Assembly (NCBI GenBank): GCA_002269645.1
Contig: NIVC01001488.1
Span: 54,784 to 118,783, forward strand
DNA from: Macrostomum lignano
Lineage: Eukaryota
Length of the DNA: 64,000 nucleotides
Direction: 5' to 3'
Made by a program: the position numbers and the translations under genes. The notes under the pieces are model-generated. The model saw nothing but the letters and a program-made list of their open reading frames with translations. It made no database searches and was not told where the DNA came from. How positions within the stretch are numbered: position 1 is the first letter of the stretch; every line of letters begins with the position of its first letter. Shown one piece after another: positions 1-64,000 of this stretch.

Positions 1-364
1 TGGGTCGGATTTCTATTGAGCACTTACGGCGGATTTGCCTACCACCTGTCCACTTTGTTCGAAAGATTTATCCAGGCTCCCGTGCTCACGACGATGAAGT
101 TTTCTACACTGTCGTTCCAGTTCCCGGATGTGTAAATCTGTCCAACAAGCACAGTAACGATGAGCATGGCAGTCCAGCAGCTGCCGTCTTACCAAATTTA
201 CGCGCTTGAGAACTTTCCCAATCTAGGAATTGGCACGAAAATCGCTCTGTACAACTTTGAGCTCCTATCTGGGAGGTATGTGGATCCCAGCAAACCCGCT
301 GTTGCATTGGGGAAGGTGCTCCACAGCACAGAAGCCGCAATAATGAGCAAACTTCAGTTTTCGG
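1..364 (+). CDS. DEG/ENaC exon: TM1 and FPxVTxC motif (stop at 133-135)
   Basis: Frame 1 reads WVGFLLSTYGGFAYHLSTLFERFIQAPVLTTMKFSTLSFQFPDV*ICPTS...; donor G|GTAAAT at 364/365. Confidence 0.8.
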
Positions 365-603
365 GTAAATTTTCAGACAGTACTAGCAATCTACGCCCCC
401 CGTTGGGGAGCCAAAGATATGCTATACACGTTTTTTTAATAAGCTACATGTATCCTTGAAATCTTAAAAAATCTCCTGTCAAACCTTGTAAGCCTTGACA
501 TGTCAGTAATTCCCCCCCCCAGCTTTAACATATCAACTTCCCCCCTTGACATCTCAGCAATGCCCCAATAAGCCTTGGAAATCTAAAAATATCTGTCAAC
601 CTT

Positions 604-635
604 CTAACCCTAACCCTAACCCTAACCTAACCCTA
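604..635. repeat. Interstitial (TAACCC)n tract in A1
   Basis: About 5 units. Confidence 0.85.
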
Positions 636-1489
636 AAGCATTGAAATTTCAGTAATTCTCTCTAAGAGTCATTATAGCACTACTACAGCATTATAGCGAT
701 AAGCTTCTTTTATTTTTTACATAACGCTTTTTTTATCAGCGATCCCTCGCCTGAGGAGGCATCAAATAATGTAATAAAAAGTTTTCAATAAACTACATGT
801 AGCTTCTGACTTTAGCCTTGAAATCTCATTTATACCCCCGTGAGCCTTGACATCTCAGCTATTCCCCCCCGTAAGCCTTGACATGTCAGCGATGGCCCCC
901 ATAAACCTTGAAATCTAAAAAATCCACTGTTAACCTTGAAACCCGATAAAATATAACCCTCAACCCACACCTGACCTAAACCTAACTTTAACCCAACCTA
1001 AAGCCTTGAAATCTCAGCAATTCTTCTCCCCTAAGCCTTGACATTTTAGTGATTCCTTTAAGAATCACAGCACTATAACGATTTCCACCAAGCTTTGACA
1101 TCGCGCGTAGCAATTCCCAAATGAATCTTTTAACTTCGACATGACTTGTCTTTTATGTATACATAGTGCTACTTTTATTTTTTACATGACTCTTCTTCTA
1201 TCAGCACCCCCCCCCATGGCGAGCCAACAAAGAATGCAATAAAAAATTGAGTAAAGTACATGAACTTTGAAGTAGCTTCTGACTTTTGCTTTGAGATCCC
1301 AGAAACAACCCCCCCCCCCTCGTAATCTCAGTTATTCTCTGAGAGCCTTTACGTCTCAGTTTTTCTTCCCAGCACAGCATTATAGCTGCATTTCATTTTT
1401 ACATGACATCCTTCACGTCTGACATGACGCTTCTTTTGATTTTTACATTACACTTCTTTTATTCTTCCATGATGCTTCTTAATTTTTTA

Positions 1490-2640
1490 AATGACGCTTT
1501 CATTAGTTTTTAAATGAGGCTTCTATGATTTTTTCATGACGCTTCTATGATTGTTTACATGACGCTTCTATGCTTTTTACATGACGCTTCTATGCTTTTT
1601 ACATGACGCTTCTATGATTATTTCATGACGCTTCTGTGATTGTTTACATGACGCTTCTATGATTTTTACATGACGCTTCTATGATTTTTATATGACGATT
1701 CTATGATTTTTACATGACGCTTCTATGATTTATACATGACGCTTCCATGATTTTTTACATGACGCTTCTATGTTTTTTACATGACGCTTCTATGATTTTT
1801 TCATGACGCTTCTACGATTTCTGCAGGACGCTTCTATGATTTTTTACATGACGCTTCTATGCTTTTTACATGACGCTTCTATGATTTTTTCATGACGCTC
1901 CTATGTTTTTTTCATGACGCTTCTATGATTTTTACATGACGCTACTATGATTTTTACATGACGCTTCCATGACTTTTTACATGACGCTTCTATGCTTTTT
2001 ACATGACGCTTCTATGATTTTTTACATGACGCTTCTATGCTTTTTACATGACGCTTCCATGATTTTTTACATGACGCTTCCATGATTTTTTCATGACGCT
2101 TCTATGATTTTTACATGACGCTTCCATGATTTTTTACATGACACTTCTATGATTTTTTGCATGACGCTTCTATGATTTTTTACATGACGCTTCTATGATT
2201 GTTTACATGACGCTTCTATGATTTTTTACATGACGCTTCTATGATATTTTCATGACGCTTCTATGATTGTTTACATGACGCTTCTATGATTTTTTACATG
2301 ACGCTTCTATGATTGTTTATATGACGCTTCTATGATTTTTTAAATGACGCTTCTACGATTTTTTACATGACGCTTTTATGATGTTTTAGATGACGCTTCT
2401 ATGATTTTTTACATGACGCTTCTATGATTTTTTACATGACGCTTCTATGATTGTTTACACGATGCTTCTATGATTTTTTACATGACGCTTCTATGATTTT
2501 TACATGACGCTTCTATGATTGTTTACATGACGCTTCCATGATTTTTTACATGACGCTTCTATGATTTTTTTTCATGACGCTTCCATGATTTTTTACATGA
2601 CGCTTCTATGATTTTTTACATGACGCTTCTATGATTTTTT
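1490..2640. repeat. 22-23 bp minisatellite ACATGACGCTTCTATGATTTTTT (A1)
   Basis: Direct tandem array; bounds approximate. Confidence 0.95.
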
Positions 2641-3006
2641 AGTTTTCTTCTTGGTGTTAAAAAGCTTTAATTAAAAAAATTCCACTCTCTAAAAATTCGA
2701 ACCATCGTCCCTGCATTTAGCAGTCAGTCTGTTTACCTCTAGGCTAGCTCTCATCGTTTTGATAATATGAATTTTAGCACTTACTAGCAATCTACGCCCC
2801 CCCGTTGGGGAGCCAAAGAAATGCAATTCACGTTTTTTAATAAGTTACATGTATCCTTGAAATCTTAAAAAATCTCCTATCAAACCTTGTAAGCCTTGAC
2901 ATGTCAGTAATTCCCCCCACAAGCTTTAACATATCAACTTCCCCCCCTTGACATCTCAGCCATGCCCCCAATAAGCCTTGGAAATCTAAAAATATCTGTC
3001 AACCTT

Positions 3007-3061
3007 CTAACCCTAACCCTAGCCTAACCCCAACCCTAACCCTAACCCTAACCTAACCCTA
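3007..3061. repeat. Interstitial (TAACCC)n tract in A2
   Basis: About 9 units, some variant. Confidence 0.85.
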
Positions 3062-3957
3062 AAGCATTGAAATTTCAGTAATTCTCTCTAAGAGTCATTA
3101 TAGCACTACTACAGCATTATAGCGATTCCCTGCAAGCCTCGACATCGTAGGGATTCCCAAATGAATATCTTAACTTCGACATGAAGCTTCTTTTATTTTT
3201 TACATTACGCTTTTTTAATCAGCGATCCCTCCCCTGAGGAGGCATCAAATAATGTAATAAAAAGTTTTCAATAAACTACATGTAGCTTCTGACTTTAGCC
3301 TTGAAATCTCATTTATACCCCCGTGAGCCTTGACATCTCAGCTATTCCCCCCGTAAGCCTTAACATGTCAGCGATGGCACCCATAAACCTTGAAATCTGA
3401 AAAATCCCCTGCTAACCTTGAAACTCGATAAAATATAACCCTCAACCCACACCTGACCTAAACCTAACTTTAACCCAACCTAAAGCCTTGAAATCTCAGC
3501 AATTCTTCTCCCCTAAGCCTTGACATTTTAGTGATTCCTTTAAGAATCACAGCACTATAACGATTTCCACCTAGCTTTGACATCGTAGCAATTCCCAAAT
3601 GAATCTTTTAACTTCGACATGACTCTTCTTTTATGTATACTTAGTGCTACTTTTATTTTTTACATGACTCTTCTTCTATCAGCGCCTCCCGTGGCGAGCC
3701 AACAAAGAATGCAATAAAAAAATTGAGTAAAGTACATGAACTTTGAATTAGCTTCTGACTTTTGCTTTGACATCTCAGAAACCCCCCCCGTAATCTCAGT
3801 TATTCTCTGAGAGCCTTGACGTCTCAGTAATTCTCCCCAGCACAGCATTATAGCTGCATTTAATTTTTCCATGACACCTTTCATGTCTGACATGACGCTT
3901 CTTTTATTCTACTATGATGCTTCTTAATTTTTTAAATGACACTTTCATTAGTTTTTA

Positions 3958-5112
3958 AATGACGCTTCTATGATTTTTCATGACGCTTCTATGATTTTTA
4001 CATGACGCTTCTATGATTTTTTACATGACGCTTCTATGATTGTTTACATGACGCTTCTATGATTGTTTACATGACGCTTCTATGATTTTTTAAATGACGT
4101 TTTTTGATTTTTATATGACGCCTCCATGATTGTTTACATGACGCTTTAATGATTTTTTCATGACGCTTCTATGATTTTTACATGACGCTTCTATGATTGT
4201 TTACATGACGCTTCTATGATTGTTTATATGACGCTTCTATGATTTTTTAAATGACGCTTCTACGATTTTTTACATGACGCTTTTATGATGTTTTAGATGA
4301 CGCTTCTATGATTTTTTACATGACGCTTCTATGATTTTTTACATGACGCTTCTATGATTGTTTACACGATGCTTCTATGATTTTTTACATGACGCTTCTA
4401 TGATTTTTTACATGACGCTTCTATGATTGTTTACATGACGCTTCTATGATTTTTACATGACGCTTCTATGATTGTTTACATGACGCTTCTATGATTGTTT
4501 ATATGACGCTTCTATGATTTTTACATGACGCTTCTATGATTTTTTACATGACGCTTCTATGATTTTTTACACGATGCTTCTATGATTTTTTACATGACGC
4601 TTCTATGATTTTTTACATGACGCTTGTATGATTTTTTACATGACGCTTCTATAATTATTTCATGACGCTTCTACGATTTCTGCAGGACGCTTCAATGATT
4701 TTTACATGACACCTCTATGATTTTTACATGACGCTTCTATGATTTTTACATGACGCTTCTATGATTTTTTATATGACGCTTCTATGATTGTTTATATGAC
4801 GCTTCTATGATTTTTTACATGACGCTACTATGATTTTTACATTACGCTTCTATGATTGTTTACATGACGCTTCCATGATTGTTTACATGACGCTTCTATG
4901 ATTTTTTACATGACGCTTCTATGATTGTTTACATGACGCCTCTATGATTTTTTACATGACGCTTCTATGATTGTTTACATGACGCTTCTATGATTTTTTA
5001 CATGACACTTCTATGCTTTTTACATGATGCTTCCACGATTTTTTACATGACACTTCCACGATTTTTTACATGACGCTTCTATGATTTTTTACATGACGCT
5101 TTTATGATTTTT
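3958..5112. repeat. 22-23 bp minisatellite (A2)
   Basis: Same unit as in A1; bounds approximate. Confidence 0.95.
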
Positions 5113-5944
5113 TTAGTTTTCTTGGCGTTAAAAAGCTTTAATTAAAAAACTCTACTCTCTAAAAATTCGAACCATCGTTTCTGCATTTAGCAGTTCAGTC
5201 TGTTTACCTCTAGGCTAGCTCTCATCGTTTTGATAACATGAATTCAGCACTTATAATTATAAGTTTCAAAACTCCAAGCATAGAGTAAATCACACGAGGC
5301 AGTTATTACATAATCAATTTCTCAGTCAGTCAGTATCAGTTAACAATATGGTTGCGCAATCTAAATCAAGTCTGGTGCTACGCTTCCACACTGCATTTTC
5401 AATACTGTGACGCAATTCAATTCGGAGTTACAATTCAGTTATGATGTAATCCATTTCAGAATCAGAATTCAACCAGTCAGTTTTTTCTCTAGCATTCTTA
5501 CAATGCATTTCAAGTCGAAAAGTTTGCTTGACCTTTGCAAAAAAGCATGTTTTTCGAATATTTAATCGCTTTAACATGGAGCAATTTCTTAGCCAAGATG
5601 CATGTACCGTCCCAGGAAAATTTCTGATCGAACAGTGCAAGTCTCATGAAAATCGGTCCAGCCATTTTTTCTCTAATCGATTGCGTACAAACAAACAACT
5701 CATTTTTAGTATATAGGACTAGCAATCTACGCCCCCCGTTGGGGAGCCAAAGAAATGCAATACACGTTTTTTTAATAAACTACATGTATCCTTGAAATCT
5801 TAAAAAATCTCCTGTCAAACCTTGTAAGCCTTGACATGTCAGTAATTCCCCCCCCCCACAAGCTTTAACATATCAACTTCCCCCCTTGACATCTCAGCAA
5901 TGCCCCAAATAAGCCTTGGAAATCTAAAAATATCTGTCAACCTT

Positions 5945-6005
5945 CTAACCCTAACCCTAGCCTAACCCTAACCCTAACCCTAACCCTAACCCTAACCTAA
6001 CCCTA
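5945..6005. repeat. Interstitial (TAACCC)n tract in A3
   Basis: About 10 units. Confidence 0.85.
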
Positions 6006-6934
6006 AAGCATTGAAATTTCAGTAATTCTCTCTAAGAGTCATTATAGCACTACTACAGCATTATAGCGATTCCCTGCAAGCCTCGACATCGTAGAGATTC
6101 CCAAATGAATCTCTTAACTTCGACATGAAGCTTATTTTATTTTTTACATTACGCTTTTTTTATCAGCGATCCCTCCCAGAGGAGGCATCAAATAATGTAA
6201 TAAAAAGTTTTCAATAAACTACATGTAGCTTCTGACTTTAGCCTTGAAATCTCATTTATACCCCGTGAACCTTGACATCTCAGATATTCCCCCCGTAAGT
6301 CTTAACATGTCAGCGATGGCCCCATAAACCTTGAAATCTAAAAAATCCCCTGTTATTCTGTTAACCTTGAAATCCGATAAAATATAACCCTCAACCCACA
6401 CCTGACCTAAACCTAACTTTAACCCAACCTAAAGCCTTGAAATCTCAGCAATTCTTCTCCCCTAAGCCTTGACATTTTAGTGATTCCTTCTTTAAGAATC
6501 ACAGCACTATAACGATTTCCCCAAGCTTTGACATCGTAGCAATTCCCAAATGAATCTTTTAACTTCGACATGACTTTTCTTTTATGTATACGTAGTGCTA
6601 CTTTTATTTTTTACATGACTCTTCTTCTATCAGCGCCCCCCCCGTGGCGAGCCAACAAATAATGCAATAAAAAATTGAGTAAAGTACATGACTTTGAATT
6701 AGCTTCTGACTTTTGCTTTGACATCTCAGAACCCCCCCCCCCCCGTAATCTCAGTTATTCTCTGAGAGCCTTTACGTCTCAGTTTTTCTCCCCAGCACAG
6801 CATTATAGCTGCATTTAATTTTTACATGACACCCTTCATGTCTGACATGACGCTTCTTTTATTCTACCATGATGCTTCTTAATTTTTTAAATGACACTTT
6901 CATTAGTTTTTAAATGAGGCTCCTATGATTTTTT

Positions 6935-8170
6935 CATGACGCTTCTATGATTTTTACATGACACTTCTATGATTTTTTATATGACGCTTCTATGATTGTT
7001 TATATGACGCTTCTATGCTTTTTACATGACGCTTCTATGATTTTTACATAACGCTTCCATGATTGTTTACATGACGCTTCTATGATTGTTTACATGACGC
7101 TTCTATGATTTTTTAAATGACGCTTCTATGATTATTTCATGACGCTTCTACGATTTCTGCAGGACGCTTCAATGATTTTTACATGCCGCTTTTATGATTT
7201 TTACATGACGCTTCTATGATTGTTTACATGACGCTTCTATGATTGTTTATACGACGCTTCTATGATTTTTACATGACGCTTCTATGCTTTTTACATGACG
7301 CTTCTATGATTGTTTACATGACGCTTCTATGATTGTTTCATGACGCTTCTATGATTGTTTACATGACGCTTCTATGATTGTTTACATGACGCTTCTATGA
7401 TTGTTTTCATGACGCTTCTATGATTGTTTATACGACGCTTCTATGATTTTTACATGACGCTTCTATGATTTTTACATGACGCTTCTATGATTTTTTACAT
7501 GACGCTTCTATGATTGTTTCATGACGCTTCTATGATTGTTTACATGACGCTTCTATGATTTTTTACATGACGCTTCTATGATTGTTTACATGACGCTTCT
7601 ATGATTGTTTATACGACGCTTCTATGATTTTTACATGACGCTTCTATGCTTTTTACATGACGCTTCTATGATTTTTTACATGACGCTTCTATGATTGTTT
7701 CATGACGCTTCTATGATTTTTTACATGACGCTTATATGATTGTTTACATGACGCTTCTATGATTTTTTACATGACGCTTCTATGATTGTTTACATGACGC
7801 TTCCATGATTTTTTACATGACGCTTCTATGATTGTTTACATGACGCTTCTATGATTGTTTACATGACGCTTCTATGATTGTTTACATGACGCTTCTATGA
7901 TTGTTTACATGACGCTTCTATGATTTTTATATGACGCTTCTATGATTGTTTACATGACGCTTCTATGATTGTTTACATGACGCTTCTATGATTGTTTAAA
8001 TGACGCTTCTATGATTGTTTACATGACGCTTCTATGATTTTTTACATGACGCTTCTATGATTGTTTACATGACGCTTCTATGATTTTTTACATGACGCTT
8101 CTATGATTGTTTACATGACGCTTCTATGATTTTTTACATGACGCTTCTATGATTTTTACATGACGATTCT
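6935..8170. repeat. 22-23 bp minisatellite (A3)
   Basis: Same unit, with the ATTGTTTA variant enriched; bounds approximate. Confidence 0.95.
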
Positions 8171-8929
8171 TTTTAAAAAGTCTTTTAGTTTTCCTGACGT
8201 TGAAAAGCTTTAATTAAAAAATTATACTCTATGAAAATCGAACCATCGTCGCTGCATTTAACAGTTCAGTTTGTTCACCTCTAGGCTAGCTCTCATCGTT
8301 TTGATAACATCAAATTTTGCACTTATATAATTCAACACTTTAAAATCCAAGCATAGAGTAAATCACACGAAGCAGTTATGACATAATCAGTTTCTCAGTC
8401 AGTCAGTATCAGTTAACAATATGGTTACGCAATCTAAATCAAGTCTGGTGCTACGCTTCCACACTGCATTTTCAATTCAAGTCGGAGTTACAATTCAGTT
8501 ATGATGCAATCTATTTCAGAATCAGAATTCAACCAGTCAGTTTTTTCTCTAGCATTCTTACAATGCATTTCAAGTCGAAAAGTTTGCTTGACCTTTGCAA
8601 AAAAGCATGTTTTTCGAATATTTAATGCCTTTAGCATCAAGAAATTTCTTAGCCACGATGCATGTACAGTCACGGGAAAATTTCTGATTGAACAGTGCAA
8701 GTTCGAACAAAATCGGTACAGCCATTTTTTCTCTAATCGATCACATAGACACAGACAGACCATTTTTAGTATATAGGACTAGCAATCTTCGCCCCCCGAT
8801 GGGGGACATCTGGATAGAATCTCTGTTCTCTACAATTAACAAAAAGACAGCCAAAAAATCCTTCACAAAGACAACAGACAAACTGCTCAAATGAAGTGAA
8901 TTGCAATAAGAAATCTTCCCAAGACCACA

Positions 8930-9420
8930 AGCATCCCCCAGATAGCAAGCATCCTCCAGATAGCAAGCATTCTCCCAGATAGCAAGCATTTCCCAGATAG
9001 CAAGCATCCCCAAGATAGCAAGCATCCTCCAGATAGCAAGCATCCCCAGATAGCAAGCATCCCCCAGATAGCAAGCATCCCCCAGATAGCAAACATCCCC
9101 AGATAGCAAGCATTCCCCAGATAGCAAGCATTCCGCAGATAGCAAGCATCCCCAGATAGCAAGCATCCCCAAGATAGCAAGCATCCCTCAGATAGCAAGC
9201 ATACCCCAAGATAGCAAGCATCCCTCAGATAGCAAGCATACCCAGATAGCAAGCATCCCCAGATAGCAAGCATCCCCAGATAGCAAACATCCCCAGATAG
9301 CAAGCATCCCCCAGATAGCAAGCATTCCCCAGATAGCAAGCATTCCCCAGATAGCAAGCATCCCCAGAAAGCAAGCATCCTCCAAATAGCAAGCATCCCC
9401 AAGATAGATAGCATCCCCAA
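8930..9420. repeat. 18-19 bp minisatellite CAGATAGCAAGCATCCCC (B1)
   Basis: Direct tandem array; bounds approximate. Confidence 0.95.
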
Positions 9421-9534
9421 ATAGCAACCATCCACCAGACAATAAGTAGCTAGAGCGACAATTTCCTTAGCTTTATAGTGGCTCCTTTAAATTGGCATGG
9501 CGCTTTATACCTTTACATTTGAAATTGGATATCT

Positions 9535-12500
9535 TGAATGTTTGACATGGTGGCTCTTTTATGTTTGACATAGTGGCTCTTCTATGTTTGACATGGTGGC
9601 TCTTTTATGTTTGACATAGTGGCTCTTTTATGTTCGACATGGTGGCTCTTCTATGTTTGACATGGTGGCTTTTTTAGGTTTGACATGGTGGCTCTTTTAT
9701 GTTTGACATGTTGACTTTTTTATGTTCGACACGGTGGCTTTTTAATGTTCGACATGGTGGCTCTTTTAGGTTTGAACCGGTGGCTCTTTAATGTTTGACA
9801 TGGTGGCTCTTTAATGTTCGACATGGTGGCTCTTTTATGTTCGACATGGTGGCTCTTTAATGTTTGACATGGTGGCCCTTTAATGGTTAACATGGCGGCT
9901 CTTTAATTTTCGAAATGGTGGCTCCTTAATTTTCGAAATGGTGGCTGTTTTATGTTTGACATGGTGGCTCTTTAATGTTCGACATGGTGGCTCTTTAATG
10001 TTTGACATGGTGTCTGTTTTATGTTTGATATGGTGGCTCTTTAATGTTCGACATGGTGGCTCTTTAATGTTTGACATGGTAACTATTTTATGTTTGATAT
10101 GGTGGCTCTTTAATGTTCGACATGGTGGCTCTTTAATGTTCGACATGGTGGCTCTTTAATGTTCGACATGGTGGCTCTTTAATTTTTAACATGGTGACTC
10201 TTTTATGTTCGACATGGTGGCTCTTTTATGTTTGACATAGTGGCTCTTCTATGTTTGACATGGTGGCTCTTTAATGTTTGACATGGTGGCTCTATTATGT
10301 TTGACATGGTGGCTCTTCTATGTTTGACATGGTGGCTTTTTTAGGTTTGACATGGTGGCTCTTTTATGTTTGACATGTTGGCTTTTTAATGTTCGACATG
10401 GTGGCTTTTTAATGTTCGACATGGTGGCTCCTTTAGGTTTGAAATGGTGGCTCTTTAATATTTGACAAGGTGGCTCTTTAATGTTCGACATGGTGGCTCT
10501 TTTAGGTTTGAACCGGTGGCTCTTTAATGTTTGACATGGTGTCTGTTTTATGTTTGACATGGTGGCTCTTTAATGTTCGACATGGTGGCTCTTTAATGTT
10601 CGACATGGTGGCTCTTTAATTTTTAACATGGTGACTCTTTTATGTTCGACATGGTGGCTCCTTAAGGTTTGAAATATTGGCTCTTTAATGTTTAACATGG
10701 TGGCTTTTCTATGTTCGACATGGTGGCTTTTCTATGTTCGACATGGTGGCTCTTGTATGTTCGACATGGTGGCTCTTTTAATGGTCGACATGGTGGCTCT
10801 TTAATGTTCTTCATGTTGGCTCTTTTATGTTTGACATGGTGGCTTTTTTATGTTTGACATGGTGGCTCTTTTATGTTCTACATAGCTGCTCTTTTATGTT
10901 CGACATTGTGGCTCTTGTATGTTCGACAGGGTCGCTCTTTTAGGTTTGAAATGGTGGCTCTTTAATATTTGACAAGGTGGCCCTTTAATGTTTAACATGG
11001 CGGCTCTTAAATTTTCGAAATGGTGGCTGTTTTATATTTGACATGGTGGCTCTTTAATGTTCGACATGGTGGCTCTTTAATGTTCTTAATGGTGTCTGTT
11101 TTATGTTTGACATGGTTGCTCTTTTATGTTCGACATGGTGGCTCTTTAATTTTTAACATGGTAACTCTTTTATGTTTGATATGGTGGCTCTTTTATGTTC
11201 GACATGGTGGCTCTTGTATGTTCGACATGGTGGCTTCTTTAGGTTTGAAATGGTGGCTCTTTAATATTTGACAAGGTGGCTCTTTAATGTTCGACATGGT
11301 GGCTCTTTTAGGTTTGAAATGGTGGCTCTTTAATATTTGACAAGGTGGCTCTTTAATGTTTGACATGGTGGCTCTTTAATGTTCGACATGGTGGCTCTTT
11401 AATGTTTGACATGGTAACTCTTTTATGTTTGATATGGTGGCTCTTTTATGTTCGACATGGTGGCTCTTTAATGTTTGACATGGTGGCTCTTTAATGTTTG
11501 ACATGGTAACTCTTTTATGTTTGATATGGTGGCTCTTTAATGTTCGACATGGTGGCTCTTGTATGTTCGACATGGTGGCTTCTTTAGGTTTGAAATGGTG
11601 GCTCTTTAATATTTGACAAGGTGGCTCTTTAATGTTTGACATGGTGGCTCTTTAATGTTTGACATGGTGGCTCTTTTAGGTTTGAAATGGTGGCTTTTTA
11701 ATGTTTGACAATGTGGCTCTTTAATGTTTGACATGGTGGCTTTTTAATGTTCGACATGGTGGCTCTTTTAGGTTTGAACCGGTGGCTCTTTAATGTTTGA
11801 CATGGTGGCTCTTTAATGTTTGACATGGTGTCTGTTTTATGTTTGACATGGTGGCTCTTTAATGTTCGACATGGTGGCTCTTTTAGGTTTGAACCGGTGG
11901 CTCTTTAATGTTTGACATGGTGGCTCTTTAATGTTTGAAATGGTGGCTCTTTAATGTTCGACATGGTGGCTCTTTAATTTTTAACATGGTGACTCTTTTA
12001 TGTTCGACATGGTGGCTCCTTTAGGTTTGAAATATTGGCTCTTTAATGTTTAACATGGTGGCTTTTCTATGTTCGACATGGTGGCTTTTCTATGTTCGAC
12101 ATGGTGGCTCTTGTATGTTCGACATGGTGGCTCTTTTATGTTCGACATGGTGGCTCTTGTATGTTCGACAGGGTCGCTCTTTTAGGTTTGAAATGGTGGC
12201 TCTTTAATATTTGACAAGGTGGCCCTTTAATGTTTAACATAGCGGCTCTTAAATTTTTGAAATGGTGGCTCCTTAATTTTCGAAATGGTGGCTGTTTTAT
12301 ATTTGACATGGTGGCTCTTTAATGTTCTTAATGGTGTCTGTTTTATGTTTGACATGGTGGCTCTTTAATTTTTAACATGGTGGCTCTTTTAGGTTTGAAA
12401 CGGTGGCTCTTTAATGTTTGACATGGTGACTCTTTAATGTTTGACATGGTGGCTTTTCTATGTTCGACATGGTGGCTCTTGTATGTTCGACATGGTGGCT

Positions 12501-13150
12501 TCTTTAGGTTTGAAATGGTGGCTCTTTAATATTTGACAAGGTGGCTCTTTAATGTTCGACATGGTGGCTCTTTAATGTTTGACATGGTGGCTCTTTTAGG
12601 TTTGAAATGGTGGGTCTTTAATGCTTGACAATGTGGCTCTTTAATGTTTGACATGGTGGCTCTTTAATGTTCGACATGGTGGCTCTTTAATGTTTGACAT
12701 GGTAACTCTTTTATGTTTAATATGGTGGCTCTTTTATGTTCGACATGGTGGCTCTTTAATGTTTGACATGGTGGCTATTGAATGTTTGACATGGTAACTA
12801 TTTTAGGTTTGAAATGGTGGGTCTTTAATGCTTGACAATGTGGCTCTTTAATGTTTGACATGGTAACTCTTTTATGTTTGATATGGTGGCTCTTTTATGT
12901 TCGACATGGTGGCTCTTTAATTTTCGACATGGTGGCTCCTTTAGGTTTGAAATGGTGGCTCTTTAATGTTTGACATGGTGGCTCTTCTATGTTCGACATG
13001 GTGGCTCTTTAATGTTCGACATGGTGGCTCTTTAATTTTTAACATGGTAACTCTTTTATGTTCGATATGGTGGCTCTTTTATGTTCGACATGGTGGTTCT
13101 TTAATGTTCGACATGGTGGCTCCTTTAGGTTTGACATGGTGGCTCTTCTA
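9535..13150. repeat. 23 bp minisatellite ACATGGTGGCTCTTTAATGTTTG (B1)
   Basis: Tandem array of ~3.6 kb; bounds approximate. Confidence 0.95.
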
Positions 13151-13914
13151 TTGCGCTTTTTTTATGTTTAGCAGTTTTTTAGTTTTTAAGGTGTTTTAAT
13201 AAAAAAATTATTTTGCGCTTCTAAGACTCGAACCCAGGTCGCTACATTAGCATTCCAGTCTGTTCGCATCAGGGCTATCTCTTTTCAATTGGAGAACATG
13301 AATTGTGGCCCTTATAATTCAATTCTTACAGCAAGTCAATTGGAGTAAAAAGTTATGACATAATCAATTTCTCAGTCAGCCAGTATCAGTCTCACTTCGA
13401 GTTAGCAATATGGTTACGCAATTTCAATCAAGTCGTGTGTGCATTTCTTCGGCACTGTTTTCAACTTGTTGTGATGCAATCTTTATCAGAATTGAAATTC
13501 AGTCAGTCAGTTTTTTCTCTAGCATTCTTACAATGCATTTCAAGTCGAAAATTTTGCTTGACCTTTGCAAAAAAGCGTGTTTTTCGAATATTTAATCCCT
13601 TTAACATTGAGCAATTTCTTAGCCAAGATGCATGTACTGTGCCAGGAAAATTTCTGATCGAATGATGCAAGTTTGAAGAAAATCGGTTGAGCCGTTTTTT
13701 CTGAAATCAATCGCATACCCATATACATACATACATACAGACAACTCATTTTTAGTATATAGGACTAGCAATCTTCGCCCCCCGATGGGGGGCATCTAGA
13801 TAGAATCTCTGGCACTCTACAAGTATCAAAAAGACGGCCAAATAAAGCCTTCACATAGACAATAGAAAAACTGCTCAAATGAAGTGCAATGCAAAAAAAT
13901 ATCCCAGGACAGCA

Positions 13915-14915
13915 AGCAACCCCCCAGATAGCAAGCACCCCCAGATAGCAAGCATCCACCTAATAGCAAGCACCCTTAGATAGCAAGCATCCCCAGATAG
14001 CAAGCATCTCCAGATAGCAAGCACCCCCAGATAGCAGGCACCCCAGATAGCAAGCATCCACCTAATAGCAAGCACCCTTAGATAGCAAGCACCCCCAGAT
14101 AGCAAGCACCCCCAGATAGCAAGCACCCCAAGTAGCAAGCATCTCTAGATAGCAAGCACCCCCAGATAGCAGGCACCCCAGATAGCAAGCATCCACCTAA
14201 TAGCAAGCACCCCAAGATAGCAAGCAATTACCTAATAGCAAGCACCCTTAGATAGCAAGCACCCCCAGATAGCAAGCACCCCCAGATAGCAAGCATCTCC
14301 AGATAGCAAGCACCCCCAGATAGCAAGCATCCACCTAATAGCAAGCACCCCCAGATAGCAAGCATCCACCTAATAGCAAGCATCCACCTAATAGCAAGCA
14401 CCCCCAGATAGCAAGCACCCCCAGATAGCAAGCATCTCTAGATAGCAAGCACCCCCAGATAGCAGGCACCCCAGATAGCAAGCATCCACCTAATAGCAAG
14501 CACCCCCAGATAGCAAGCATCTCCAGATAGCAAGCACCCCCAGATAGCAGGCACCCCAGATAGCAAGCATCCACCTAATAGCAAGCACCCCCAGATAGCA
14601 AGCACCCCCAGATAGCAAGAACCCCCAGATAGCAGGCACCCCAGATAGCAAGCATCCACCTAATAGCAAGCACCCCCAGATAGCAAGCACCCCCAGATAG
14701 CAAGCACCCCCAGATAGCAAGCACCCCCAGATAGCACGCATCTCCAGATAGCAAGCACTCCAAGATAGCAGGCACCCCAGATAGCAAGCATCCACCTAAT
14801 AGCAAGCACCCCCAGATAGCTAGAACCCCCAAGATAGCAAGCATTCCCCCAGATAGCAAGCACCCCCAGATAGCACGCATCTCCAGATAGCAAGCACTCC
14901 AAGATAGTAGGCACC
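13915..14915. repeat. 18-19 bp minisatellite CAGATAGCAAGCACCCC (B2)
   Basis: Direct tandem array; bounds approximate. Confidence 0.95.
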
Positions 14916-14921
14916 CCATTT

Positions 14922-16610
14922 ATGTTTGACATGGTAGCTGTTTTGTGTCTGACATGGTGGCTCTTTAATGTTTGAGCTGGTGGCTCTTTTATGTTTGACA
15001 TGGTGGCACTTTAATGTCTGAAATGGAGTCATGTATACGCTTGACATGGTGACTCGTAGATGTTTGACAAAGTGGCTCTTTTATGTTCGACATGTGGCTC
15101 TTTAATGTTTGACATGGTGGCTCTTTAATGTTTGACATGGTGGCTCTTTAATGTTTGACATGGTGGGTCTTTAATTTATGACATGGTGGCTCTTTTATGT
15201 TTGACATGATGGCTCTTTAATGTTCGACATGGTGGCTGTTTAATGTTTGTTATGTAGTCATATGTATATGTTTTACATGGTGGCTCTTTTATGTGTGACA
15301 TGGAGTCACGTATATATTTGACATGGAGTCACATATGTTTGACATGGTGGCTCTTTAGTGTTCGATATGGTGGCTCTTTAATGTTTGACATGGTGGCTCT
15401 TTTATGTTTGACATAGTGGCTCTTTAATGTCTGACATGGTGGCTCTTTAATGTTTGACATGGTGGCTCTTTTATGTTTGACATGATGGCTCTTTAATGTT
15501 CGACATGGTGGGCTGTTTAATGTTTGTTATGTAGTCATATGTATATGTTTTACATGGTGGCCCTTTTATGTGTGACATGGAGGCACGTATATATTCGACA
15601 TGGAGTCACATATGTTTGACATGGTGGCTCTTTAGTGTTCGATATGGTGGCTCTTTAATGTTTGACATGGTGGCTCTTTAATGTCTGACATGGTGGCTCT
15701 TTAATGTTTGACATGGTGGCTCTTTTATGTTCGACATGTTGGCTCTTTAGTGTTTGACATGGCTCTTTAATGTTTGACATGGTGGCTCTTTTATGCTTGA
15801 CATGGTGGCTCTTTAATGTTCGACATGGTGGCTCTTTAATGTTTGACATGGTGGCTCTTTTATGCTTGACATGGTGGCTCTTTTATGTTTGACATGGTGG
15901 CTCTTTTTTGTTCTACATGGTAACTCTTTTATGTTTGATACGGTGGCTTTTTAATATCTGACATTGTGGCTCTTCTATGTTTGACATTGTGGCTCTTTTA
16001 TGTTTGACATGGTGGCTCTTTAATGTTTGACATGGTGGCTCTTTAATGTACGACATAAAGGTTCGTTTATGTTCGACATGGTGGCTCTTTTAGGTTTGAC
16101 ATGGTAGCTCTTTTATGTTCGACATGGTGGCTCTTTTAGGTTTGACATGGTGGCTCTTTTAGTTTTGACATGGTAGCTCTTTTATGTTCGACATGGTGGC
16201 TCTTAAATGTTTCACATGATGGCTCTTAAATGTCTTACATGGTGGCTCTTTTATGTTTGACAATGTGGCTCTTTAATGTTTTACATGGCGGCTCTTTTAT
16301 GTTCGAAATGGTGGCTCTTTAATGTTCGACATGGTGGCTCTTTAATGTTTGACATGCTAGCTCTTTAATGTTCGACATAGTGGCTCTTTTATGTTTGGCA
16401 TGGTGGCTCTTTAATGTTCTTCATGGTGGCTCTTTTACGTTTGACATGGTGGCACTTTAATGTTCGACGTGGTGGCTCTTTAATATTCGAAATGGTGACT
16501 CTTTAATGTTTCACATGGTGGCTCTTTAATGTTTGACATAGAGTCACGTATTTGTTTTACATGGTGCCCATGTAATGTTTGACATGGTGCCTCTTTTATG
16601 TTTGACATTG
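14922..16610. repeat. 23 bp minisatellite (B2)
   Basis: Same unit as the B1 array; bounds approximate. Confidence 0.95.
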
Positions 16611-16667
16611 TGCTTTTTTATGTTTAGCAGTTTCGTGTTTTCAAGGTGTTTTATAAAAAAATTATTT

Positions 16668-16735
16668 TGCACTACTAAGATTCGAACCCAGGTCGCTACG
16701 TTGGCAGTCCAGTCTGTTCGGATCTAGGCTATCTC
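16668..16735 (-). other. tRNA-like (Pol III box A/box B) module in B2; homologues at ~2685-2750, 5155-5221, 8225-8291, 13213-13281
   Basis: The - strand reads GATAGCCTAGATCCGAACAGACTGGACTGCCAACGTAGCGACCTGGGTTCGAATCTTAGTAGTGCA, followed closely by a T7 run. The acceptor stem does not pair. Confidence 0.6.
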
Positions 16736-17226
16736 TTTTCAATTGGAGTACATGAATTGTGGCCCTTATAATTAAATTCTTACAGCAAGTCAATTGGGGT
16801 AAAAAGTTATGACATAATCAATTTCTCAGTCAGCCAGTATCAGTCTCAGTTCAAGTTAGCAGTATTGGTTACGCAATTTTAATCAAGTCGTGTGTGCATT
16901 TCTTCGGCACTGTTTTCAACTTGTTGTGATGCAATCTTTATGACAATCAGAATTCAGCCAGTCAGTTTTTTTCTCTAGCATTCTTACAATGAATTTTAGG
17001 TCGAAAGAGCTGCTTGACCTTTGCAAAAAAGCATGTTTTTCGAATATTTAATCCCTTTATCATTGAGCAATTTTTTAGCCAAGATGCATGTACCGTCCCA
17101 GGAAAATTTCTGATCGAATGGTGCAAGTTTGAAGAAAATCGGTTGAGCCATTTTTTCTGAAATCTATCGCATACCTACCCACATACAGACAACTCATTTT
17201 TAGTATATAGGATTAGTATATTTAGA

Positions 17227-17695
17227 TTATTATAAGTTTCAAAACTCCAAGCATAGAGTAAATTACACGAGGCAGTTATGACATAATCAATTTCTCAGTC
17301 AGTCAGTATCAGTTAGCAATATGGTTACGCAATTTGAATCAAGTCTGGTGCTACGCTTCCACACTGCATTTTCAATACTGTGACGCAATTTAAGTCGGAG
17401 TTACAATTCAGTTATGATGCAATCTATTTCAGAATCAGAATTCAACCAGTCAGTTTTTTCTCTAGCATTCTTACAATGCATTTCAAGTCGAAAAGTTTGC
17501 TTGACCTTTGCAAAAAAGCATGTTTTTCGAATATTTAATCCCTTTAACATGGAGCAATTTCTTAGCCAAGATGCATGTACCGTCACTGGAAAATTTCTGA
17601 TCGAACAGTGCAAGTCTCATGAAAATCGGTCCAGCCATTTTTTCTCTAATCGATTACAAGCAAGCAAGCAAGATTTTCATTTTTAGTATATAGGA
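17227..17695 (-). mobile_element. Helitron host copy A1, 5' part
   Basis: Resumes with TTATTATAAGTTTCAAAACTCCAAGC, the continuation of GCACTTA seen intact at ~5247-5280, and ends TATATAGGA. Confidence 0.75.
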
Positions 17696-17752
17696 TTTGC
17701 ATGTACTACTATACTTTGGCAAAGCTGATGCATAAGAAATTCAAATTTTCAG

Positions 17753-18952
17753 ACACGGCTGAATGTCGAACAACGTTCTCAGGAGAGGATTAAGTTGGAT
17801 CTAAGAGCTCAGCTATCATCTATCAGCGCTCAAATATAGCGCTGGAGTCAGAGAACATCACTGCAATTAAACTTCCGCCACTCAGGTCCCAAGTGCGGTG
17901 CATGAATTGGAACGATGCTGCTCGGAAATTGAAACGAAGAAGTGCTGAAGCACTTGCTGACAAGCTGCTCGCGCTTAACTACTCAAACAGCGAGTCAAGG
18001 TGCCGCTCTCCCCCTGGCCTACCTCTGACGGAGTTTTTAACCATAGCGAACCGTAAGTGCCAAGCGTTCCAACAAAACATCTACATAAGTTGGTTAACTT
18101 TCAATCCACGCCTTGAATCCCAGGTCCACTACTGAAACTGCTTGGATGCTATGCTGCAAACTCGACCGGCTTTGAGTTCAACTTTACTTGCGGCACCGGC
18201 GGGCTGGTCAGCCACGAGGCCTGCGCCGACTGCTGCGGTCTCCTTGGATACTCGCACATCGGGCTGCAGCCCGGCAGCTGCCTCTGTGGCAACGGCTTTC
18301 CCGGCTCGGGCAACAGCAGTAGCAACAGCAGCATCTGCAACAGCAGCTGCATCAGCAACCGGAAGCAGGCCTGCGGATCGCCGACTGCCGTAACCGTGAT
18401 ACAGATTGCGGACACGGGTGGGTTGTTTGGTTAAAAGTCGCAAAATCTTTATTTTTAAGCATCATTCTACAAGCTAATTCCATATTTTCAGGGATATTAG
18501 TCACAATTGAGTCGGAATAAATAAACTATTTATTTAATTAGAGTTGAAAACAGAAAGTAAGTGTGGCGCAGGGCTTAAACGGGTATAATAACAAGGCAAT
18601 AAATTAGAGGGAGAGGTTGGGTGCAGATAAGAAAAGGAGGGGGTGGAATGCGCGACTGAGGAAAGAGGCGAGACTGAAGAGCCAATCAGAAGGCGTCAAG
18701 GGAGAGAGAGAGAAGAGACAAGACCTGAACAAGACAGAGGGAGAGAAAACAAGTAAACAGATACAAGTGCAAACAAACTGAATAAGTGGCTAAGAAAGCC
18801 GCGAAATTGACGAATCATTCCGCTTACAGAACCGAAGCCTTTGCAAATCGGAAACTTCAGCAATCTGACAGTCTTATCTAACGGGCCGTATTGTTTCTTT
18901 TTGGATGAGCTTGATAAACTGAATGCAGCCTTCTGTGACATTCCGTTTTGCC
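17753..18952 (+). CDS. Kringle domain 1, split over exons 17753-18052 and 18830-18952
   Basis: Six-Cys kringle pattern: ECRTTFSGED*VG..RCMNW..SRCRSP..|..GPYCF..AFCDIPFC. The stop sits at the conserved Tyr of G-x-x-Y-x-G. Confidence 0.8.
18124..18417 (+). CDS. WSC domain exon (294 nt, phase 1-1)
   Basis: cccag| acceptor, |gtgggt donor, stop-free. Reads LLGCY...SHEACADCCGLLGYSHIGLQPGSCLCGNG...ICNSSCISNRKQACGS, with all eight WSC cysteine positions. Missing from the ORF track because this frame has no start codon. Confidence 0.85.
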
Positions 18953-19026
18953 GTAAGTTTTCGAATTAGGCAAAGTTTTAGCTTTAGCTCTTAAAATCGA
19001 TAGTGGCGCTCTTTATTGCATTTCAG

Positions 19027-19581
19027 CTACTGCCAGCGCCTTTGATTGCATAGTAAGCTCCGATGAAGAGGTCGTTCAAAAGCAGCAGCGAGCAAAGTAT
19101 ACTGGTCGAAAAAATGTTTCCTCTACCGGAAAGCCGTGCTTGCCATGGAGCTCGCTTGAAGAAAGCATGTCGAGGCGCTTCTTTTTCGGTTTGTTTGAAC
19201 CGAACAAGTCATTTTGAATTCTGTCTGAAGGCACTGATAAAATCTTTTTTGATTTTTCTTTCAGGACCATACAATTTTCTCGGCTTTGACATTCGAACGC
19301 CCGACTACAGTGAACAAGGTGGCGAAAATTTTTGTCGATCAGTTGAAATCATAGCGGAAGATAGCGTTGAATCCAGAGTAAAACGGTATAATATACGTAC
19401 TTTTCTTTGAACATTGATTAGGTAAATGCATTTGCCTCAAGTCATACGTACCGCCCCTCACGTGGTTGCTTCAGTCGGTATCCGATTGCTTTTTCTGACA
19501 CACCTGTGTGCGCCGTGAACACTGGAGCTGCCGTTGCGTTCGCGAACGTTGAGCTTGAGCCATGCGACATTGCATACTGCT
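19027..19581 (+). CDS. Kringle domain 2 (three exons)
   Basis: FDC..KYTGRKNVSSTGKPCLPWS..|GPYN..ENFCRS..|..TPVCAV..EPCDIAYC. The internal junction near 19377-19475 is uncertain. Confidence 0.8.
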
Positions 19582-19685
19582 GTAATTATGCCAAATGTTG
19601 TAGCTATAGTCGAAGAATAAGAGCGTAATGCAGTCTCAACAACAATAAAATTAACCGCAATTAAACTCTGCGCCCATAGATTCAG

Positions 19686-22160
19686 CAGTACCGACTGTGA
19701 CAGGGGCCATCAGGGACTCGGTCGGGAGCCACCTGCTGGCACGCCAGTTCGGCAGCGACCTCAGTATCAGCCTTGCGAACTGCAGCTTCGCTGGTCAGAA
19801 ATGCACAAAGGATGACTTTTTGAACATTGCCCACCCCCAGCTGGGCATGTGCCATCAGTTTCTCAAGCAGCGTTTCACTGCCAGCATGACCAGCAGGCAA
19901 CAGGCCCAGAGTCAGCTGTCAATCAAGTACTTTACTGACGCAACCGACTCGAAGGGACAGATGGTAGCCAACATGGATCAACTGGCTGGAGTCGTGCACG
20001 GCAGCGTGGATTCCGATGCCAGCCGAATTGCATTCAAGGGAGGAATTTTCGCCTAAACTTTTCAGGGACCAACTTTTCAGGAAACTGGAAACTGATGGTC
20101 CAATAGGAGCTGGGAGACCACAGAGGGGCGCAGCCAGGGGGAGGGCAATGGCACCGCGGCCCCATCCCCAGTAAGTAACAGAAATTATGGTGCCCTTTTC
20201 CAGCTGACTGGCGCCTCCTTCAAGACAGCTTTAGTGCCCCTCACAATGGGTTGGGCACCCTCTGTTCCTAATTTTAGCATTACCTTAACAACTAGTTTGC
20301 CTTTGGCGCCAATGGTACTGGCGCCACTACTGGTGCTGTCGCCCACGAAAAGCACGGATCATCAATAATAAATCCTTGCTTCGCTCTAGGACCTCAGAAA
20401 ACGGAGTAGACGACGAGAAATTATGAACCATGCAAGATTTTCTTCTCTTTTTAAGTCCACCAAGCCGTCTCCCTATCATTGTCTTCATCTTACAGGCGAT
20501 AATCGTTCCGGAGAGCAGCTTCCCCTGGCCATCGAAGGGCATCGACGTAGCCGCTGCTCAACGCATGGATGTGCAGCTGAGACTCGATAAATTCTCCAAA
20601 CTCTCCACCGCTCGGAGACCCTGCTCGGAGGTTCCCGAGCCAATTGTGTACCGGCTACCGTCGTGGAAGCAGGCCGATTCGAACAAGGAATTGGAGTAAG
20701 TGCGAAAGTGCTCTACCTGCCATGGTAGCAAGCACTGTTTTAAGAATACCATTAATTTTGTAATAACACTTCAGCATGAGTACGGATCTTGAGGCGGTAG
20801 TCTCTGCCGCCGATTGGAAACAAAGGCTCGCACACTTTCAAATGATGCTGGAAACTCTGAACAGCTCCAGGTTTGTTTAAGAAAAAAGGCTTCACAAAGG
20901 ACAAATTTTTTAAGTTCCAAATATTTATTGATTTTTAGAGCTTTAACTGGAGTAGACAAAGTATTCAGCTACACTGACATGGAGGACTGCATCAACACCT
21001 ACGTTGTCGAGAAGTTCATCGATAAATGCCGCTGCTTGCCCTCGTTTTTGCCTGTCCGAGCCGATTTCTTTGCAAGACATGCTTACTGCTTCGACACCCA
21101 AACTATGCCAAATATTTCCACGGAAACCGACTTATGCTTCAGGAATCAAGTCGCGAATCTGGTGCAGTACCAGTTCGATGCCGTCAGCCTCTGCAAGGCT
21201 GCGTGCTACACAACTGATTTCAGCGCCCGGCACATTACGTATCCGTGGCCGAATCTGAACAGCTTCCGGTCGCTGGCGTTTTTGAAGAACCTCGCCTTTG
21301 CCCTCGGATACGGCAGCAGTCCGAGTGGCCTCAGGGGAATCAACAGCGTCTACTGCGCCTATTTGAGATCGCTGAACTTCACTCAATCGCCAGCCAGTAT
21401 GAGGAACCCGCTGGACATTCTCAGCTTCGACAGCGAGCTGACGGCACTTCAAAACAGACTTGCCCAGCTAACAGTTCAGGCCTGGACATCGTACGGACAG
21501 GAGGTCTCAGAGGAAGAGGCTTATCCCGCCAAGAACCTTCTGGCTGACATTGGAGGTTAGATAACAAGTTTGCTAACGAAATTGTTTCCTAGTACTCGTA
21601 ACTAAATGTTCGATTCGCTTGTAATTGAAAAACTGGCCCAAAGGTTGTCGTACGATTCACATCCACGAAGGCCAACCCCCAAGGAACCCGGAAGTGTACA
21701 TGTCTGACGATTAGAAAGTCAAGGCCGCTGTTAATCCCGTGTGAGCGTGAGGGAGGCTGGTTCAGCGATTCAAGCCAGTGAAAGCTATCCCTAGCCGGAC
21801 CATTCAAAGCATTGTCGAGTCCAAAGAGGTTTTACTTACGTGCTGTGGCAAATCTTTTTAAGTAAATTTTATCTGCATAAAAACCAAGAAGTTATCGATA
21901 CTTTTTGCAAGTAAACCTTCAATTTTACTTTAGGAGCCCTTGGTCTCTGGTCCGGAATTTCTATTCTGACTGCCTGCGAACTGTTTGAGCTTCTGCTCTA
22001 CTTTGCGCTGGCTGTGGGAGCTCGAATGCGCGAGTGTCGTCAGGCAGCCACCGGCTCTGCTGGGCACCTGCAAGGACCTGCAGTTTTGAGTAGCGGCAGC
22101 AGGCCGACTGTGCGAGCCGACGATGTTGAATTGAAAATTGATGCAGACTCCAAGCTGTGA
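19686..22160 (+). CDS. DEG/ENaC palm, beta-ball, thumb, knuckle and TM2 exons
   Basis: ORFs 19697-20056, 20430-20699 and 20814-21560, plus terminal exon 21934-22160 with GLWSGIS. Confidence 0.92.
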
Positions 22161-22610
22161 CTTGAGGCTGCAAATGATTCCAAGAGTTTATGGATGCAGT
22201 GTTCCATGGACACATTAAAGTCGGATCTTGGCGGAACTACGATTACCGTAACTTACACGATAACAGCTCGAGAGAGATTCCCAGAAATACAACAAAAATT
22301 AATGCTGCCTAAAATAACAGAATACTTTTTATATGCTACTTTGACCTTGTCAAAAGTCACCTGAAAAGATTACCTGAAAGTTCCCGAAAGCTTTTCAGTG
22401 GCCCGACAGCAATACTCCAACGCCCGATTGCACAGGAATGAGCCATTGTGTTGCTAAAAATAACTCATACGATATCTCAGTACGAGTACTCACTCCTTCT
22501 GGGGTTTTTCAACCAGTAGAACTTGCCTGCAATGCAAATTGAACTAAAATAGATACATGGAAGAAATCTGGTGGCAACTATCTTTGGTATTAACAGTTTG
22601 CCCAAGTTTA

Positions 22611-24544
<1,934 letters not shown>

Positions 24545-24962
24545 GTTAAATTACAGGAGGGACTTGACTGCGTTTCTGAGCTCAGTTTGAGTTGCTTTTG
24601 AGTCAGTTGCTCAAATGCTGCAATGCTGCTCACTGGACTGACACCTCATCTGTTATCATAACTGTACATTGTCAGCTTCTTTAACTACGCAAGATTAATA
24701 AACTGCGAGCTACAATAAATTATTCCGACTTTTTTTCGAAAATACTCAAATAAATAAAACTCAAGTTAAAAATTTTTTGCTAAACGCACCTGTGCCTAAT
24801 GATTCTAAGGTGCCTTAACATTACTCAATTTCTTAAAACGTTTTATTGGAAGACTGAATTGAGAAGTAATCAGGCGAATTTCTGCAACGATGTTTTTTAA
24901 TCGAGAAACTGGTAAAAATCAAGACGCGTCTGGTTCTCCGTCCTATGTATTTACCAGCGTCG

Positions 24963-27900
24963 TCACCGGCCACTGGGAGACTCTGGCCCGGAGCACAGGC
25001 TCAACACCTCGGCGTGCTGCAGCTGCACGGTGAGCCGCATCGCTTGCAGCTGCGCCACCAGCTCCGGTTCGCGACCTCGGCGGCGAAAGTCGTGCAGCTG
25101 CTTGGCGTAGTACACCAGCAGGCCAGCGTCCAGGGCGGTCGACGCGGCCGAGCCGACGGCCGTGCCGAGCACGCGGGCCATGGAGATGGCGCTGGCTCGG
25201 CCGACGCCCTGCAGTTGTTTAAAAGTCAGCCTAAAAATGACAGTCTATCCGGCATTCATTTGAGCATGTTCTCAATGAAACTGGAAGCAAGCGGAACCAA
25301 CTGGATCGAAGCGTGTTGACTGGGACTCTTGGTTTCACTCACCAGTCAATATAAAATGTAAAATTTTCCTGTTTCTGCCTGTTTTAGTCTATTTGAGCCA
25401 TTGCTCATCCCTATAACAGAGTCTCACCTTTTGACTGGCTTAAGGCACGCGTAGAGGAGAAGGATCTGATTGACTCTTAATACTAAAACTGGTGCGATGT
25501 TTGTTTGTGTGTTGCAATTTTTCTCCTAAACTACTGGCAAGTCAGCGTTGAAACTTATATGGGAAAACTGCAAATTTTCCGGATTGGGTTTATAGCTATT
25601 TTAATCTTTCATTTTTACATTTTAAGATCCCTAAAAAAGCAGAAAACTGTTTTTTTAACCCTCAATAACCTTCTTTGGCCACTCTGCCTGGGGCTGCAGC
25701 CAGTTTGTAAAAATAGCCACCCCAACCTCCGCCCGCGGGCCGCTGTGTATTGAGGGGTGGTGGGTGCGCGTGTTCCGCGTTCAATGCAAATAACCCCCCC
25801 CCCGCGTGTTGGGGGTTCAATTAAATTTAACGATTCCCCCGGAATGGGAGGGGGTTGGGCTTGGGCTGAGTGTACATAGCAGTTGTACAGTGTAAGGAGA
25901 TAGCTAGGACTGTGTCGAGATTTAATTGGTTTTATTATCGGCGGCATTCAATAGGCAGCCATGTGTATTTGCTGGGCAGTAAAATTTAATGAATAAACTT
26001 GCGAGCCTCTTTAGCAGGCTGTGAACGTACACTCGATACTTTAATGCTTTAAATCAGGAAATTTCAAGCGCTAACTGTTCCTCGAGTTTTAAACTTTCAG
26101 AGGAGAGACTTATATTACTGGAAAGATCTTGCAATACTGAGTTCGGGGATATAAGTTGTTTGCTTTAAATGTGAAAACAAAAAGCACAGCATTTAAAAAA
26201 CGATTTCCATACTTTTAACTTTCGGCAGTGTACTCATTTTGGAGTTCAATGGGGGTTCGACCAACCCCCAACAGTTGGTGGGAGGGGGGGGTTCAACTTT
26301 TAATTGCCACTGCGTATTGGAAGGGGGTCAGTCGCTGTGTATTGGAGGGTTGATTTAGTTTGCGCAATCTTTTTGTTAACTTTTACCGAGACTGATACTG
26401 ACTGACTGTGAAATCGGTTGCGCATTCAATTAATTCAATTGGTTCAACACGCTGCTGCGTTGTAGCTCTAACCCTAACCCTAACCCTAACCCTAACCACT
26501 AAATCCTGAGAGTTGATTCTTTTTTACGGAGAAAATTTCGATTCAGTCCAGTTTAATGGAGAGAATTTCTGTTTCGCGAAGACGATTTTGATGGATGTCA
26601 GTTTCACGGAGAGGATTTCCATGGAGTCCAGTTTCACGGAGAGGATTTCTGTTTCTCGGAGGGGATTTTGATGAATGTCAGTTTCACGGAGAGGATTTCC
26701 ATGGAGTCCAGTTTCACGGAGAGGATTTCTATTTCTCGGAGGGGATTTTGATGAATGTCAGTTTCACGGAGAGGTGTTTGATGGAGTTTTCTTTTACGGA
26801 GAAGATTTCGATGATGTTCAGTTTCGCGGAGAGGAGTTGGATGATGGGATTCAGGGAATGGCATTTCAGGGAATGGAGTTCCGGTGATGGGAATTCTTCC
26901 CCTTTCTCCTCCAGAGGAGGAGTTGGCCTCGTATTTTATAAGATTCTCAGTGGCTCCGGGTTTAACTGCATCTTCATTTAGGAGCGTTGCCATGGGTTTT
27001 ATGGTGGAGGAGGAAGCCAAAAATTCTAAATTACTAAATCCCTACACTGCTTTGGGAATCGGAGATGCTAGAACTCCTTTGAGAGCCTCGGGCACTCAAT
27101 CTGGTGCTATATTTTGGCACCCTGAAGCAATTTTTTTTAGTTCCATAAGTCCCAAAGTGGGGCGGGGGAACAAAACATTGGCATGTCTTCCCATAGCTTT
27201 TTCTGAGGGGAACATGTGACGTCCTTGTCTTCAGTTTCGTTGCCGTCCTGGCAAGCAGCCAAGCGCCCTACCTGAACTACGCCCTCGGTGATGTCCAAAC
27301 TGCAATGAAGCGCCGCAGATCGCAGAGAGACCGCTAGCGCCTCACCACTTGGCAGATTTCCTGCATTGGCGCTGCCAAACAGAGACACTCGCACCAGCGA
27401 CAGAGTCAGCCGGGCGGCTCTTGTCAAAGCTGTGAGAATTCGTTCACGCTCGTCCGATCTCAGCTCAGTAACCTCAGCTGCGGCCCACTCGCTTGGGCTA
27501 TTAGTGTGTCCTATTAGACTACTCCGCTTATTGTCTTCTGGGAAGCATTCAACTGTATTTGTTTGGTCGCCCTCCGCAACTGAGGCTGCTCCCTCTCTGC
27601 CGATATCCTCCGCAGGTTCTGCTCTAAAGCCGCCGCTTAACTGTCTCTCACCGATTTCAGTCTCCGACTGCCCTCCAGCGAAAACACTTTGATTCGTCTG
27701 CCCCCCCTCGAACTCGACTCCCCGTCTGGATTGCCACTCAGCCCCGCTTTCATCGCTGACCAGCTCTTCGGCTACACTGCGTCCTCTTCTAAACCGGGCT
27801 TGGTCACCGTCAGCTGCCTCTTCAACCCTTCCTTCAGTGCCGCCTAATCGGTGCCGCAGTATCCCGTCAGGCTGCTCTACTGATTGGCCGATTCTGCCAA

Positions 27901-29321
27901 CGAAATCGTCGGCGAGGCGCTCCACGACGAACTCGTGCGCTCCGACCACCAGGGCCAGCAGCTGGTCGGCTCGCCGAGCAGCGTCAATCTGGGCCACTCG
28001 GTCGTCGGGTACGCCAGCCTCGGCCAGGAGACGGGCGTGCAGCTTGCGACAGGAGCGCACCTCGAATATAAGCCAGGACAGCAGGCGACAGACCCGGCTG
28101 CCCAGATGCCTGTCACGGTGCCGCCGGACTGAAAGTTTAGCCTGAAAGGAAAGCACACAGGGGTACTATAAAACTGCATGTCCAGCAGTCTGGAAATAGG
28201 GACTCCCCTAGATTGAGAATCAGTCACTCATTGGCAACGATTGCCCAAGTTGTATTCAAGGTTGGTCCCACAAAGGTCTCCCGGATTCTCTGCACTGGGT
28301 TGATGAATGACTTAATCTTGTTCTGATGATTTTTACTTAATTATACGTAGTTACAGCAGTTTTCTCAGAAAAAAACCGTTTCACTAACTATCGTATCGTC
28401 TGCATTCAGCTCCATGGCTTACACGCCAGTTATGAGTCAAACTGGCATCCTCATGGCTTTAAGAAGCGCCTGCATCAACAACGAGGGCCATAGTGCTGAG
28501 CAGTGAGTAGCAGCTGTCACAGCACATTCACGCAAATTGTGCTAAGTAAAAGATGCCACCAAAAAATTAGGTTTAAGCAGGTCAAGTTTCAGACCAATCC
28601 ATCAATCCAATGCAGAGAAAACTCTGCTTCTTGTCCGGGAGACCTTTCTAAACCACCCTGTATTGTAAAAACCAGATTTACGGCACATTCCTTAGCTGGT
28701 CAGTTCAAACAGAGCCAAGCTAGTGTACCTGGGTCAGCAAGGAAGCTGCCAGCTGGTCAGTTCAAACAGAGCCAAGCTAGTGCACCTGGGTCAGCAAGGA
28801 GCTGCCAGCTGGTCAGTTCAAACAGAGCCAAGCTAGTGTACCTGGGTCAGCAAGGAAGCTGCCAGCTGGTCAGTTCAAACAGAGCCAAGCTAGTGTACCT
28901 GGGTCAGCAAGGAAGCTGCCAGCTGGTCAACTACGCTTTCCAACAAGCGCAGGCTGTCGTTGAAATGCTTCCGCACACGCCGCGCAATGCCAGTCTGCGC
29001 CGCTGCGTGACGCACCGCCGCCGCGCCGCCGCTGACGCCGCCGCCGACAGCAACAACTGTGCCAGCAATGGCTAGCGGCAAGGCCGCACCCAGGCTGGCC
29101 ATCAGCAGGGCGAAGCCAACTACGGAGACCACGCCGCCAGCGACGGCAACTGCGCTGCCACCCAGCTTGACAACCGTGCTGGACTCGAAGCTTCTGCGCG
29201 CCTCGTTCATGGCTGCCTCAATGTCGGCCGCTAGAAGAATTCGCAGCTGCGCCCAGGGACCGCAAAGCTCGGCGCACGCTTCTGACACGGCCGATTCGAC
29301 TGCTTCAGCGACTGACGGCAT
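24963..29321 (-). CDS. Apolipoprotein-L-like protein (~500 aa); exons 29321-28935, 28141-27272, 25208-24963
   Basis: All junctions are phase 0 GT-AG (387, 870 and 246 nt). N-terminal Gly-rich hydrophobic hairpin GGSAVAVAGGVVSVVGFALLMASLGAALPLAIAGTVVAVGGGVSGGAA. C-terminal GTAVGSAASTALDAGLLVYYAKQLH..ELVAQLQAM. AATAAA on the - strand at 24842-24847. An extra upstream exon is possible. Confidence 0.6.
26468..26497. repeat. Interstitial (TAACCC)5 tract
   Basis: Perfect telomeric hexamers. Confidence 0.85.
26520..26870. repeat. Complex minisatellite (GTTTCACGGAGAGGATTTC core, ~82 bp higher-order unit)
   Basis: The block GATGTCAGTTTCACGG.. recurs at ~26595, 26677 and 26756. Confidence 0.85.
28694..28928. 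repeat. 57-58 bp tandem repeat x4 in ApoL-like intron 1
   Basis: Unit AGCTGGTCAGTTCAAACAGAGCCAAGCTAGTGTACCTGGGTCAGCAAGGAAGCTGCC. Confidence 0.9.
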
Positions 29322-29544
29322 CGCTTCCGTTGTTGGGATTTAACTTGGCGACGCTAATTTCTACTCAAGATAGCAGACTGGATCTTTACAAGCAAAGCGA
29401 AGTGAACAAGCTGAGTAGATCATCAAGCAGCAAAAGGTTTAAAAGGTTGTTCTTCCGTGATCTCTGCTAAGCCAGGCGCTCCGATGACTTGTAAATTACC
29501 ATAGACTAAAGAATTTGTTGGTGCCTGGATTAACTGAGTGTAGC

Positions 29545-29616
29545 AACAGTAGCCGAAGTGGTTAGAGCATCGGAATCACAACTGAAAGGGTCGGGGTTCG
29601 ATTCTCGACACCACTC
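29545..29616 (+). mobile_element. tRNA-derived SINE head or tRNA pseudogene
   Basis: Box A TAGCCGAAGTGG at 29550-29561; box B GGTTCGATTCT at 29595-29605; stem-loop with AT-CAC-AA loop; poor acceptor stem. Confidence 0.55.
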
Positions 29617-30574
29617 GGAACAGTTTGTGTCTCTGATTTTAAGTAGACCTGCGGAAAATCAAGGGGATTTTCGTACTCTGCGGAAATTTTTCATTTCTGA
29701 ATTTGCTCTTATGTTATACCCCAATACCCCAATTCTGACTACTGGTTCGGTTTGTTGTTCAATGTCTTTGTGGAAATTGTTATGCTGCGATTTTGTTGCA
29801 CTGTTCTTGTGATTTTCGGATTTGCTATAGTCGATCCAGACTACCTGATGTCATCTGATCACCGTCATCTTTATTGTATCCCTGCCCTTCCTGTCCTGTC
29901 CTCTCCCTTCCTGTCCTGTCCTCTCCCTTCCTTTCCTGTCCCTCTCCCTTCCTTTCCTGTCCCTGTCCTTTCCCCGTACCAAGATTTCTGAGCATTCAGA
30001 ATGGAATTTGCTTATCCATTCACTTGCGCGCTTGCGGCTTGCATGCATTCACAGCTAGCTGCATCAGTTGCGGCGAGATGAAGTTTTAGCTCAAAACTGG
30101 CTTAGGGGGTCATCTGAACCAGCGCAAAACAGCCTTGGGTAGGGCGTTTGTGAACCTAAAAAGTAGTAAAAATTTATGTGTCTAGCTTCATTTTTTAGGG
30201 CTTGCATTGGTTAGGACATATTTTTCTACCCTGCGGAATTTCTCGGAAGAAAAATGGGCAAAGTGGCGTGGCAACACTGCTTCAGTTCATCCAGCTGCAA
30301 ATTGGGTGCGTGTGCTTGGCGTCCATTCCAAAATCTCGTTCCATTTTGGTTGTCATTTTAAGCGGCAGTCCAGTGGCCGTGGCGACCATGTGCCGAAATT
30401 TTTTGTTTTTGCGTTTTGGAGACCGGAGTCTCAGTTTTTTGCGTCGGGTCCAGGGAATTGGCTTATTTGCGTCATTTTCATTCAGGATGCTTGAAAAACC
30501 AACTGAGTCTCAAAGTGAAATTGACACGTGCTGCTAAAGTTGCTACTTACCGCAAGTTGTAGTCTCGACAGAAG

Positions 30575-30603
30575 ACAGAAGAGAGGAGGAGAGAGGGGAG
30601 AGA

Positions 30604-30636
<33 letters not shown>

Positions 30637-30834
30637 GGGACAGATAAGGGGAGAGAGAAGACGGGAGAGAAGATGGGAAGAGATAAGGGGAGAGAGAAGA
30701 GGGGAGAGAGAAGAGGGGAGTGAGAGAAGGGGAGAGAAGAAGGGAGAGATAAGGGGAGAGAGAAGAGGGGAGAGAAAAGAGGGGAGAGAAGAGGGGAGAG
30801 AAAAGAGGGGAGAGAAGAGGGGAGAAAAGAGAGG

Positions 30835-30879
<45 letters not shown>

Positions 30880-30880
30880 G
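30575..30880. repeat. Purine-rich (GA/GGGGAGAGAA) low-complexity tract
   Basis: Ends in a (GA)n microsatellite. Confidence 0.9.
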
Positions 30881-32844
30881 AAAAGACACGACAATGAGCG
30901 AGCGGGCCGGATTGCTATTATGAAGCTTCGAAGGGCTCTGAGAGCCGGATAGAGGGGCTTCGCCGGCTGCATGTAGTTTGAATGCTTATGTTCATTCCAT
31001 CTCATTGAGCAGTGCTCAAGCTATGGATAGCTAACTCTGAACTTTAATCAGTACTTGCTATCGGTGTTCGCAAGACAATGGAGCCTTCCATTTCAGAAGT
31101 AGGCAGTGGCCTTATTTGTAAAGAAAAACAGCAAAAAAATGAAACAATTTAAACAAAACACAGGCCTTGATTTATTTCTATAGCGATAGAAGCATTGTTA
31201 TAAAGGTATTTTCAGAAACAGAAAAGATTAGTAAAAATAAGTGTTGCTGTATAGAAATATTAGTAATATGTGGCGTGAAGTGCTTTTTTTATTTTAATTT
31301 CCAATAAAAAATTCCGCTTTCGCAAATTATCGAATGAAAAACTGTAATTTTTTTCTTAAAAGACGGACAGAGACAGCGCGAGGGTGCGAGGCGAGCTCAG
31401 CAAATTTGACGGTTATCACAGCACAGCCGGACAAGAATTGATTATAAATTTCTATTGCTATGAACAGCGGGGCCAGCAGTTACTATTAGTAGTATATGCA
31501 GCAAATGTGAGCTGGAGGGGGCCGGGCACAGCTTGACCTTAGATGAACCCGGCAAAGAGATGCTTCGCTAGAGTGCGGCGGCTACCGTTTCATTTAAACA
31601 AACAAAAACACAGAAATGACGGGGCGAACAGAAGAGTGTAAATAGAATAGAAAATAATATCTTCCCATACTACTGATAACCATCTTGCTAATTTCTATGT
31701 ATCTACGGTATATATAAATATATATATATAACAAGTAAGCATTTAGGCCTAGTAATGATAAACCTACGAATTAAATTATCTTGTAGGCTGTCTGTGCAGT
31801 TAATACCTTTAATTGTAACAAAAATATGTAATAGAAAAATTTTACTTTACGGCTGGTTGCGTTTGAAAAGATCGCTAAGGGGGGGGGCGCTGGCGAGTCT
31901 TAGTAAATTCTGTAATTAATAAAATAATATTTCTAATCGCAATCATTAACAGAATCTTTGCTCACATCTAGAAAAGACAGTGGGGAGTCCAGAGGGGAGA
32001 AGCCGCTAGAAATTCAATTTTTTCTTAAATAATTCCAGCACTCAGAAAAATTCAATTCTTCAGATTCAAATCTGAGAAGCTCAAAGTCGGCCGTTTCCCC
32101 TCTGGATCTGAGCAAGAGTAACTGGGGGAACCAGAAGATGGAGAGAGGCGCACACGGGACAGACAAGAAAATGAGCGCTATGGATGAAACCTGCCAGAGG
32201 TTTGCCGGGTGCGTGCGACAGTCTCGAGCGCAATGACGGGCAGCTCGCGAAAGTTCGAAAACAGACGAGCGGCTTGGGAAAAAAGGCAGCACAAAAAAGC
32301 TGGGAAACTGCGGCTGAGAGGGCGGCGAGACGCCGCTCTCCGAGCTCGAAACCGAACAGAAAAGCCTGGATTAAACAATTGAAATTTTCCAACACGCTGG
32401 ACCCAAAGCTTGATTAAAAAATTCCGAATTTTTACACAATTTTTTTTACTACTGATTACGCCTAATTGTACATGAGTAGTGCGAGTAGCGCAAGGCAAAC
32501 GATTTTTTTTCGAAAAAAACAATAATTGAGAAAATAGGCGGGAATGAATTTTCTGATTCAAAATTGAACGGCACGAGAAGAAAAACTTGGGAAATTTGAA
32601 AGATATTATTAAAAAAACGGACGGAACGTCTGTGACCCACTTAGAAGTAGCAGTAGTATATATCAGCTAGTTTTACTTATCCTTACAGACTTTACAGCCG
32701 GGCTGGCTACCCCGGCACGCAGCGGGGCAGGGCGGGAACTGACAGAAGAGAAAAACAAGCAAGTCTAGAAGAATCCAAGAATGAAAACCCGGGTGTCTGA
32801 TGTTATTGTTGCTACCAATTGTTAAACAATTTCTCAGTCTACGT

Positions 32845-35800
32845 TCACTTTTTAAGCGAGGACTTCAGGCTGGGGCCGCGGCTCAGCCGCATGCCGGCCG
32901 GCCGGCCCGACGGGGTGGACGAGCGCAGCGCTCCGCCGGCGCCGCCGAGGCGCGAAGGCGAGCCGGCGCGCTTTCCGGCGCCGCCGGGGAAGGCGTTGTG
33001 CAAGTCGAGGGCCTCGTCGAGCCGGCGGGACTCGGCGTCGAACAGGGCGGCGTCCAGGCCGGGGTCGCGGCTGACGGTGCCGAGCGACGAGTCCAGGATG
33101 GTACGAATGTCGGACAGGTCGCCGGCGGCGCCGCGGGCCGACTTGGACAGGAACTGGTTCCTACGGCGCACCTCCTGCGCCAGCTGGTCTTTCAGCGTGG
33201 CAACCTGCGAGCGAGAAAAAATCATTATTTTTTGTGCTAATTGCGTCACTTATAAATGGATTCAATATTTTTTTACGTTTTATGTCCTTATTTTTCTACT
33301 TAAAAATTATTTAGTAGTATGATGCGGAACTGTAAAGATTCTATTTTTTGTAGTTAAACATGAAATTTTACTCAACATAAAATTCTCTGAGACTCACCTG
33401 CTCTTCCAGTCCCTTGACCCGCTGTCTGTGCAGGCGCTCCCGGTTCTCCAGAGTTCGCTCCGCAGCCAGCTGGCCAGCCTTCAGCCGCTCCAGCTCCGTG
33501 TCGGTCTCTTCGCGATGCTTGGCGCCTAGGTCCATCAGGCGCTGCGAGTGGGCCTGCTCCGCCTCGGCAAGGTGACTCTGCAGGGCCTGCACCTGGCGCT
33601 GGAGGGCTTCGTTCTCCTCCTCCAACCGACGCAAAGCGGAGTCGAGCTCGCCGCGAGCGAAAGCCGACTTGGAGGCCGCCTCCTCCGTGCGGATGCGCTC
33701 CCGCTCCACCTGGCGGGGCGGTGAAGCGCGGCTGCACTTTATGGCCTCATTGGCTTTTCATGACCGTTTAAATATAGCTTGGGGCGATTACCTCGGGTAG
33801 TTTATGGCGATTATTTCTGGTATTTTATGGCGATTATCTCGGGTAGTTTATGGCGATTATCTCGGGTAGTTTATGGCGATTATCTCGGGTAGTTTATGGC
33901 GATTATTTCTGGTATTTTATGGCGATTATCTCGGGTAGTTTATGGCGATTATCTCGGGTAGTTTATGGCGATTATCTCGGATAGTTTATGGCGATTATCT
34001 CGGGTAGTTTATGGCGATTATCTCGGGTAGTTTAGGGCGATTATCTCGGGTAGTTTATGGCGATTATCTTAGGTAGTTTATGGCGATTATCTCGGGTAGA
34101 TTATGGCGATTATTTCTGGTAGTTTTTGTTTATGGCGATTATCTCAGGTAGTTTAGGGCGATTATCTCGGGTTGTTTATGGCGATTATCTCGGGTAGTTT
34201 AGGGCGATTATCTCGGGTAGTTTATGGCGATTATCTCGGGTAGTTTAGGGCGATTATCTCGGGTAGTTTATGGCGATTATCTCAGGTAGTTTATGGCGAT
34301 TATCTCGGGTAGATTATGGCGATTATTTCTGGTAGTTTTTGTTTATGGCGATTATCTCAGGTAGTTTAGGGCGATTATCTCGGGTAGTTTATGGCGATTA
34401 TCTCAGGTAGTTTATGGCGATTATTTCTGGAATTTTATGGCGATTATCTCGGGTAGTTTAGGGCGATTATCTAAAAGGTTCGATCCTCTGAAGGGGTTGT
34501 TGGGCAATATTATAAAACCTTTTGGGAGCAGTTCCTAGACAAGCCAAATAACATCGGTAGATAAAAAACTTGCAAGTATAAAAAACACGTGACCGAAAAA
34601 GAAAAAAAAACATAAAAATCTTTGACAGGAACTCGTGAGTGGTCAGTAGCATTTTGAGCTCTTTTTAAGTGTAAAAAAAATTGTAAAATCCGAAAATTAT
34701 AACAATTTTGGAAATAAAAGAATATTCATTACTATGCTGAATAACCGTGAGTTAAAACCAAATTAATAATCTGGTCCGCCTTTCCCGGCACCTACTATCT
34801 ATTAGCGACAGATCGTCGCAGAAATCGGCGGGGGTTTCCACGAACGGGCCGTGCTCGGGGCAGTACTGGCGCACCAGCAGGACGAGGCCGCCGCAGTGGC
34901 GACAGTGCACAAGCGAGCGGGACTCGACTTGGCCGCAGTGGTGGGGCTTTTCAAAGCAGAATGAATAATCGAATATAAAATTCATATAAATTATACTACA
35001 CTACTTATTGCGTCATACAGTAGGTAGAATAAAGGAACATTGTAATCATTAATTACTCTATGGAAATTCATACTAAAAATATTTTTGTTGATTTCGACAC
35101 GAAGCTTTTAGCGATATGTATCGATAGAAATATTGAAAAGCCTAAAATAACAAACCTTGTCGAGCGTCTTCTTCAGCGCGGTCTTGTCCTTCTCCAATCG
35201 GCTGGCCGACTTCTCAATCTCCTTCTTTTCATTCTCCAAGCCGGCCAGGGCGCGCTGAAGGCTCTGCACCCGCTCCTGCATGGCGGCGCGCTCTTGATTG
35301 GCCTTGTTGAGCTTCTGCGTGAGCTCCTGCTCAGCCTCCTGCTTCTGGGCCAGCAGAGAGTTCGTCTGCCGATTTGAGTCCTCCAGATCGTTGCGCCGGT
35401 GCTCGTTGTCGGTGAGCTCACCCTGACAGTGTATTTTTGTTCGATTGTACAATGAGAAATAAAAAAGATATTCCCTATGGCATTCTAAATGGCACTCTAT
35501 GTCAGTCTACGTCTATGGCACTCTGTCAGTCTATGTCTATGGCACTCTATGTCAGTCTATGTCTATGGCACTCTATGTCAGTCTATGTCTATGGCACTCT
35601 GTCAGTCTATGTCTATGGCACTCTATGTCAGTCTATGTCTATGGCACTCTATGTCAGTCTATGTATTTGGCACTCTATGTCAGTCTATGTCTATGGCACT
35701 CTATGTCAGTCTATGTCTATGGCACGCCATGTCAGTCTATGTCTATGGCACTCTGTCAGTCTATGTCTATGGCACTCTGTCAGTCTATGTCTATGGCACT

Positions 35801-38800
35801 CTGTCAGTCTATGTCTATGGCACTCTGTCAGTCTATGTCTATGGCACTCTGTCAGTCTATGTCTATGGCACTCCATGTCAGTCTATGTCTATGGCACTCC
35901 ATGTCAGTCTATGTCTATGGCACTCCATGTCAGTCTATGTCTATGACACTCTGTCAGTCCGTCTATGGCACTCTATGTCAGTCTATGTCTATGGCACTCT
36001 GTCAGTCCGTCCATGGCACTCTATGTCAGTCTATGTCTATGGCACTCTGTCAGTCTATGTCTATGGCACTCCATGTCAGTCTATGTCTATGGCACTCTAT
36101 GTCAGTCTATGTCTATGGCACTCCATGTCAGTCTATGTCTATGGTAGTTTATGTCAGTCTATGTCTATGGCACTCCATGTCAGTCTATGTCTATGGCACT
36201 CCATGTCAGTCTATGTCTATGGCACTCCATGTCAGTCTATGTCTATGGCACTCCATGTCAGTCTATGTCTATGGCACTCCATGTCAGTCTATGTCTATGG
36301 CACTCCATGTCAGTCTATGTCTAAGGTACTCTGTCAGTCTATGTCTATGGCACTCCATGTCAGTATATGTCTATGGCACTCCATGTCAGTCTATGTTTAT
36401 GGCACTCCATGTCAGTCTATGTCTATGGCACTCTGTCAGTCTATGTCTATGGCACTCTGTCAGTCTATGTCTATGGCACTCTGTCAGTCTATGTCTAAGG
36501 TACTCTGTCAGTCTATGTCTAAGGTACTCTGTCAGTCTATGTCTATGGCACTCCATGTCAGTCTATGTCTATGGCACTCTATGTCAGTCTATGTCTATGG
36601 CACTCCATGTCAGTCTATGTCTATGGCACTCTATGTCAGTCTATGTCTATGGCACTCTGTCAGTCTATGTCTAAGGTACTCTGTCAGTCTATGTCTAAGG
36701 TACTCTGTCAGTCTATGTCTATGGCACTCCATGTCAGTCTATGTCTATGGCACTCCATGTCAGTCTATGTCTATGGCACTCCATGTCAGTCTATGTCTAT
36801 GGCACTCTATGTCAGTCTATGTCTATGGCACTCTATGTCAGTCTATGTCTATGGCACTCTATGTCAGTCTATGTCTATGGCACTCTATGTCAGTCTATGT
36901 CTATGGCACTCTATGTCAGTCTATGTCTATGGCACTCTATGTCAGTTTATGTCTATGGCACTCTATGTCAGTCTATGCCTATGGCAGTCAATGACAGCCA
37001 TATTATCCAATCGCAATACCTGCAGAGACTGCACTCGCTCCAGCAGCTGGTGATTCTGGTGCTTGGCCTCGTTCATAGCGGCGTGCGTGTTGTCAAGACG
37101 CTCCTGCAGAACCCGCCGATCATGCTCGGAGCTGGTGAGCGCCTTCTGCAGCTGGCCGACCCGCTCCTGCAGGCTGTCGATGGTGGCGGCCATGTCGGAC
37201 ACGGAGCCGTTGAGCTGCTGCACGCGGTCCTTCTGCTGGCTGCCGTCCTCTTCAGTCTTGGCCAGGGAGACGCTGAGCCGCTCGATGGTGAGCTGCAGCG
37301 ACTGCGCCTTGGACTCGAGGTCCGCAATCTGCTTGTTCAGGTTGTCCACGCGGTCGTGTAGCACCTGGAATTCAACAACAGGATAATTCAATTCAAACTA
37401 CGAATCATAGCCGGCAAAGGCGAATCTGATCAATCTGATTAGCGGCGCGATTCCCCAACCTGATTCTCGGCGTCCTTATCGCCCAAAGCGAGGCGCATTC
37501 TCTGCAGGTCGCCCTCGAGCGCGCGTTTGGTCAGCTCCAGCTGGGTGCAACGGTTCTCCACGTCGTCAAGGGAACGTTTCAGGTTCTTCTTGTCCTCCTC
37601 TTGACGGGCGTCGTGCTGCTTCATCTTGTTCAACTTCTCCTGAAAGGTGGAAGTGATTTTTAATAGTATATACATATTGCACTACTCATGACGTCATTGA
37701 TTAAGTCGGAAACAAGCATTAAATATCTTTGGCAAAAATCTTTATTGAACTACTTGTGATGTCATCTGTTCAGTAGTTACAAAGGGCATTGTAATACAAA
37801 AAGAATTTCGCCTTACCTGCAGCTGGCGCTTCTCGGTCTCCAGGCCGGAGATCTGACGCTCCAGGCCGGACATCTTGTCGCCAAGGGCCTTCTTCTCGCG
37901 CTCGTTGCGCCTGATGGTCTCCTCCTGGAGCATCAGCGCGGTCTGGGCGCTGGCCAGCCGGCCGTCAATGCCTTTCTTGTCCTCCTCGGTCTCGCATAGG
38001 TTCCGGTGCAGCTGCTGGGTTCGCTGCTCGTTGCGCTGGGCGGCCTCCTCCATCTCGGCGACGCGCTGCTCCAGCGAGCGGGCCGCGGCCAGGGCGTCGT
38101 CGCGCTCGCGCTCCGTGTTGACGAGCTGCTGGACGAAGTCGCGCAGAGCCAGACGGACAGCCTCCGGATCGATGTCGCAGGCGTTGGCAATGTCGCCGCG
38201 GGACGGCGAGCCGGAGCGGAATGGCGAGCGGCCGCGGGCGGCGGGAGAGCCGGAGCGCGGGATCGGCGAGCCGCGGCCCTCGGCGGTGGTGGCGAACGGC
38301 TGTGAGCCGTCGAAGCCTATTCAATGCCAAGTTGCAATTTCAATGGCATTATTTAAGTTGATCAATGCTACTGATAGTAGGTTGGGCAAACATTTTGCAA
38401 TCCATTTGTATTAACGCCGGCAAATTGTTAAAGTTAAAGTATTGCGCTAAAACCGACGGGGTCACAATAAGTATATTTCAAAGTTCCAAGGGTACTTTAT
38501 AGAAAATCAAATTTATCCAGCTGCATGCAAAAACCAGACCATATAAATCTGCATAAATTCGACATTCGACACGTCAAAAACACAAAAGCAACCTTGAATG
38601 CGATTTGCCCTACCCGCTTGGGGGAGCTGCTTGATGATAATGAAACATTATTGCCTACTATAAGTAAGCGAAGCGCGAATGCTTTGCTTTGACACTGACT
38701 AAGTAATATTGAACTTATTTTTTCAGTTTCTATATTGCAAGAATTCATTCATGCTCATGCTAGCGAACTGTCTGCAGCTGCCGTCTTGGAACTGTTGGAA

Positions 38801-41800
38801 TTAATAAGCTCATCATCAGTCTGGATAATCTGCGGCTACTCAGGCAGAGCCAGCAGCTCATAGTCAAGGCAGTCGCACAGTTGGCCGGCCCGTTCGGAGC
38901 GGCCGCCCGCTGCGAAGAGTGAAATTAGTTTTACTTGAAGCATTATAGTGTATACCGCTATAGTTATTAAAAACCTGTTAGAGTTAGACTACTTGTAGTA
39001 GGTGAAATGCGCGCAGCTGTAATAAATAAAATGCAAATAAATTTATTAGAAATACAAAAATTGCACCATAGCTTTACGAACTCACTGCAGCAGGTTGAGA
39101 CGGTTAGAGGCAGCTAGTTCTGGCCTAGAATTTGAGCAACTTTGAGCAACTAAAACTCTATTGTGCTGTTGCAGGCCATTTTTATTCAGCCACGAGAACG
39201 GAGAGAAAGAGATGGGCGGAGGCGGGGAGGGCAGTAGCGAGTTTACAATGGGCAGGCAGCCGCACAGCCTGAGGGCGAGGCCGATGCTCATCTAAGCGTG
39301 ACCAGCGCTGCTCTCACAGCTGTGTGCCATTCTCAATCAATGAGCAGTTCAAACAGCCCCATCTCCCTCCCCTCAGTCTACACTAGTAGCGCAGGGTTGT
39401 CATGACAACCAGAGCCCGAACTCGGACTGAAAGTGACAGAACGAAAAGCAGAGAGGGGGGTCAGAGACAGCGAAACTGAGAATGGCAGAGTAGAAGCCCC
39501 CCTAGCAGATGAAATGCGATATCTAAGCAGTTAATCTTGTTGTTAAATTATTAAATAAAGCGTTTACCCTTGTAAGCTACGTTAGCTTCGTTAAGGCTCA
39601 GAGACGAGCTGGTTAGTGTGCGCCTAACATAGCCGGGCCCGCCAGCTGCTGAGTATCTGTGCTGCTGCTGCTGCTGCTGCTGGGGGCTGTTAGCGTTGGA
39701 GCCCGGCCGAGACCGGTGCAGGTTAAGCAGGGAAGTCGGCTTGCGCAAGGCGTTAGGCGGCTGCTGCTGCTCGCCGGACCTACCCTTGGTGGGGCTGTTC
39801 GGCCGGCTGCGCCTGGCCGGGCTGGGCGACCGGCCGCGCATGGGGCTGGGCGAGCGCGGGTTGTCCTGCCGGAATCCGATGAGGCGGCGCATTGATGAGT
39901 GGATGCTGGCCAGCTTGTACTCCAGCTCCTTCTTCACCGAGTCAGTGCGGGCCAGAGTGGTCTCCAGGGCGTTGATGCGGCCTTCGGCTCCGCCCAGCGC
40001 CTGGCGGAGCTCGTTGTTCTCGGCGCTGGCGGCCTCCACACTGAGCTGCAGTTCGCTGCGGGCGTCATCGAGACGGCGGAGCTCCTTGCGGGCGTCCTCC
40101 ATGGCCAGGGCGAAGTCGCGCTGCTTGCTGCGCAGCTCCTCCTCGAGGTCGGCCTCGCGGCGCTTGGAGTTGCCGAGCTCCTTGCGGAGCGCCTCGCGGG
40201 AGGCCTCCGTCTCCACCACCTGCGGGGTTATTGGGTCATTGGGGACTGCTATGAGCCCTTCACTGGGTCATTGGGGACTGCTATGAGCCCTTTACTGGGT
40301 CATTGGGGACTGCTATGAGCCCTTCACTGGGTCATTGGGGATCATTATAAAAGGCTGCATGGGACTTAGCATATCTCTGCAGGCAGAAGTCATCAGGTTC
40401 CGTCATGACCAAGTTAATTAGTTGGACGATCTTTGGACGAAAGTTTTTCTAATCAATAAATTGCTTTCTAAAAAGCACTTTCTAATCATTCTTCCATCTG
40501 TCAATCTGTCATTTTATAAACAGCAAATGAAATTTATGGCTGTTGAAGTTTGGGGCTCAGCTGTCAGCGGTGAGAACTGATGCCAATAAATTATTAATAA
40601 CAGGCCCAACCCATCCTGAAGAGTCCATTGGAAAACTCAGAATGCCCTTAATTTGACTGATTGAGTGATTGATTGAACTGCCTGAGTGACTGGCTTGGAA
40701 GCTAAGAGGAACGGAAGAGGAGCCAGTGAGTCCTGGCTGGGCTCAAATTTCTAATTACGATTGAAAAAACTTCTTTTTCAGATGGTTTCGTCTCTTGAAC
40801 AGAAAATATGAATATCAATAATGAGAGTTAATGGGTAACTTGGGAGTCACTGGGTATCTTGAGAGTCACTGGGTATCTTGGGAGTCATTGGGTATCGTGA
40901 GAGTCACTGGGTATCTTGAGAGTCACTGGGTATCTTGGGAGTCACTGGGTACCTGGGAGTCACTGGGTATCTGGGAGTCACTGGGTATCTTGAGAGTCAC
41001 TGGGTATCGTGAGAGTCACTGGGTAACTTGGGAGTCTCTGGGTATCTTGAGAGTCACTGGGTATCTGGGAGTCACTGGGTATCTTGCGAGACTGGGTATA
41101 GGGAGTCACTGGGTATCTTGCGAGACTGGGTATCTGGGAGTCACTGGGTATCTTGCGAGACTGGGTATCTGGGAGTCACTGGATATCTTGCGAGACTGGG
41201 TATCTGGGAGTCACTGGGTATCTTGCGAGACTGGGTATCTGGGAGTCACTGGGTATCTTGAGAGTCACTGGGTATCTTGGGAGTCATTGGGTATCGTGAG
41301 AGTCACTGGGTATCTTGAGAGTCACTGGGTATCTTGGGAGTCACTGGGTACCTGGGAGTCACTGGGTATCTGGGAGTCACTGGGTATCTTGAGAGTCACT
41401 GGGTATCGTGAGAGTCACTGGGTAACTTGGGAGTCTCTGGGTATCTTGAGAGTCACTGGGTATCTGGGAGTCACTGGGTATCTTGCGAGACTGGGTATAG
41501 GGAGTCACTGGGTATCTTGCGAGACTGGGTATCTGGGAGTCACTGGGTATCTTGCGAGACTGGGTATCTGGGAGTCACTGGATATCTTGCGAGACTGGGT
41601 ATCTGGGAGTCACTGGGTATCTTGCGAGACTGGGTATCTGGGAGTCACTGGGTATCTTGACAGTCACTGGGTATCTTGAGAGTCACTGGGTATCTGGGAG
41701 TCACTGGGTATCTTGAGAGTCACTGGGTATCTGGGAGTCACTGGGTATCTTGCTTAACTGGATATCGGAATCACTGGATGTCCTAAGTGTCTTTGGGTAT

Positions 41801-44800
41801 TTGAGCTGATAAAACTCATCAAAGAATTATGAAGTCCCAGACTCTGTCCCTCATCGCTCACCTTCTGCTTGAGTCCGAAGTTCTCCCGGCGGTTCTCCTC
41901 GTCCTTCTCCTCGTCGTGGGCCACCCGGGACTGCAGGTCGCAGACCTCCTTGCACAGCTTGCCCCGCTCAGTGTCCAGCATCTTCACCTGGCGACGGAGC
42001 TCCTGCAGCTCGCGCTTGGCCTCCACCCGGGCCTTCTCGACCTCGCGCAGGTTGCCGCGAAGGTCGGCGACCTCCTTGCCGAGGGCGGCCTTCTGCTCCT
42101 CAAGCACGCCGATGCGCTGCTTCTGCTCGGCGATAGACCGGTCGCGCTCGATGCGCTCGGCCTCCATCTCCTTGATCTGGGCGGGGACAGGGGTGCGGAC
42201 TGGGCTGGTCTGACCGGTTCTCACTGCCTGTCTGACCGGTTCCCACTGCCTGTCTGACCGGTTCTCACTGCCTGTCTGACCGGTTCCCACTGCCTGTCTG
42301 ACCGGTTCCCACTGCCTGTCTGACCGGTTCTCACTGCCTGTCTGACCGGTTCTCACTGCCTGGCTGACCGGTTCTCACTGCCTGTCTGACCGGTTCTCAC
42401 TGCCTGTCTGACCGGCTCTCACTGTCTCCTTCACTGGTTCTCACTACCTGTCCCAGCCTTGGCCACCAGACCTCTCACCTTTTTCCTCAGCTCCTCGTTG
42501 CTCTTCTCCACGGCTTCCCGGGCGCGGCCCTCCTCGGCCAGCTGGCGTTTGAGCTCGAAAATCTCGCGCTTCTGGGCGTCCAGCGCCTCCTCCTGCTCGC
42601 GGATCCGGCGATTGGCGTCGATGAGCTCGCGGCGCAGGTTGTCCCTGGCGTCCTCGGCCATGCGCAGCTGCACCTTCAGCTCCGCCACCTCGCGGCAGGC
42701 GGCCTCGCGCTGCTGAGTGAGCTCGTTAATCTGCTCATTCAGCTTGCGCACCTCGGCCTCGTGCTCCTCCACTGTCTGCTCGAACTGGTCGCGGAATTTC
42801 TTCAGCTCGCCGTTCAAACTGTTGATGGTCTCCTTGTCCTGCTGCTGCTTGGCGGCCGCCTCGCGCCGGGCGCGGTCCAGCTCAGAGGCGACGGTCTGGG
42901 GGAGAGAGGGACGAGCGAACGGGGATCGGGTGACGTGGTAGCGGGGGGAGGAGCTTTCTTAGAATGCCGACCAGCCAATCGGATGCAGGTGGGAGGGTCA
43001 CGTGACTAATTAATCGATTAATTAATTGATTAACAGGCAAGACCAGCGGTCCTGCGCAGCAATTCCAAACGCAGTCACATGCCATTAATTTGGGGCTAAA
43101 TTGGAATCTCGGCTTGGACCAACCGCCCCCCCCCCCAAAGCACAGTGAATTTTACATGACTAAATATAAATAAAGTTAGGGTCACTGTACACTCCTGTGT
43201 GAGTGCGTGCCTGTGCTTGTGTGCCTGCTCAGGGGAGTCCCCGGTTGTGTGACAATGTCGCCTAAAGTGCCCCAGGCTTCAATAAGAAAACAAGCCATAA
43301 GCATAGATAGAGATTCACGCCTAGCAACTAAGAGATCAAGTGACTAAACTCGCACCTGCAGCTCGGCGTGCGTGTTGCCCAGCCGCTCCAGAATGGTGGA
43401 CTTCTCCTGCTCCACAATGCTCAGCGCCTGCTGCTTGTCATTCTCGGCCAGCATGAGGCTCTCGTCCCGCTCGCGCTGGCAGGCGGCGATCTCAGTGTGC
43501 AGCTGCTCGCGTTCGCGCTCGAACGAGCTGACCATCTCCTCGCGCTCCATGTTGTTCTGGTGGATCATCTCCTGGCGCTGGTTCTCGTATTCGGCGCGCT
43601 GGTTGTCCTGCGGGACAGATGGGATGGAGAGGGGGATGTTACCGGACTTCCTGACAGCTTTGAGAATAGCCTCTGAGTAGAATAAGTCATGAGATTCTCT
43701 CAGAGTCACTGAGCACAGTCACGTGACGCTCTCAGAGTCATCGAGAAGAAAAAAGTCACGTGACGCTCTCAGAGTCATCGAGAAGAGTCACGTGATGCTC
43801 TCAGAGTTATCAAGAAGAGTCACGTGACGCTCCCAGAGTCATCGAGAAGAGTCACGTGATGCTCTCAGAGTTATCAAGAAGAGTCACGTGATGCTCTCAG
43901 AGTCATCAAGAAGAAAAGAGTCACGTGACGCTCTCAGAGTCAGGGGGCCCGTTCTATAAAGCCATCGTAAGATAAGATCGTTCTTAGCTTCTATCTCCGC
44001 AGTATAAAAGTTCCGACGTACGTTCGAACTTCACTACGACAGCTTTATAGTACGACCCCAAAGAGAAGAAGAGAGTCACGTGACGCTCCCAGAGTCATCG
44101 AGAAGAAAAGAGTCACGTGACGCTCTCAGAGAGTTACTGAACGGATGATAATGAGTTAAAGCATCACAAGAAATCCAGAAATTTGCTCACCTTCTCCTTG
44201 GTCAGCCTCTCCAGATCGTCCTCATGAGACTGCTGCTCCTGAGCCAGGGCGTGCTTCAGGTCGCGCTCCATCTGCTGCATCTTCTGCTGCAGATTCTCGC
44301 GCTGTCTGGTGAGCTTGTCGCATTCGACCTCGAACTCCTTGGTGATGCGGCTGATCTCGGCTGCAGCAGTGAGGGTTTGAGATATTCGAGCTGAGAGTTG
44401 ACAGAACAGATTTATTAAAAAAAGAGATGCAGTCTGTTTGGCAGGCCTCAGCAATGATAAGCTACAGCAAACAGCGACTGAGTGGCTATTGGCCATGCAG
44501 CTTACCATTGAGATTCTCCTTCTTGATGATGAGCTCCTGGTTCTCGCCCTCCAGCTGGCCTTTGCGAGTCTCCAGCTGGACGATCAGCTCCTGGGCCTCG
44601 TGCAGCGCGTCCTCGAGCTGGTCCTTGTCGGCCCGCAGCCCGGAGGCCAGCTCGCCAAGGCGGCGAATCTCCCGCTCGCAGGCGGTGAGCTGCACAACGA
44701 GCTCGCCCTTCTCCTTGGTGAGGTCCTCCTTCTCCTTGGCAACTCGGAGGACGGTGTTGGACGCCCGCTCAGTCTCCCGGCGCGAGGCCAGCAGCTCCTC

Positions 44801-47800
44801 GGCCAGGGCTCGCTTCTGCCTGCCGATGGCGTTCAGCTGCTCGGCAAGCTCCAGCCGCTCCCGGTTGATTGACTGCAGCTCGTCTTCCAGCTTCTCGCGC
44901 GACATCTCGCTGAGCTCGAGTGTCTGATATAGGCCGGCCTTCTCGTTGTCCAGCTCCATCTTCTCCTGCTCACAGCGGAGCAGCTCCTCGCGGATGCCGT
45001 ACTTCTCCTGCTCGAGGGCCTGCTTCTCCCCTGACAGCTGCGCCTTCTCGTTCTCGTACATCATGAGGATCTTGTTCAGCTCCACCTTGTCGTGCCCAAG
45101 GCCCTCGTTCAGCGACTGCATCTTTAGCAGGGCGTCCCGTAGGGCAGCCTCCTCGCTCTTCATCTTGTTGAGCTCGAGCTCCAACTCGGCCTTGGCCAGC
45201 TCGCTGCGGGACAGCGCGTCGGAGACTTCGGCCTTTTCCTGGTCCAGCACCTCCTTCTCCAGACAGGCCCGGTTGAGGTTCTCCTTGGTCTGCACCAGGT
45301 CGGACTTCAGGTTGCTCAGCTTCTCCTCCAGCTGGTCGATGCAGCGCTGGCACCGCTCGTTCTCCTTCACCTGCCTGTCCAGGTCCTTCTTCTGGTCGGC
45401 CTTCTGATCTTCGAGGCAGTCGCGGCAGCGCTGCAGCTCGCTGTTGGCCTGCTGCAGCCGGTCCAGGTCCGCGTGCAGCGACTCGATCTGCTCGTTCAGG
45501 GCCGAGCGGACCTGCGGGACAAGCCGGGTTTCGATACATATCGGCTGAACTTTGTCGCTTATCTACTTCTCTCACACTTTTATCTCCTATCTCATCTTTA
45601 TCTACTCCTCTCACACTTGTCTACTTCTATAGCATCTTTATCTACTTCTCTATCACACTTATCGACTTCTCTCTTATCTTTATCTACTTCTCCCTCACAT
45701 CTACATACTTATATCTCTCTCCTCTATATACTTCTCTCACACTTATCTACTTCTCTCTCTCATTTATCGACCTTTCTCTCACCTTTATCCACTTCTCTCT
45801 CAACCATATCTACTTCTCTACCTAACCCCTATATCCTTCGCATTGACTGCATTCTACCTTCTATTCATAGTCTATCTACTTCTACCTTAAACCGAAATCT
45901 CACTCCTATTTACTTTATATTTCTCACTGCTATCTACTTTCGTTCATCTGTATCTCAGCTAGTTTAAGCTTCATCATTCAGTCTTGCCCCATGCCTCCAG
46001 AATCCCAGTCTGCCCCTTAAATCTCCTCTCCCTGGCCGCACCTTCTCCAGTTGGCTCCTCTCCTGCTCGCGGGCGGTCAAGGCGGACTTCAGCCGTTCGT
46101 AGTCGCGGCCGCTATCGGTCTGCGCCCTCTGCACTGTGTCCAGCTCCTCGCGCAGGCCCAGCACCTGGTGCTCCAGTCGTCGGCGCTCGTTCTCAGACTC
46201 GTCCAGCTGTCGGCGTATGTTGTCCCCGGCGTCCTTGGCGCTGGCCAGCTTGCCGCGCAGCTCCTGCACCTGCAGACACATCGGAGCGGCATGGGGGTTG
46301 GCAGTGATGCAATGCCGGACTAGGAGACCAGTCGCCAATGGGAAACGGGACACCGTGAGACGCGAGGTGTAAATAAGGATAGGTATAAAATATGGCGGCG
46401 CCAATGGGAAAATGGGGCGCCGATGGGGAAATCATGGGGCGCCAATGGGAAAATGGGGCGCCGATGGGGAAATCATGGGGCGCCAATGGGAAAATCATGG
46501 GGGCGCCAATGGGAAAATCATGGGGGCGCCAATGGGAAAATCATGGGGCGCCAATTGGAAAATCATGGGGCGCCAATTGGAAAATCATGGGGGCGCCAAT
46601 GGGAAATTCATGGGGCGCCAATTGGAAAATCATGAAGGCGCCAATGGGAAAATGGGGCGCCGATGGGGAAATCATGGGGCGCCAATGGGAAAATCATGGG
46701 GGCGCCAATGGGAAAATCATGGGGGCGCCAATGGGAAATTCATGGGGACGCCAATGGGAAAAATCATGGGGGCGCCAATGGGAAAATCATGGGGGCGCCA
46801 ATGGGAAATTCATGGGGCGCCAATTGGAAAATCATGAAGGCGCCAATGGGAAAAATCATGGGGGCGCCAATGGGAAAATCATGGGGGCGCCAATTGGAAA
46901 ATCATGGGGCGCCAATTGGAAAATCATGAAGGCGCCAATGGGAAAATCATGGGGGCGCCAATGGGAAAATCATGGGGGCGCCAATTGGAAAATCATGGAG
47001 GCGCCAAAGGAGCACCGGTGCACAGCGGCCTTCATCAACTCAGCGTGAAAGTCCCCAGGCGCCTACCTGCAAGGCCCTCTTGTTCAGCGCGGCCTGTACG
47101 GCGCTGTAGGTGGAGTCAGCGAACGCAGGAGACCGCGAGCGCTGCCGACCGGCCGGCGAGCGACCGCCGCGACCGACCGGCGACACGGAGCGACCCCGAC
47201 CGGCGTCCGAGAAGTCGCGGTACCCGTCGGCGTCGCTGATGACGGCCTGGGCAATGTCGCGCAGGCTCTGGTGCATGGCCTCGGTCTCCTCGATTAGCGC
47301 GCGTGTGGCCGCGTCGTCAGCACCCTGGGAGTTTGAGTCCGAGAGGAATAAATTAGATATTGATCTCATTGATCTCAAATAATCTCACCTCATAGATTAG
47401 ACTTACACGTAAATCCCAAATAATCTCACCCATTAGATTTGATATTGATCTCAAATAATCTCACCCATGAGATTTGCTATTGATCTCAAATAATCTCACC
47501 CATGAGATTTGATATTGATGTCAAATAATCTCACCCATTAGATTTGATATTGATATCAAATAATCTCACCTATGAGATTTGATATTGATCTCAAATAATC
47601 CCACCCATGAGATTTGATATTGATATCAAATGATCCCACCAATGAGATTTGATATTAATCTAAAATAATCTCACCCATTAGATTAGATATCGATGCTAAA
47701 ATAAACTAACCGCATAAACAATCTCCTACACTGACAAATCTCAAGCATCCGCATACTCAGACTCAGGAGATCGCAGCAGACCTCAAGCCTGAGAGAAACT

Positions 47801-50800
47801 CACCGGTGGCTCGGCAGATTGCGAGCGACTTGCGCTGCCGCCGCCGCCGCCGCCGCCGCTGCTGCGCAGCCGCTGCAGGTGGGACAGGGTTCGATCCTTC
47901 TCGGCCAACTGGAATTTCAGCTTCTCGTTCTGCACCGACAGCTCGTTGACCCGGCCGCTCAGGTCGGCCTGATGCGCCTCGAACTTGGCCTGCAGGTCCT
48001 GCAGCTCCCGGGTTCGTTCGCGGAGCGCCGATTCCAGATTGGCGCGCCCGGAGCGCTCCTGATCCAGCGCCACGGCGCCCTGCGTCTCGGCCGATTTCAG
48101 GTTGGCATTGAGATTCTGGCAGGCCGCGTGGACGCCGCGGGACTGGCGGGTCATCTCGTTCTTGAAGTTGTTCAAGTCGCGCTCGTTGGCGGTCTTCAGC
48201 TCGTTGAACTGGCGCCGGAAGCTCACCAGGTTGCGCCACAGCGACAGCAGGCGGTTGTGCTCGGACGAGAAGTACTCGGAGAAGCTGGCCTCCTCATCGC
48301 GCCATTCGGACTCGCGGCGCTCGAGGTCGGACCGGGTGCGCTGGAAGTCCTCGCTGAGCCGCTTCATGTCCTCCGTGAGCGACTGGTTCACCTGGGTGGC
48401 CTGGTCCAGCTGCTCCCGCAGCATCGCGTTCACGTGGGCCAGGGAGGCCGATCTGGGCGGGGCGTTCGGGTCGGTGGTAGACAAGGACTCGAATGCTAAG
48501 GACGTTGCTAAGCATCCTATAAACTTTTATGAACTGAACTCGGGTTTATTCACATATCTCAGCCTTGATTCACATATCTCAATCTTGATTCACATATCTC
48601 AGCCTTGATTCACATATCTCAATATTGATTCACATATCTCAGCCTTGATTCACATACTTCAGCCTTGATTCACATATCTCAATCATGATTCGCATATCTC
48701 AGCCTTGATTCACATATCTCAGCCTTGATTCACATATCTCAATCTTGATTCACATATCTCAATCTTGATTCACATATCTCAGCCTTGATTCACATATCTC
48801 AGCCTTGATTCACATATCTCAGCCTTGATTCACATATTTCAGCCTTGATTCACATATCTCAGCCTTGATTGACGTCTCTCAGCCTTTATTCACAAATCTC
48901 AGTCTTGATTAACATGTTTCAGTCTTGATTCACATATCTCATAATTGATTTATGTCTCTCGGCCTCGATTCACAAATCTCACTCTTGATTCACGCCTCGC
49001 AGCCTTGATTCGCATATCTCGGCTTTGATTCACGTCTGGCAGCCTTCATTCACGCCTCATACTCTTGATTCACGCCTGTCAGTACGTGACTTAACCTATT
49101 ACTCCCGTTCTCATACTATTACTACCCTATATTCGTTCACAAGTCCAAACGTTGATTGACATTCACACCCATATTCTTCTTCTTTCGATTTTTCCCACTT
49201 GATTCCCATTCCGTTTAAATGCCCATTTCTCAGCCATGATTCACAACCACTTTGTTCGTGTACAAAATCTGTCACTACCGATTCACAATCAAATATTCTA
49301 CGTTCACAAGTGCGCTCATGGGTGGCTTGAGCACAGAGCGAAACAAGCACAAGAAGGCAAAACACCGCCCTACTCAGCAGGGTTGAAGCCTCATACAAGA
49401 GAGCGGGGCAGGCAGGCAGTGGAGGGTAAAGATGCGCTGCACTACTCTCACAAACTCTCTCATAAACATTTCTGATGTTTTTACAACTGCGCCTTGCCTC
49501 TCTGCCTCCCCAGCCTTACAAAACATTCTTGATGAAAAAAATTGAGCGGGCAAACTCCCCACCTCATGCTGCCTCACTGCATTCCATCTTGTTTTATGAG
49601 CACGGGACAGGGCAGTGGGTAGTAGGGAGAGCGCCGGGTGTACAAATGGAAACAATTGATAATACACATTGCTAACTGAAACTTTTTATGGCGACTCATC
49701 GGTGGTACGGGGAGCGAGTGAGTGGGATAAACTAGGGGGATGATAGAGGGCGAGTTGGTTGCCGCGTTGGGTGGGACATGGCTGAGTAATAAGATCGGTT
49801 ATGGGCAGGAATGGCATATCAAGTGGTGCTAAAAAGAGACAAACAGAAGTTTAGAGTGCCGAAATAAAAAGGAAGATGGAATGCAAAAAAGATGGGGGTG
49901 GGGGGACGGAGCAGATGATGGATAGAGCGGAAGAGATGGGGAGTAGAACGGAAAAGATAATGGTAGGGGCGGAAGTGATGAGGGTAGGGGCGAAAGTGAT
50001 GAGGGTAGGAGCGGAAGAGATGAGGGTAGGGGCGGAAGAGATGAAGTAGCGGCGGAAGAGATAAGGGAGGGGCGGAAGTGACGAGGGTGAGGGCGGAAGT
50101 GATGAGGGTGGGGGCGGAAGTGATGAGGGTGGGGCAGAAGTGATGAGGGTGGGGGCGGAAGTGACGAGGGTGGGGCAGAAGTGATGAGGGTGGGGGCGGA
50201 AGTGATGAGGGTGGGGGCGGAAGTGATGAGGATGGGGCAGAAGTGACGAGGGTGGGGCAGAAGTGATGAGGGTGGGGCGGAAAAGGCGAGAAAGAGAGCG
50301 GAAGAGATGAGGGTGGCGGCGAAAGAGATGAGGAATAGAGCGGAAGAGATGAGGGTGGGGCGGATGAGAGGAGGGTGGGGGCAAAAGAGAGGAGGGTAGA
50401 TGCGGAAGAGAGGAGGGTGGGGGCGGAAGAGAGGAGGGTGGGGCGGAAGAGATGAGGGTGGGGGCAGAGCAGATGACGGATAGAGCGGAAGAGATAAGGA
50501 ATGGCGGTGCGTGGATGCCAGAGTTCAGTGCAGAGACACTCAGTGAAGGGCAACGAGAAGCAAGCTTATAAAAGCTGGTGGAAAAGGGCGAGGATTTGCT
50601 CCGAAGAGCAGACATCGTGCTCAAAGCTGCTCCCAAAATTTCTCCCTAGGCGGCACTTGAATCCCCCCTGGAGGACAGCAGCAACTGGCTGCAGACTAGA
50701 ATAACAATGAGAAGAAACACGCAGTACCGGCACAGTCCCAGGAATTGGGGGAAATTAATAATTCTTCAGCAGAATGCCGGTGTCAACCACCCGCAATTTC

Positions 50801-53800
50801 CTCATCAGGGATGCTGACTGCGTGTTGCATCGCTTGCTGAGACAATATTGGACTTTGTGGGGCAGGGGAAAAACTCCCTAAGTAAAAAGCACCGCTGCTT
50901 GCCCACCTCTGCTGCTCCTCCTCAAGGCGGATGAGGGCCGACTCCAGATCGCTTGAATGGTCTTCATCGCCTCCAGAGCGCAGGCGAGTCTCAGAGTCCA
51001 GCTTGAACTGGTAGCTGTCGTTCTGCAACAGCGGGAGCGCAAATGGGGAAAAAACTGATCAATGCTTGTGCAGCATTGGAATAACTGACCGCAGCCCGCC
51101 AAGTAAAATTTGGATGCCATGGCACCGAATAAAAAACCGCTAGAGAGAGTCCGCGTTTGTTAAATTAAAATAGCTGCGATTGCAGGTTAAATAAGCTGGC
51201 TGTGCATGCAGTTTCTCTGTGCTGCGCGAGACAGGGACAAAAATCACGGCCTAACCCAGTCCCCCACAATACCCCTGCCCCAGTCCCTCACTTTACCCCT
51301 GCCCCAGTCCCCCACTATACCCCTGCCCCAGTCCCTCACTATACCCCTGCCCCAGTCCCCCACAATACCCCTGCCCCAGTCCCCCACTTTACCCCTGCCC
51401 CAGTCCCCCACTATACCCCTGCCCCAGTCCCTCACTATACCCCTGCCCCAGTCCCCCACAATACCCCTGCCCCAGTCCCCCACTATACCCCTGCCCCAGT
51501 CCCCCACAATACCCCTGCCCCAGTCCCTCACAATACCCCTGCCCCAGTCCCTCACAATACCCCTGCCCCAGTCCCCCACAATACCCCTGCTCCAGTCCCT
51601 CACTATACCCCTGCCCCAGTCCCTCACTATACCCCTGCCCCAGTCCCTCACAATACCCCTGCCCCAGTCCCTCACTATACCCCTGACCCAGTTCCTCACT
51701 ATACCCCTGCCCCAGTCCCTCACTATACCCCTGACCCAGTCCCTCACTATACCCCTGACCAGTCCCTCACTATACCCCTGACCAGTCCCTCACTATACCC
51801 CTGCCCCAGTCCCCCACAATACCCCTGCCCCAGTCCCTCACTATACCCCTGACCCAGTCCCTCACTATACCCCTGACCCAGTCCCTCACTATACCCCTGA
51901 CCAGTCCCTCATTATACCCCTGCCCCAGTCCCCCACAATACCCCTGCCCCAGTCCCTCACTATACCCCTGCCCCAGTCCCTCACTATACCCCTGCCCCAG
52001 TCCCTCACTATACCCCTGACCCAGTCCCTCACAATACCCCTGCCCAAGTCCCTGACAATACCCCTGCCCCAGTCCCTCACAATACCCCTGCCCCAGTCCC
52101 TCACAATACCCCTGCCCCAGTCCCTCACAATACCCCTGCCCCAGTCCCTCACAATACCCCTGACCCAGTCCCTCACTATACCCCTGACCCAGTCCCTCAC
52201 AATACCCCTGCCCCAGTCCCTCACTATACCCCTGACCCAGTCCCTCACTATACCCCTGCCCCAGTCCCTCACTATACCCCTGACCCAGTCCCTCACTATA
52301 CCCCTGCCCCAGTCCCTCACTATACCCCTGCCCCAGTCCCTCACAATACCCCTGCCCCAGTCCCTCACTATACCCCTGACCCAGTTCCTCACTATACCCC
52401 TGCCCCAGTCCCTCACTATACCCCTGACCCAGTTCCTCACTATACCCCTGCCCCAGTCCCTCACTATACCCCTGACCAGTCCCTCACTATACCCCTGACC
52501 AGTCCCTCACTATACCCCTGCCCCAGTCCCCCACAATACCCCTGCCCCAGTCCCTCACTATACCCCTGACCCAGTCCCTCACTATACCCCTGACCCAGTC
52601 CCTCACTATACCCCTGACCAGTCCCTCACTATACCCCTGCCCCAGTCCCCCACAATACCCCTGCCCCAGTCCCTCACTATACCCCTGCCCCAGTCCCTCA
52701 CTATACCCCTGCCCCAGTCCCTCACTATACCCCTGCCCAGTCCCTCACTATACCCCTGCCCCAGTCCCTCACTAGATACCCCTGCCCCTAAATGTACAAG
52801 TGCCACGCCACGGAGACAAGTTTTAAAATTTCAATCTATAATAAGAATATTTCTAAAAGCTGCTACTTAGCAGAAAACAGTTAAATCAATAAGATGTTAT
52901 AAAAACATACAGATTATGAAATTAGACCGGTGCAGAATTATTGGTAGACAGCAGCAAACACGGTGCAGAACGTAAATCCGCAACTCCGAGAGGATTATAA
53001 TCGGGTTTGGATAAAACGGACAGCCAAGGTGCTGTTGCTATGGCTACGAAATCAACGTTTGTGCTTTTGTTTTAAACGCAAAAATCAAGCCGTCAGCTTG
53101 GACTCACGCGTTTGCGGTCAGCTTCCTGCTCCATCACCTGAACTTTTGCCTCCATCTCGCTGCACTTTTTCTTGTATTGCAGCACCTTCGCGTAGGTTTG
53201 AAATCATTTTGGGTGATCATTCACCATGGTGACAAGTTAGGCACGGCAACACAAAACAGAATTCGCGCATTATTCGCGTGGATAATGTTAAATCAGCGGT
53301 AGAATGTACTTTTAAACTCCTCATAAGCAAACCCGGCATGCGGCTAAGGCAGCGAATAAACACGGATTAGATTGATTAAAAGTAGTGCAATCTAGCATGG
53401 GACTCTCCCTGCGGCATGCCAAACAGATCAAATCTGCTTCAAGACTTTGATCACCGATTGCTTGAAACTCCGCAGCTGAGTCTTCAGCCGCTGGTTCTCA
53501 AGGTCACTCTCGGACACCTTCTTCTTGTAGGCCAGTACCTAAGTTTTATAGGTCATTGTTGAAAAAGCAAATACACATTCTAATTCTGCACAATACGATG
53601 GCTGAGAATGTGTCCTAAATTTAGTGCCAAATCTTAAACAGATCTTCATCGGGTTTGTGATAGTGGAGCTTAGCTAAAAATGAGTAAATGATGGCAAAAA
53701 AGTCATTCAATTGGTTTTAACTAGTAAACTGCATGTAGTTACAAGTAACCAATTCATAACATATTTAATGCATTTTGTGCTAAGAAATGACAGGAAACCG

Positions 53801-55207
53801 CAAAGGATCCTGGAGGTGATTAGTAAATTAGCAATAATAGGAAGGAGATGCACGGAGGTGGCGCTAAAGGGCGAGCGTGCCGGCAAGCACTGAAATTTAA
53901 CTGCTGCGAAGGCAATAGCGGGGCAATTGATGGGATTGAGGGGATAAAGGAGAACAAAGGGGATGAAGGGAAGAAGAGGGGATGTAGAGGATATAGGGGA
54001 TGGGGGATAGAGGGGATAGAGGGGACTGAGGATGGAGAAAATAGAGGGATAGAAGGCATGGAGGGCATGGAGGGCATGGAGGGGATAGAGGGCATGGAGG
54101 GGATGAAGGGGGCAGAGGAGATAGAGGGCATGGAGGGGATGGAGGGGACAGAGGGGATGGAGGGGATGGAGGGGATAGAGGGCATGGAGGGGATAGAGGG
54201 CATGGAGGGCATGGAGGGGACAGAGGGGATGGAGGGGATGGAGGGGATAGAGGGCATGGAGGGTATGGAAAAGGGGATAGAGGAGGGGATAGGGGGTATA
54301 TAGGAGGGGATGGAGGGATGGAAGGGACAGAGGGGATGAAGGGAACAGAGGGGATGGAGGGGATAGAGGAGGGGATGAAGGGATAGACGGAATAGAGGTA
54401 ACAAATCAGATGCAGGGAGCACAGGTGATATAAGGGAATACATGGGTAACTGAGTCAGCAGTTTCTAGGCAAAGCATTGGTCCAGTGGCGGCACAGGTAA
54501 GCCATAGGCATAGGCATAGAAATACGCCAATCAGACAGACAGGCGGCACTCACCTTGGCCTGCAGTTTCTGCACCAGCTGGGCCTGCCGCTGCTGGCCCT
54601 CCTGGTACGTGGCCAGCTTGCGCTTGTAGCTCTGCTGCTCATCGTCCAGGCGCTTGCGGAGGTCCATGTTCATCTGCATGAGGCCCCTGGAGCCGGGATC
54701 GTCACCGGGGTCCTCGTGCTGCTGGAAAACGGGGGTGGCGAGGTGGCTGGAGTTAGCGGACTCCCGGCAGTAGTCCTCGGGGTCGGAGTTGTCGTAGCCG
54801 CTGTCCGGGCAGGAGGCGGTGCCGATCGATGCGCCAAGAGCGGCGCTGGCGGCTGTGAGGTTCCGGACTGGAATCCGGGGCGCAGCCTGGCTGCTGCAGT
54901 TCTGGCAGCCAAGCAGAGCAGCCTGGCAGCTTTTGTCCTCGCAGGACGGCTGCTTTTGCTGCTGCTTCTGCTTGCTGGTCAAGCACACCTGGGAAACTGC
55001 CTTCTTCATCAACATCGACGTTTCTAATGTCGATGAATGAGCCGACTTGACAGCTGCTTCCATAGCAACAGAGCTAGCAGTTGACGCTAGCAGGCAGTTG
55101 TGAGAAGCGACTCGATTCGAGGAATTGGAGCGGCGCTGCTTGCTGGCCGGGTGCGGCAATTTGTCTGCCGCCTTCTTCACCGGCAGATTTCTAGGCCGAG
55201 CAAACAT
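32845..55207 (-). CDS. CROCC: Rootletin / ciliary rootlet coiled-coil protein (~2,180 aa)
   Basis: Exons (- strand): 55207-54554, [53538-53455 and/or 53185-53108], 51022-50907, 48452-47804, 47324-47067, 46269-46042, 45511-44506, 44360-44191, 43607-43356, 42895-42479, 42176-41862, 40219-39784, 38316-37817, 37639-37460, 37364-37020, 35422-35156, 33709-33398, 33204-32845. All GT-AG with matching phases. Rootletin motifs: [18 protein letters not shown]|[53 protein letters not shown]. The start codon is uncertain. Confidence 0.9.
33780..34470. repeat. 23 bp minisatellite TTATGGCGATTATCTCGGGTAGT
   Basis: Tandem array in a rootletin intron. Confidence 0.95.
35478..36985. repeat. 24/26 bp minisatellite ATGGCACTCT(AT)GTCAGTCTATGTCT
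   Basis: Fills nearly the whole intron. Confidence 0.95.
40224..40345. repeat. 32 bp tandem repeat (~3-4 copies)
   Basis: Unit TGGGTCATTGGGGACTGCTATGAGCCCTTCAC, next to an exon acceptor. Confidence 0.85.
40842..41770. repeat. 18-19 bp minisatellite GAGTCACTGGGTATCTTGA with a 399 bp higher-order duplication
   Basis: ORF-track entries 41028-41261 and 41427-41660 translate identically at a 399-bp offset. Confidence 0.95.
42200..42445. repeat. 22 bp minisatellite TCTGACCGGTTCTCACTGCCTG
   Basis: Fills most of a 302-nt intron. Confidence 0.95.
43690..44130. repeat. ~31-36 bp minisatellite with a GTCACGTGAC palindrome
   Basis: Unit GTCACGTGACGCTCTCAGAGTCATCGAGAAGA, interrupted by a MITE. Confidence 0.9.
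43944..44059. mobile_element. ~116 bp MITE with GGGG-starting imperfect TIRs
   Basis: Left end GGGGCCCGTTCTATAAAGCCATCGTA; right end reverse-complemented GGGGTCGTACTATAAAGCTGTCGTA. No clear TSD. Confidence 0.6.
46395..47010. repeat. 21-23 bp minisatellite ATGGGGCGCCAATGGGAAAATC
   Basis: Intronic tandem array. Confidence 0.95.
47360..47700. repeat. 35 bp minisatellite AAATAATCTCACCCATGAGATTTGATATTGATCTC
   Basis: Intronic tandem array. Confidence 0.9.
48550..49080. repeat. 20 bp minisatellite TTGATTCACATATCTCAGCC
   Basis: Intronic array that decays rightwards. Confidence 0.95.
49900..50490. repeat. ~21 bp G-rich minisatellite GGGGCGGAAGTGATGAGGGT
   Basis: Intronic tandem array. Confidence 0.9.
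51250..52790. repeat. 24 bp minisatellite CCCAGTCCCTCACTATACCCCTGC
   Basis: Array of ~1.5 kb, G-rich on the - strand. Confidence 0.95.
53930..54390. repeat. 9 bp repeat GGAGGG(C/G)AT
   Basis: Intronic tandem array. Confidence 0.9.
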
Positions 55208-58189
55208 CTCAAAGTTTCCCCTGGCTGGCAGGCGGTTCTGCTTTCTCACTAATTCTTCACTCAGCTCGAGTGGTCAAGCTCCATTCGGTTTTGAGAAGTT
55301 TTTTAAACCCCAATTTAAGAGGCAGGAAGCGGGAGGGAACGCGCAGGACTTCCAGTTCGGTGAGAATTCAGAATGGAAAGCTTTTTGCTAATTAGTTAAT
55401 GCAGTGATCGAGTCGGTGAGGGGAGACCCGAGGCACAGGAAGCTGGTGAAATATATATATATGCGGATGTCTGACTGCGGCAATGAAATTCTTATTCTAA
55501 GAAACAGGGCGCGCACAGCACTTACGCGGTAGTCCACGTAGTCAAAACCGTCGTCTGTCATTGCTTAGCAACCGCTTAGCAACGCGTTGCTTAGGGATTA
55601 AAATGGATCAGATTAACTAAAATCGGACGGTGCTACTGAGTTTGGGCAGTGGGAGCGGACCGACCACCTGAGAGGCGAACTGGAGGCTGACAGAAGAAAC
55701 AGAAGTTTGCAGATGATGAAGCAGAAGAAAGACAGAGAGACTGTGGGCGTCTAATATAATAGGGAGGCTGGGGTGGCGGGGGGGCAGCCTTAGGCTCTGT
55801 GCTGCAGAGTATTCGGGCAGTTTGGCAGACAACAGAGCCAAATGGAGGTTAGAGAGCGCGATGGAGATGCGGGAGAGAGAGAGAGAGACAGACAGAGAGC
55901 AAATAGGACCAAGGCACTCGAGCACACGCAAACAGGAGAGGCTTGGCAGGGCCGCAGCCGAGGACGAAGGCAGATACGGTAGGCAGACGGGCGAGAGAGA
56001 GAGAGAGAGAGCGCTTAAAGAGTTCTTCAGTTTTCTTGGCAGCCAAATGACCAGAGAAAACTGCAGGGCGAGCCAGCCCCGGTAGCACCGACTCAAAGAG
56101 CAAAGACCCTTGCACACACACACACACACGCTAAGCAGCCGGTAATAAACGCATCCATCAGGCGATTAGACCCTCTCACCCTCTCTCATCGACCTCTTGT
56201 CCGCCGTTTCAACCCCACCCCACCCCTACCCAACCTCGCAAGCAGAAGCAAACTCAGTCGGGTTTTCAACACTTCGCCGCCGTTCGGTGCTTCGAATCCC
56301 CCCCCTGCACCCCACTTTATAGCATAGCCTAGCCTACACCGTCGCCATGACAACAATGCGCTTACGGAGCTGTGAAACAGGTATAGACACACACAGAGCA
56401 AGCATCGACACTTGCTCCAAGACGGTCCGAAGCAGCAGCAAGGTGGAGAGGGAGACCATAAAGCTCTAAATTAGGTCTCGCATTGCGCTGGCTTGTTCTG
56501 TATGAATTTTCTCGCTACAAGCTGTAAGCTGCATACGCGTATCGCACTCTGTTATCAACCTGCTACCCCACTGTTCCAAGCCTCACCTTGGCGGCAATTG
56601 CAGCGCCAATTTCGCCTCATTAGGTGCCGCAAGCCAAATGAACCGCATAAAAAAATCGGATGAAAAGTTTCGCAAATTTTTATGCCTCCTTGCAATTTTT
56701 TCAGTGCTTAGCAAACTGATGAAGCACCAAATGAGCTTCATAGAGTAGGAAAAGACTGGCCCAGCTTCCAGCTGCCTAAATTTAAGCACGCGATAGCGGC
56801 ATAGATGCAGTAGGCAGCTCTGAGTTGACACGGGCAAACAGTTATTCAATATGCGAGATCGAGCGGCGGCTGCTGCCGTACCCTCACCTGCTTCCCCCTG
56901 CGGCTGGCTGCTCTGGATGGCGAGGAGTGGAGGGGAGGCCGAGAAAACACGGTAACCATGGCAACAGCATGTTGACAGAGCAGCGGCACAGCTGGCATCA
57001 TCGGTGGCGCCTCCACTGGCGAGCAACAAGTTGATATTAGAAGAAAAAGATAAAAAAGTTTTTATTGGAATTGTTGACTCGAGAGAGGCTGCGGCTCTCG
57101 GCCCCGAACCCTAATTGGCGAGAACAGTGAAATTCGATAGGCAAAGCTGTGCTCGAAGCTTCTATGGAATTTCTGCTTGCCTGTCTGGCACGGTGGGAAC
57201 CGCATACAAAACTCTGAAGAGCTTTGAGTCTTTTGGTGTCTGCTCAAATAATTAATCGTCATTTTCTTAAAGAATTATTTTCGCCTGGAGATTCTGCATC
57301 GATGACTTACGGAGAGGCGAGTTCAATTAAGGACATCCAACAAGCCGCTTGTTGAGGAAACATAAGTGAATTTTTCTATCAAGAAAGCTCTGCCATCCGG
57401 TGAATAATGAAAAGTTTTAAAATGACCAGAAAATGACCTGGCGTGTGAAAAATTAACAAAATATCTTCCAACATGTAAATTTTAACAAAACAAATTAAAT
57501 CAAACGAGACCTTGGTGAAATCGAAATAGAAAACAATATTAAAATTGATTTCCGTGTGATAAACTAAAAAAATGCTTCGGCACTACTTACCCAGAGTAGT
57601 GTTCAATAATAGGCTAATATAAATTCTTCAGAGCTGCTCAAAAGCACCTAAACAAAGGTGATTCGATAGACAATAAGAATTTTATATACAGAATTGCTGC
57701 AAAATATGAATGTAACAGAAATGAACACCTGCCAGTTGATCGCAGCCTCCTGCAGCTGCATCTCTTGTTGGCGCTAAATATTGCCAAGCAAGGCACCGCT
57801 AATTCAATGCAAATATTATGCCTGCATAGTACTTGACCCGACTTGGAAACTGCTCGCTGAGGCGCATTGCTTCACTTTCCTTGCTTGCAAGAGAAAATTT
57901 CCTGATTGACTTCATTGCACAAAGCCTTTCTTGACACACTACAGTGATTTCTTAACGCAGTTAGAGCGCAAAAAAGCGGTTACCATGGCAACCAAGTGGA
58001 GGTTTTCTATACCAAGGAAGCATTTCAAAGTCTGGGCAGAAAGTAGGGAAAATCTCGGAAATTTCGAAAGCTGGATTTGGTAATAAAATTCACCCTTGAA
58101 GCTGATATTTGGTGAGATATAAATTTAGGAGGGTGAAATTGGGAATGCTGATTTAGGGACCTTCGAGAGAGGTGCGATGAGAATTTCAT

Positions 58190-59070
58190 GAGGATTAGGG
58201 GTGATAAAATTAGGGATAATGAGGATTAGGGACGATGAGGATTAGGGACGATGAGGATTAGGGACGATGAGGATTAGGGATGATGGGGATTAGGGATGAT
58301 GAGGATTAGGGATGATGGGGATTAGGGATGATGAGGATTAGGGATGATGAGGATTAGGGATGATGAGGATTAAGGAGGATGAGGATTAGGGAGAATGAGG
58401 ATTAGGGACGATGAGGATTAGGGGCGATGAGGATTAGGGAGGATGGGGATTAGGGACGATGAGGATTAGGGATGATGGGGATTAGGGATGATGAGGATTA
58501 GGGAGGATGAGGATTAGGGACGATGAGGAATAGGGATGATGGGGATTAGGGATGATGAGGATTAGGGATGATGAGGATTAAGGAGGATGAGGATTAGGGA
58601 GGATGAGGATTAGGGACGATGAGGATTAGGGAGGATGGGGATTAGGGACGATGAGGATTAGGGATGATGGGGATTAGGGATGATGAGGATTAGGGAGGAT
58701 GAGGATTAGGGACGATGAGGATTAGGGGTGATAAAATTTGGGATAATGAGGATTAGGGATGATGAGGATTAGGGAAGATGAGGATTCGGGATGATGAGGA
58801 TTAGGGACGATGAGGATTAGGGACGATGATGATTAGGGATGATGAGGATTAGGGATGATGAGGATTAGGGATGATGAGGATTAGGGATGATGAGGATTAG
58901 GGACGATGATGATTAGGGATGATGAGGATTAGGGATGATGAGGATAAGGGATGATGAGGATTAGGGATGATGAGGATTAGGGAGGATGAGTATTACGGAT
59001 GATGAGGATTAGGGATGATGGGGATTAGTGGCAATGTGTATTAGTGGCGATGAGGATTAGGGACGATGAT
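58190..59070. repeat. 16 bp minisatellite GAGGATTAGGGATGAT (one TTAGGG per unit)
   Basis: Array of ~0.9 kb. Confidence 0.95.
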
Positions 59071-60509
59071 GATTAAGGGCGAAGTCTTACAGTCGAAAAG
59101 CCAAATGAAAGGTGGACATGTTCTTCTCCCAAAATATAATTGGGATAAACTGAAATTGATCGAGCCGCCCAGTAACTCACACTGTCCGAGTCGATCAAAA
59201 CATCCCCATTGTTATCCTCCAGATCCGGCGGGATCTCGGTCGGGCTGTCCATTCCAGACGATGGCTTCAGTGGGAGTCCCTTCCGCTTATGACTATTGAG
59301 CTGGGTTGCAAAATGAAATTCCTTAGCGATACTCAGCCCAGGTAACGGGGAGTCGGGCGTTAAATACCCCAGCTGTCACGCGGCTGAAATATCCGCCCCA
59401 GGGCTAATCCGCGTATCCGCGCGGAGTTGGGAGGCCGGCTTAGCAACTCCCCATCCCCTTGCACCGGCTTCTCTCCCAGTCCTGCACCCTGCTGGGCCAA
59501 TTCTCCCCTACTTCTAAAAGAGCTAGCGGATGACTGGGCGATTTCAAATCCGCCACCACAGGGAGGCCAGCTTCCCTCTCTCCACAGCTCTTACAAGCCT
59601 CTTCAAGCCTCCGTACTGTCCTGCCCAGTTCTGTGCAACTTTCTTGCTCCCCTGTCCCCATTGGCTGTTCCGCCCTGGCAACCAGAACAGAAGGAGGTGG
59701 GCGGGGGATCGCGGAAGAGGAAAGCGGGGAGCAAGGCTGAGACAAGCAGATGAGGGGAGGATTTTCACTTCGAAGCGGGAGTTCCCAACAAGGGAAATCG
59801 TGAAGCCTAAGCGCCCCCACCCCACCCTAGTGGGGGAGGGCAGCGGGGGTGGGGGCGTTTCCCAGCCTCCGTCTCATCCGCCAAAATGGGGAAAAAATTC
59901 CAACAGGAACATTCACTGGCCCGACTAGCTAGGAAGGGAGTCAAAGGAAGAGACGTGTTTAGTCAGGCAGCACAAGTCTGAGTAGTCAGCTGTGAATAAT
60001 GCGAGAGGCAAGGCCTCCCTCTTTGCTAAAGCATCGCCTGAGAGGATTTTGAAAGACAAGAAATAAAGAATTTGACAAAGGCGGCGGCGGCGGCGGCCGT
60101 GGCGCCAATTCTCAAGCAAAAAACCTGAGCATAGCCTGAGCAGACTTAAGCTGACATATTAGGGCACAACACTGGAGGAGGCATACGGAGAGAAAAGTAA
60201 AGAGAACAGACAGTTCCCCAGCTGCACTGCACCAACAATGCCTCACAAAAATGACTTGCGCCGCCCATGAACCGCTCAAAGCAAACAGAAAGCAGCTGAG
60301 AATTTCACTTTTGCAAGGTTGAAACACCTGAAAGACACAGAATTTCTCGTTTTCAGGCACAGTGCACTGTAATTGGACTGGCAACTAAAAATCATCTAAG
60401 CTTAAGCTAACTCAACTAACTGCAACCTGCATTGGTCACTCTTCTCCCAACTCCACCACCTTAACCCTGAGTCGTCGGCCAACATAAAAGCAGAGAATAT
60501 ATGAGAACC

Positions 60510-61590
60510 TGACCCTGTGTGAACAGCTGGCACTCCAGATTCTGGATCCAGATCACCTTGACCCAGTGTAAACAGCTGGCACTCCAGATTCTGGATCCAG
60601 ATCACGACCCAGTGTGAACAGCTGGCACTCCAGATTCTGGATCCAGATCACCTTGACCCAGTGTGAACAGCTGGCACTCCAGATTCTGGATCCAGATAAC
60701 CTGACCCAGTGTGAACAGCTGGCACTGCAGATTCTGGATCCAGATAACCTTGACCCACTGTGAACAGCTGGCACTCCAGATTCTGGATCCAGATAACCTT
60801 GACCCAGTGTGAACAGCTGGCACTTCAGATTCTGGATCCAGATCACCTTGACCCAGTGTGAACAGCTGGCACTCCAGATTCTGGATCCAGATCACCTTGA
60901 CCCAGTGTGAACAGCTGGCACTCCAGATTCTGGATCATACATGCGCAACCTCCAAAATTCGGTCGGCCATGCGACTTAGTTTTAACAAAAATGCGACGTA
61001 GTTTTTGGCCAAAAATGCGACTTAAATGTAAAAAACCCTAAAGCAAAATTAACGCAACTTTGGGTAAACGGTAGGAGTAACTATGACTGTATTATTAGGT
61101 CAAAATGCCTCGTCAGCTACTTAGTACTACTACTTGGTTATTTTTTCGGGTGGGCATTTTTGCGACTTCCTTGGTTGGCCGCAAAATCGGTCGGCCGGAC
61201 CGGCCGACTCGGCCGACTGTTGCGCATGTATGTTCTGGATCCAGATCACCTTGACCCAGTGTGAACAGCTGGCACTCCAGATTCTGGATCCAGATCACCT
61301 TGACCCAGTGTGAACAGCTGGCACTCCAGATTCTGGATCCAGATCACCTTGACCCAGTGTGAACAGCTGGCACTCCAGATTCTGGATCCAGATCACCTTG
61401 ACCCAGTGTGAACAGCTGGCACTCCAGATTCTGGATCCAGATCACCTTGACCCAGTGTGAACAGCTGGCACTCCAGATTCTGGATCCAGATCACCTTGAC
61501 CCAGTGTGAACAGCTGGCACTCCAGATTCTGGATCCAGATCACCTTGACCCAGTGTGAACAGCTGGCACTCCAGATTCTGGATCCAGATC
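60510..61590. repeat. 49 bp tandem repeat interrupted by a hAT MITE
   Basis: Unit CTGGATCCAGATCACCTTGACCCAGTGTGAACAGCTGGCACTCCAGATT. Confidence 0.95.
60936..61232. mobile_element. 297 bp non-autonomous hAT-type element
   Basis: Perfect 14-bp TIR CATACATGCGCAAC / GTTGCGCATGTATG; 8-bp TSD TTCTGGAT at 60928-60935 and 61233-61240. Confidence 0.9.
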
Positions 61591-62119
61591 AGGCCGGAAT
61601 TCTACTAGAAGAAAGACAAGCCTAGTGCTCAGAGTTGCGCTGGCAGCGCAGAAAATATTTGCTTGCGTCACAATCTAGCAAGCAGGCGGCTGGTCTGCAG
61701 CACGGCTAAATTATTAACCAGGCGAAAAACTGCAACAGTGCGTCAGCAGTCCCAGCCTGCACAGCCTTCGCCCGTTGTCCCACTGCCAAAGGCACGCAAA
61801 CTTCAGTCAGTCGCTCCGCCCCAGTGCCACTGACTTGTTGAAGCGCCAACCAAAACTGCATGCGGGGCGTTGTTTATGATGATGTAAAATATTTTTTGTG
61901 GCAGGAAAATGGCAGCCTGCAGCTGGGAGCCCAGAAATTCTCAGACCAATTTCCGTGTTGAAGTTAGCAACTGTTTTTGGAACAAGTCCACGCGAACAGG
62001 CGCCTTTGCTCAGCAGATCTCTATGGAGACGGGGCGGAAACAGGGGAGAGTTGCTTGGGAGAGGAGACGTGAACAGGTGAAACTAACTTCGGATTGGCAT
62101 CTAGAGACAGGTTGGCATT

Positions 62120-62480
62120 AGAAGTAGATGGGGGGAATCAGGGATAGAAGTAGATTAGGGGAGAAATGAGGGGTAGAAGTAGATTAGGGGGAGAAATGGC
62201 AGATAGAAGTAGATTATGGGGAGAAATGAGGGATAGAGGTAGATGGGAGAAATGAGGATAGAAGTAGATGGGAGAAATGAGGGATAGAAGTAGATGGGAG
62301 AAATGAGGATAGAAGTAGATGGGAGAAATGAGGGATAGAAGTAGATGGGAGAATCAGGGATAGAAGTAGATGGGAGAAATGAGGGATAGAAGTAGATGGG
62401 AGAAATGAGGATAGAAGTAGATGGGAGAATCAGGGATAGAAGTAGATGGAGAAATGAGGGATAGAAGTAGATGGATAGAA
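62120..62480. repeat. 26-27 bp purine-rich minisatellite GATAGAAGTAGATGGGAGAAATGAGG
   Basis: Tandem array. Confidence 0.9.
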
Positions 62481-63759
62481 ACATACTACTTGAAGTAGCT
62501 GCAAAGGCGCCAAGAGATGTGCAACAAGGTAATAACAGGCAATAAAATAATTTATGCGGACAAGCAGGTAGTCAGAAAAATCAATCAGAGATCCCAGCCG
62601 CCCTCTCACAGCACTGCAGCCAATTAGCAATTTGAAATTTCTGCAGCTCTATAAAAGCTCAAGCGACAATAAAATCCGGTAAGCCCAAATTATGAGCAGT
62701 TTTATGTCGGCTGCAGAGTGCGCTGGGCGTTGCAGAAGCAGCTGGGAGACGGTTCCCGGGAAACTCCCCACTCATCCCTAAAACCCCACGGAGTAAAAGA
62801 GGGCGTGGACTGCAGGAGCAGGGGACCGGGCGAGCGCTCAGACTCAGCCATTACGAGTATTGCCAAACTCCATCAGGCCCAAGTGCATTTTAGGCTTTTG
62901 TGAATTTTCCAAAGCATTATTCTCTTTTTTCTCACTTCTCCAGCAGCCAAGACCTGCCGGACCAGGTGCTCCGCTTCTCAAACTGCCTTGCGCTGCCTGC
63001 ATTTAGACAGCAAAAAAAGCAAACAGCGTGGAGGCGAAGAAGGCGGATGGATGGGGGAGAGGAGGCTGAGCAGCGGTAAAGAATCCTGTATCCACGAGCG
63101 CTTTAAACACGATCGCTGCCTGCCTATCCGGCATGCACTTTTTATGCGAATAATAATCAGGAGCTGCACTGTGCACATTGGACAATGAGAAAGTCGTACA
63201 GTTGTCTGCAATTGAGACACAGCGGCTGATTGAAAACTGACTACAGACTCCACTAAGTAGACCCAGGAACCAGCTTCTAACCTGTACAACTCAAAGCCTA
63301 ATAAATTATAAAATTTAGAAATTGGACAATAAAAAGCTATTGCAAAATGCAATACATTTGTGAGTTAGAATCCCAGAATGAGACAAGCAGCAGAAGGAAG
63401 GTAGGCATGAGAACTGCTTCCGCAAAGCAATGCTACGTAGATGAGCCCGGGGCTGTGTAAACTTTTAGAATTGCCAAGTACAAGATCAGGGTAGTGGAGC
63501 CAGACAGACAGACGGAAAAAAGTTAGTTCGGAAACTTGCACTCCAGAGAATACTTCTGGGACAAATTCTTATTCAATTAGATGACCTTGACTTGATCCAC
63601 GACCATGTGACTAAAATACATTGACTTCGCGGTCTTGCACTTTTAAGCATCGATAACTTGAGGGACCACGGAATATACATGTACAATCCGCAAGTGCGGA
63701 ATCACGTGCATTCTGAAGGACGCCATTGCGATCACTTAAACTAAAAAGCAACCCTGGAA

Positions 63760-64000
63760 TTACGTGACCTACAGAAGCAACCTTGGGATCACGTGACCTA
63801 CAGAAGTAACCTTGCGATCACGTGACCTACAGAAGCAACCTTGGATCACGTGACCTACAGAAGCAACCTTGGGATCACGTGACCTATAGAAGTAACCTTG
63901 CGATCACGTGACCTACAGAAGTAACCTTGGAATCACGTGACTACAGAAGTAACCTTGAGATCACGTGACCTACAGAAGCGGCCTTGGAATCATGTCAACT
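63760..64000. repeat. 29-30 bp minisatellite GATCACGTGACCTACAGAAGTAACCTTGG
   Basis: Runs to the window edge. Confidence 0.9.

What the first reader, a model, noticed from the sequence alone, without database searches (positions are those of the whole stretch)
17753..19581. DEG/ENaC channel carrying two kringle domains and a WSC domain in its extracellular finger region
Seen: between the FPxVTxC motif (exon <1-364) and the QFGSDLSISLANCSF motif (19686 onward), six phase-consistent exons encode kringle 1 (ECR..RCMNW..CRSP..PYC..FCDIPFC), an eight-Cys WSC domain, and kringle 2 (YTGRKNVSSTGKPCLPW..NFCR..PVC..PCDIAYC). Established: this interval is the hypervariable finger domain, which carries ligand or protease regulation in FaNaC, ENaC and degenerins. 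Kringle plus WSC is the pairing found in Kremen receptors; kringles bind proteins and WSC domains are linked to glycan binding. The GIS filter (as in FaNaC) and a small Ala at the degenerin site (LLADIGG) look channel-like. Inference: a family of channels gated by a protein or glycan ligand, or tethered to matrix. I know of no described DEG/ENaC with this architecture, but could not search.
Basis: partly seen in the sequence, partly recalled or inferred. Interest (0 to 1): 0.92.

Follow-up and report, generated by a model that had tools for sequence, protein, structure and literature searches.

The report
Flatworm sodium channel with kringle–WSC insert
The window holds most of a flatworm DEG/ENaC sodium-channel gene whose outer "finger" region carries a 369-residue insert: one divergent kringle domain split by a WSC sugar-binding-type domain, followed by a second kringle. 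I found no paper describing this design, and this copy is broken by two stop codons and a lost splice site.

Summary
Six exons (17753-19581), with phase-1 outer boundaries, lie between the post-TM1 exon and the CxFxGxxC exon of a 12-exon DEG/ENaC gene (1-22160, + strand; the 5' end is off the window).

- **WSC:** passes Pfam's threshold. Its best solved relative is the Kremen-1 WSC domain.
- **Kringles:** both fail Pfam's threshold but match a profile of canonical kringles (hhalign 97.6% and 98.5%).
- **Nesting:** the WSC exon sits inside kringle 1, between Cys3 and Cys4.
- **Conservation:** all 22 insert cysteines and the exon plan are conserved in Macrostomum lignano paralogues. These are 31-55% identical and are auto-annotated as "WSC/Kringle domain-containing".

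An exhaustive HMMER scan of 1.84 billion proteins found this architecture only in M. lignano. It also found amphioxus and acorn-worm DEG/ENaCs with other shuffled modules in the finger. No paper describing any of these was found.

The window copy has TAA at two invariant Tyr codons and a GT→GG splice donor. It is otherwise undecayed, so it is either a very young pseudogene or carries assembly errors. The function (ligand, glycan or matrix coupling to gating) is inference only. The kringle lysine-binding residues are absent. This is a new variant of a known kind, of moderate to high interest.

The parts
1..364 (+). Exon 1 (5'-truncated by the window edge): TM1 (WVGFLLSTYGGFAYHLSTLF), the beta1-beta2 motif FPDV*ICP and finger helix alpha-1. 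It contains an in-frame TAA at 133-135.
   Evidence: Pfam ASC N-terminal match. Alignment to the M. lignano gene shows TAC (Tyr) where the window has TAA.
365..17752 (+). Intron 1, 17.4 kb, filled with 23-bp and 17/18-bp satellite arrays. The equivalent M. lignano intron is 110 bp.
   Evidence: Tandem Repeats Finder; M. lignano exon map.
17753..18052 (+). Exon 2: kringle 1, N-terminal part (Cys1-Cys3: ECR..., RCMNW, RCRSP). It contains an in-frame TAA at 17791-17793, at the invariant Tyr of the GEEYxG motif.
   Evidence: hhalign of K1 with the WSC removed against canonical kringles: 97.6%, E=3e-12. Paralogue alignment.
18124..18417 (+). Exon 3: WSC domain (10 conserved Cys), a phase 1-1 exon nested between Cys3 and Cys4 of kringle 1.
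   Evidence: Pfam WSC 35.9 bits, above the 27.8 cut-off. The family profile's best PDB hit is the Kremen-1 WSC domain, E=2.7e-9.
18830..18952 (+). Exon 4: kringle 1, C-terminal part (GPYCFF...AAFCDIPFC; Cys4-Cys6).
   Evidence: Its only PDB hits are kringle C-termini from plasminogen and ROR1; hhalign. It is 79% identical to P0001.
19027..19188 (+). Exon 5: kringle 2, part 1 (DCIV...YTGRKNVSSTGKPCLPW; Cys1-Cys2).
   Evidence: All 60 PDB hits of the K2 profile are kringle proteins. hhalign 98.5%, E=3e-15.
19265..19385 (+). Exon 6: kringle 2, part 2 (TPDY...ENFCRS; Cys3). It holds an RVKR motif that is not conserved in paralogues.
19475..19581 (+). Exon 7: kringle 2, part 3 (TPVC...EPCDIAYC; Cys4-Cys6).
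19680..20038 (+). Exon 8 (359 nt, the same length as in M. lignano): distal finger helix, the CSFAGQKC strand and the beta-ball. Its donor at 20039-20040 is GG instead of GT.
   Evidence: 78% nucleotide identity with the M. lignano exon up to its last base, followed by gtgagt in M. lignano and ggagga in the window.
20496..20695 (+). Exon 9: palm region (AIIVPESSFPWPSKGIDV...).
   Evidence: tblastn with P0002; gene model.
20775..20870 (+). Exon 10.
   Evidence: Reading frame and splice sites are consistent, and the length (96 nt) equals the M. lignano exon.
20939..21555 (+). Exon 11 (617 nt, the same length as in M. lignano): thumb, palm and pre-TM2 LLADIGG.
   Evidence: Pfam ASC C-terminal match, 69 bits.
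21934..22160 (+). Exon 12: TM2 (GALGLWSGISILTACELFELLLYF, with the GIS filter), the C-terminus and the TGA stop at 22158-22160.

Best explanation
The locus is the last 989 codons of a DEG/ENaC (ASC-family, FaNaC-like) channel gene. It belongs to a macrostomid-flatworm subfamily in which a 369-residue, 22-cysteine, heavily N-glycosylatable module was built into the finger domain from phase-1 exons.

The module is a divergent kringle whose Cys3-Cys4 loop holds a complete WSC domain on its own exon, followed by a second divergent kringle.

Shown:
- the gene model;
- the identity and nesting of the three domains;
- conservation of the module and its exon plan across M. lignano paralogues that are only 31-55% identical.

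Inferred: intact paralogues form trimeric Na+ channels. The module sits on the finger corner that binds FMRFamide in FaNaC and holds the protease-sensitive element in ENaC. There it would bind an extracellular macromolecule (glycan, matrix or protein) and pass that binding or tension on to the gate.

The window copy is probably not functional as sequenced. It has TAA at two invariant Tyr codons and a GT→GG splice donor. Nothing else has decayed, so the inactivation is very recent, or the lesions are assembly errors.
For: - **Gene model:** open frames with canonical splice sites.
- **Homology:** E=0 and 51-53% BLASTP identity (52-55% in the MAFFT alignment) to M. lignano proteins carrying Pfam WSC+ASC.
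- **Exon plan:** the same plan, with identical exon lengths (359, 200, 96 and 617 nt), occurs in the M. lignano gene for P0002. The 31%-identical paralogue P0009 has K1a 303, WSC 300 and K1b 123 nt exons, all phase 1.
- **WSC:** above Pfam's threshold. Best PDB hit is the Kremen-1 WSC domain, E=2.7e-9.
- **Kringles:** hhalign 97.6% and 98.5% against 17 canonical kringles, versus 0.3% against a WSC negative control. All PDB hits of the K1 and K2 profiles are kringles. The insert profile hits a multi-kringle protein at E=8e-23 in 5.8 billion sequences.
- **Constraint:** all 22 insert Cys are conserved, and the insert is about as conserved as the channel core. There are ten NxS/T sequons in the insert.
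- **Channel core:** closest solved relatives are FaNaCs. The finger helices alpha1-alpha3 form the ligand pocket and drive gating in FaNaC (PMC11026163).
- **Lesions:**. The window keeps 155 of 168 positions (92%) that are invariant in M. lignano paralogues; leave-one-out controls give 85-98%.
Against: - No transcript evidence was available for the window species or for M. lignano. The spliced architecture rests on gene predictions and on frame and phase consistency.
- Both kringles fail Pfam's gathering score and are 129-143 residues long rather than about 80.
- Two AlphaFold runs gave unusable models (pLDDT 33-35), so the folds and the nested geometry are not structurally confirmed.
- By my reading of the alignment, the kringle lysine-binding residues are absent (CRSPPG, GPYC and TPVC in place of CRNPD.D and PWC), so no known kringle ligand can be carried over.
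- The function is entirely inferred.
- The neighbouring actin gene carries a 1-nt deletion in a short nucleotide run. That hints at assembly errors and weakens the pseudogene reading.
Confidence: 0.65

Rival explanations
1. The gene is intact and functional in the animal. The two TAA codons and the GG donor are assembly or consensus errors, or belong to one null haplotype.
For: There are no frameshifts in 2.97 kb of coding sequence. 92% of family-invariant positions are retained, within the range of functional paralogues. All 22 insert Cys are kept. The adjacent, otherwise perfect actin gene has a single 1-nt deletion in a short nucleotide run, which is typical of assembly error.
Against: All three lesions are substitutions, not the homopolymer indels that are typical of long-read consensus errors. 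Three independent disabling substitutions in one gene are unlikely from random error. Around the donor, the intron sequence differs at several positions, not just one.
Confidence: 0.3
2. The insert is real, but it does not gate the channel. It would be a structural, trafficking or anchoring appendage, or an auto-inhibitory element removed by proteolysis like the ENaC GRIP domain.
For: The ENaC finger holds a protease-released inhibitory tract, which is established knowledge and is noted in PMC11026163. The kringle lysine-binding residues are absent. An RVKR furin-type site lies in kringle 2 of the window copy.
Against: The RVKR site is not conserved in any paralogue. The strict conservation of 22 Cys and of K1b (58-79% identity) argues for a folded, selected binding surface but does not say what it does.
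Confidence: 0.3
3. Exons 2-7 belong to a separate secreted kringle/WSC gene nested in a long intron of the channel gene and are not spliced into the channel.
For: No RNA evidence was available here. Some M. lignano models (P0022, P0015) lack the WSC or K1b part.
Against: The block has no start codon, signal peptide or stop of its own. Its outer boundaries are both phase 1, matching exons 1 and 8. In M. lignano the introns are only 60-180 bp, and two independent annotations (NCBI BOX15 and UniProt/WormBase) join the exons to the channel in several paralogues.
Confidence: 0.03
4. The 'kringles' are chance cysteine-rich spacers, not kringle homologues.
For: Pfam Kringle scores are below threshold, and there is no hit at all for K1. 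K1 and K2 barely match each other (hhalign 6%).
Against: Each matches the canonical kringle profile over its full length with all six Cys in register. PDB hits are exclusively kringles. BLASTP and HMMER pull out multi-kringle proteins. UniProt itself names two family members 'Kringle domain-containing'.
Confidence: 0.03

Closest known systems
FMRFamide-gated Na+ channels (FaNaC; PDB 7yvb, 8on7)
   Same: They are the closest solved relatives of the channel core (E=1e-14). TM1 and TM2 match, and TM2 carries GIS at the GxS filter position. The finger alpha1-alpha3 corner is where their ligand binds and gating starts.
   Different: By my reading of the alignment, the FaNaC finger loop at this position is about 35 residues. 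Here the spacing between the aligned flanks is about 465 residues in P0002, of which roughly 370 are the KR[WSC]KR module. Peptide sensitivity was not tested. The three M. lignano channels tested with peptides by Dandamudi et al. 2022 are other genes.
ENaC subunits with the GRIP domain in the finger
   Same: A large lineage-specific insertion in the finger regulates gating from outside (established knowledge).
   Different: GRIP is a beta-rich, protease-cleaved inhibitory element, not a kringle or WSC domain. No conserved furin site is present here.
C. elegans degenerins MEC-4/MEC-10 with the matrix partners MEC-1, MEC-5 and MEC-9
   Same: They carry Ala at the degenerin site, a GIS filter and cysteine-rich extracellular additions. 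The idea of coupling to extracellular matrix is also shared (established knowledge).
   Different: In the nematode the adhesive domains sit on separate proteins. Here binding-type domains are part of the channel polypeptide.
Kremen-1/2 (Kringle-WSC-CUB Dickkopf co-receptors)
   Same: Kremens are proteins that combine kringle and WSC domains. The Kremen-1 WSC is the best PDB match to the WSC here.
   Different: In Kremen the domains lie in series and are followed by a CUB domain. Here the WSC is nested inside kringle 1, there are two kringles, no CUB domain was found, and no Kremen kringle appears among the 60 listed PDB hits of the K2 profile.
Amphioxus ASC protein XP_035696828.1 (Xlink, F5/8-type-C and a canonical Kringle in the finger) and Saccoglossus ASC proteins with 5-8 LDL-receptor class A repeats
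   Same: These are DEG/ENaC predictions with shuffled extracellular modules inserted at the same finger position. In amphioxus a kringle is the last module before the chain returns to the channel.
   Different: The module sets differ, and neither has a WSC domain. The amphioxus kringle shows no special similarity to K1 or K2, so independent acquisition is likely. They are predicted proteins only.
Fungal Wsc1-type cell-wall stress sensors (WSC domain; PDB 7pz2)
   Same: The WSC fold is shared. In fungi it anchors a membrane sensor to wall glycans (established knowledge).
   Different: Those are single-pass sensors, not ion channels, and the two extra Cys found here are absent.

Membership tests
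DEG/ENaC (Pfam ASC, PF00858) | Profile match above the curated threshold | tested here: met
   37.4 and 69.2 bits for the two halves, against a cut-off of 23.6. The intact paralogue P0002 scores 146.6 bits.
DEG/ENaC (Pfam ASC, PF00858) | Two transmembrane helices flanking a large extracellular domain, with a G/S-x-S filter in TM2 | tested here: met
   TM1 is WVGFLLSTYGGFAYHLSTLF and TM2 is GALGLWSGISILTACELFELLLYF, with GIS. TM2 aligns to FaNaC TM2.
DEG/ENaC (Pfam ASC, PF00858) | N-terminal HG motif | not testable with these tools
   That part of exon 1 lies upstream of the window. It is present in paralogues as TTAHGLGRF.
DEG/ENaC (Pfam ASC, PF00858) | Post-TM1 FPxVTxC motif and CxFxGxxC strand | tested here: inconclusive
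   CSFAGQKC is present. The first motif reads FPDV*IC in the window (a stop codon) and FPDVYIC in all paralogues, with Tyr instead of Thr.
DEG/ENaC (Pfam ASC, PF00858) | Uninterrupted reading frame and usable splice sites (a working gene) | tested here: not met
   There is TAA at 133-135 and at 17791-17793, and the exon 8 donor is GG.
Kringle (PF00051) | Profile match above Pfam's gathering score | tested here: not met
   K2 scores 17.5-17.9 bits against 34.3, and K1 has no hit.
Kringle (PF00051) | Full-length profile-profile homology with six Cys in register (C1...C2xW...CR...C...C...PxC) | tested here: met
   K1 gives 97.6% (E=3e-12, template columns 1-86) and K2 gives 98.5% (E=3e-15). The control against WSC gives 0.3%. 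All PDB hits are kringles.
Kringle (PF00051) | Triple-loop fold with 1-6, 2-4 and 3-5 disulfides | tested here: inconclusive
   The AlphaFold models had pLDDT 33-35 and are unusable.
WSC (PF01822) | Profile match above threshold, with the eight conserved Cys | tested here: met
   31.9-35.9 bits against 27.8. The eight canonical Cys align to the Kremen-1 WSC domain, and two extra Cys are conserved.
Kremen-type receptor (KR-WSC-CUB) | Serial Kringle, then WSC, then CUB, with a single-pass anchor | tested here: not met
   The WSC is nested within kringle 1, no CUB hit was found, and the host protein is a two-TM channel.
FaNaC (peptide-gated clade) | Activation by FMRFamide-type peptides through the finger pocket | not testable with these tools
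   The only evidence is sequence proximity of the core. The finger is replaced by the insert.

The most novel reading that the evidence does not exclude
The finger of DEG/ENaC channels may be a recurrent docking site for shuffled adhesive modules across Bilateria: flatworm kringle[WSC]kringle, amphioxus Xlink-discoidin-kringle, and acorn-worm LDLa repeats. This would define an undescribed class of 'mosaic' channels in which the matrix, glycan or protein-binding partner is built into the pore-forming subunit and directly gates or tethers it. Such a self-tethered mechanosensor or macromolecule-gated Na+ channel could be tested with the intact M. lignano paralogues.
Probability: 0.3. Interest if true: 0.85.

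Novelty: new variant of a known kind. Interest (0 to 1): 0.6.

Why it matters
How DEG/ENaC channels sense force and large ligands is a long-standing question. In nematodes and mammals the proposed tethers are separate matrix proteins or glycans.

A subfamily that carries conserved binding-type domains on the gating-critical finger would make that coupling directly testable in one polypeptide. Macrostomum lignano is an experimentally tractable flatworm in which RNAi and transgenesis are established.

The locus is also a clean example of exon shuffling. A WSC exon has been dropped into a kringle, which itself was dropped into a channel. The amphioxus and acorn-worm predictions suggest that the same insertion site has been used several times.

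Tried and rejected
- **AlphaFold2.** Runs on P0002 (6-sequence alignment) and P0006 (7 sequences) gave pLDDT 35 and 33. No fold search was attempted on them.
- **Word-indexed search with the insert profile.** It returned only 4 proteins and did not widen the census.
- **Source species.**
  - A rootletin-like exon had no M. lignano hit; the best matches were 53-57% identical, from JGI/NCBI records with no organism named and from a mollusc.
  - Nucleotide comparison with 53 kb of M. lignano sequence showed only 67-82% matches, apart from simple repeats.
  - The window is therefore probably from another macrostomid, but this is unproven.
- **TAA read as Tyr.** I considered this because both internal TAA codons sit on invariant Tyr. 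I rejected it as unsupported: Tyr codons are one step from TAA, actin uses TAC/TAT, and no other evidence was found. The two gene ends seen both use TGA, so they are uninformative.
- **Derivation from a Kremen-like KR-WSC pair.** Rejected, because K1b completes kringle 1.
- **Prior functional tests.** The M. lignano channels tested by Dandamudi et al. 2022 are conventional FPDVTICN channels and do not belong to this family.
- **dN/dS.** Not attempted, because synonymous sites are saturated at 52% protein identity.
Full report
**What is in the sequence**

The window is eukaryotic. On the + strand, from base 1 to 22160, lies a 12-exon DEG/ENaC gene whose 5' end is cut by the window edge.

The exons are: 1-364, 17753-18052, 18124-18417, 18830-18952, 19027-19188, 19265-19385, 19475-19581, 19680-20038, 20496-20695, 20775-20870, 20939-21555 and 21934-22160. 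The stop codon is TGA.

Every acceptor is AG, and every donor but one is GT. The six exons named in the finding add up to 1107 nt (369 codons). All their boundaries are phase 1 except one internal junction, so the block is a symmetric phase 1-1 insert between exon 1 and exon 8. Exon 1 encodes TM1, FPDV*IC and a helix. Exon 8 encodes a helix, CSFAGQKC and the beta-ball.

Intron 1 is 17.4 kb of satellite arrays.

**Is it more than chance?**

The spliced product matches Macrostomum lignano proteins at E=0. BLASTP identity is 51-53% over 92-96% of the query. Their precomputed Pfam content is WSC plus ASC.

I mapped one of them, P0002 (BOX15_Mlig006056g1), onto its contig. It has the same exon plan, with exon lengths 303/292/122/165/142/134 for the insert. 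The downstream exons are 359, 200, 96 and 617 nt, identical to the window, and the introns are 60-180 bp. A paralogue only 31% identical (P0009) again has K1a 303, WSC 300 and K1b 123 nt exons, all phase 1.

By homology, exon 8 begins at 19680, not 19686. This gives CYSAVPTVTG, compared with CYAAVPSVTG in P0001, and an exon of 359 nt as in M. lignano.

**Domain identities**

*Pfam on the window model*

| Domain | Score | Cut-off |
|---|---|---|
| ASC | 37 and 69 bits | 23.6 |
| WSC | 31.9-35.9 bits | 27.8 |
| Kringle (first half of kringle 2 only) | 17.5-17.9 bits | 34.3 |
| Kringle 1 | no hit | 34.3 |

*Kringle tests*

- I built family profiles from the window and its paralogues.
- The kringle-2 profile hits 60 PDB sequences at E≤10. 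All are kringle proteins: prothrombin, tPA, HGF, ROR1/2, uPA, plasminogen and apo(a). The best is E=0.002.
- The kringle-1 profile, with the WSC exon removed, hits three sequences, all kringle C-termini.
- Against a profile of 17 canonical kringles taken from multi-kringle proteins, hhalign gives 97.6% (E=3e-12, template columns 1-86) for kringle 1 and 98.5% (E=3e-15) for kringle 2. All six cysteines are in register.
- A negative control against the WSC profile gives 0.3%.
- K1 and K2 barely match each other directly (6%). They are old, divergent copies.
- The full-length family profile pulled multi-kringle proteins from 1.84 billion sequences at its kringle-2 positions.
- The insert profile hit one multi-kringle protein at E=8e-23 in a 5.8-billion-sequence database.

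*WSC and nesting*

The best solved relative of the WSC profile is the Kremen-1 WSC domain (E=2.7e-9), followed by a fungal WSC.

The kringle-1 alignment places the WSC exon exactly in the Cys3-Cys4 loop, between CRSPPG... and ...GPYCFF. The WSC is therefore a domain nested inside a kringle, which is itself nested inside the channel's finger. It is not a serial K-WSC-K array.

The WSC exon has ten conserved cysteines: the canonical eight plus two more.

**Conservation**

- All 22 cysteines of the insert are conserved in the paralogues (21 invariant; one is Ser in P0005).
- Identity of the window to P0001 is 52% for K1a, 57% for WSC, 79% for K1b and 39% for K2. Channel segments are 54-75% identical.
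- The insert carries ten NxS/T sequons, as expected for an extracellular module.

**Position in the channel**

The closest solved relatives of the core are FaNaCs (7yvb, E=1e-14; 8on7), ahead of ASIC, PPK and ENaC. In that alignment, by my reading, the FaNaC segment between about residue 160 and residue 196 corresponds to about residues 107-571 of P0002.

The module therefore sits between finger helix alpha-1 and the helix that precedes the CxFxGxxC strand. In FaNaC1, the alpha1-alpha3 finger helices form the FMRFamide pocket, and their movement starts gating. [quoted passage not shown]

**State of this copy**

There are three lesions:

1. TAA at 133-135, where M. lignano has TAC. This is the Tyr of FPDVYICP, invariant in all paralogues.
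2. TAA at 17791-17793, at the invariant Tyr of the kringle GEEYxG motif.
3. The exon 8 donor is GG, where the M. lignano gene has GT at the homologous base. The nearest in-phase GT (19964) would delete 25 conserved residues.

Against long decay:

- There is no frameshift in 2.97 kb of coding sequence.
- The window keeps 155 of 168 positions (92%) that are invariant in five M. lignano sequences. Leave-one-out controls give 85-98%.
- The neighbouring actin gene is perfect except for a 1-nt deletion in a short nucleotide run. That could mean the assembly has errors.

My estimate is about 0.6 that this is a very young pseudogene or null allele, and about 0.3 that the lesions are errors in an intact gene.

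**Distribution and novelty**

An exhaustive HMMER scan of 1.84 billion cluster representatives found insert-bearing ASC proteins only from M. lignano. There are at least eight divergent groups. UniProt names them 'WSC domain-containing', 'Kringle domain-containing' or 'Amiloride-sensitive sodium channel'. Only the best 150 of 1,225 hits were listed and examined. Two models (P0022 and P0015/P0165) lack the WSC. That may be real or may reflect a skipped symmetric exon.

The window species is probably not M. lignano. A rootletin-like exon found no M. lignano protein, and there are no near-identical repeats in 53 kb of M. lignano DNA.

The same scan also turned up two other cases:

- An amphioxus ASC protein (XP_035696828.1, with orthologues in three Branchiostoma species) carries link domains, a discoidin domain and a canonical kringle (91 bits) in the finger.
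- Saccoglossus ASC proteins carry 5-8 LDL-receptor class A repeats at the same place.

The amphioxus kringle shows no special affinity to K1 or K2, so independent shuffling is likely.

Full-text searches found no paper linking ENaC, degenerin or ASIC channels with kringle or WSC domains as an architecture. The three M. lignano DEG/ENaCs tested with peptides by Dandamudi et al. 2022 are conventional channels, not this family. The architecture is thus visible in databases but undescribed. I class it as a new variant of a known kind.

**How it most likely works (inference)**

Intact paralogues should form trimeric Na+-selective channels of the FaNaC/degenerin type. They have the HG motif, a GIS filter and Ala at the degenerin site.

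Each subunit would project a disulfide-locked, glycosylated KR[WSC]KR module from the finger. WSC domains bind glycans in fungi, and kringles are protein-binding modules. The most economical reading is therefore that the module binds an extracellular macromolecule and passes that binding, or tension on it, to the finger helices that drive gating.

By my reading of the alignment, the kringle lysine-binding residues are absent: CRSPPG, GPYC and TPVC stand in place of CRNPD.D and PWC. Plasminogen-type ligands cannot be assumed.

The rival functions cannot be excluded with sequence alone:

- A passive anchoring or trafficking appendage.
- An ENaC-GRIP-like inhibitory element. The RVKR site in the window copy is not conserved in paralogues.

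**What failed**

Both AlphaFold runs were unusable, so the folds and the nested geometry remain sequence-based inferences.

Noticed in passing
window 22900-24544 (+), frameshift near 23700-23712: An actin gene is otherwise perfectly conserved but has a 1-nt deletion in a short nucleotide run (GTGGCCCCGAGGAG). This shifts the frame between ELRVAP and EEHPVLL. It is either an assembly indel error or a very young pseudogene, and it bears on how far to trust the channel-gene lesions.
   Followed up: partly
window 133-135 and 17791-17793: Both internal TAA codons of the channel gene fall on Tyr codons that are invariant in all paralogues (TAC in M. lignano at the first site). The two gene ends seen in the window (channel and actin) both use TGA. 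This is most simply explained by single-step nonsense mutations. Recoding was considered and found unsupported.
   Followed up: partly
window 365-17752: Intron 1 has expanded to 17.4 kb. It holds long arrays of 23-bp satellites (ACATGACGCTTCTATGATTTTTT and TCTTTAATGTTTGACATGGTGGC), 17/18-bp satellites, and short (CCCTAA)n telomere-like runs near 600-640. The homologous M. lignano intron is 110 bp.
   Followed up: partly
window 21648-21749 and 43062-43239; L001 12340-12547 and 17677-17773: A dispersed 100-200-bp repeat is shared at 72-77% identity with an M. lignano contig. It lies in the last intron of the channel gene and in an intron of the coiled-coil gene. It is probably an old SINE- or MITE-like family common to macrostomids.
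   Followed up: no
window ~33000-48600 (-): A large multi-exon rootletin-like coiled-coil gene. One 358-residue exon has best hits of only 53-57% identity (records with no organism named, and a mollusc) and no M. lignano hit. This suggests the window is not from M. lignano.
   Followed up: partly
window 19370-19381 (codons 452-455 of the model): There is an RVKR furin-type motif in kringle 2 of this copy. It is not conserved in any M. lignano paralogue.
   Followed up: yes
P0098 (Branchiostoma floridae XP_035696828.1); P0106 and P0047 (Saccoglossus kowalevskii): These are DEG/ENaC predictions from deuterostomes with other shuffled modules in the finger: Xlink repeats, F5/8-type-C and a canonical kringle in amphioxus, and 5-8 LDL-receptor class A repeats in the acorn worm. 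I found no literature on them.
   Followed up: partly
P0022 and P0015/P0165 (M. lignano): These family members have models that lack the WSC exon, and in P0015 also the C-terminal part of kringle 1. They are either true WSC-less paralogues or isoforms (the WSC exon is symmetric, phase 1-1), or prediction gaps.
   Followed up: no
window 23040-23580, 35400-37000, 51200-52800 and elsewhere: Many long microsatellite and minisatellite arrays produce spurious long ORFs in several frames. One lies in the first actin intron.
   Followed up: no

What the first reader, a model, noticed from the sequence alone, without database searches (positions are those of the whole stretch)
18124..18417. WSC domain inserted inside a kringle as a skippable symmetric exon
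Seen: the 294-nt phase 1-1 exon lies between kringle-1 Cys3 (CRSP) and Cys4 (PYC). It has a good acceptor, and its upstream intron is 71 nt, the size typical of this gene. Skipping it restores a contiguous in-frame kringle. Inference: a domain nested within a disulfide-knotted kringle loop is unusual (Kremen has the two domains in series). It could act as an alternative-splicing switch for ligand specificity.
Basis: partly seen in the sequence, partly recalled or inferred. Interest (0 to 1): 0.75.

Follow-up and report, generated by a model that had tools for sequence, protein, structure and literature searches.

The report
WSC domain nested in a kringle
The 294-base exon is real and encodes a sugar-binding-type WSC domain sitting inside a loop of a kringle-like domain in the outer part of a flatworm (Macrostomum lignano) sodium-channel gene family; this layout has not been described, but nothing shows the exon is a splicing switch, and the copy in this window carries two premature stop codons.

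Summary
Window 18124-18417 is a 294-nt, phase 1-1 exon with AG/GT borders and a 71-nt upstream intron. It encodes a WSC domain (Pfam 35.9 bits, cut-off 27.8). It lies between Cys3 and Cys4 of a divergent kringle (profile-profile probability 96.5%, all six Cys aligned).

The gene is not Kremen-like. It is a DEG/ENaC (ASC) channel of Macrostomum lignano. A kringle[WSC]-kringle module of about 370 residues is inserted in its finger region.

The same nested layout, with the WSC on its own phase 1-1 exon at the same borders, occurs in at least six other M. lignano paralogue groups. It was found in no other organism among 1.84 billion representative proteins. The NCBI gene models among them are transcript-based and include the exon; no model skips it.

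Phase symmetry is shared by exons 2-5, the usual mark of shuffled modules, so it is not evidence of a switch.

The window's own copy has two in-frame TAA codons, both at invariant Tyr (TAC in paralogues). It has also lost a donor, has weak donors and has no annotated product. It is probably a young pseudogene, or holds consensus errors.

Verdict: a real, conserved, undescribed domain nesting in a lineage-specific channel family. The splicing-switch reading is unsupported.

The parts
18124..18417 (+). Exon 3 of my model: 294 nt, phase 1-1, encodes the whole WSC domain (model residues about 222-319)
   Evidence: Splice sites and frame. Pfam WSC 35.9 bits. Homologous single exons of 291, 303, 276 and 312 nt in four M. 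lignano paralogue loci. In the paralogue P0002 the WSC fold is supported by AlphaFold2 plus Foldseek.
17753..18052 (+). Exon 2: N-terminal half of kringle-like domain 1 (Cys1, G-x-x-Y-x-G, Cys2-x-W, Cys3 'CRSP') plus the invariant linker PPGLPLxEF; 300 nt, phase 1-1
17791..17793 (+). In-frame TAA at the kringle's conserved Tyr (SGED*VGS; paralogues have GEEY with TAC)
18053..18123 (+). 71-nt intron before the WSC exon
   Evidence: An intron lies at the same place in the paralogues, 82-632 nt long.
18418..18829 (+). 412-nt intron after the WSC exon (GA-rich low-complexity sequence)
18830..18952 (+). Exon 4: C-terminal half of kringle-like domain 1 (GPYC = Cys4, FC = Cys5, IPFC = Cys6); 123 nt, phase 1-1
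   Evidence: The paralogue exons are 123-129 nt.
19027..19581 (+). Exons 5-7 (19027-19188, 19265-19385, 19475-19581): kringle-like domain 2, which has its own insert of about 30-40 residues in the Cys3-Cys4 loop
   Evidence: hhalign probability 97.0%, E 9.5e-11. UniProt names the matching paralogue fragments 'Kringle domain-containing protein'. The junction was corrected by homology.
1..364 (+). Exon 1 (cut by the window start): TM1, FPDV*ICP strand and first finger helix of a DEG/ENaC channel; holds an in-frame TAA at 133-135
365..17752 (+). 17.4-kb intron 1, filled with 23-nt and 17/18-nt satellites and five copies of a dispersed repeat of about 450 nt
19680..22160 (+). Exons 8-12 (19680-20005, 20496-20695, 20775-20870, 20939-21555, 21934-22160): rest of the ASC ectodomain, TM2 (GLWSGISILT), C-terminus, stop TGA
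   Evidence: Pfam ASC 110.6 bits. Alignment to paralogues. Closest solved relatives are FaNaC 7yvb and 8on7.
20042..20043 (+). GG where all mapped paralogues have the GT donor after '...AFK'. An in-frame substitute donor exists at 20005/20006.

Best explanation
SHOWN. The exon encodes a WSC domain nested in the Cys3-Cys4 loop of the first of two divergent kringle-like domains. The kringle[WSC]-kringle module is itself inserted in the finger region of a DEG/ENaC cation-channel subunit, between the first finger helix and the segment before the 'CxFxGxxC' motif (ASC Pfam positions about 130-147). The genome is Macrostomum lignano. The family has at least seven paralogue groups there and was seen in no other organism. 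Each module piece sits on its own exon, and exons 2-5 are all phase 1-1.

INFERRED, origin and splicing. The layout arose by exon shuffling: a 1-1 WSC exon entered an intron that split the kringle loop. It has been kept as a fixed part of the protein. The evidence fits constitutive inclusion of the exon.

INFERRED, function. The termini of a WSC fold lie side by side (strands beta1 and beta5 are neighbours), so the domain can hang from a loop while the kringle's three disulfides close around its base. This would give one compact kringle-WSC unit, as in Kremen1, where the two domains together form one ligand surface. On the finger, which is the lever that opens FaNaC when its peptide binds, such a unit would most likely couple binding of a glycan, matrix or protein partner, or tension on it, to gating.

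INFERRED, this locus. The copy in this window probably makes no full-length protein. It has two premature TAA codons upstream of and beside the exon, a lost donor, weak donors and no annotated product. It is a young pseudogene in a redundant neopolyploid genome, unless the lesions are consensus errors.
For: - Exon anatomy and frame.
- WSC: Pfam 35.9 bits above the cut-off. All eight standard WSC Cys columns are shared with 40 unrelated WSC domains, and there is a family-specific extra Cys pair. Best solved-structure sequence matches are Kremen1 at 8.6e-6 and yeast Wsc1 at 1.3e-5.
- Structure: an AlphaFold2 model of the paralogue P0002 (kringle 1 + WSC) has pLDDT 83.3 and pTM 0.74. Foldseek matches it to Wsc1 7pz2 (TM 0.70-0.75, rmsd 2.3-3.7 A) and Kremen1 5fws (E 7e-6).
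- Kringle homology: hhalign 96.5% for kringle 1 without the WSC and 97.0% for kringle 2. The template set matches Pfam Kringle 8 of 8. Multi-kringle proteins reach E 2e-21 against the module profile.
- Channel: Pfam ASC 110.6 bits. FaNaC is the closest solved relative, and the module falls between FaNaC residues about 161 and 196. The finger is the ligand pocket and gating lever in FaNaC (PMC11026163).
- Conservation: same layout in P0001, P0002, P0005/P0177, P0006 and P0157. In the partial P0010 and P0013 the WSC is followed by the kringle 1 C-half. Among the 150 best module hits, only M. lignano proteins also carry an ASC domain.
- The WSC exon is 34% identical among paralogues, like the kringle 2 exons at 28-34%.
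- Exon borders and phase are identical in four loci.
- The annotation is transcript-based (PMC5730564).
- WSC topology beta1-beta5-beta3-beta4-beta2, and the kringle-WSC joint ligand surface in Kremen1 (PMC5014086).
- Organism: the rootletin ORF is 100% identical to an M. lignano protein, and 9.7 kb of DNA is 98.8% identical to a Mlig_3_7 contig.
- Lesions. Each annotated paralogue exists as three near-identical genes, but the window's paralogue appears in none of them.
- Three subgenomes (PMC10733133).
Against: - No RNA-seq junction counts were available, so minor skipping cannot be excluded. The WSC exon's donor is on the weak side in the window and in two of four paralogues (4.3-4.6 against a mean of 8.4).
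- Pfam's Kringle model is not reached by either kringle (16.6-17.9 bits against 34.3).
- Foldseek found no kringle match for the split domain. That the two halves fold as a kringle therefore rests on sequence profiles and on the confidence of an AlphaFold2 model whose coordinates I could not inspect.
- The structure model is of a paralogue, not of the window's protein.
- One paralogue (P0009/P0019) has the WSC but no kringle 1 C-half in its models, so a closed kringle may not be essential.
- The function is pure inference.
- Against a pseudogene: there is no frameshift in 2937 nt, all Cys are kept, and only three conservative changes occur at the other 111 family-invariant sites.
Confidence: 0.7

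Rival explanations
1. The WSC exon is a cassette exon. Inclusion or skipping switches the channel's extracellular module between a WSC-bearing form and a plain-kringle form, changing ligand specificity.
For: Phase 1-1, so skipping is in frame. The skip product still aligns as a kringle. The donor GTGGGT is weaker than average, at 4.6 against 8.4 +/- 2.2. Gene models in the family do show in-frame variation of neighbouring pieces: a 63-nt intron is kept in P0001, and the kringle 1 C-half exon is absent in P0009/P0019.
Against: No model out of more than 20 lacks the exon, including all members of the 90%-identity clusters. Exons 2-5 are all 1-1, so symmetry is not specific to this exon. The WSC is as conserved as its neighbours. 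The linkers on both sides (PPGLPLSEFF; PL...GPYC) are conserved and make a 37-residue loop that would be left without its domain after skipping. The window's copy has a stop codon before the exon.
Confidence: 0.1
2. The gene in the window is functional. The two TAA codons and the GG donor are consensus errors of the assembly or alleles of one subgenome copy, or the TAA codons are read through (near-cognate tRNA-Tyr would restore the ancestral residue).
For: Both TAA codons lie exactly at Tyr positions that are invariant and encoded by TAC in all four mapped paralogues. The rest of the coding sequence looks fully constrained: no frameshift, all Cys kept, and three conservative changes at 111 invariant sites. 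The neighbouring actin gene has a single 1-nt deletion in a C run in an otherwise intact ORF. Compared with the Mlig_3_7 contig there are 13 one-base gaps in 9.7 kb, 10 of them in homopolymers, so small errors or variants exist in these assemblies.
Against: TAC to TAA is a substitution, not the indel type seen elsewhere. TAA ends the annotated paralogues P0002 and P0006, and unmodified eGFP is expressed in M. lignano (PMC5730564), so the genetic code is standard. No product of this locus appears in any annotation, although each expressed paralogue appears three times. Several donors are far below the family norm (GTTTGT twice, GTGGAT; the 44-nt intron with a GTAAAA donor scored was later replaced by an 89-nt intron with a GTATAA donor).
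Confidence: 0.25
3. The flanks are only a kringle relic. The two halves no longer fold together, and the WSC is simply one of several cysteine-rich pieces strung along the finger, so there is no true nesting in three dimensions.
For: Pfam Kringle is below its cut-off. There is a 22-residue insert between the G-x-x-Y-x-G motif and Cys2, and predicted helices between Cys2 and Cys3 that are unlike a canonical kringle. Foldseek gave no kringle hit. The paralogue P0009/P0019 lacks the C-half.
Against: All six Cys and the W, CR-P and PYCF motifs are invariant in the six full-length family members aligned. The profile-profile alignment is end to end and collinear. AlphaFold2 gives pLDDT 81-96 to both halves and pTM 0.74 for the whole unit. 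Foldseek aligns sequentially and cannot match a domain split by 100 residues.
Confidence: 0.12

Closest known systems
Kremen1/2 ectodomain (kringle - WSC - CUB; PDB 5FWS)
   Same: It has the same two domain types. The WSC of this family has Kremen1 as its best solved match by sequence (8.6e-6) and by fold (E 7e-6). In Kremen1 the kringle and WSC pack tightly and together form the Dkk-binding surface (PMC5014086), which is the kind of unit a nested arrangement would enforce.
   Different: In Kremen the domains follow each other after the kringle is closed. Here the WSC sits inside the kringle's Cys3-Cys4 loop. There is no CUB domain and no single-pass receptor. The carrier is a two-TM trimeric-channel subunit. 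The kringles are far more divergent.
DEG/ENaC channels, FaNaC branch (PDB 7YVB, 8ON7)
   Same: The ASC domain is well above the Pfam cut-off (110.6 bits). TM1, the FPxV(x)IC strand, the cysteine-rich ectodomain and the GLWxGxS TM2 motif are present. FaNaC is the best solved relative (2.7e-13). The finger is the most variable part and the ligand site in this superfamily (PMC11026163).
   Different: No described DEG/ENaC carries kringle or WSC domains. Here about 370 extra residues are inserted in the finger. The three M. lignano channels tested by others belong to a different set of genes (Mlig049925, Mlig051885). No function is known.
Yeast Wsc1 cell-wall stress sensor (PDB 7PZ2) and fungal WSC proteins
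   Same: The WSC fold matches (TM 0.70-0.75, rmsd 2.3-3.7 A for the paralogue model; sequence E 1.3e-5). Wsc1 is a surface sensor of mechanical stress (PMC9024836), which suggests a sensor role.
   Different: In Wsc1 the WSC is a terminal head on a stalk, not a domain inserted in another domain. This family has an extra Cys pair that was absent from 39-40 of the 40 WSC domains compared.
Module shuffling through phase 1-1 exons in extracellular proteins (own knowledge: Patthy's rules; kringle, PAN, EGF and FN modules of the blood proteases)
   Same: The WSC and the neighbouring module exons 2-5 are phase 1-1 and multiples of 3.
   Different: Shuffling normally places modules between domains. 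Here the receiving intron lay inside a domain, giving a domain-in-domain product.

Membership tests
WSC domain (Pfam PF01822) | Profile match above the curated cut-off | tested here: met
   35.9 bits for the exon alone and 29.2 bits in the full model, against a cut-off of 27.8. Paralogues score 26.4-41.4 bits.
WSC domain (Pfam PF01822) | Eight conserved cysteines in the standard pattern | tested here: met
   In the MAFFT alignment, all 40 unrelated WSC domains compared have Cys at the eight standard columns where the family (window exon included) has Cys. The family adds one extra pair.
WSC domain (Pfam PF01822) | PAN-like fold: five-stranded antiparallel sheet plus one helix | tested here: met
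   Tested on the paralogue P0002, not on the window's protein. AlphaFold2 pLDDT is 79-93 over the domain. Foldseek gives TM 0.70-0.75 to Wsc1 7pz2 and probability 1.00 to Kremen1.
Kringle domain (Pfam PF00051) | Profile match above the curated cut-off | tested here: not met
   16.9 bits (kringle 1 without WSC), 17.9 bits (kringle 2) and 16.6 bits (full model), against 34.3. I therefore call the domains kringle-like, meaning homologous but divergent.
Kringle domain (Pfam PF00051) | Six cysteines with flanking motifs (G-x-x-Y-x-G, C-x-x-W, C-R-x-P, P-W/Y-C, C-x-I/V-P-x-C) in canonical order | tested here: met
   hhalign against eight kringles validated by Pfam: 96.5% and E 9e-10 for kringle 1 (all six Cys aligned); 97.0% and E 9.5e-11 for kringle 2, aligned from the G-x-x-Y-x-G motif to Cys6, with its Cys1 lying before the aligned stretch.
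Kringle domain (Pfam PF00051) | Short Cys3-Cys4 loop (10-12 residues) and triple-disulfide fold | tested here: inconclusive
   The loop is 135 residues with the WSC and 37 without it. AlphaFold2 is confident for both halves. I could not read the coordinates, and Foldseek found no kringle match for the split domain.
DEG/ENaC (Pfam ASC PF00858) | Profile match above the cut-off; two TM segments; G-x-S filter motif in TM2 | tested here: met
   110.6 bits against 23.6. TM1 lies at the window start, and TM2 reads 'GALGLWSGISILTACE'. The N-terminal HG motif lies outside the window but is present in the paralogues ('TTAHGLGRF').
DEG/ENaC (Pfam ASC PF00858) | Intact reading frame (a working gene at this locus) | tested here: not met
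   In-frame TAA at 133-135 and 17791-17793, and a lost GT donor at 20042-43.
Kremen family | Serial kringle-WSC-CUB ectodomain on a single-pass receptor | tested here: not met
   The WSC lies inside the kringle. No CUB hit was found. The carrier is an ASC channel.
Alternatively spliced cassette exon | Length a multiple of 3, or symmetric phase | tested here: met
   294 nt, phase 1-1, but this is shared with exons 2, 4 and 5.
Alternatively spliced cassette exon | Existence of transcripts or isoforms without the exon | tested here: not met
   None among the M. lignano models that cover the region, including members of the 90%-identity clusters. This is a weak test, because minor isoforms may not be annotated.
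Alternatively spliced cassette exon | Junction reads for inclusion and for skipping | not testable with these tools
   No RNA-seq data could be reached.
Pseudogene | Disabling lesions and no product | tested here: inconclusive
   In favour: two nonsense codons, a lost donor, weak donors and no annotated protein. Against: no frameshift and near-perfect conservation at invariant sites.

The most novel reading that the evidence does not exclude
The kringle[WSC]-kringle unit is a built-in lectin-like or matrix-binding sensor on the finger of a DEG/ENaC channel. Binding of a glycan or protein partner, or tension through it, would move the same lever that peptides move in FaNaC. That would be a new gating mode for this channel superfamily. 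In-frame use or omission of the 1-1 module exons (WSC, kringle 1 C-half) would then tune it between paralogues or isoforms.
Probability: 0.15. Interest if true: 0.7.

Novelty: new variant of a known kind. Interest (0 to 1): 0.45.

Why it matters
DEG/ENaC channels are opened by very different stimuli: protons, peptides, proteases and force. The finger region is where much of that diversity arises.

A family whose finger carries two kringle-like domains, one of them with a WSC domain hanging from a disulfide-locked loop, is an extreme natural case of adding sensor modules to this channel scaffold. It offers a concrete candidate for a channel coupled to glycans or to the extracellular matrix.

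For protein evolution it is a clean example of a domain-in-domain architecture. A phase 1-1 exon landed in an intron inside a small disulfide-knotted domain, and the exon borders have been kept across paralogues only 32-35% identical.

M. lignano is transgenic-ready, so the function can be tested.

The limits are plain. The family was seen in one species only, nothing is known about its function, and the copy in this window is probably dead.

Tried and rejected
- A word-indexed homologue search with the 204-residue kringle 1 + WSC peptide found nothing. Only the full model found relatives.
The skip isoform could not be folded.
- The first AlphaFold2 run, with a 3-sequence alignment, was useless (pLDDT 36).
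- Adding canonical kringles to the alignment failed. MAFFT aligned their cysteines onto the WSC, so they were left out.
- Sequence-profile searches of kringle 1 without the WSC, and of kringle 2, against PDB sequences gave only weak hits, mostly kringles (E 0.02-0.6).
When it ran, it saw the WSC but not the split kringle.
- TAA recoded as Tyr, as in the alternative flatworm mitochondrial code, was considered and rejected. TAA ends annotated paralogues, unmodified eGFP works in this animal, and no tRNA gene lies in the window.
- A scan for single in-frame stops across the window was uninformative, because GC-rich repeats give long chance ORFs.
- There is no second copy of the gene or of the WSC exon in the window, so mutually exclusive exons are ruled out.
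- There is no actin gene downstream of the P0002 locus, so synteny gave nothing.
- Literature searches for kringle or WSC in DEG/ENaC channels, for nested kringles and for the gene identifiers returned nothing relevant. The M. lignano channels tested in PMC9234716 are other genes.
- My first exon 6/7 junction (a 44-nt intron) was wrong. It was replaced by the homologous junction with an 89-nt intron.
Full report
**1. What is at the coordinates**

The sequence shows an exon at 18124-18417. It is preceded by cttgaatcccag| and followed by |gtgggttg. The upstream exon ends at 18052 (|gtaagtgc), which leaves a 71-nt intron. The next exon starts at 18830 after ttacag|.

The exon is 294 nt. It begins and ends in phase 1, and it is open in that frame. 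Its 97 residues match Pfam WSC over 80 of 82 model positions at 35.9 bits (cut-off 27.8).

The upstream exon ends ...SESRCRSPPGLPLTEFLTIAN. The downstream exon reads PKPLQIGNFSNLTVLSNGPYCFFLDELDKLNAAFCDIPFC.

**2. The gene is a DEG/ENaC channel, not a Kremen relative**

Downstream ORF pieces match Pfam ASC. The very start of the window encodes TM1 and the FPxVxIC strand.

Stitching by splice sites, and later by homology, gives 12 exons within the window:
- 1-364
- 17753-18052
- 18124-18417
- 18830-18952
- 19027-19188
- 19265-19385
- 19475-19581
- 19680-20005
- 20496-20695
- 20775-20870
- 20939-21555
- 21934-22160

Together they make 2937 nt and 978 residues. The 5' end lies outside the window.

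Pfam on the model gives ASC 110.6 bits, WSC 29.2 bits and Kringle 16.6 bits.

The order along the protein is TM1, first finger helix, kringle-like 1 (with the WSC inside), kringle-like 2, the rest of the ASC ectodomain, then TM2. The module replaces ASC profile positions of about 130-147.

In the best solved relative, FaNaC 7yvb (2.7e-13), the module falls between residues about 161 and 196. That is the finger. In FaNaC the finger forms the peptide pocket and moves to open the pore, and it is the most divergent part of the superfamily (PMC11026163).

**3. Are the flanks a kringle?**

Pfam alone says no: 16.9 and 17.9 bits against a cut-off of 34.3.

Profile against profile says yes. Six family sequences with the WSC removed align end to end with eight canonical kringles at probability 96.5% and E 9e-10. 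Cys1 to Cys6 and the G-x-x-Y-x-G, C-x-W, CR-P, PYCF and C-x-IP-x-C motifs are all in register. The eight template kringles all pass Pfam Kringle.

There are two inserts relative to the templates: 22 residues before Cys2, and 27 residues in the Cys3-Cys4 loop.

The second kringle gives 97.0% and E 9.5e-11, and it too has an insert in the Cys3-Cys4 loop.

The module profile also finds multi-kringle proteins of an ostracod at E 2e-21. UniProt names two family fragments 'Kringle domain-containing protein'.

I call the domains kringle-like: homologous and clearly divergent.

**4. Relatives**

A full HMM scan of 1.84 billion representative proteins with the module profile found the complete nested module, or parts of it joined to an ASC domain, only in M. 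lignano proteins. These are P0001, P0002/3, P0004/5/P0177, P0006/P0153, P0008/P0157, P0009/P0019, P0010, P0013, P0072 and P0075. Every other hit is a plain WSC protein (fungi, a diplonemid) or a plain kringle protein.

The paralogues are 32-56% identical to the window's protein. All that cover the region have the WSC at the same place.

Per-exon identity among six paralogues is 0.34 for the WSC. It is 0.44 and 0.46 for the kringle 1 halves, 0.28-0.34 for kringle 2, and 0.42-0.52 for the channel core (computed before the exon 6/7 junction was corrected). The exon is therefore under constraint like its neighbours.

**5. Exon structure elsewhere**

In four M. lignano loci (L001-L004) the WSC is always one exon of 291, 303, 276 or 312 nt. 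It is always in phase 1-1 and at the same borders. The kringle 1 C-half exon is 123-129 nt.

In the window, exons 2, 3, 4 and 5 are all 1-1. Symmetry is thus a property of the whole module. It is the known mark of shuffled extracellular modules (own knowledge) and says nothing specific about skipping.

The NCBI models (BOX15_Mlig...) come from a genome-guided transcriptome (PMC5730564). Inclusion of the exon therefore has transcript support in four paralogues. No model without the exon exists in the 90%-identity clusters where it would fall.

Scored with a matrix from 45 family introns, the window exon's acceptor is average (6.6 against 7.9 +/- 2.2). Its donor is rather weak (4.6 against 8.4 +/- 2.2), as in two of the four paralogues. 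This is a faint hint at most.

**6. Structure**

With three sequences, AlphaFold2 failed (pLDDT 36).

A second run used 48 alignment rows: the 12 family rows plus 36 unrelated WSC domains. Canonical kringles had to be left out because MAFFT misaligned them.

This model of P0002 kringle 1 + WSC reached pLDDT 83.3 and pTM 0.74. Values were 86-96 for the Cys2-Cys3 part and its linker, 79-93 for the WSC, and 81-87 for the C-half. Only the family-specific insert was low.

Foldseek against the PDB returned Kremen1 (E 7e-6), yeast Wsc1 (TM 0.70-0.75, rmsd 2.3-3.7 A) and a fungal glyoxal oxidase with a WSC domain. It returned no kringle. That is expected for a domain split by 100 residues, but it means the kringle fold itself is not structurally confirmed here.

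In Kremen1 the WSC sheet order is beta1-beta5-beta3-beta4-beta2, so the first and last strands are neighbours and the termini are close. This is what an inserted domain needs. In Kremen1 the kringle and WSC also form one rigid unit and one ligand surface (PMC5014086).

**7. How it most likely works**

- Shown: the architecture, its conservation and its position in the finger.
- Inferred, origin: a 1-1 WSC exon entered an intron inside the kringle's Cys3-Cys4 loop in an ancestor of the family and became a fixed part of the ectodomain.
- Inferred, function: the unit binds a glycan, a matrix component or a protein, and passes binding or tension to the finger, which controls gating in this superfamily.
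- Precedents for the inference: Wsc1 is a mechanosensor head (PMC9024836), and ENaC is tethered to the matrix for shear sensing (PMC6955349).

No experiment bears on this, so I rate the specific function low (0.15).

**8. The copy in the window**

The organism is M. lignano. A rootletin ORF of the window is 100% identical to BOX15_Mlig001435g6. A stretch of 9.7 kb matches a Mlig_3_7 contig at 98.8%, which is the level of divergence between this neopolyploid's three subgenomes (PMC10733133).

The window's paralogue is in no protein set (best identity 56-57%). Yet each annotated paralogue appears as three near-identical genes.

Its reading frame holds two TAA codons, at 133-135 (FPDV*ICP) and 17791-17793 (SGED*VGS). 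Both fall where every paralogue has Tyr encoded by TAC.

The donor after ...AFK is GG instead of GT. Three donors are far below the family norm (GTTTGT twice, GTGGAT).

On the other side, there is no frameshift and all cysteines are kept. At the other 111 family-invariant sites the window differs only three times, conservatively.

I read this as a very young pseudogene in a redundant genome (about 0.6). Consensus errors or read-through are the alternative (about 0.25). A changed genetic code is rejected, because TAA ends the paralogues P0002 and P0006 and unmodified eGFP is expressed.

Either way, a stop codon precedes the WSC exon at this locus.

**9. Comparison and novelty**

By domain content the closest known protein is Kremen, but its domains are serial, it has a CUB domain, and it is a receptor. 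By scaffold the closest is the FaNaC branch of DEG/ENaC, which has no such modules.

I found no report of kringle or WSC domains in a DEG/ENaC channel, or of a domain nested in a kringle. The M. lignano channels tested by others are different genes.

The proteins sit in databases as 'WSC domain-containing protein' or 'hypothetical protein'.

This is a new variant of known kinds: a channel family and two domain families in a new arrangement. It is not a new kind of system.

**10. Verdict**

The nesting is real, conserved and undescribed. The splicing switch has no support and is moot for this copy.
- Interest is moderate, 0.45. The arrangement is a surprise for channel and domain-architecture specialists and can be tested in a tractable animal. 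Against that, it is known from one species, it has no functional data, and the copy seen here is probably dead.

Noticed in passing
window 133-135 and 17791-17793: The only two in-frame stops of the 2937-nt coding sequence are both TAA. Both lie at Tyr positions that are invariant in the family and encoded by TAC in all four mapped paralogues. The rest of the coding sequence looks fully constrained. The cause is unexplained: a young pseudogene, consensus errors or read-through.
   Followed up: partly
window 20042-20043: The donor after '...RIAFK' reads GG where the four mapped paralogues have GT. An in-frame substitute donor (AGC|GTGGAT) lies 36 nt upstream. Three donors of this gene score far below the family norm.
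   Followed up: partly
window 22907-24544 (+): A divergent actin gene (Pfam Actin 485 bits, using a translation I repaired by hand at the frameshift) lies about 750 nt downstream of the channel gene. Its first intron (about 23030-23540) holds 25 copies of an 18-nt repeat. A 1-nt deletion in a C run at about 23716 (GTGGCCCCGAGGAG) breaks the frame inside RVAPEEHP in an otherwise intact ORF.
   Followed up: partly
window 365-17752: Intron 1 of the channel gene is 17.4 kb long. It is almost entirely 23-nt and 17/18-nt satellite arrays plus five copies (77-95% identical) of a dispersed repeat of about 450 nt, at 5277-5718, 8350-8778, 13351-13711, 16805-17214 and 17250-17700. The last copy ends 52 nt before exon 2. 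A short (CCCTAA)n run lies at about 600-640.
   Followed up: partly
window 19027-19581: The second kringle-like domain also has an enlarged Cys3-Cys4 loop (about 30-40 extra residues, with no recognisable domain). The same loop is therefore the expansion point in both kringles of the family.
   Followed up: partly
M. lignano proteins P0009 and P0019; P0001: Two models of one paralogue have the WSC followed directly by kringle 2, without the kringle 1 C-half exon (123 nt, phase 1-1). P0001 keeps a 63-nt in-frame intron just before its WSC exon. These may be annotation artefacts or real in-frame variation of the module.
   Followed up: no
window about 33000-58000 (-): A rootletin/CEP250-like coiled-coil gene lies on the minus strand. 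The exon at 47786-48526 is 100% identical to M. lignano BOX15_Mlig001435g6. Window 51255-60936 matches the Mlig_3_7 contig NIVC01003132.1 at 98.8%, with 85 substitutions and 16 gaps, 10 of the 13 one-base gaps being in homopolymers.
   Followed up: partly
window 35489-36997, 40832-41752, 51255-52788, 58188-59075, 60510-61591 and others: Many long minisatellite arrays (periods 16-49 nt, 20-64 copies) are scattered through the gene-bearing half of the window, several of them inside introns of the rootletin-like gene.
   Followed up: no
WSC exon 18124-18417 and paralogues: The family's WSC has ten cysteines. The two extra ones ('FTC' and the first C of 'CC') were absent from 39-40 of the 40 unrelated WSC domains compared, which suggests a fifth, family-specific disulfide.
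   Followed up: no
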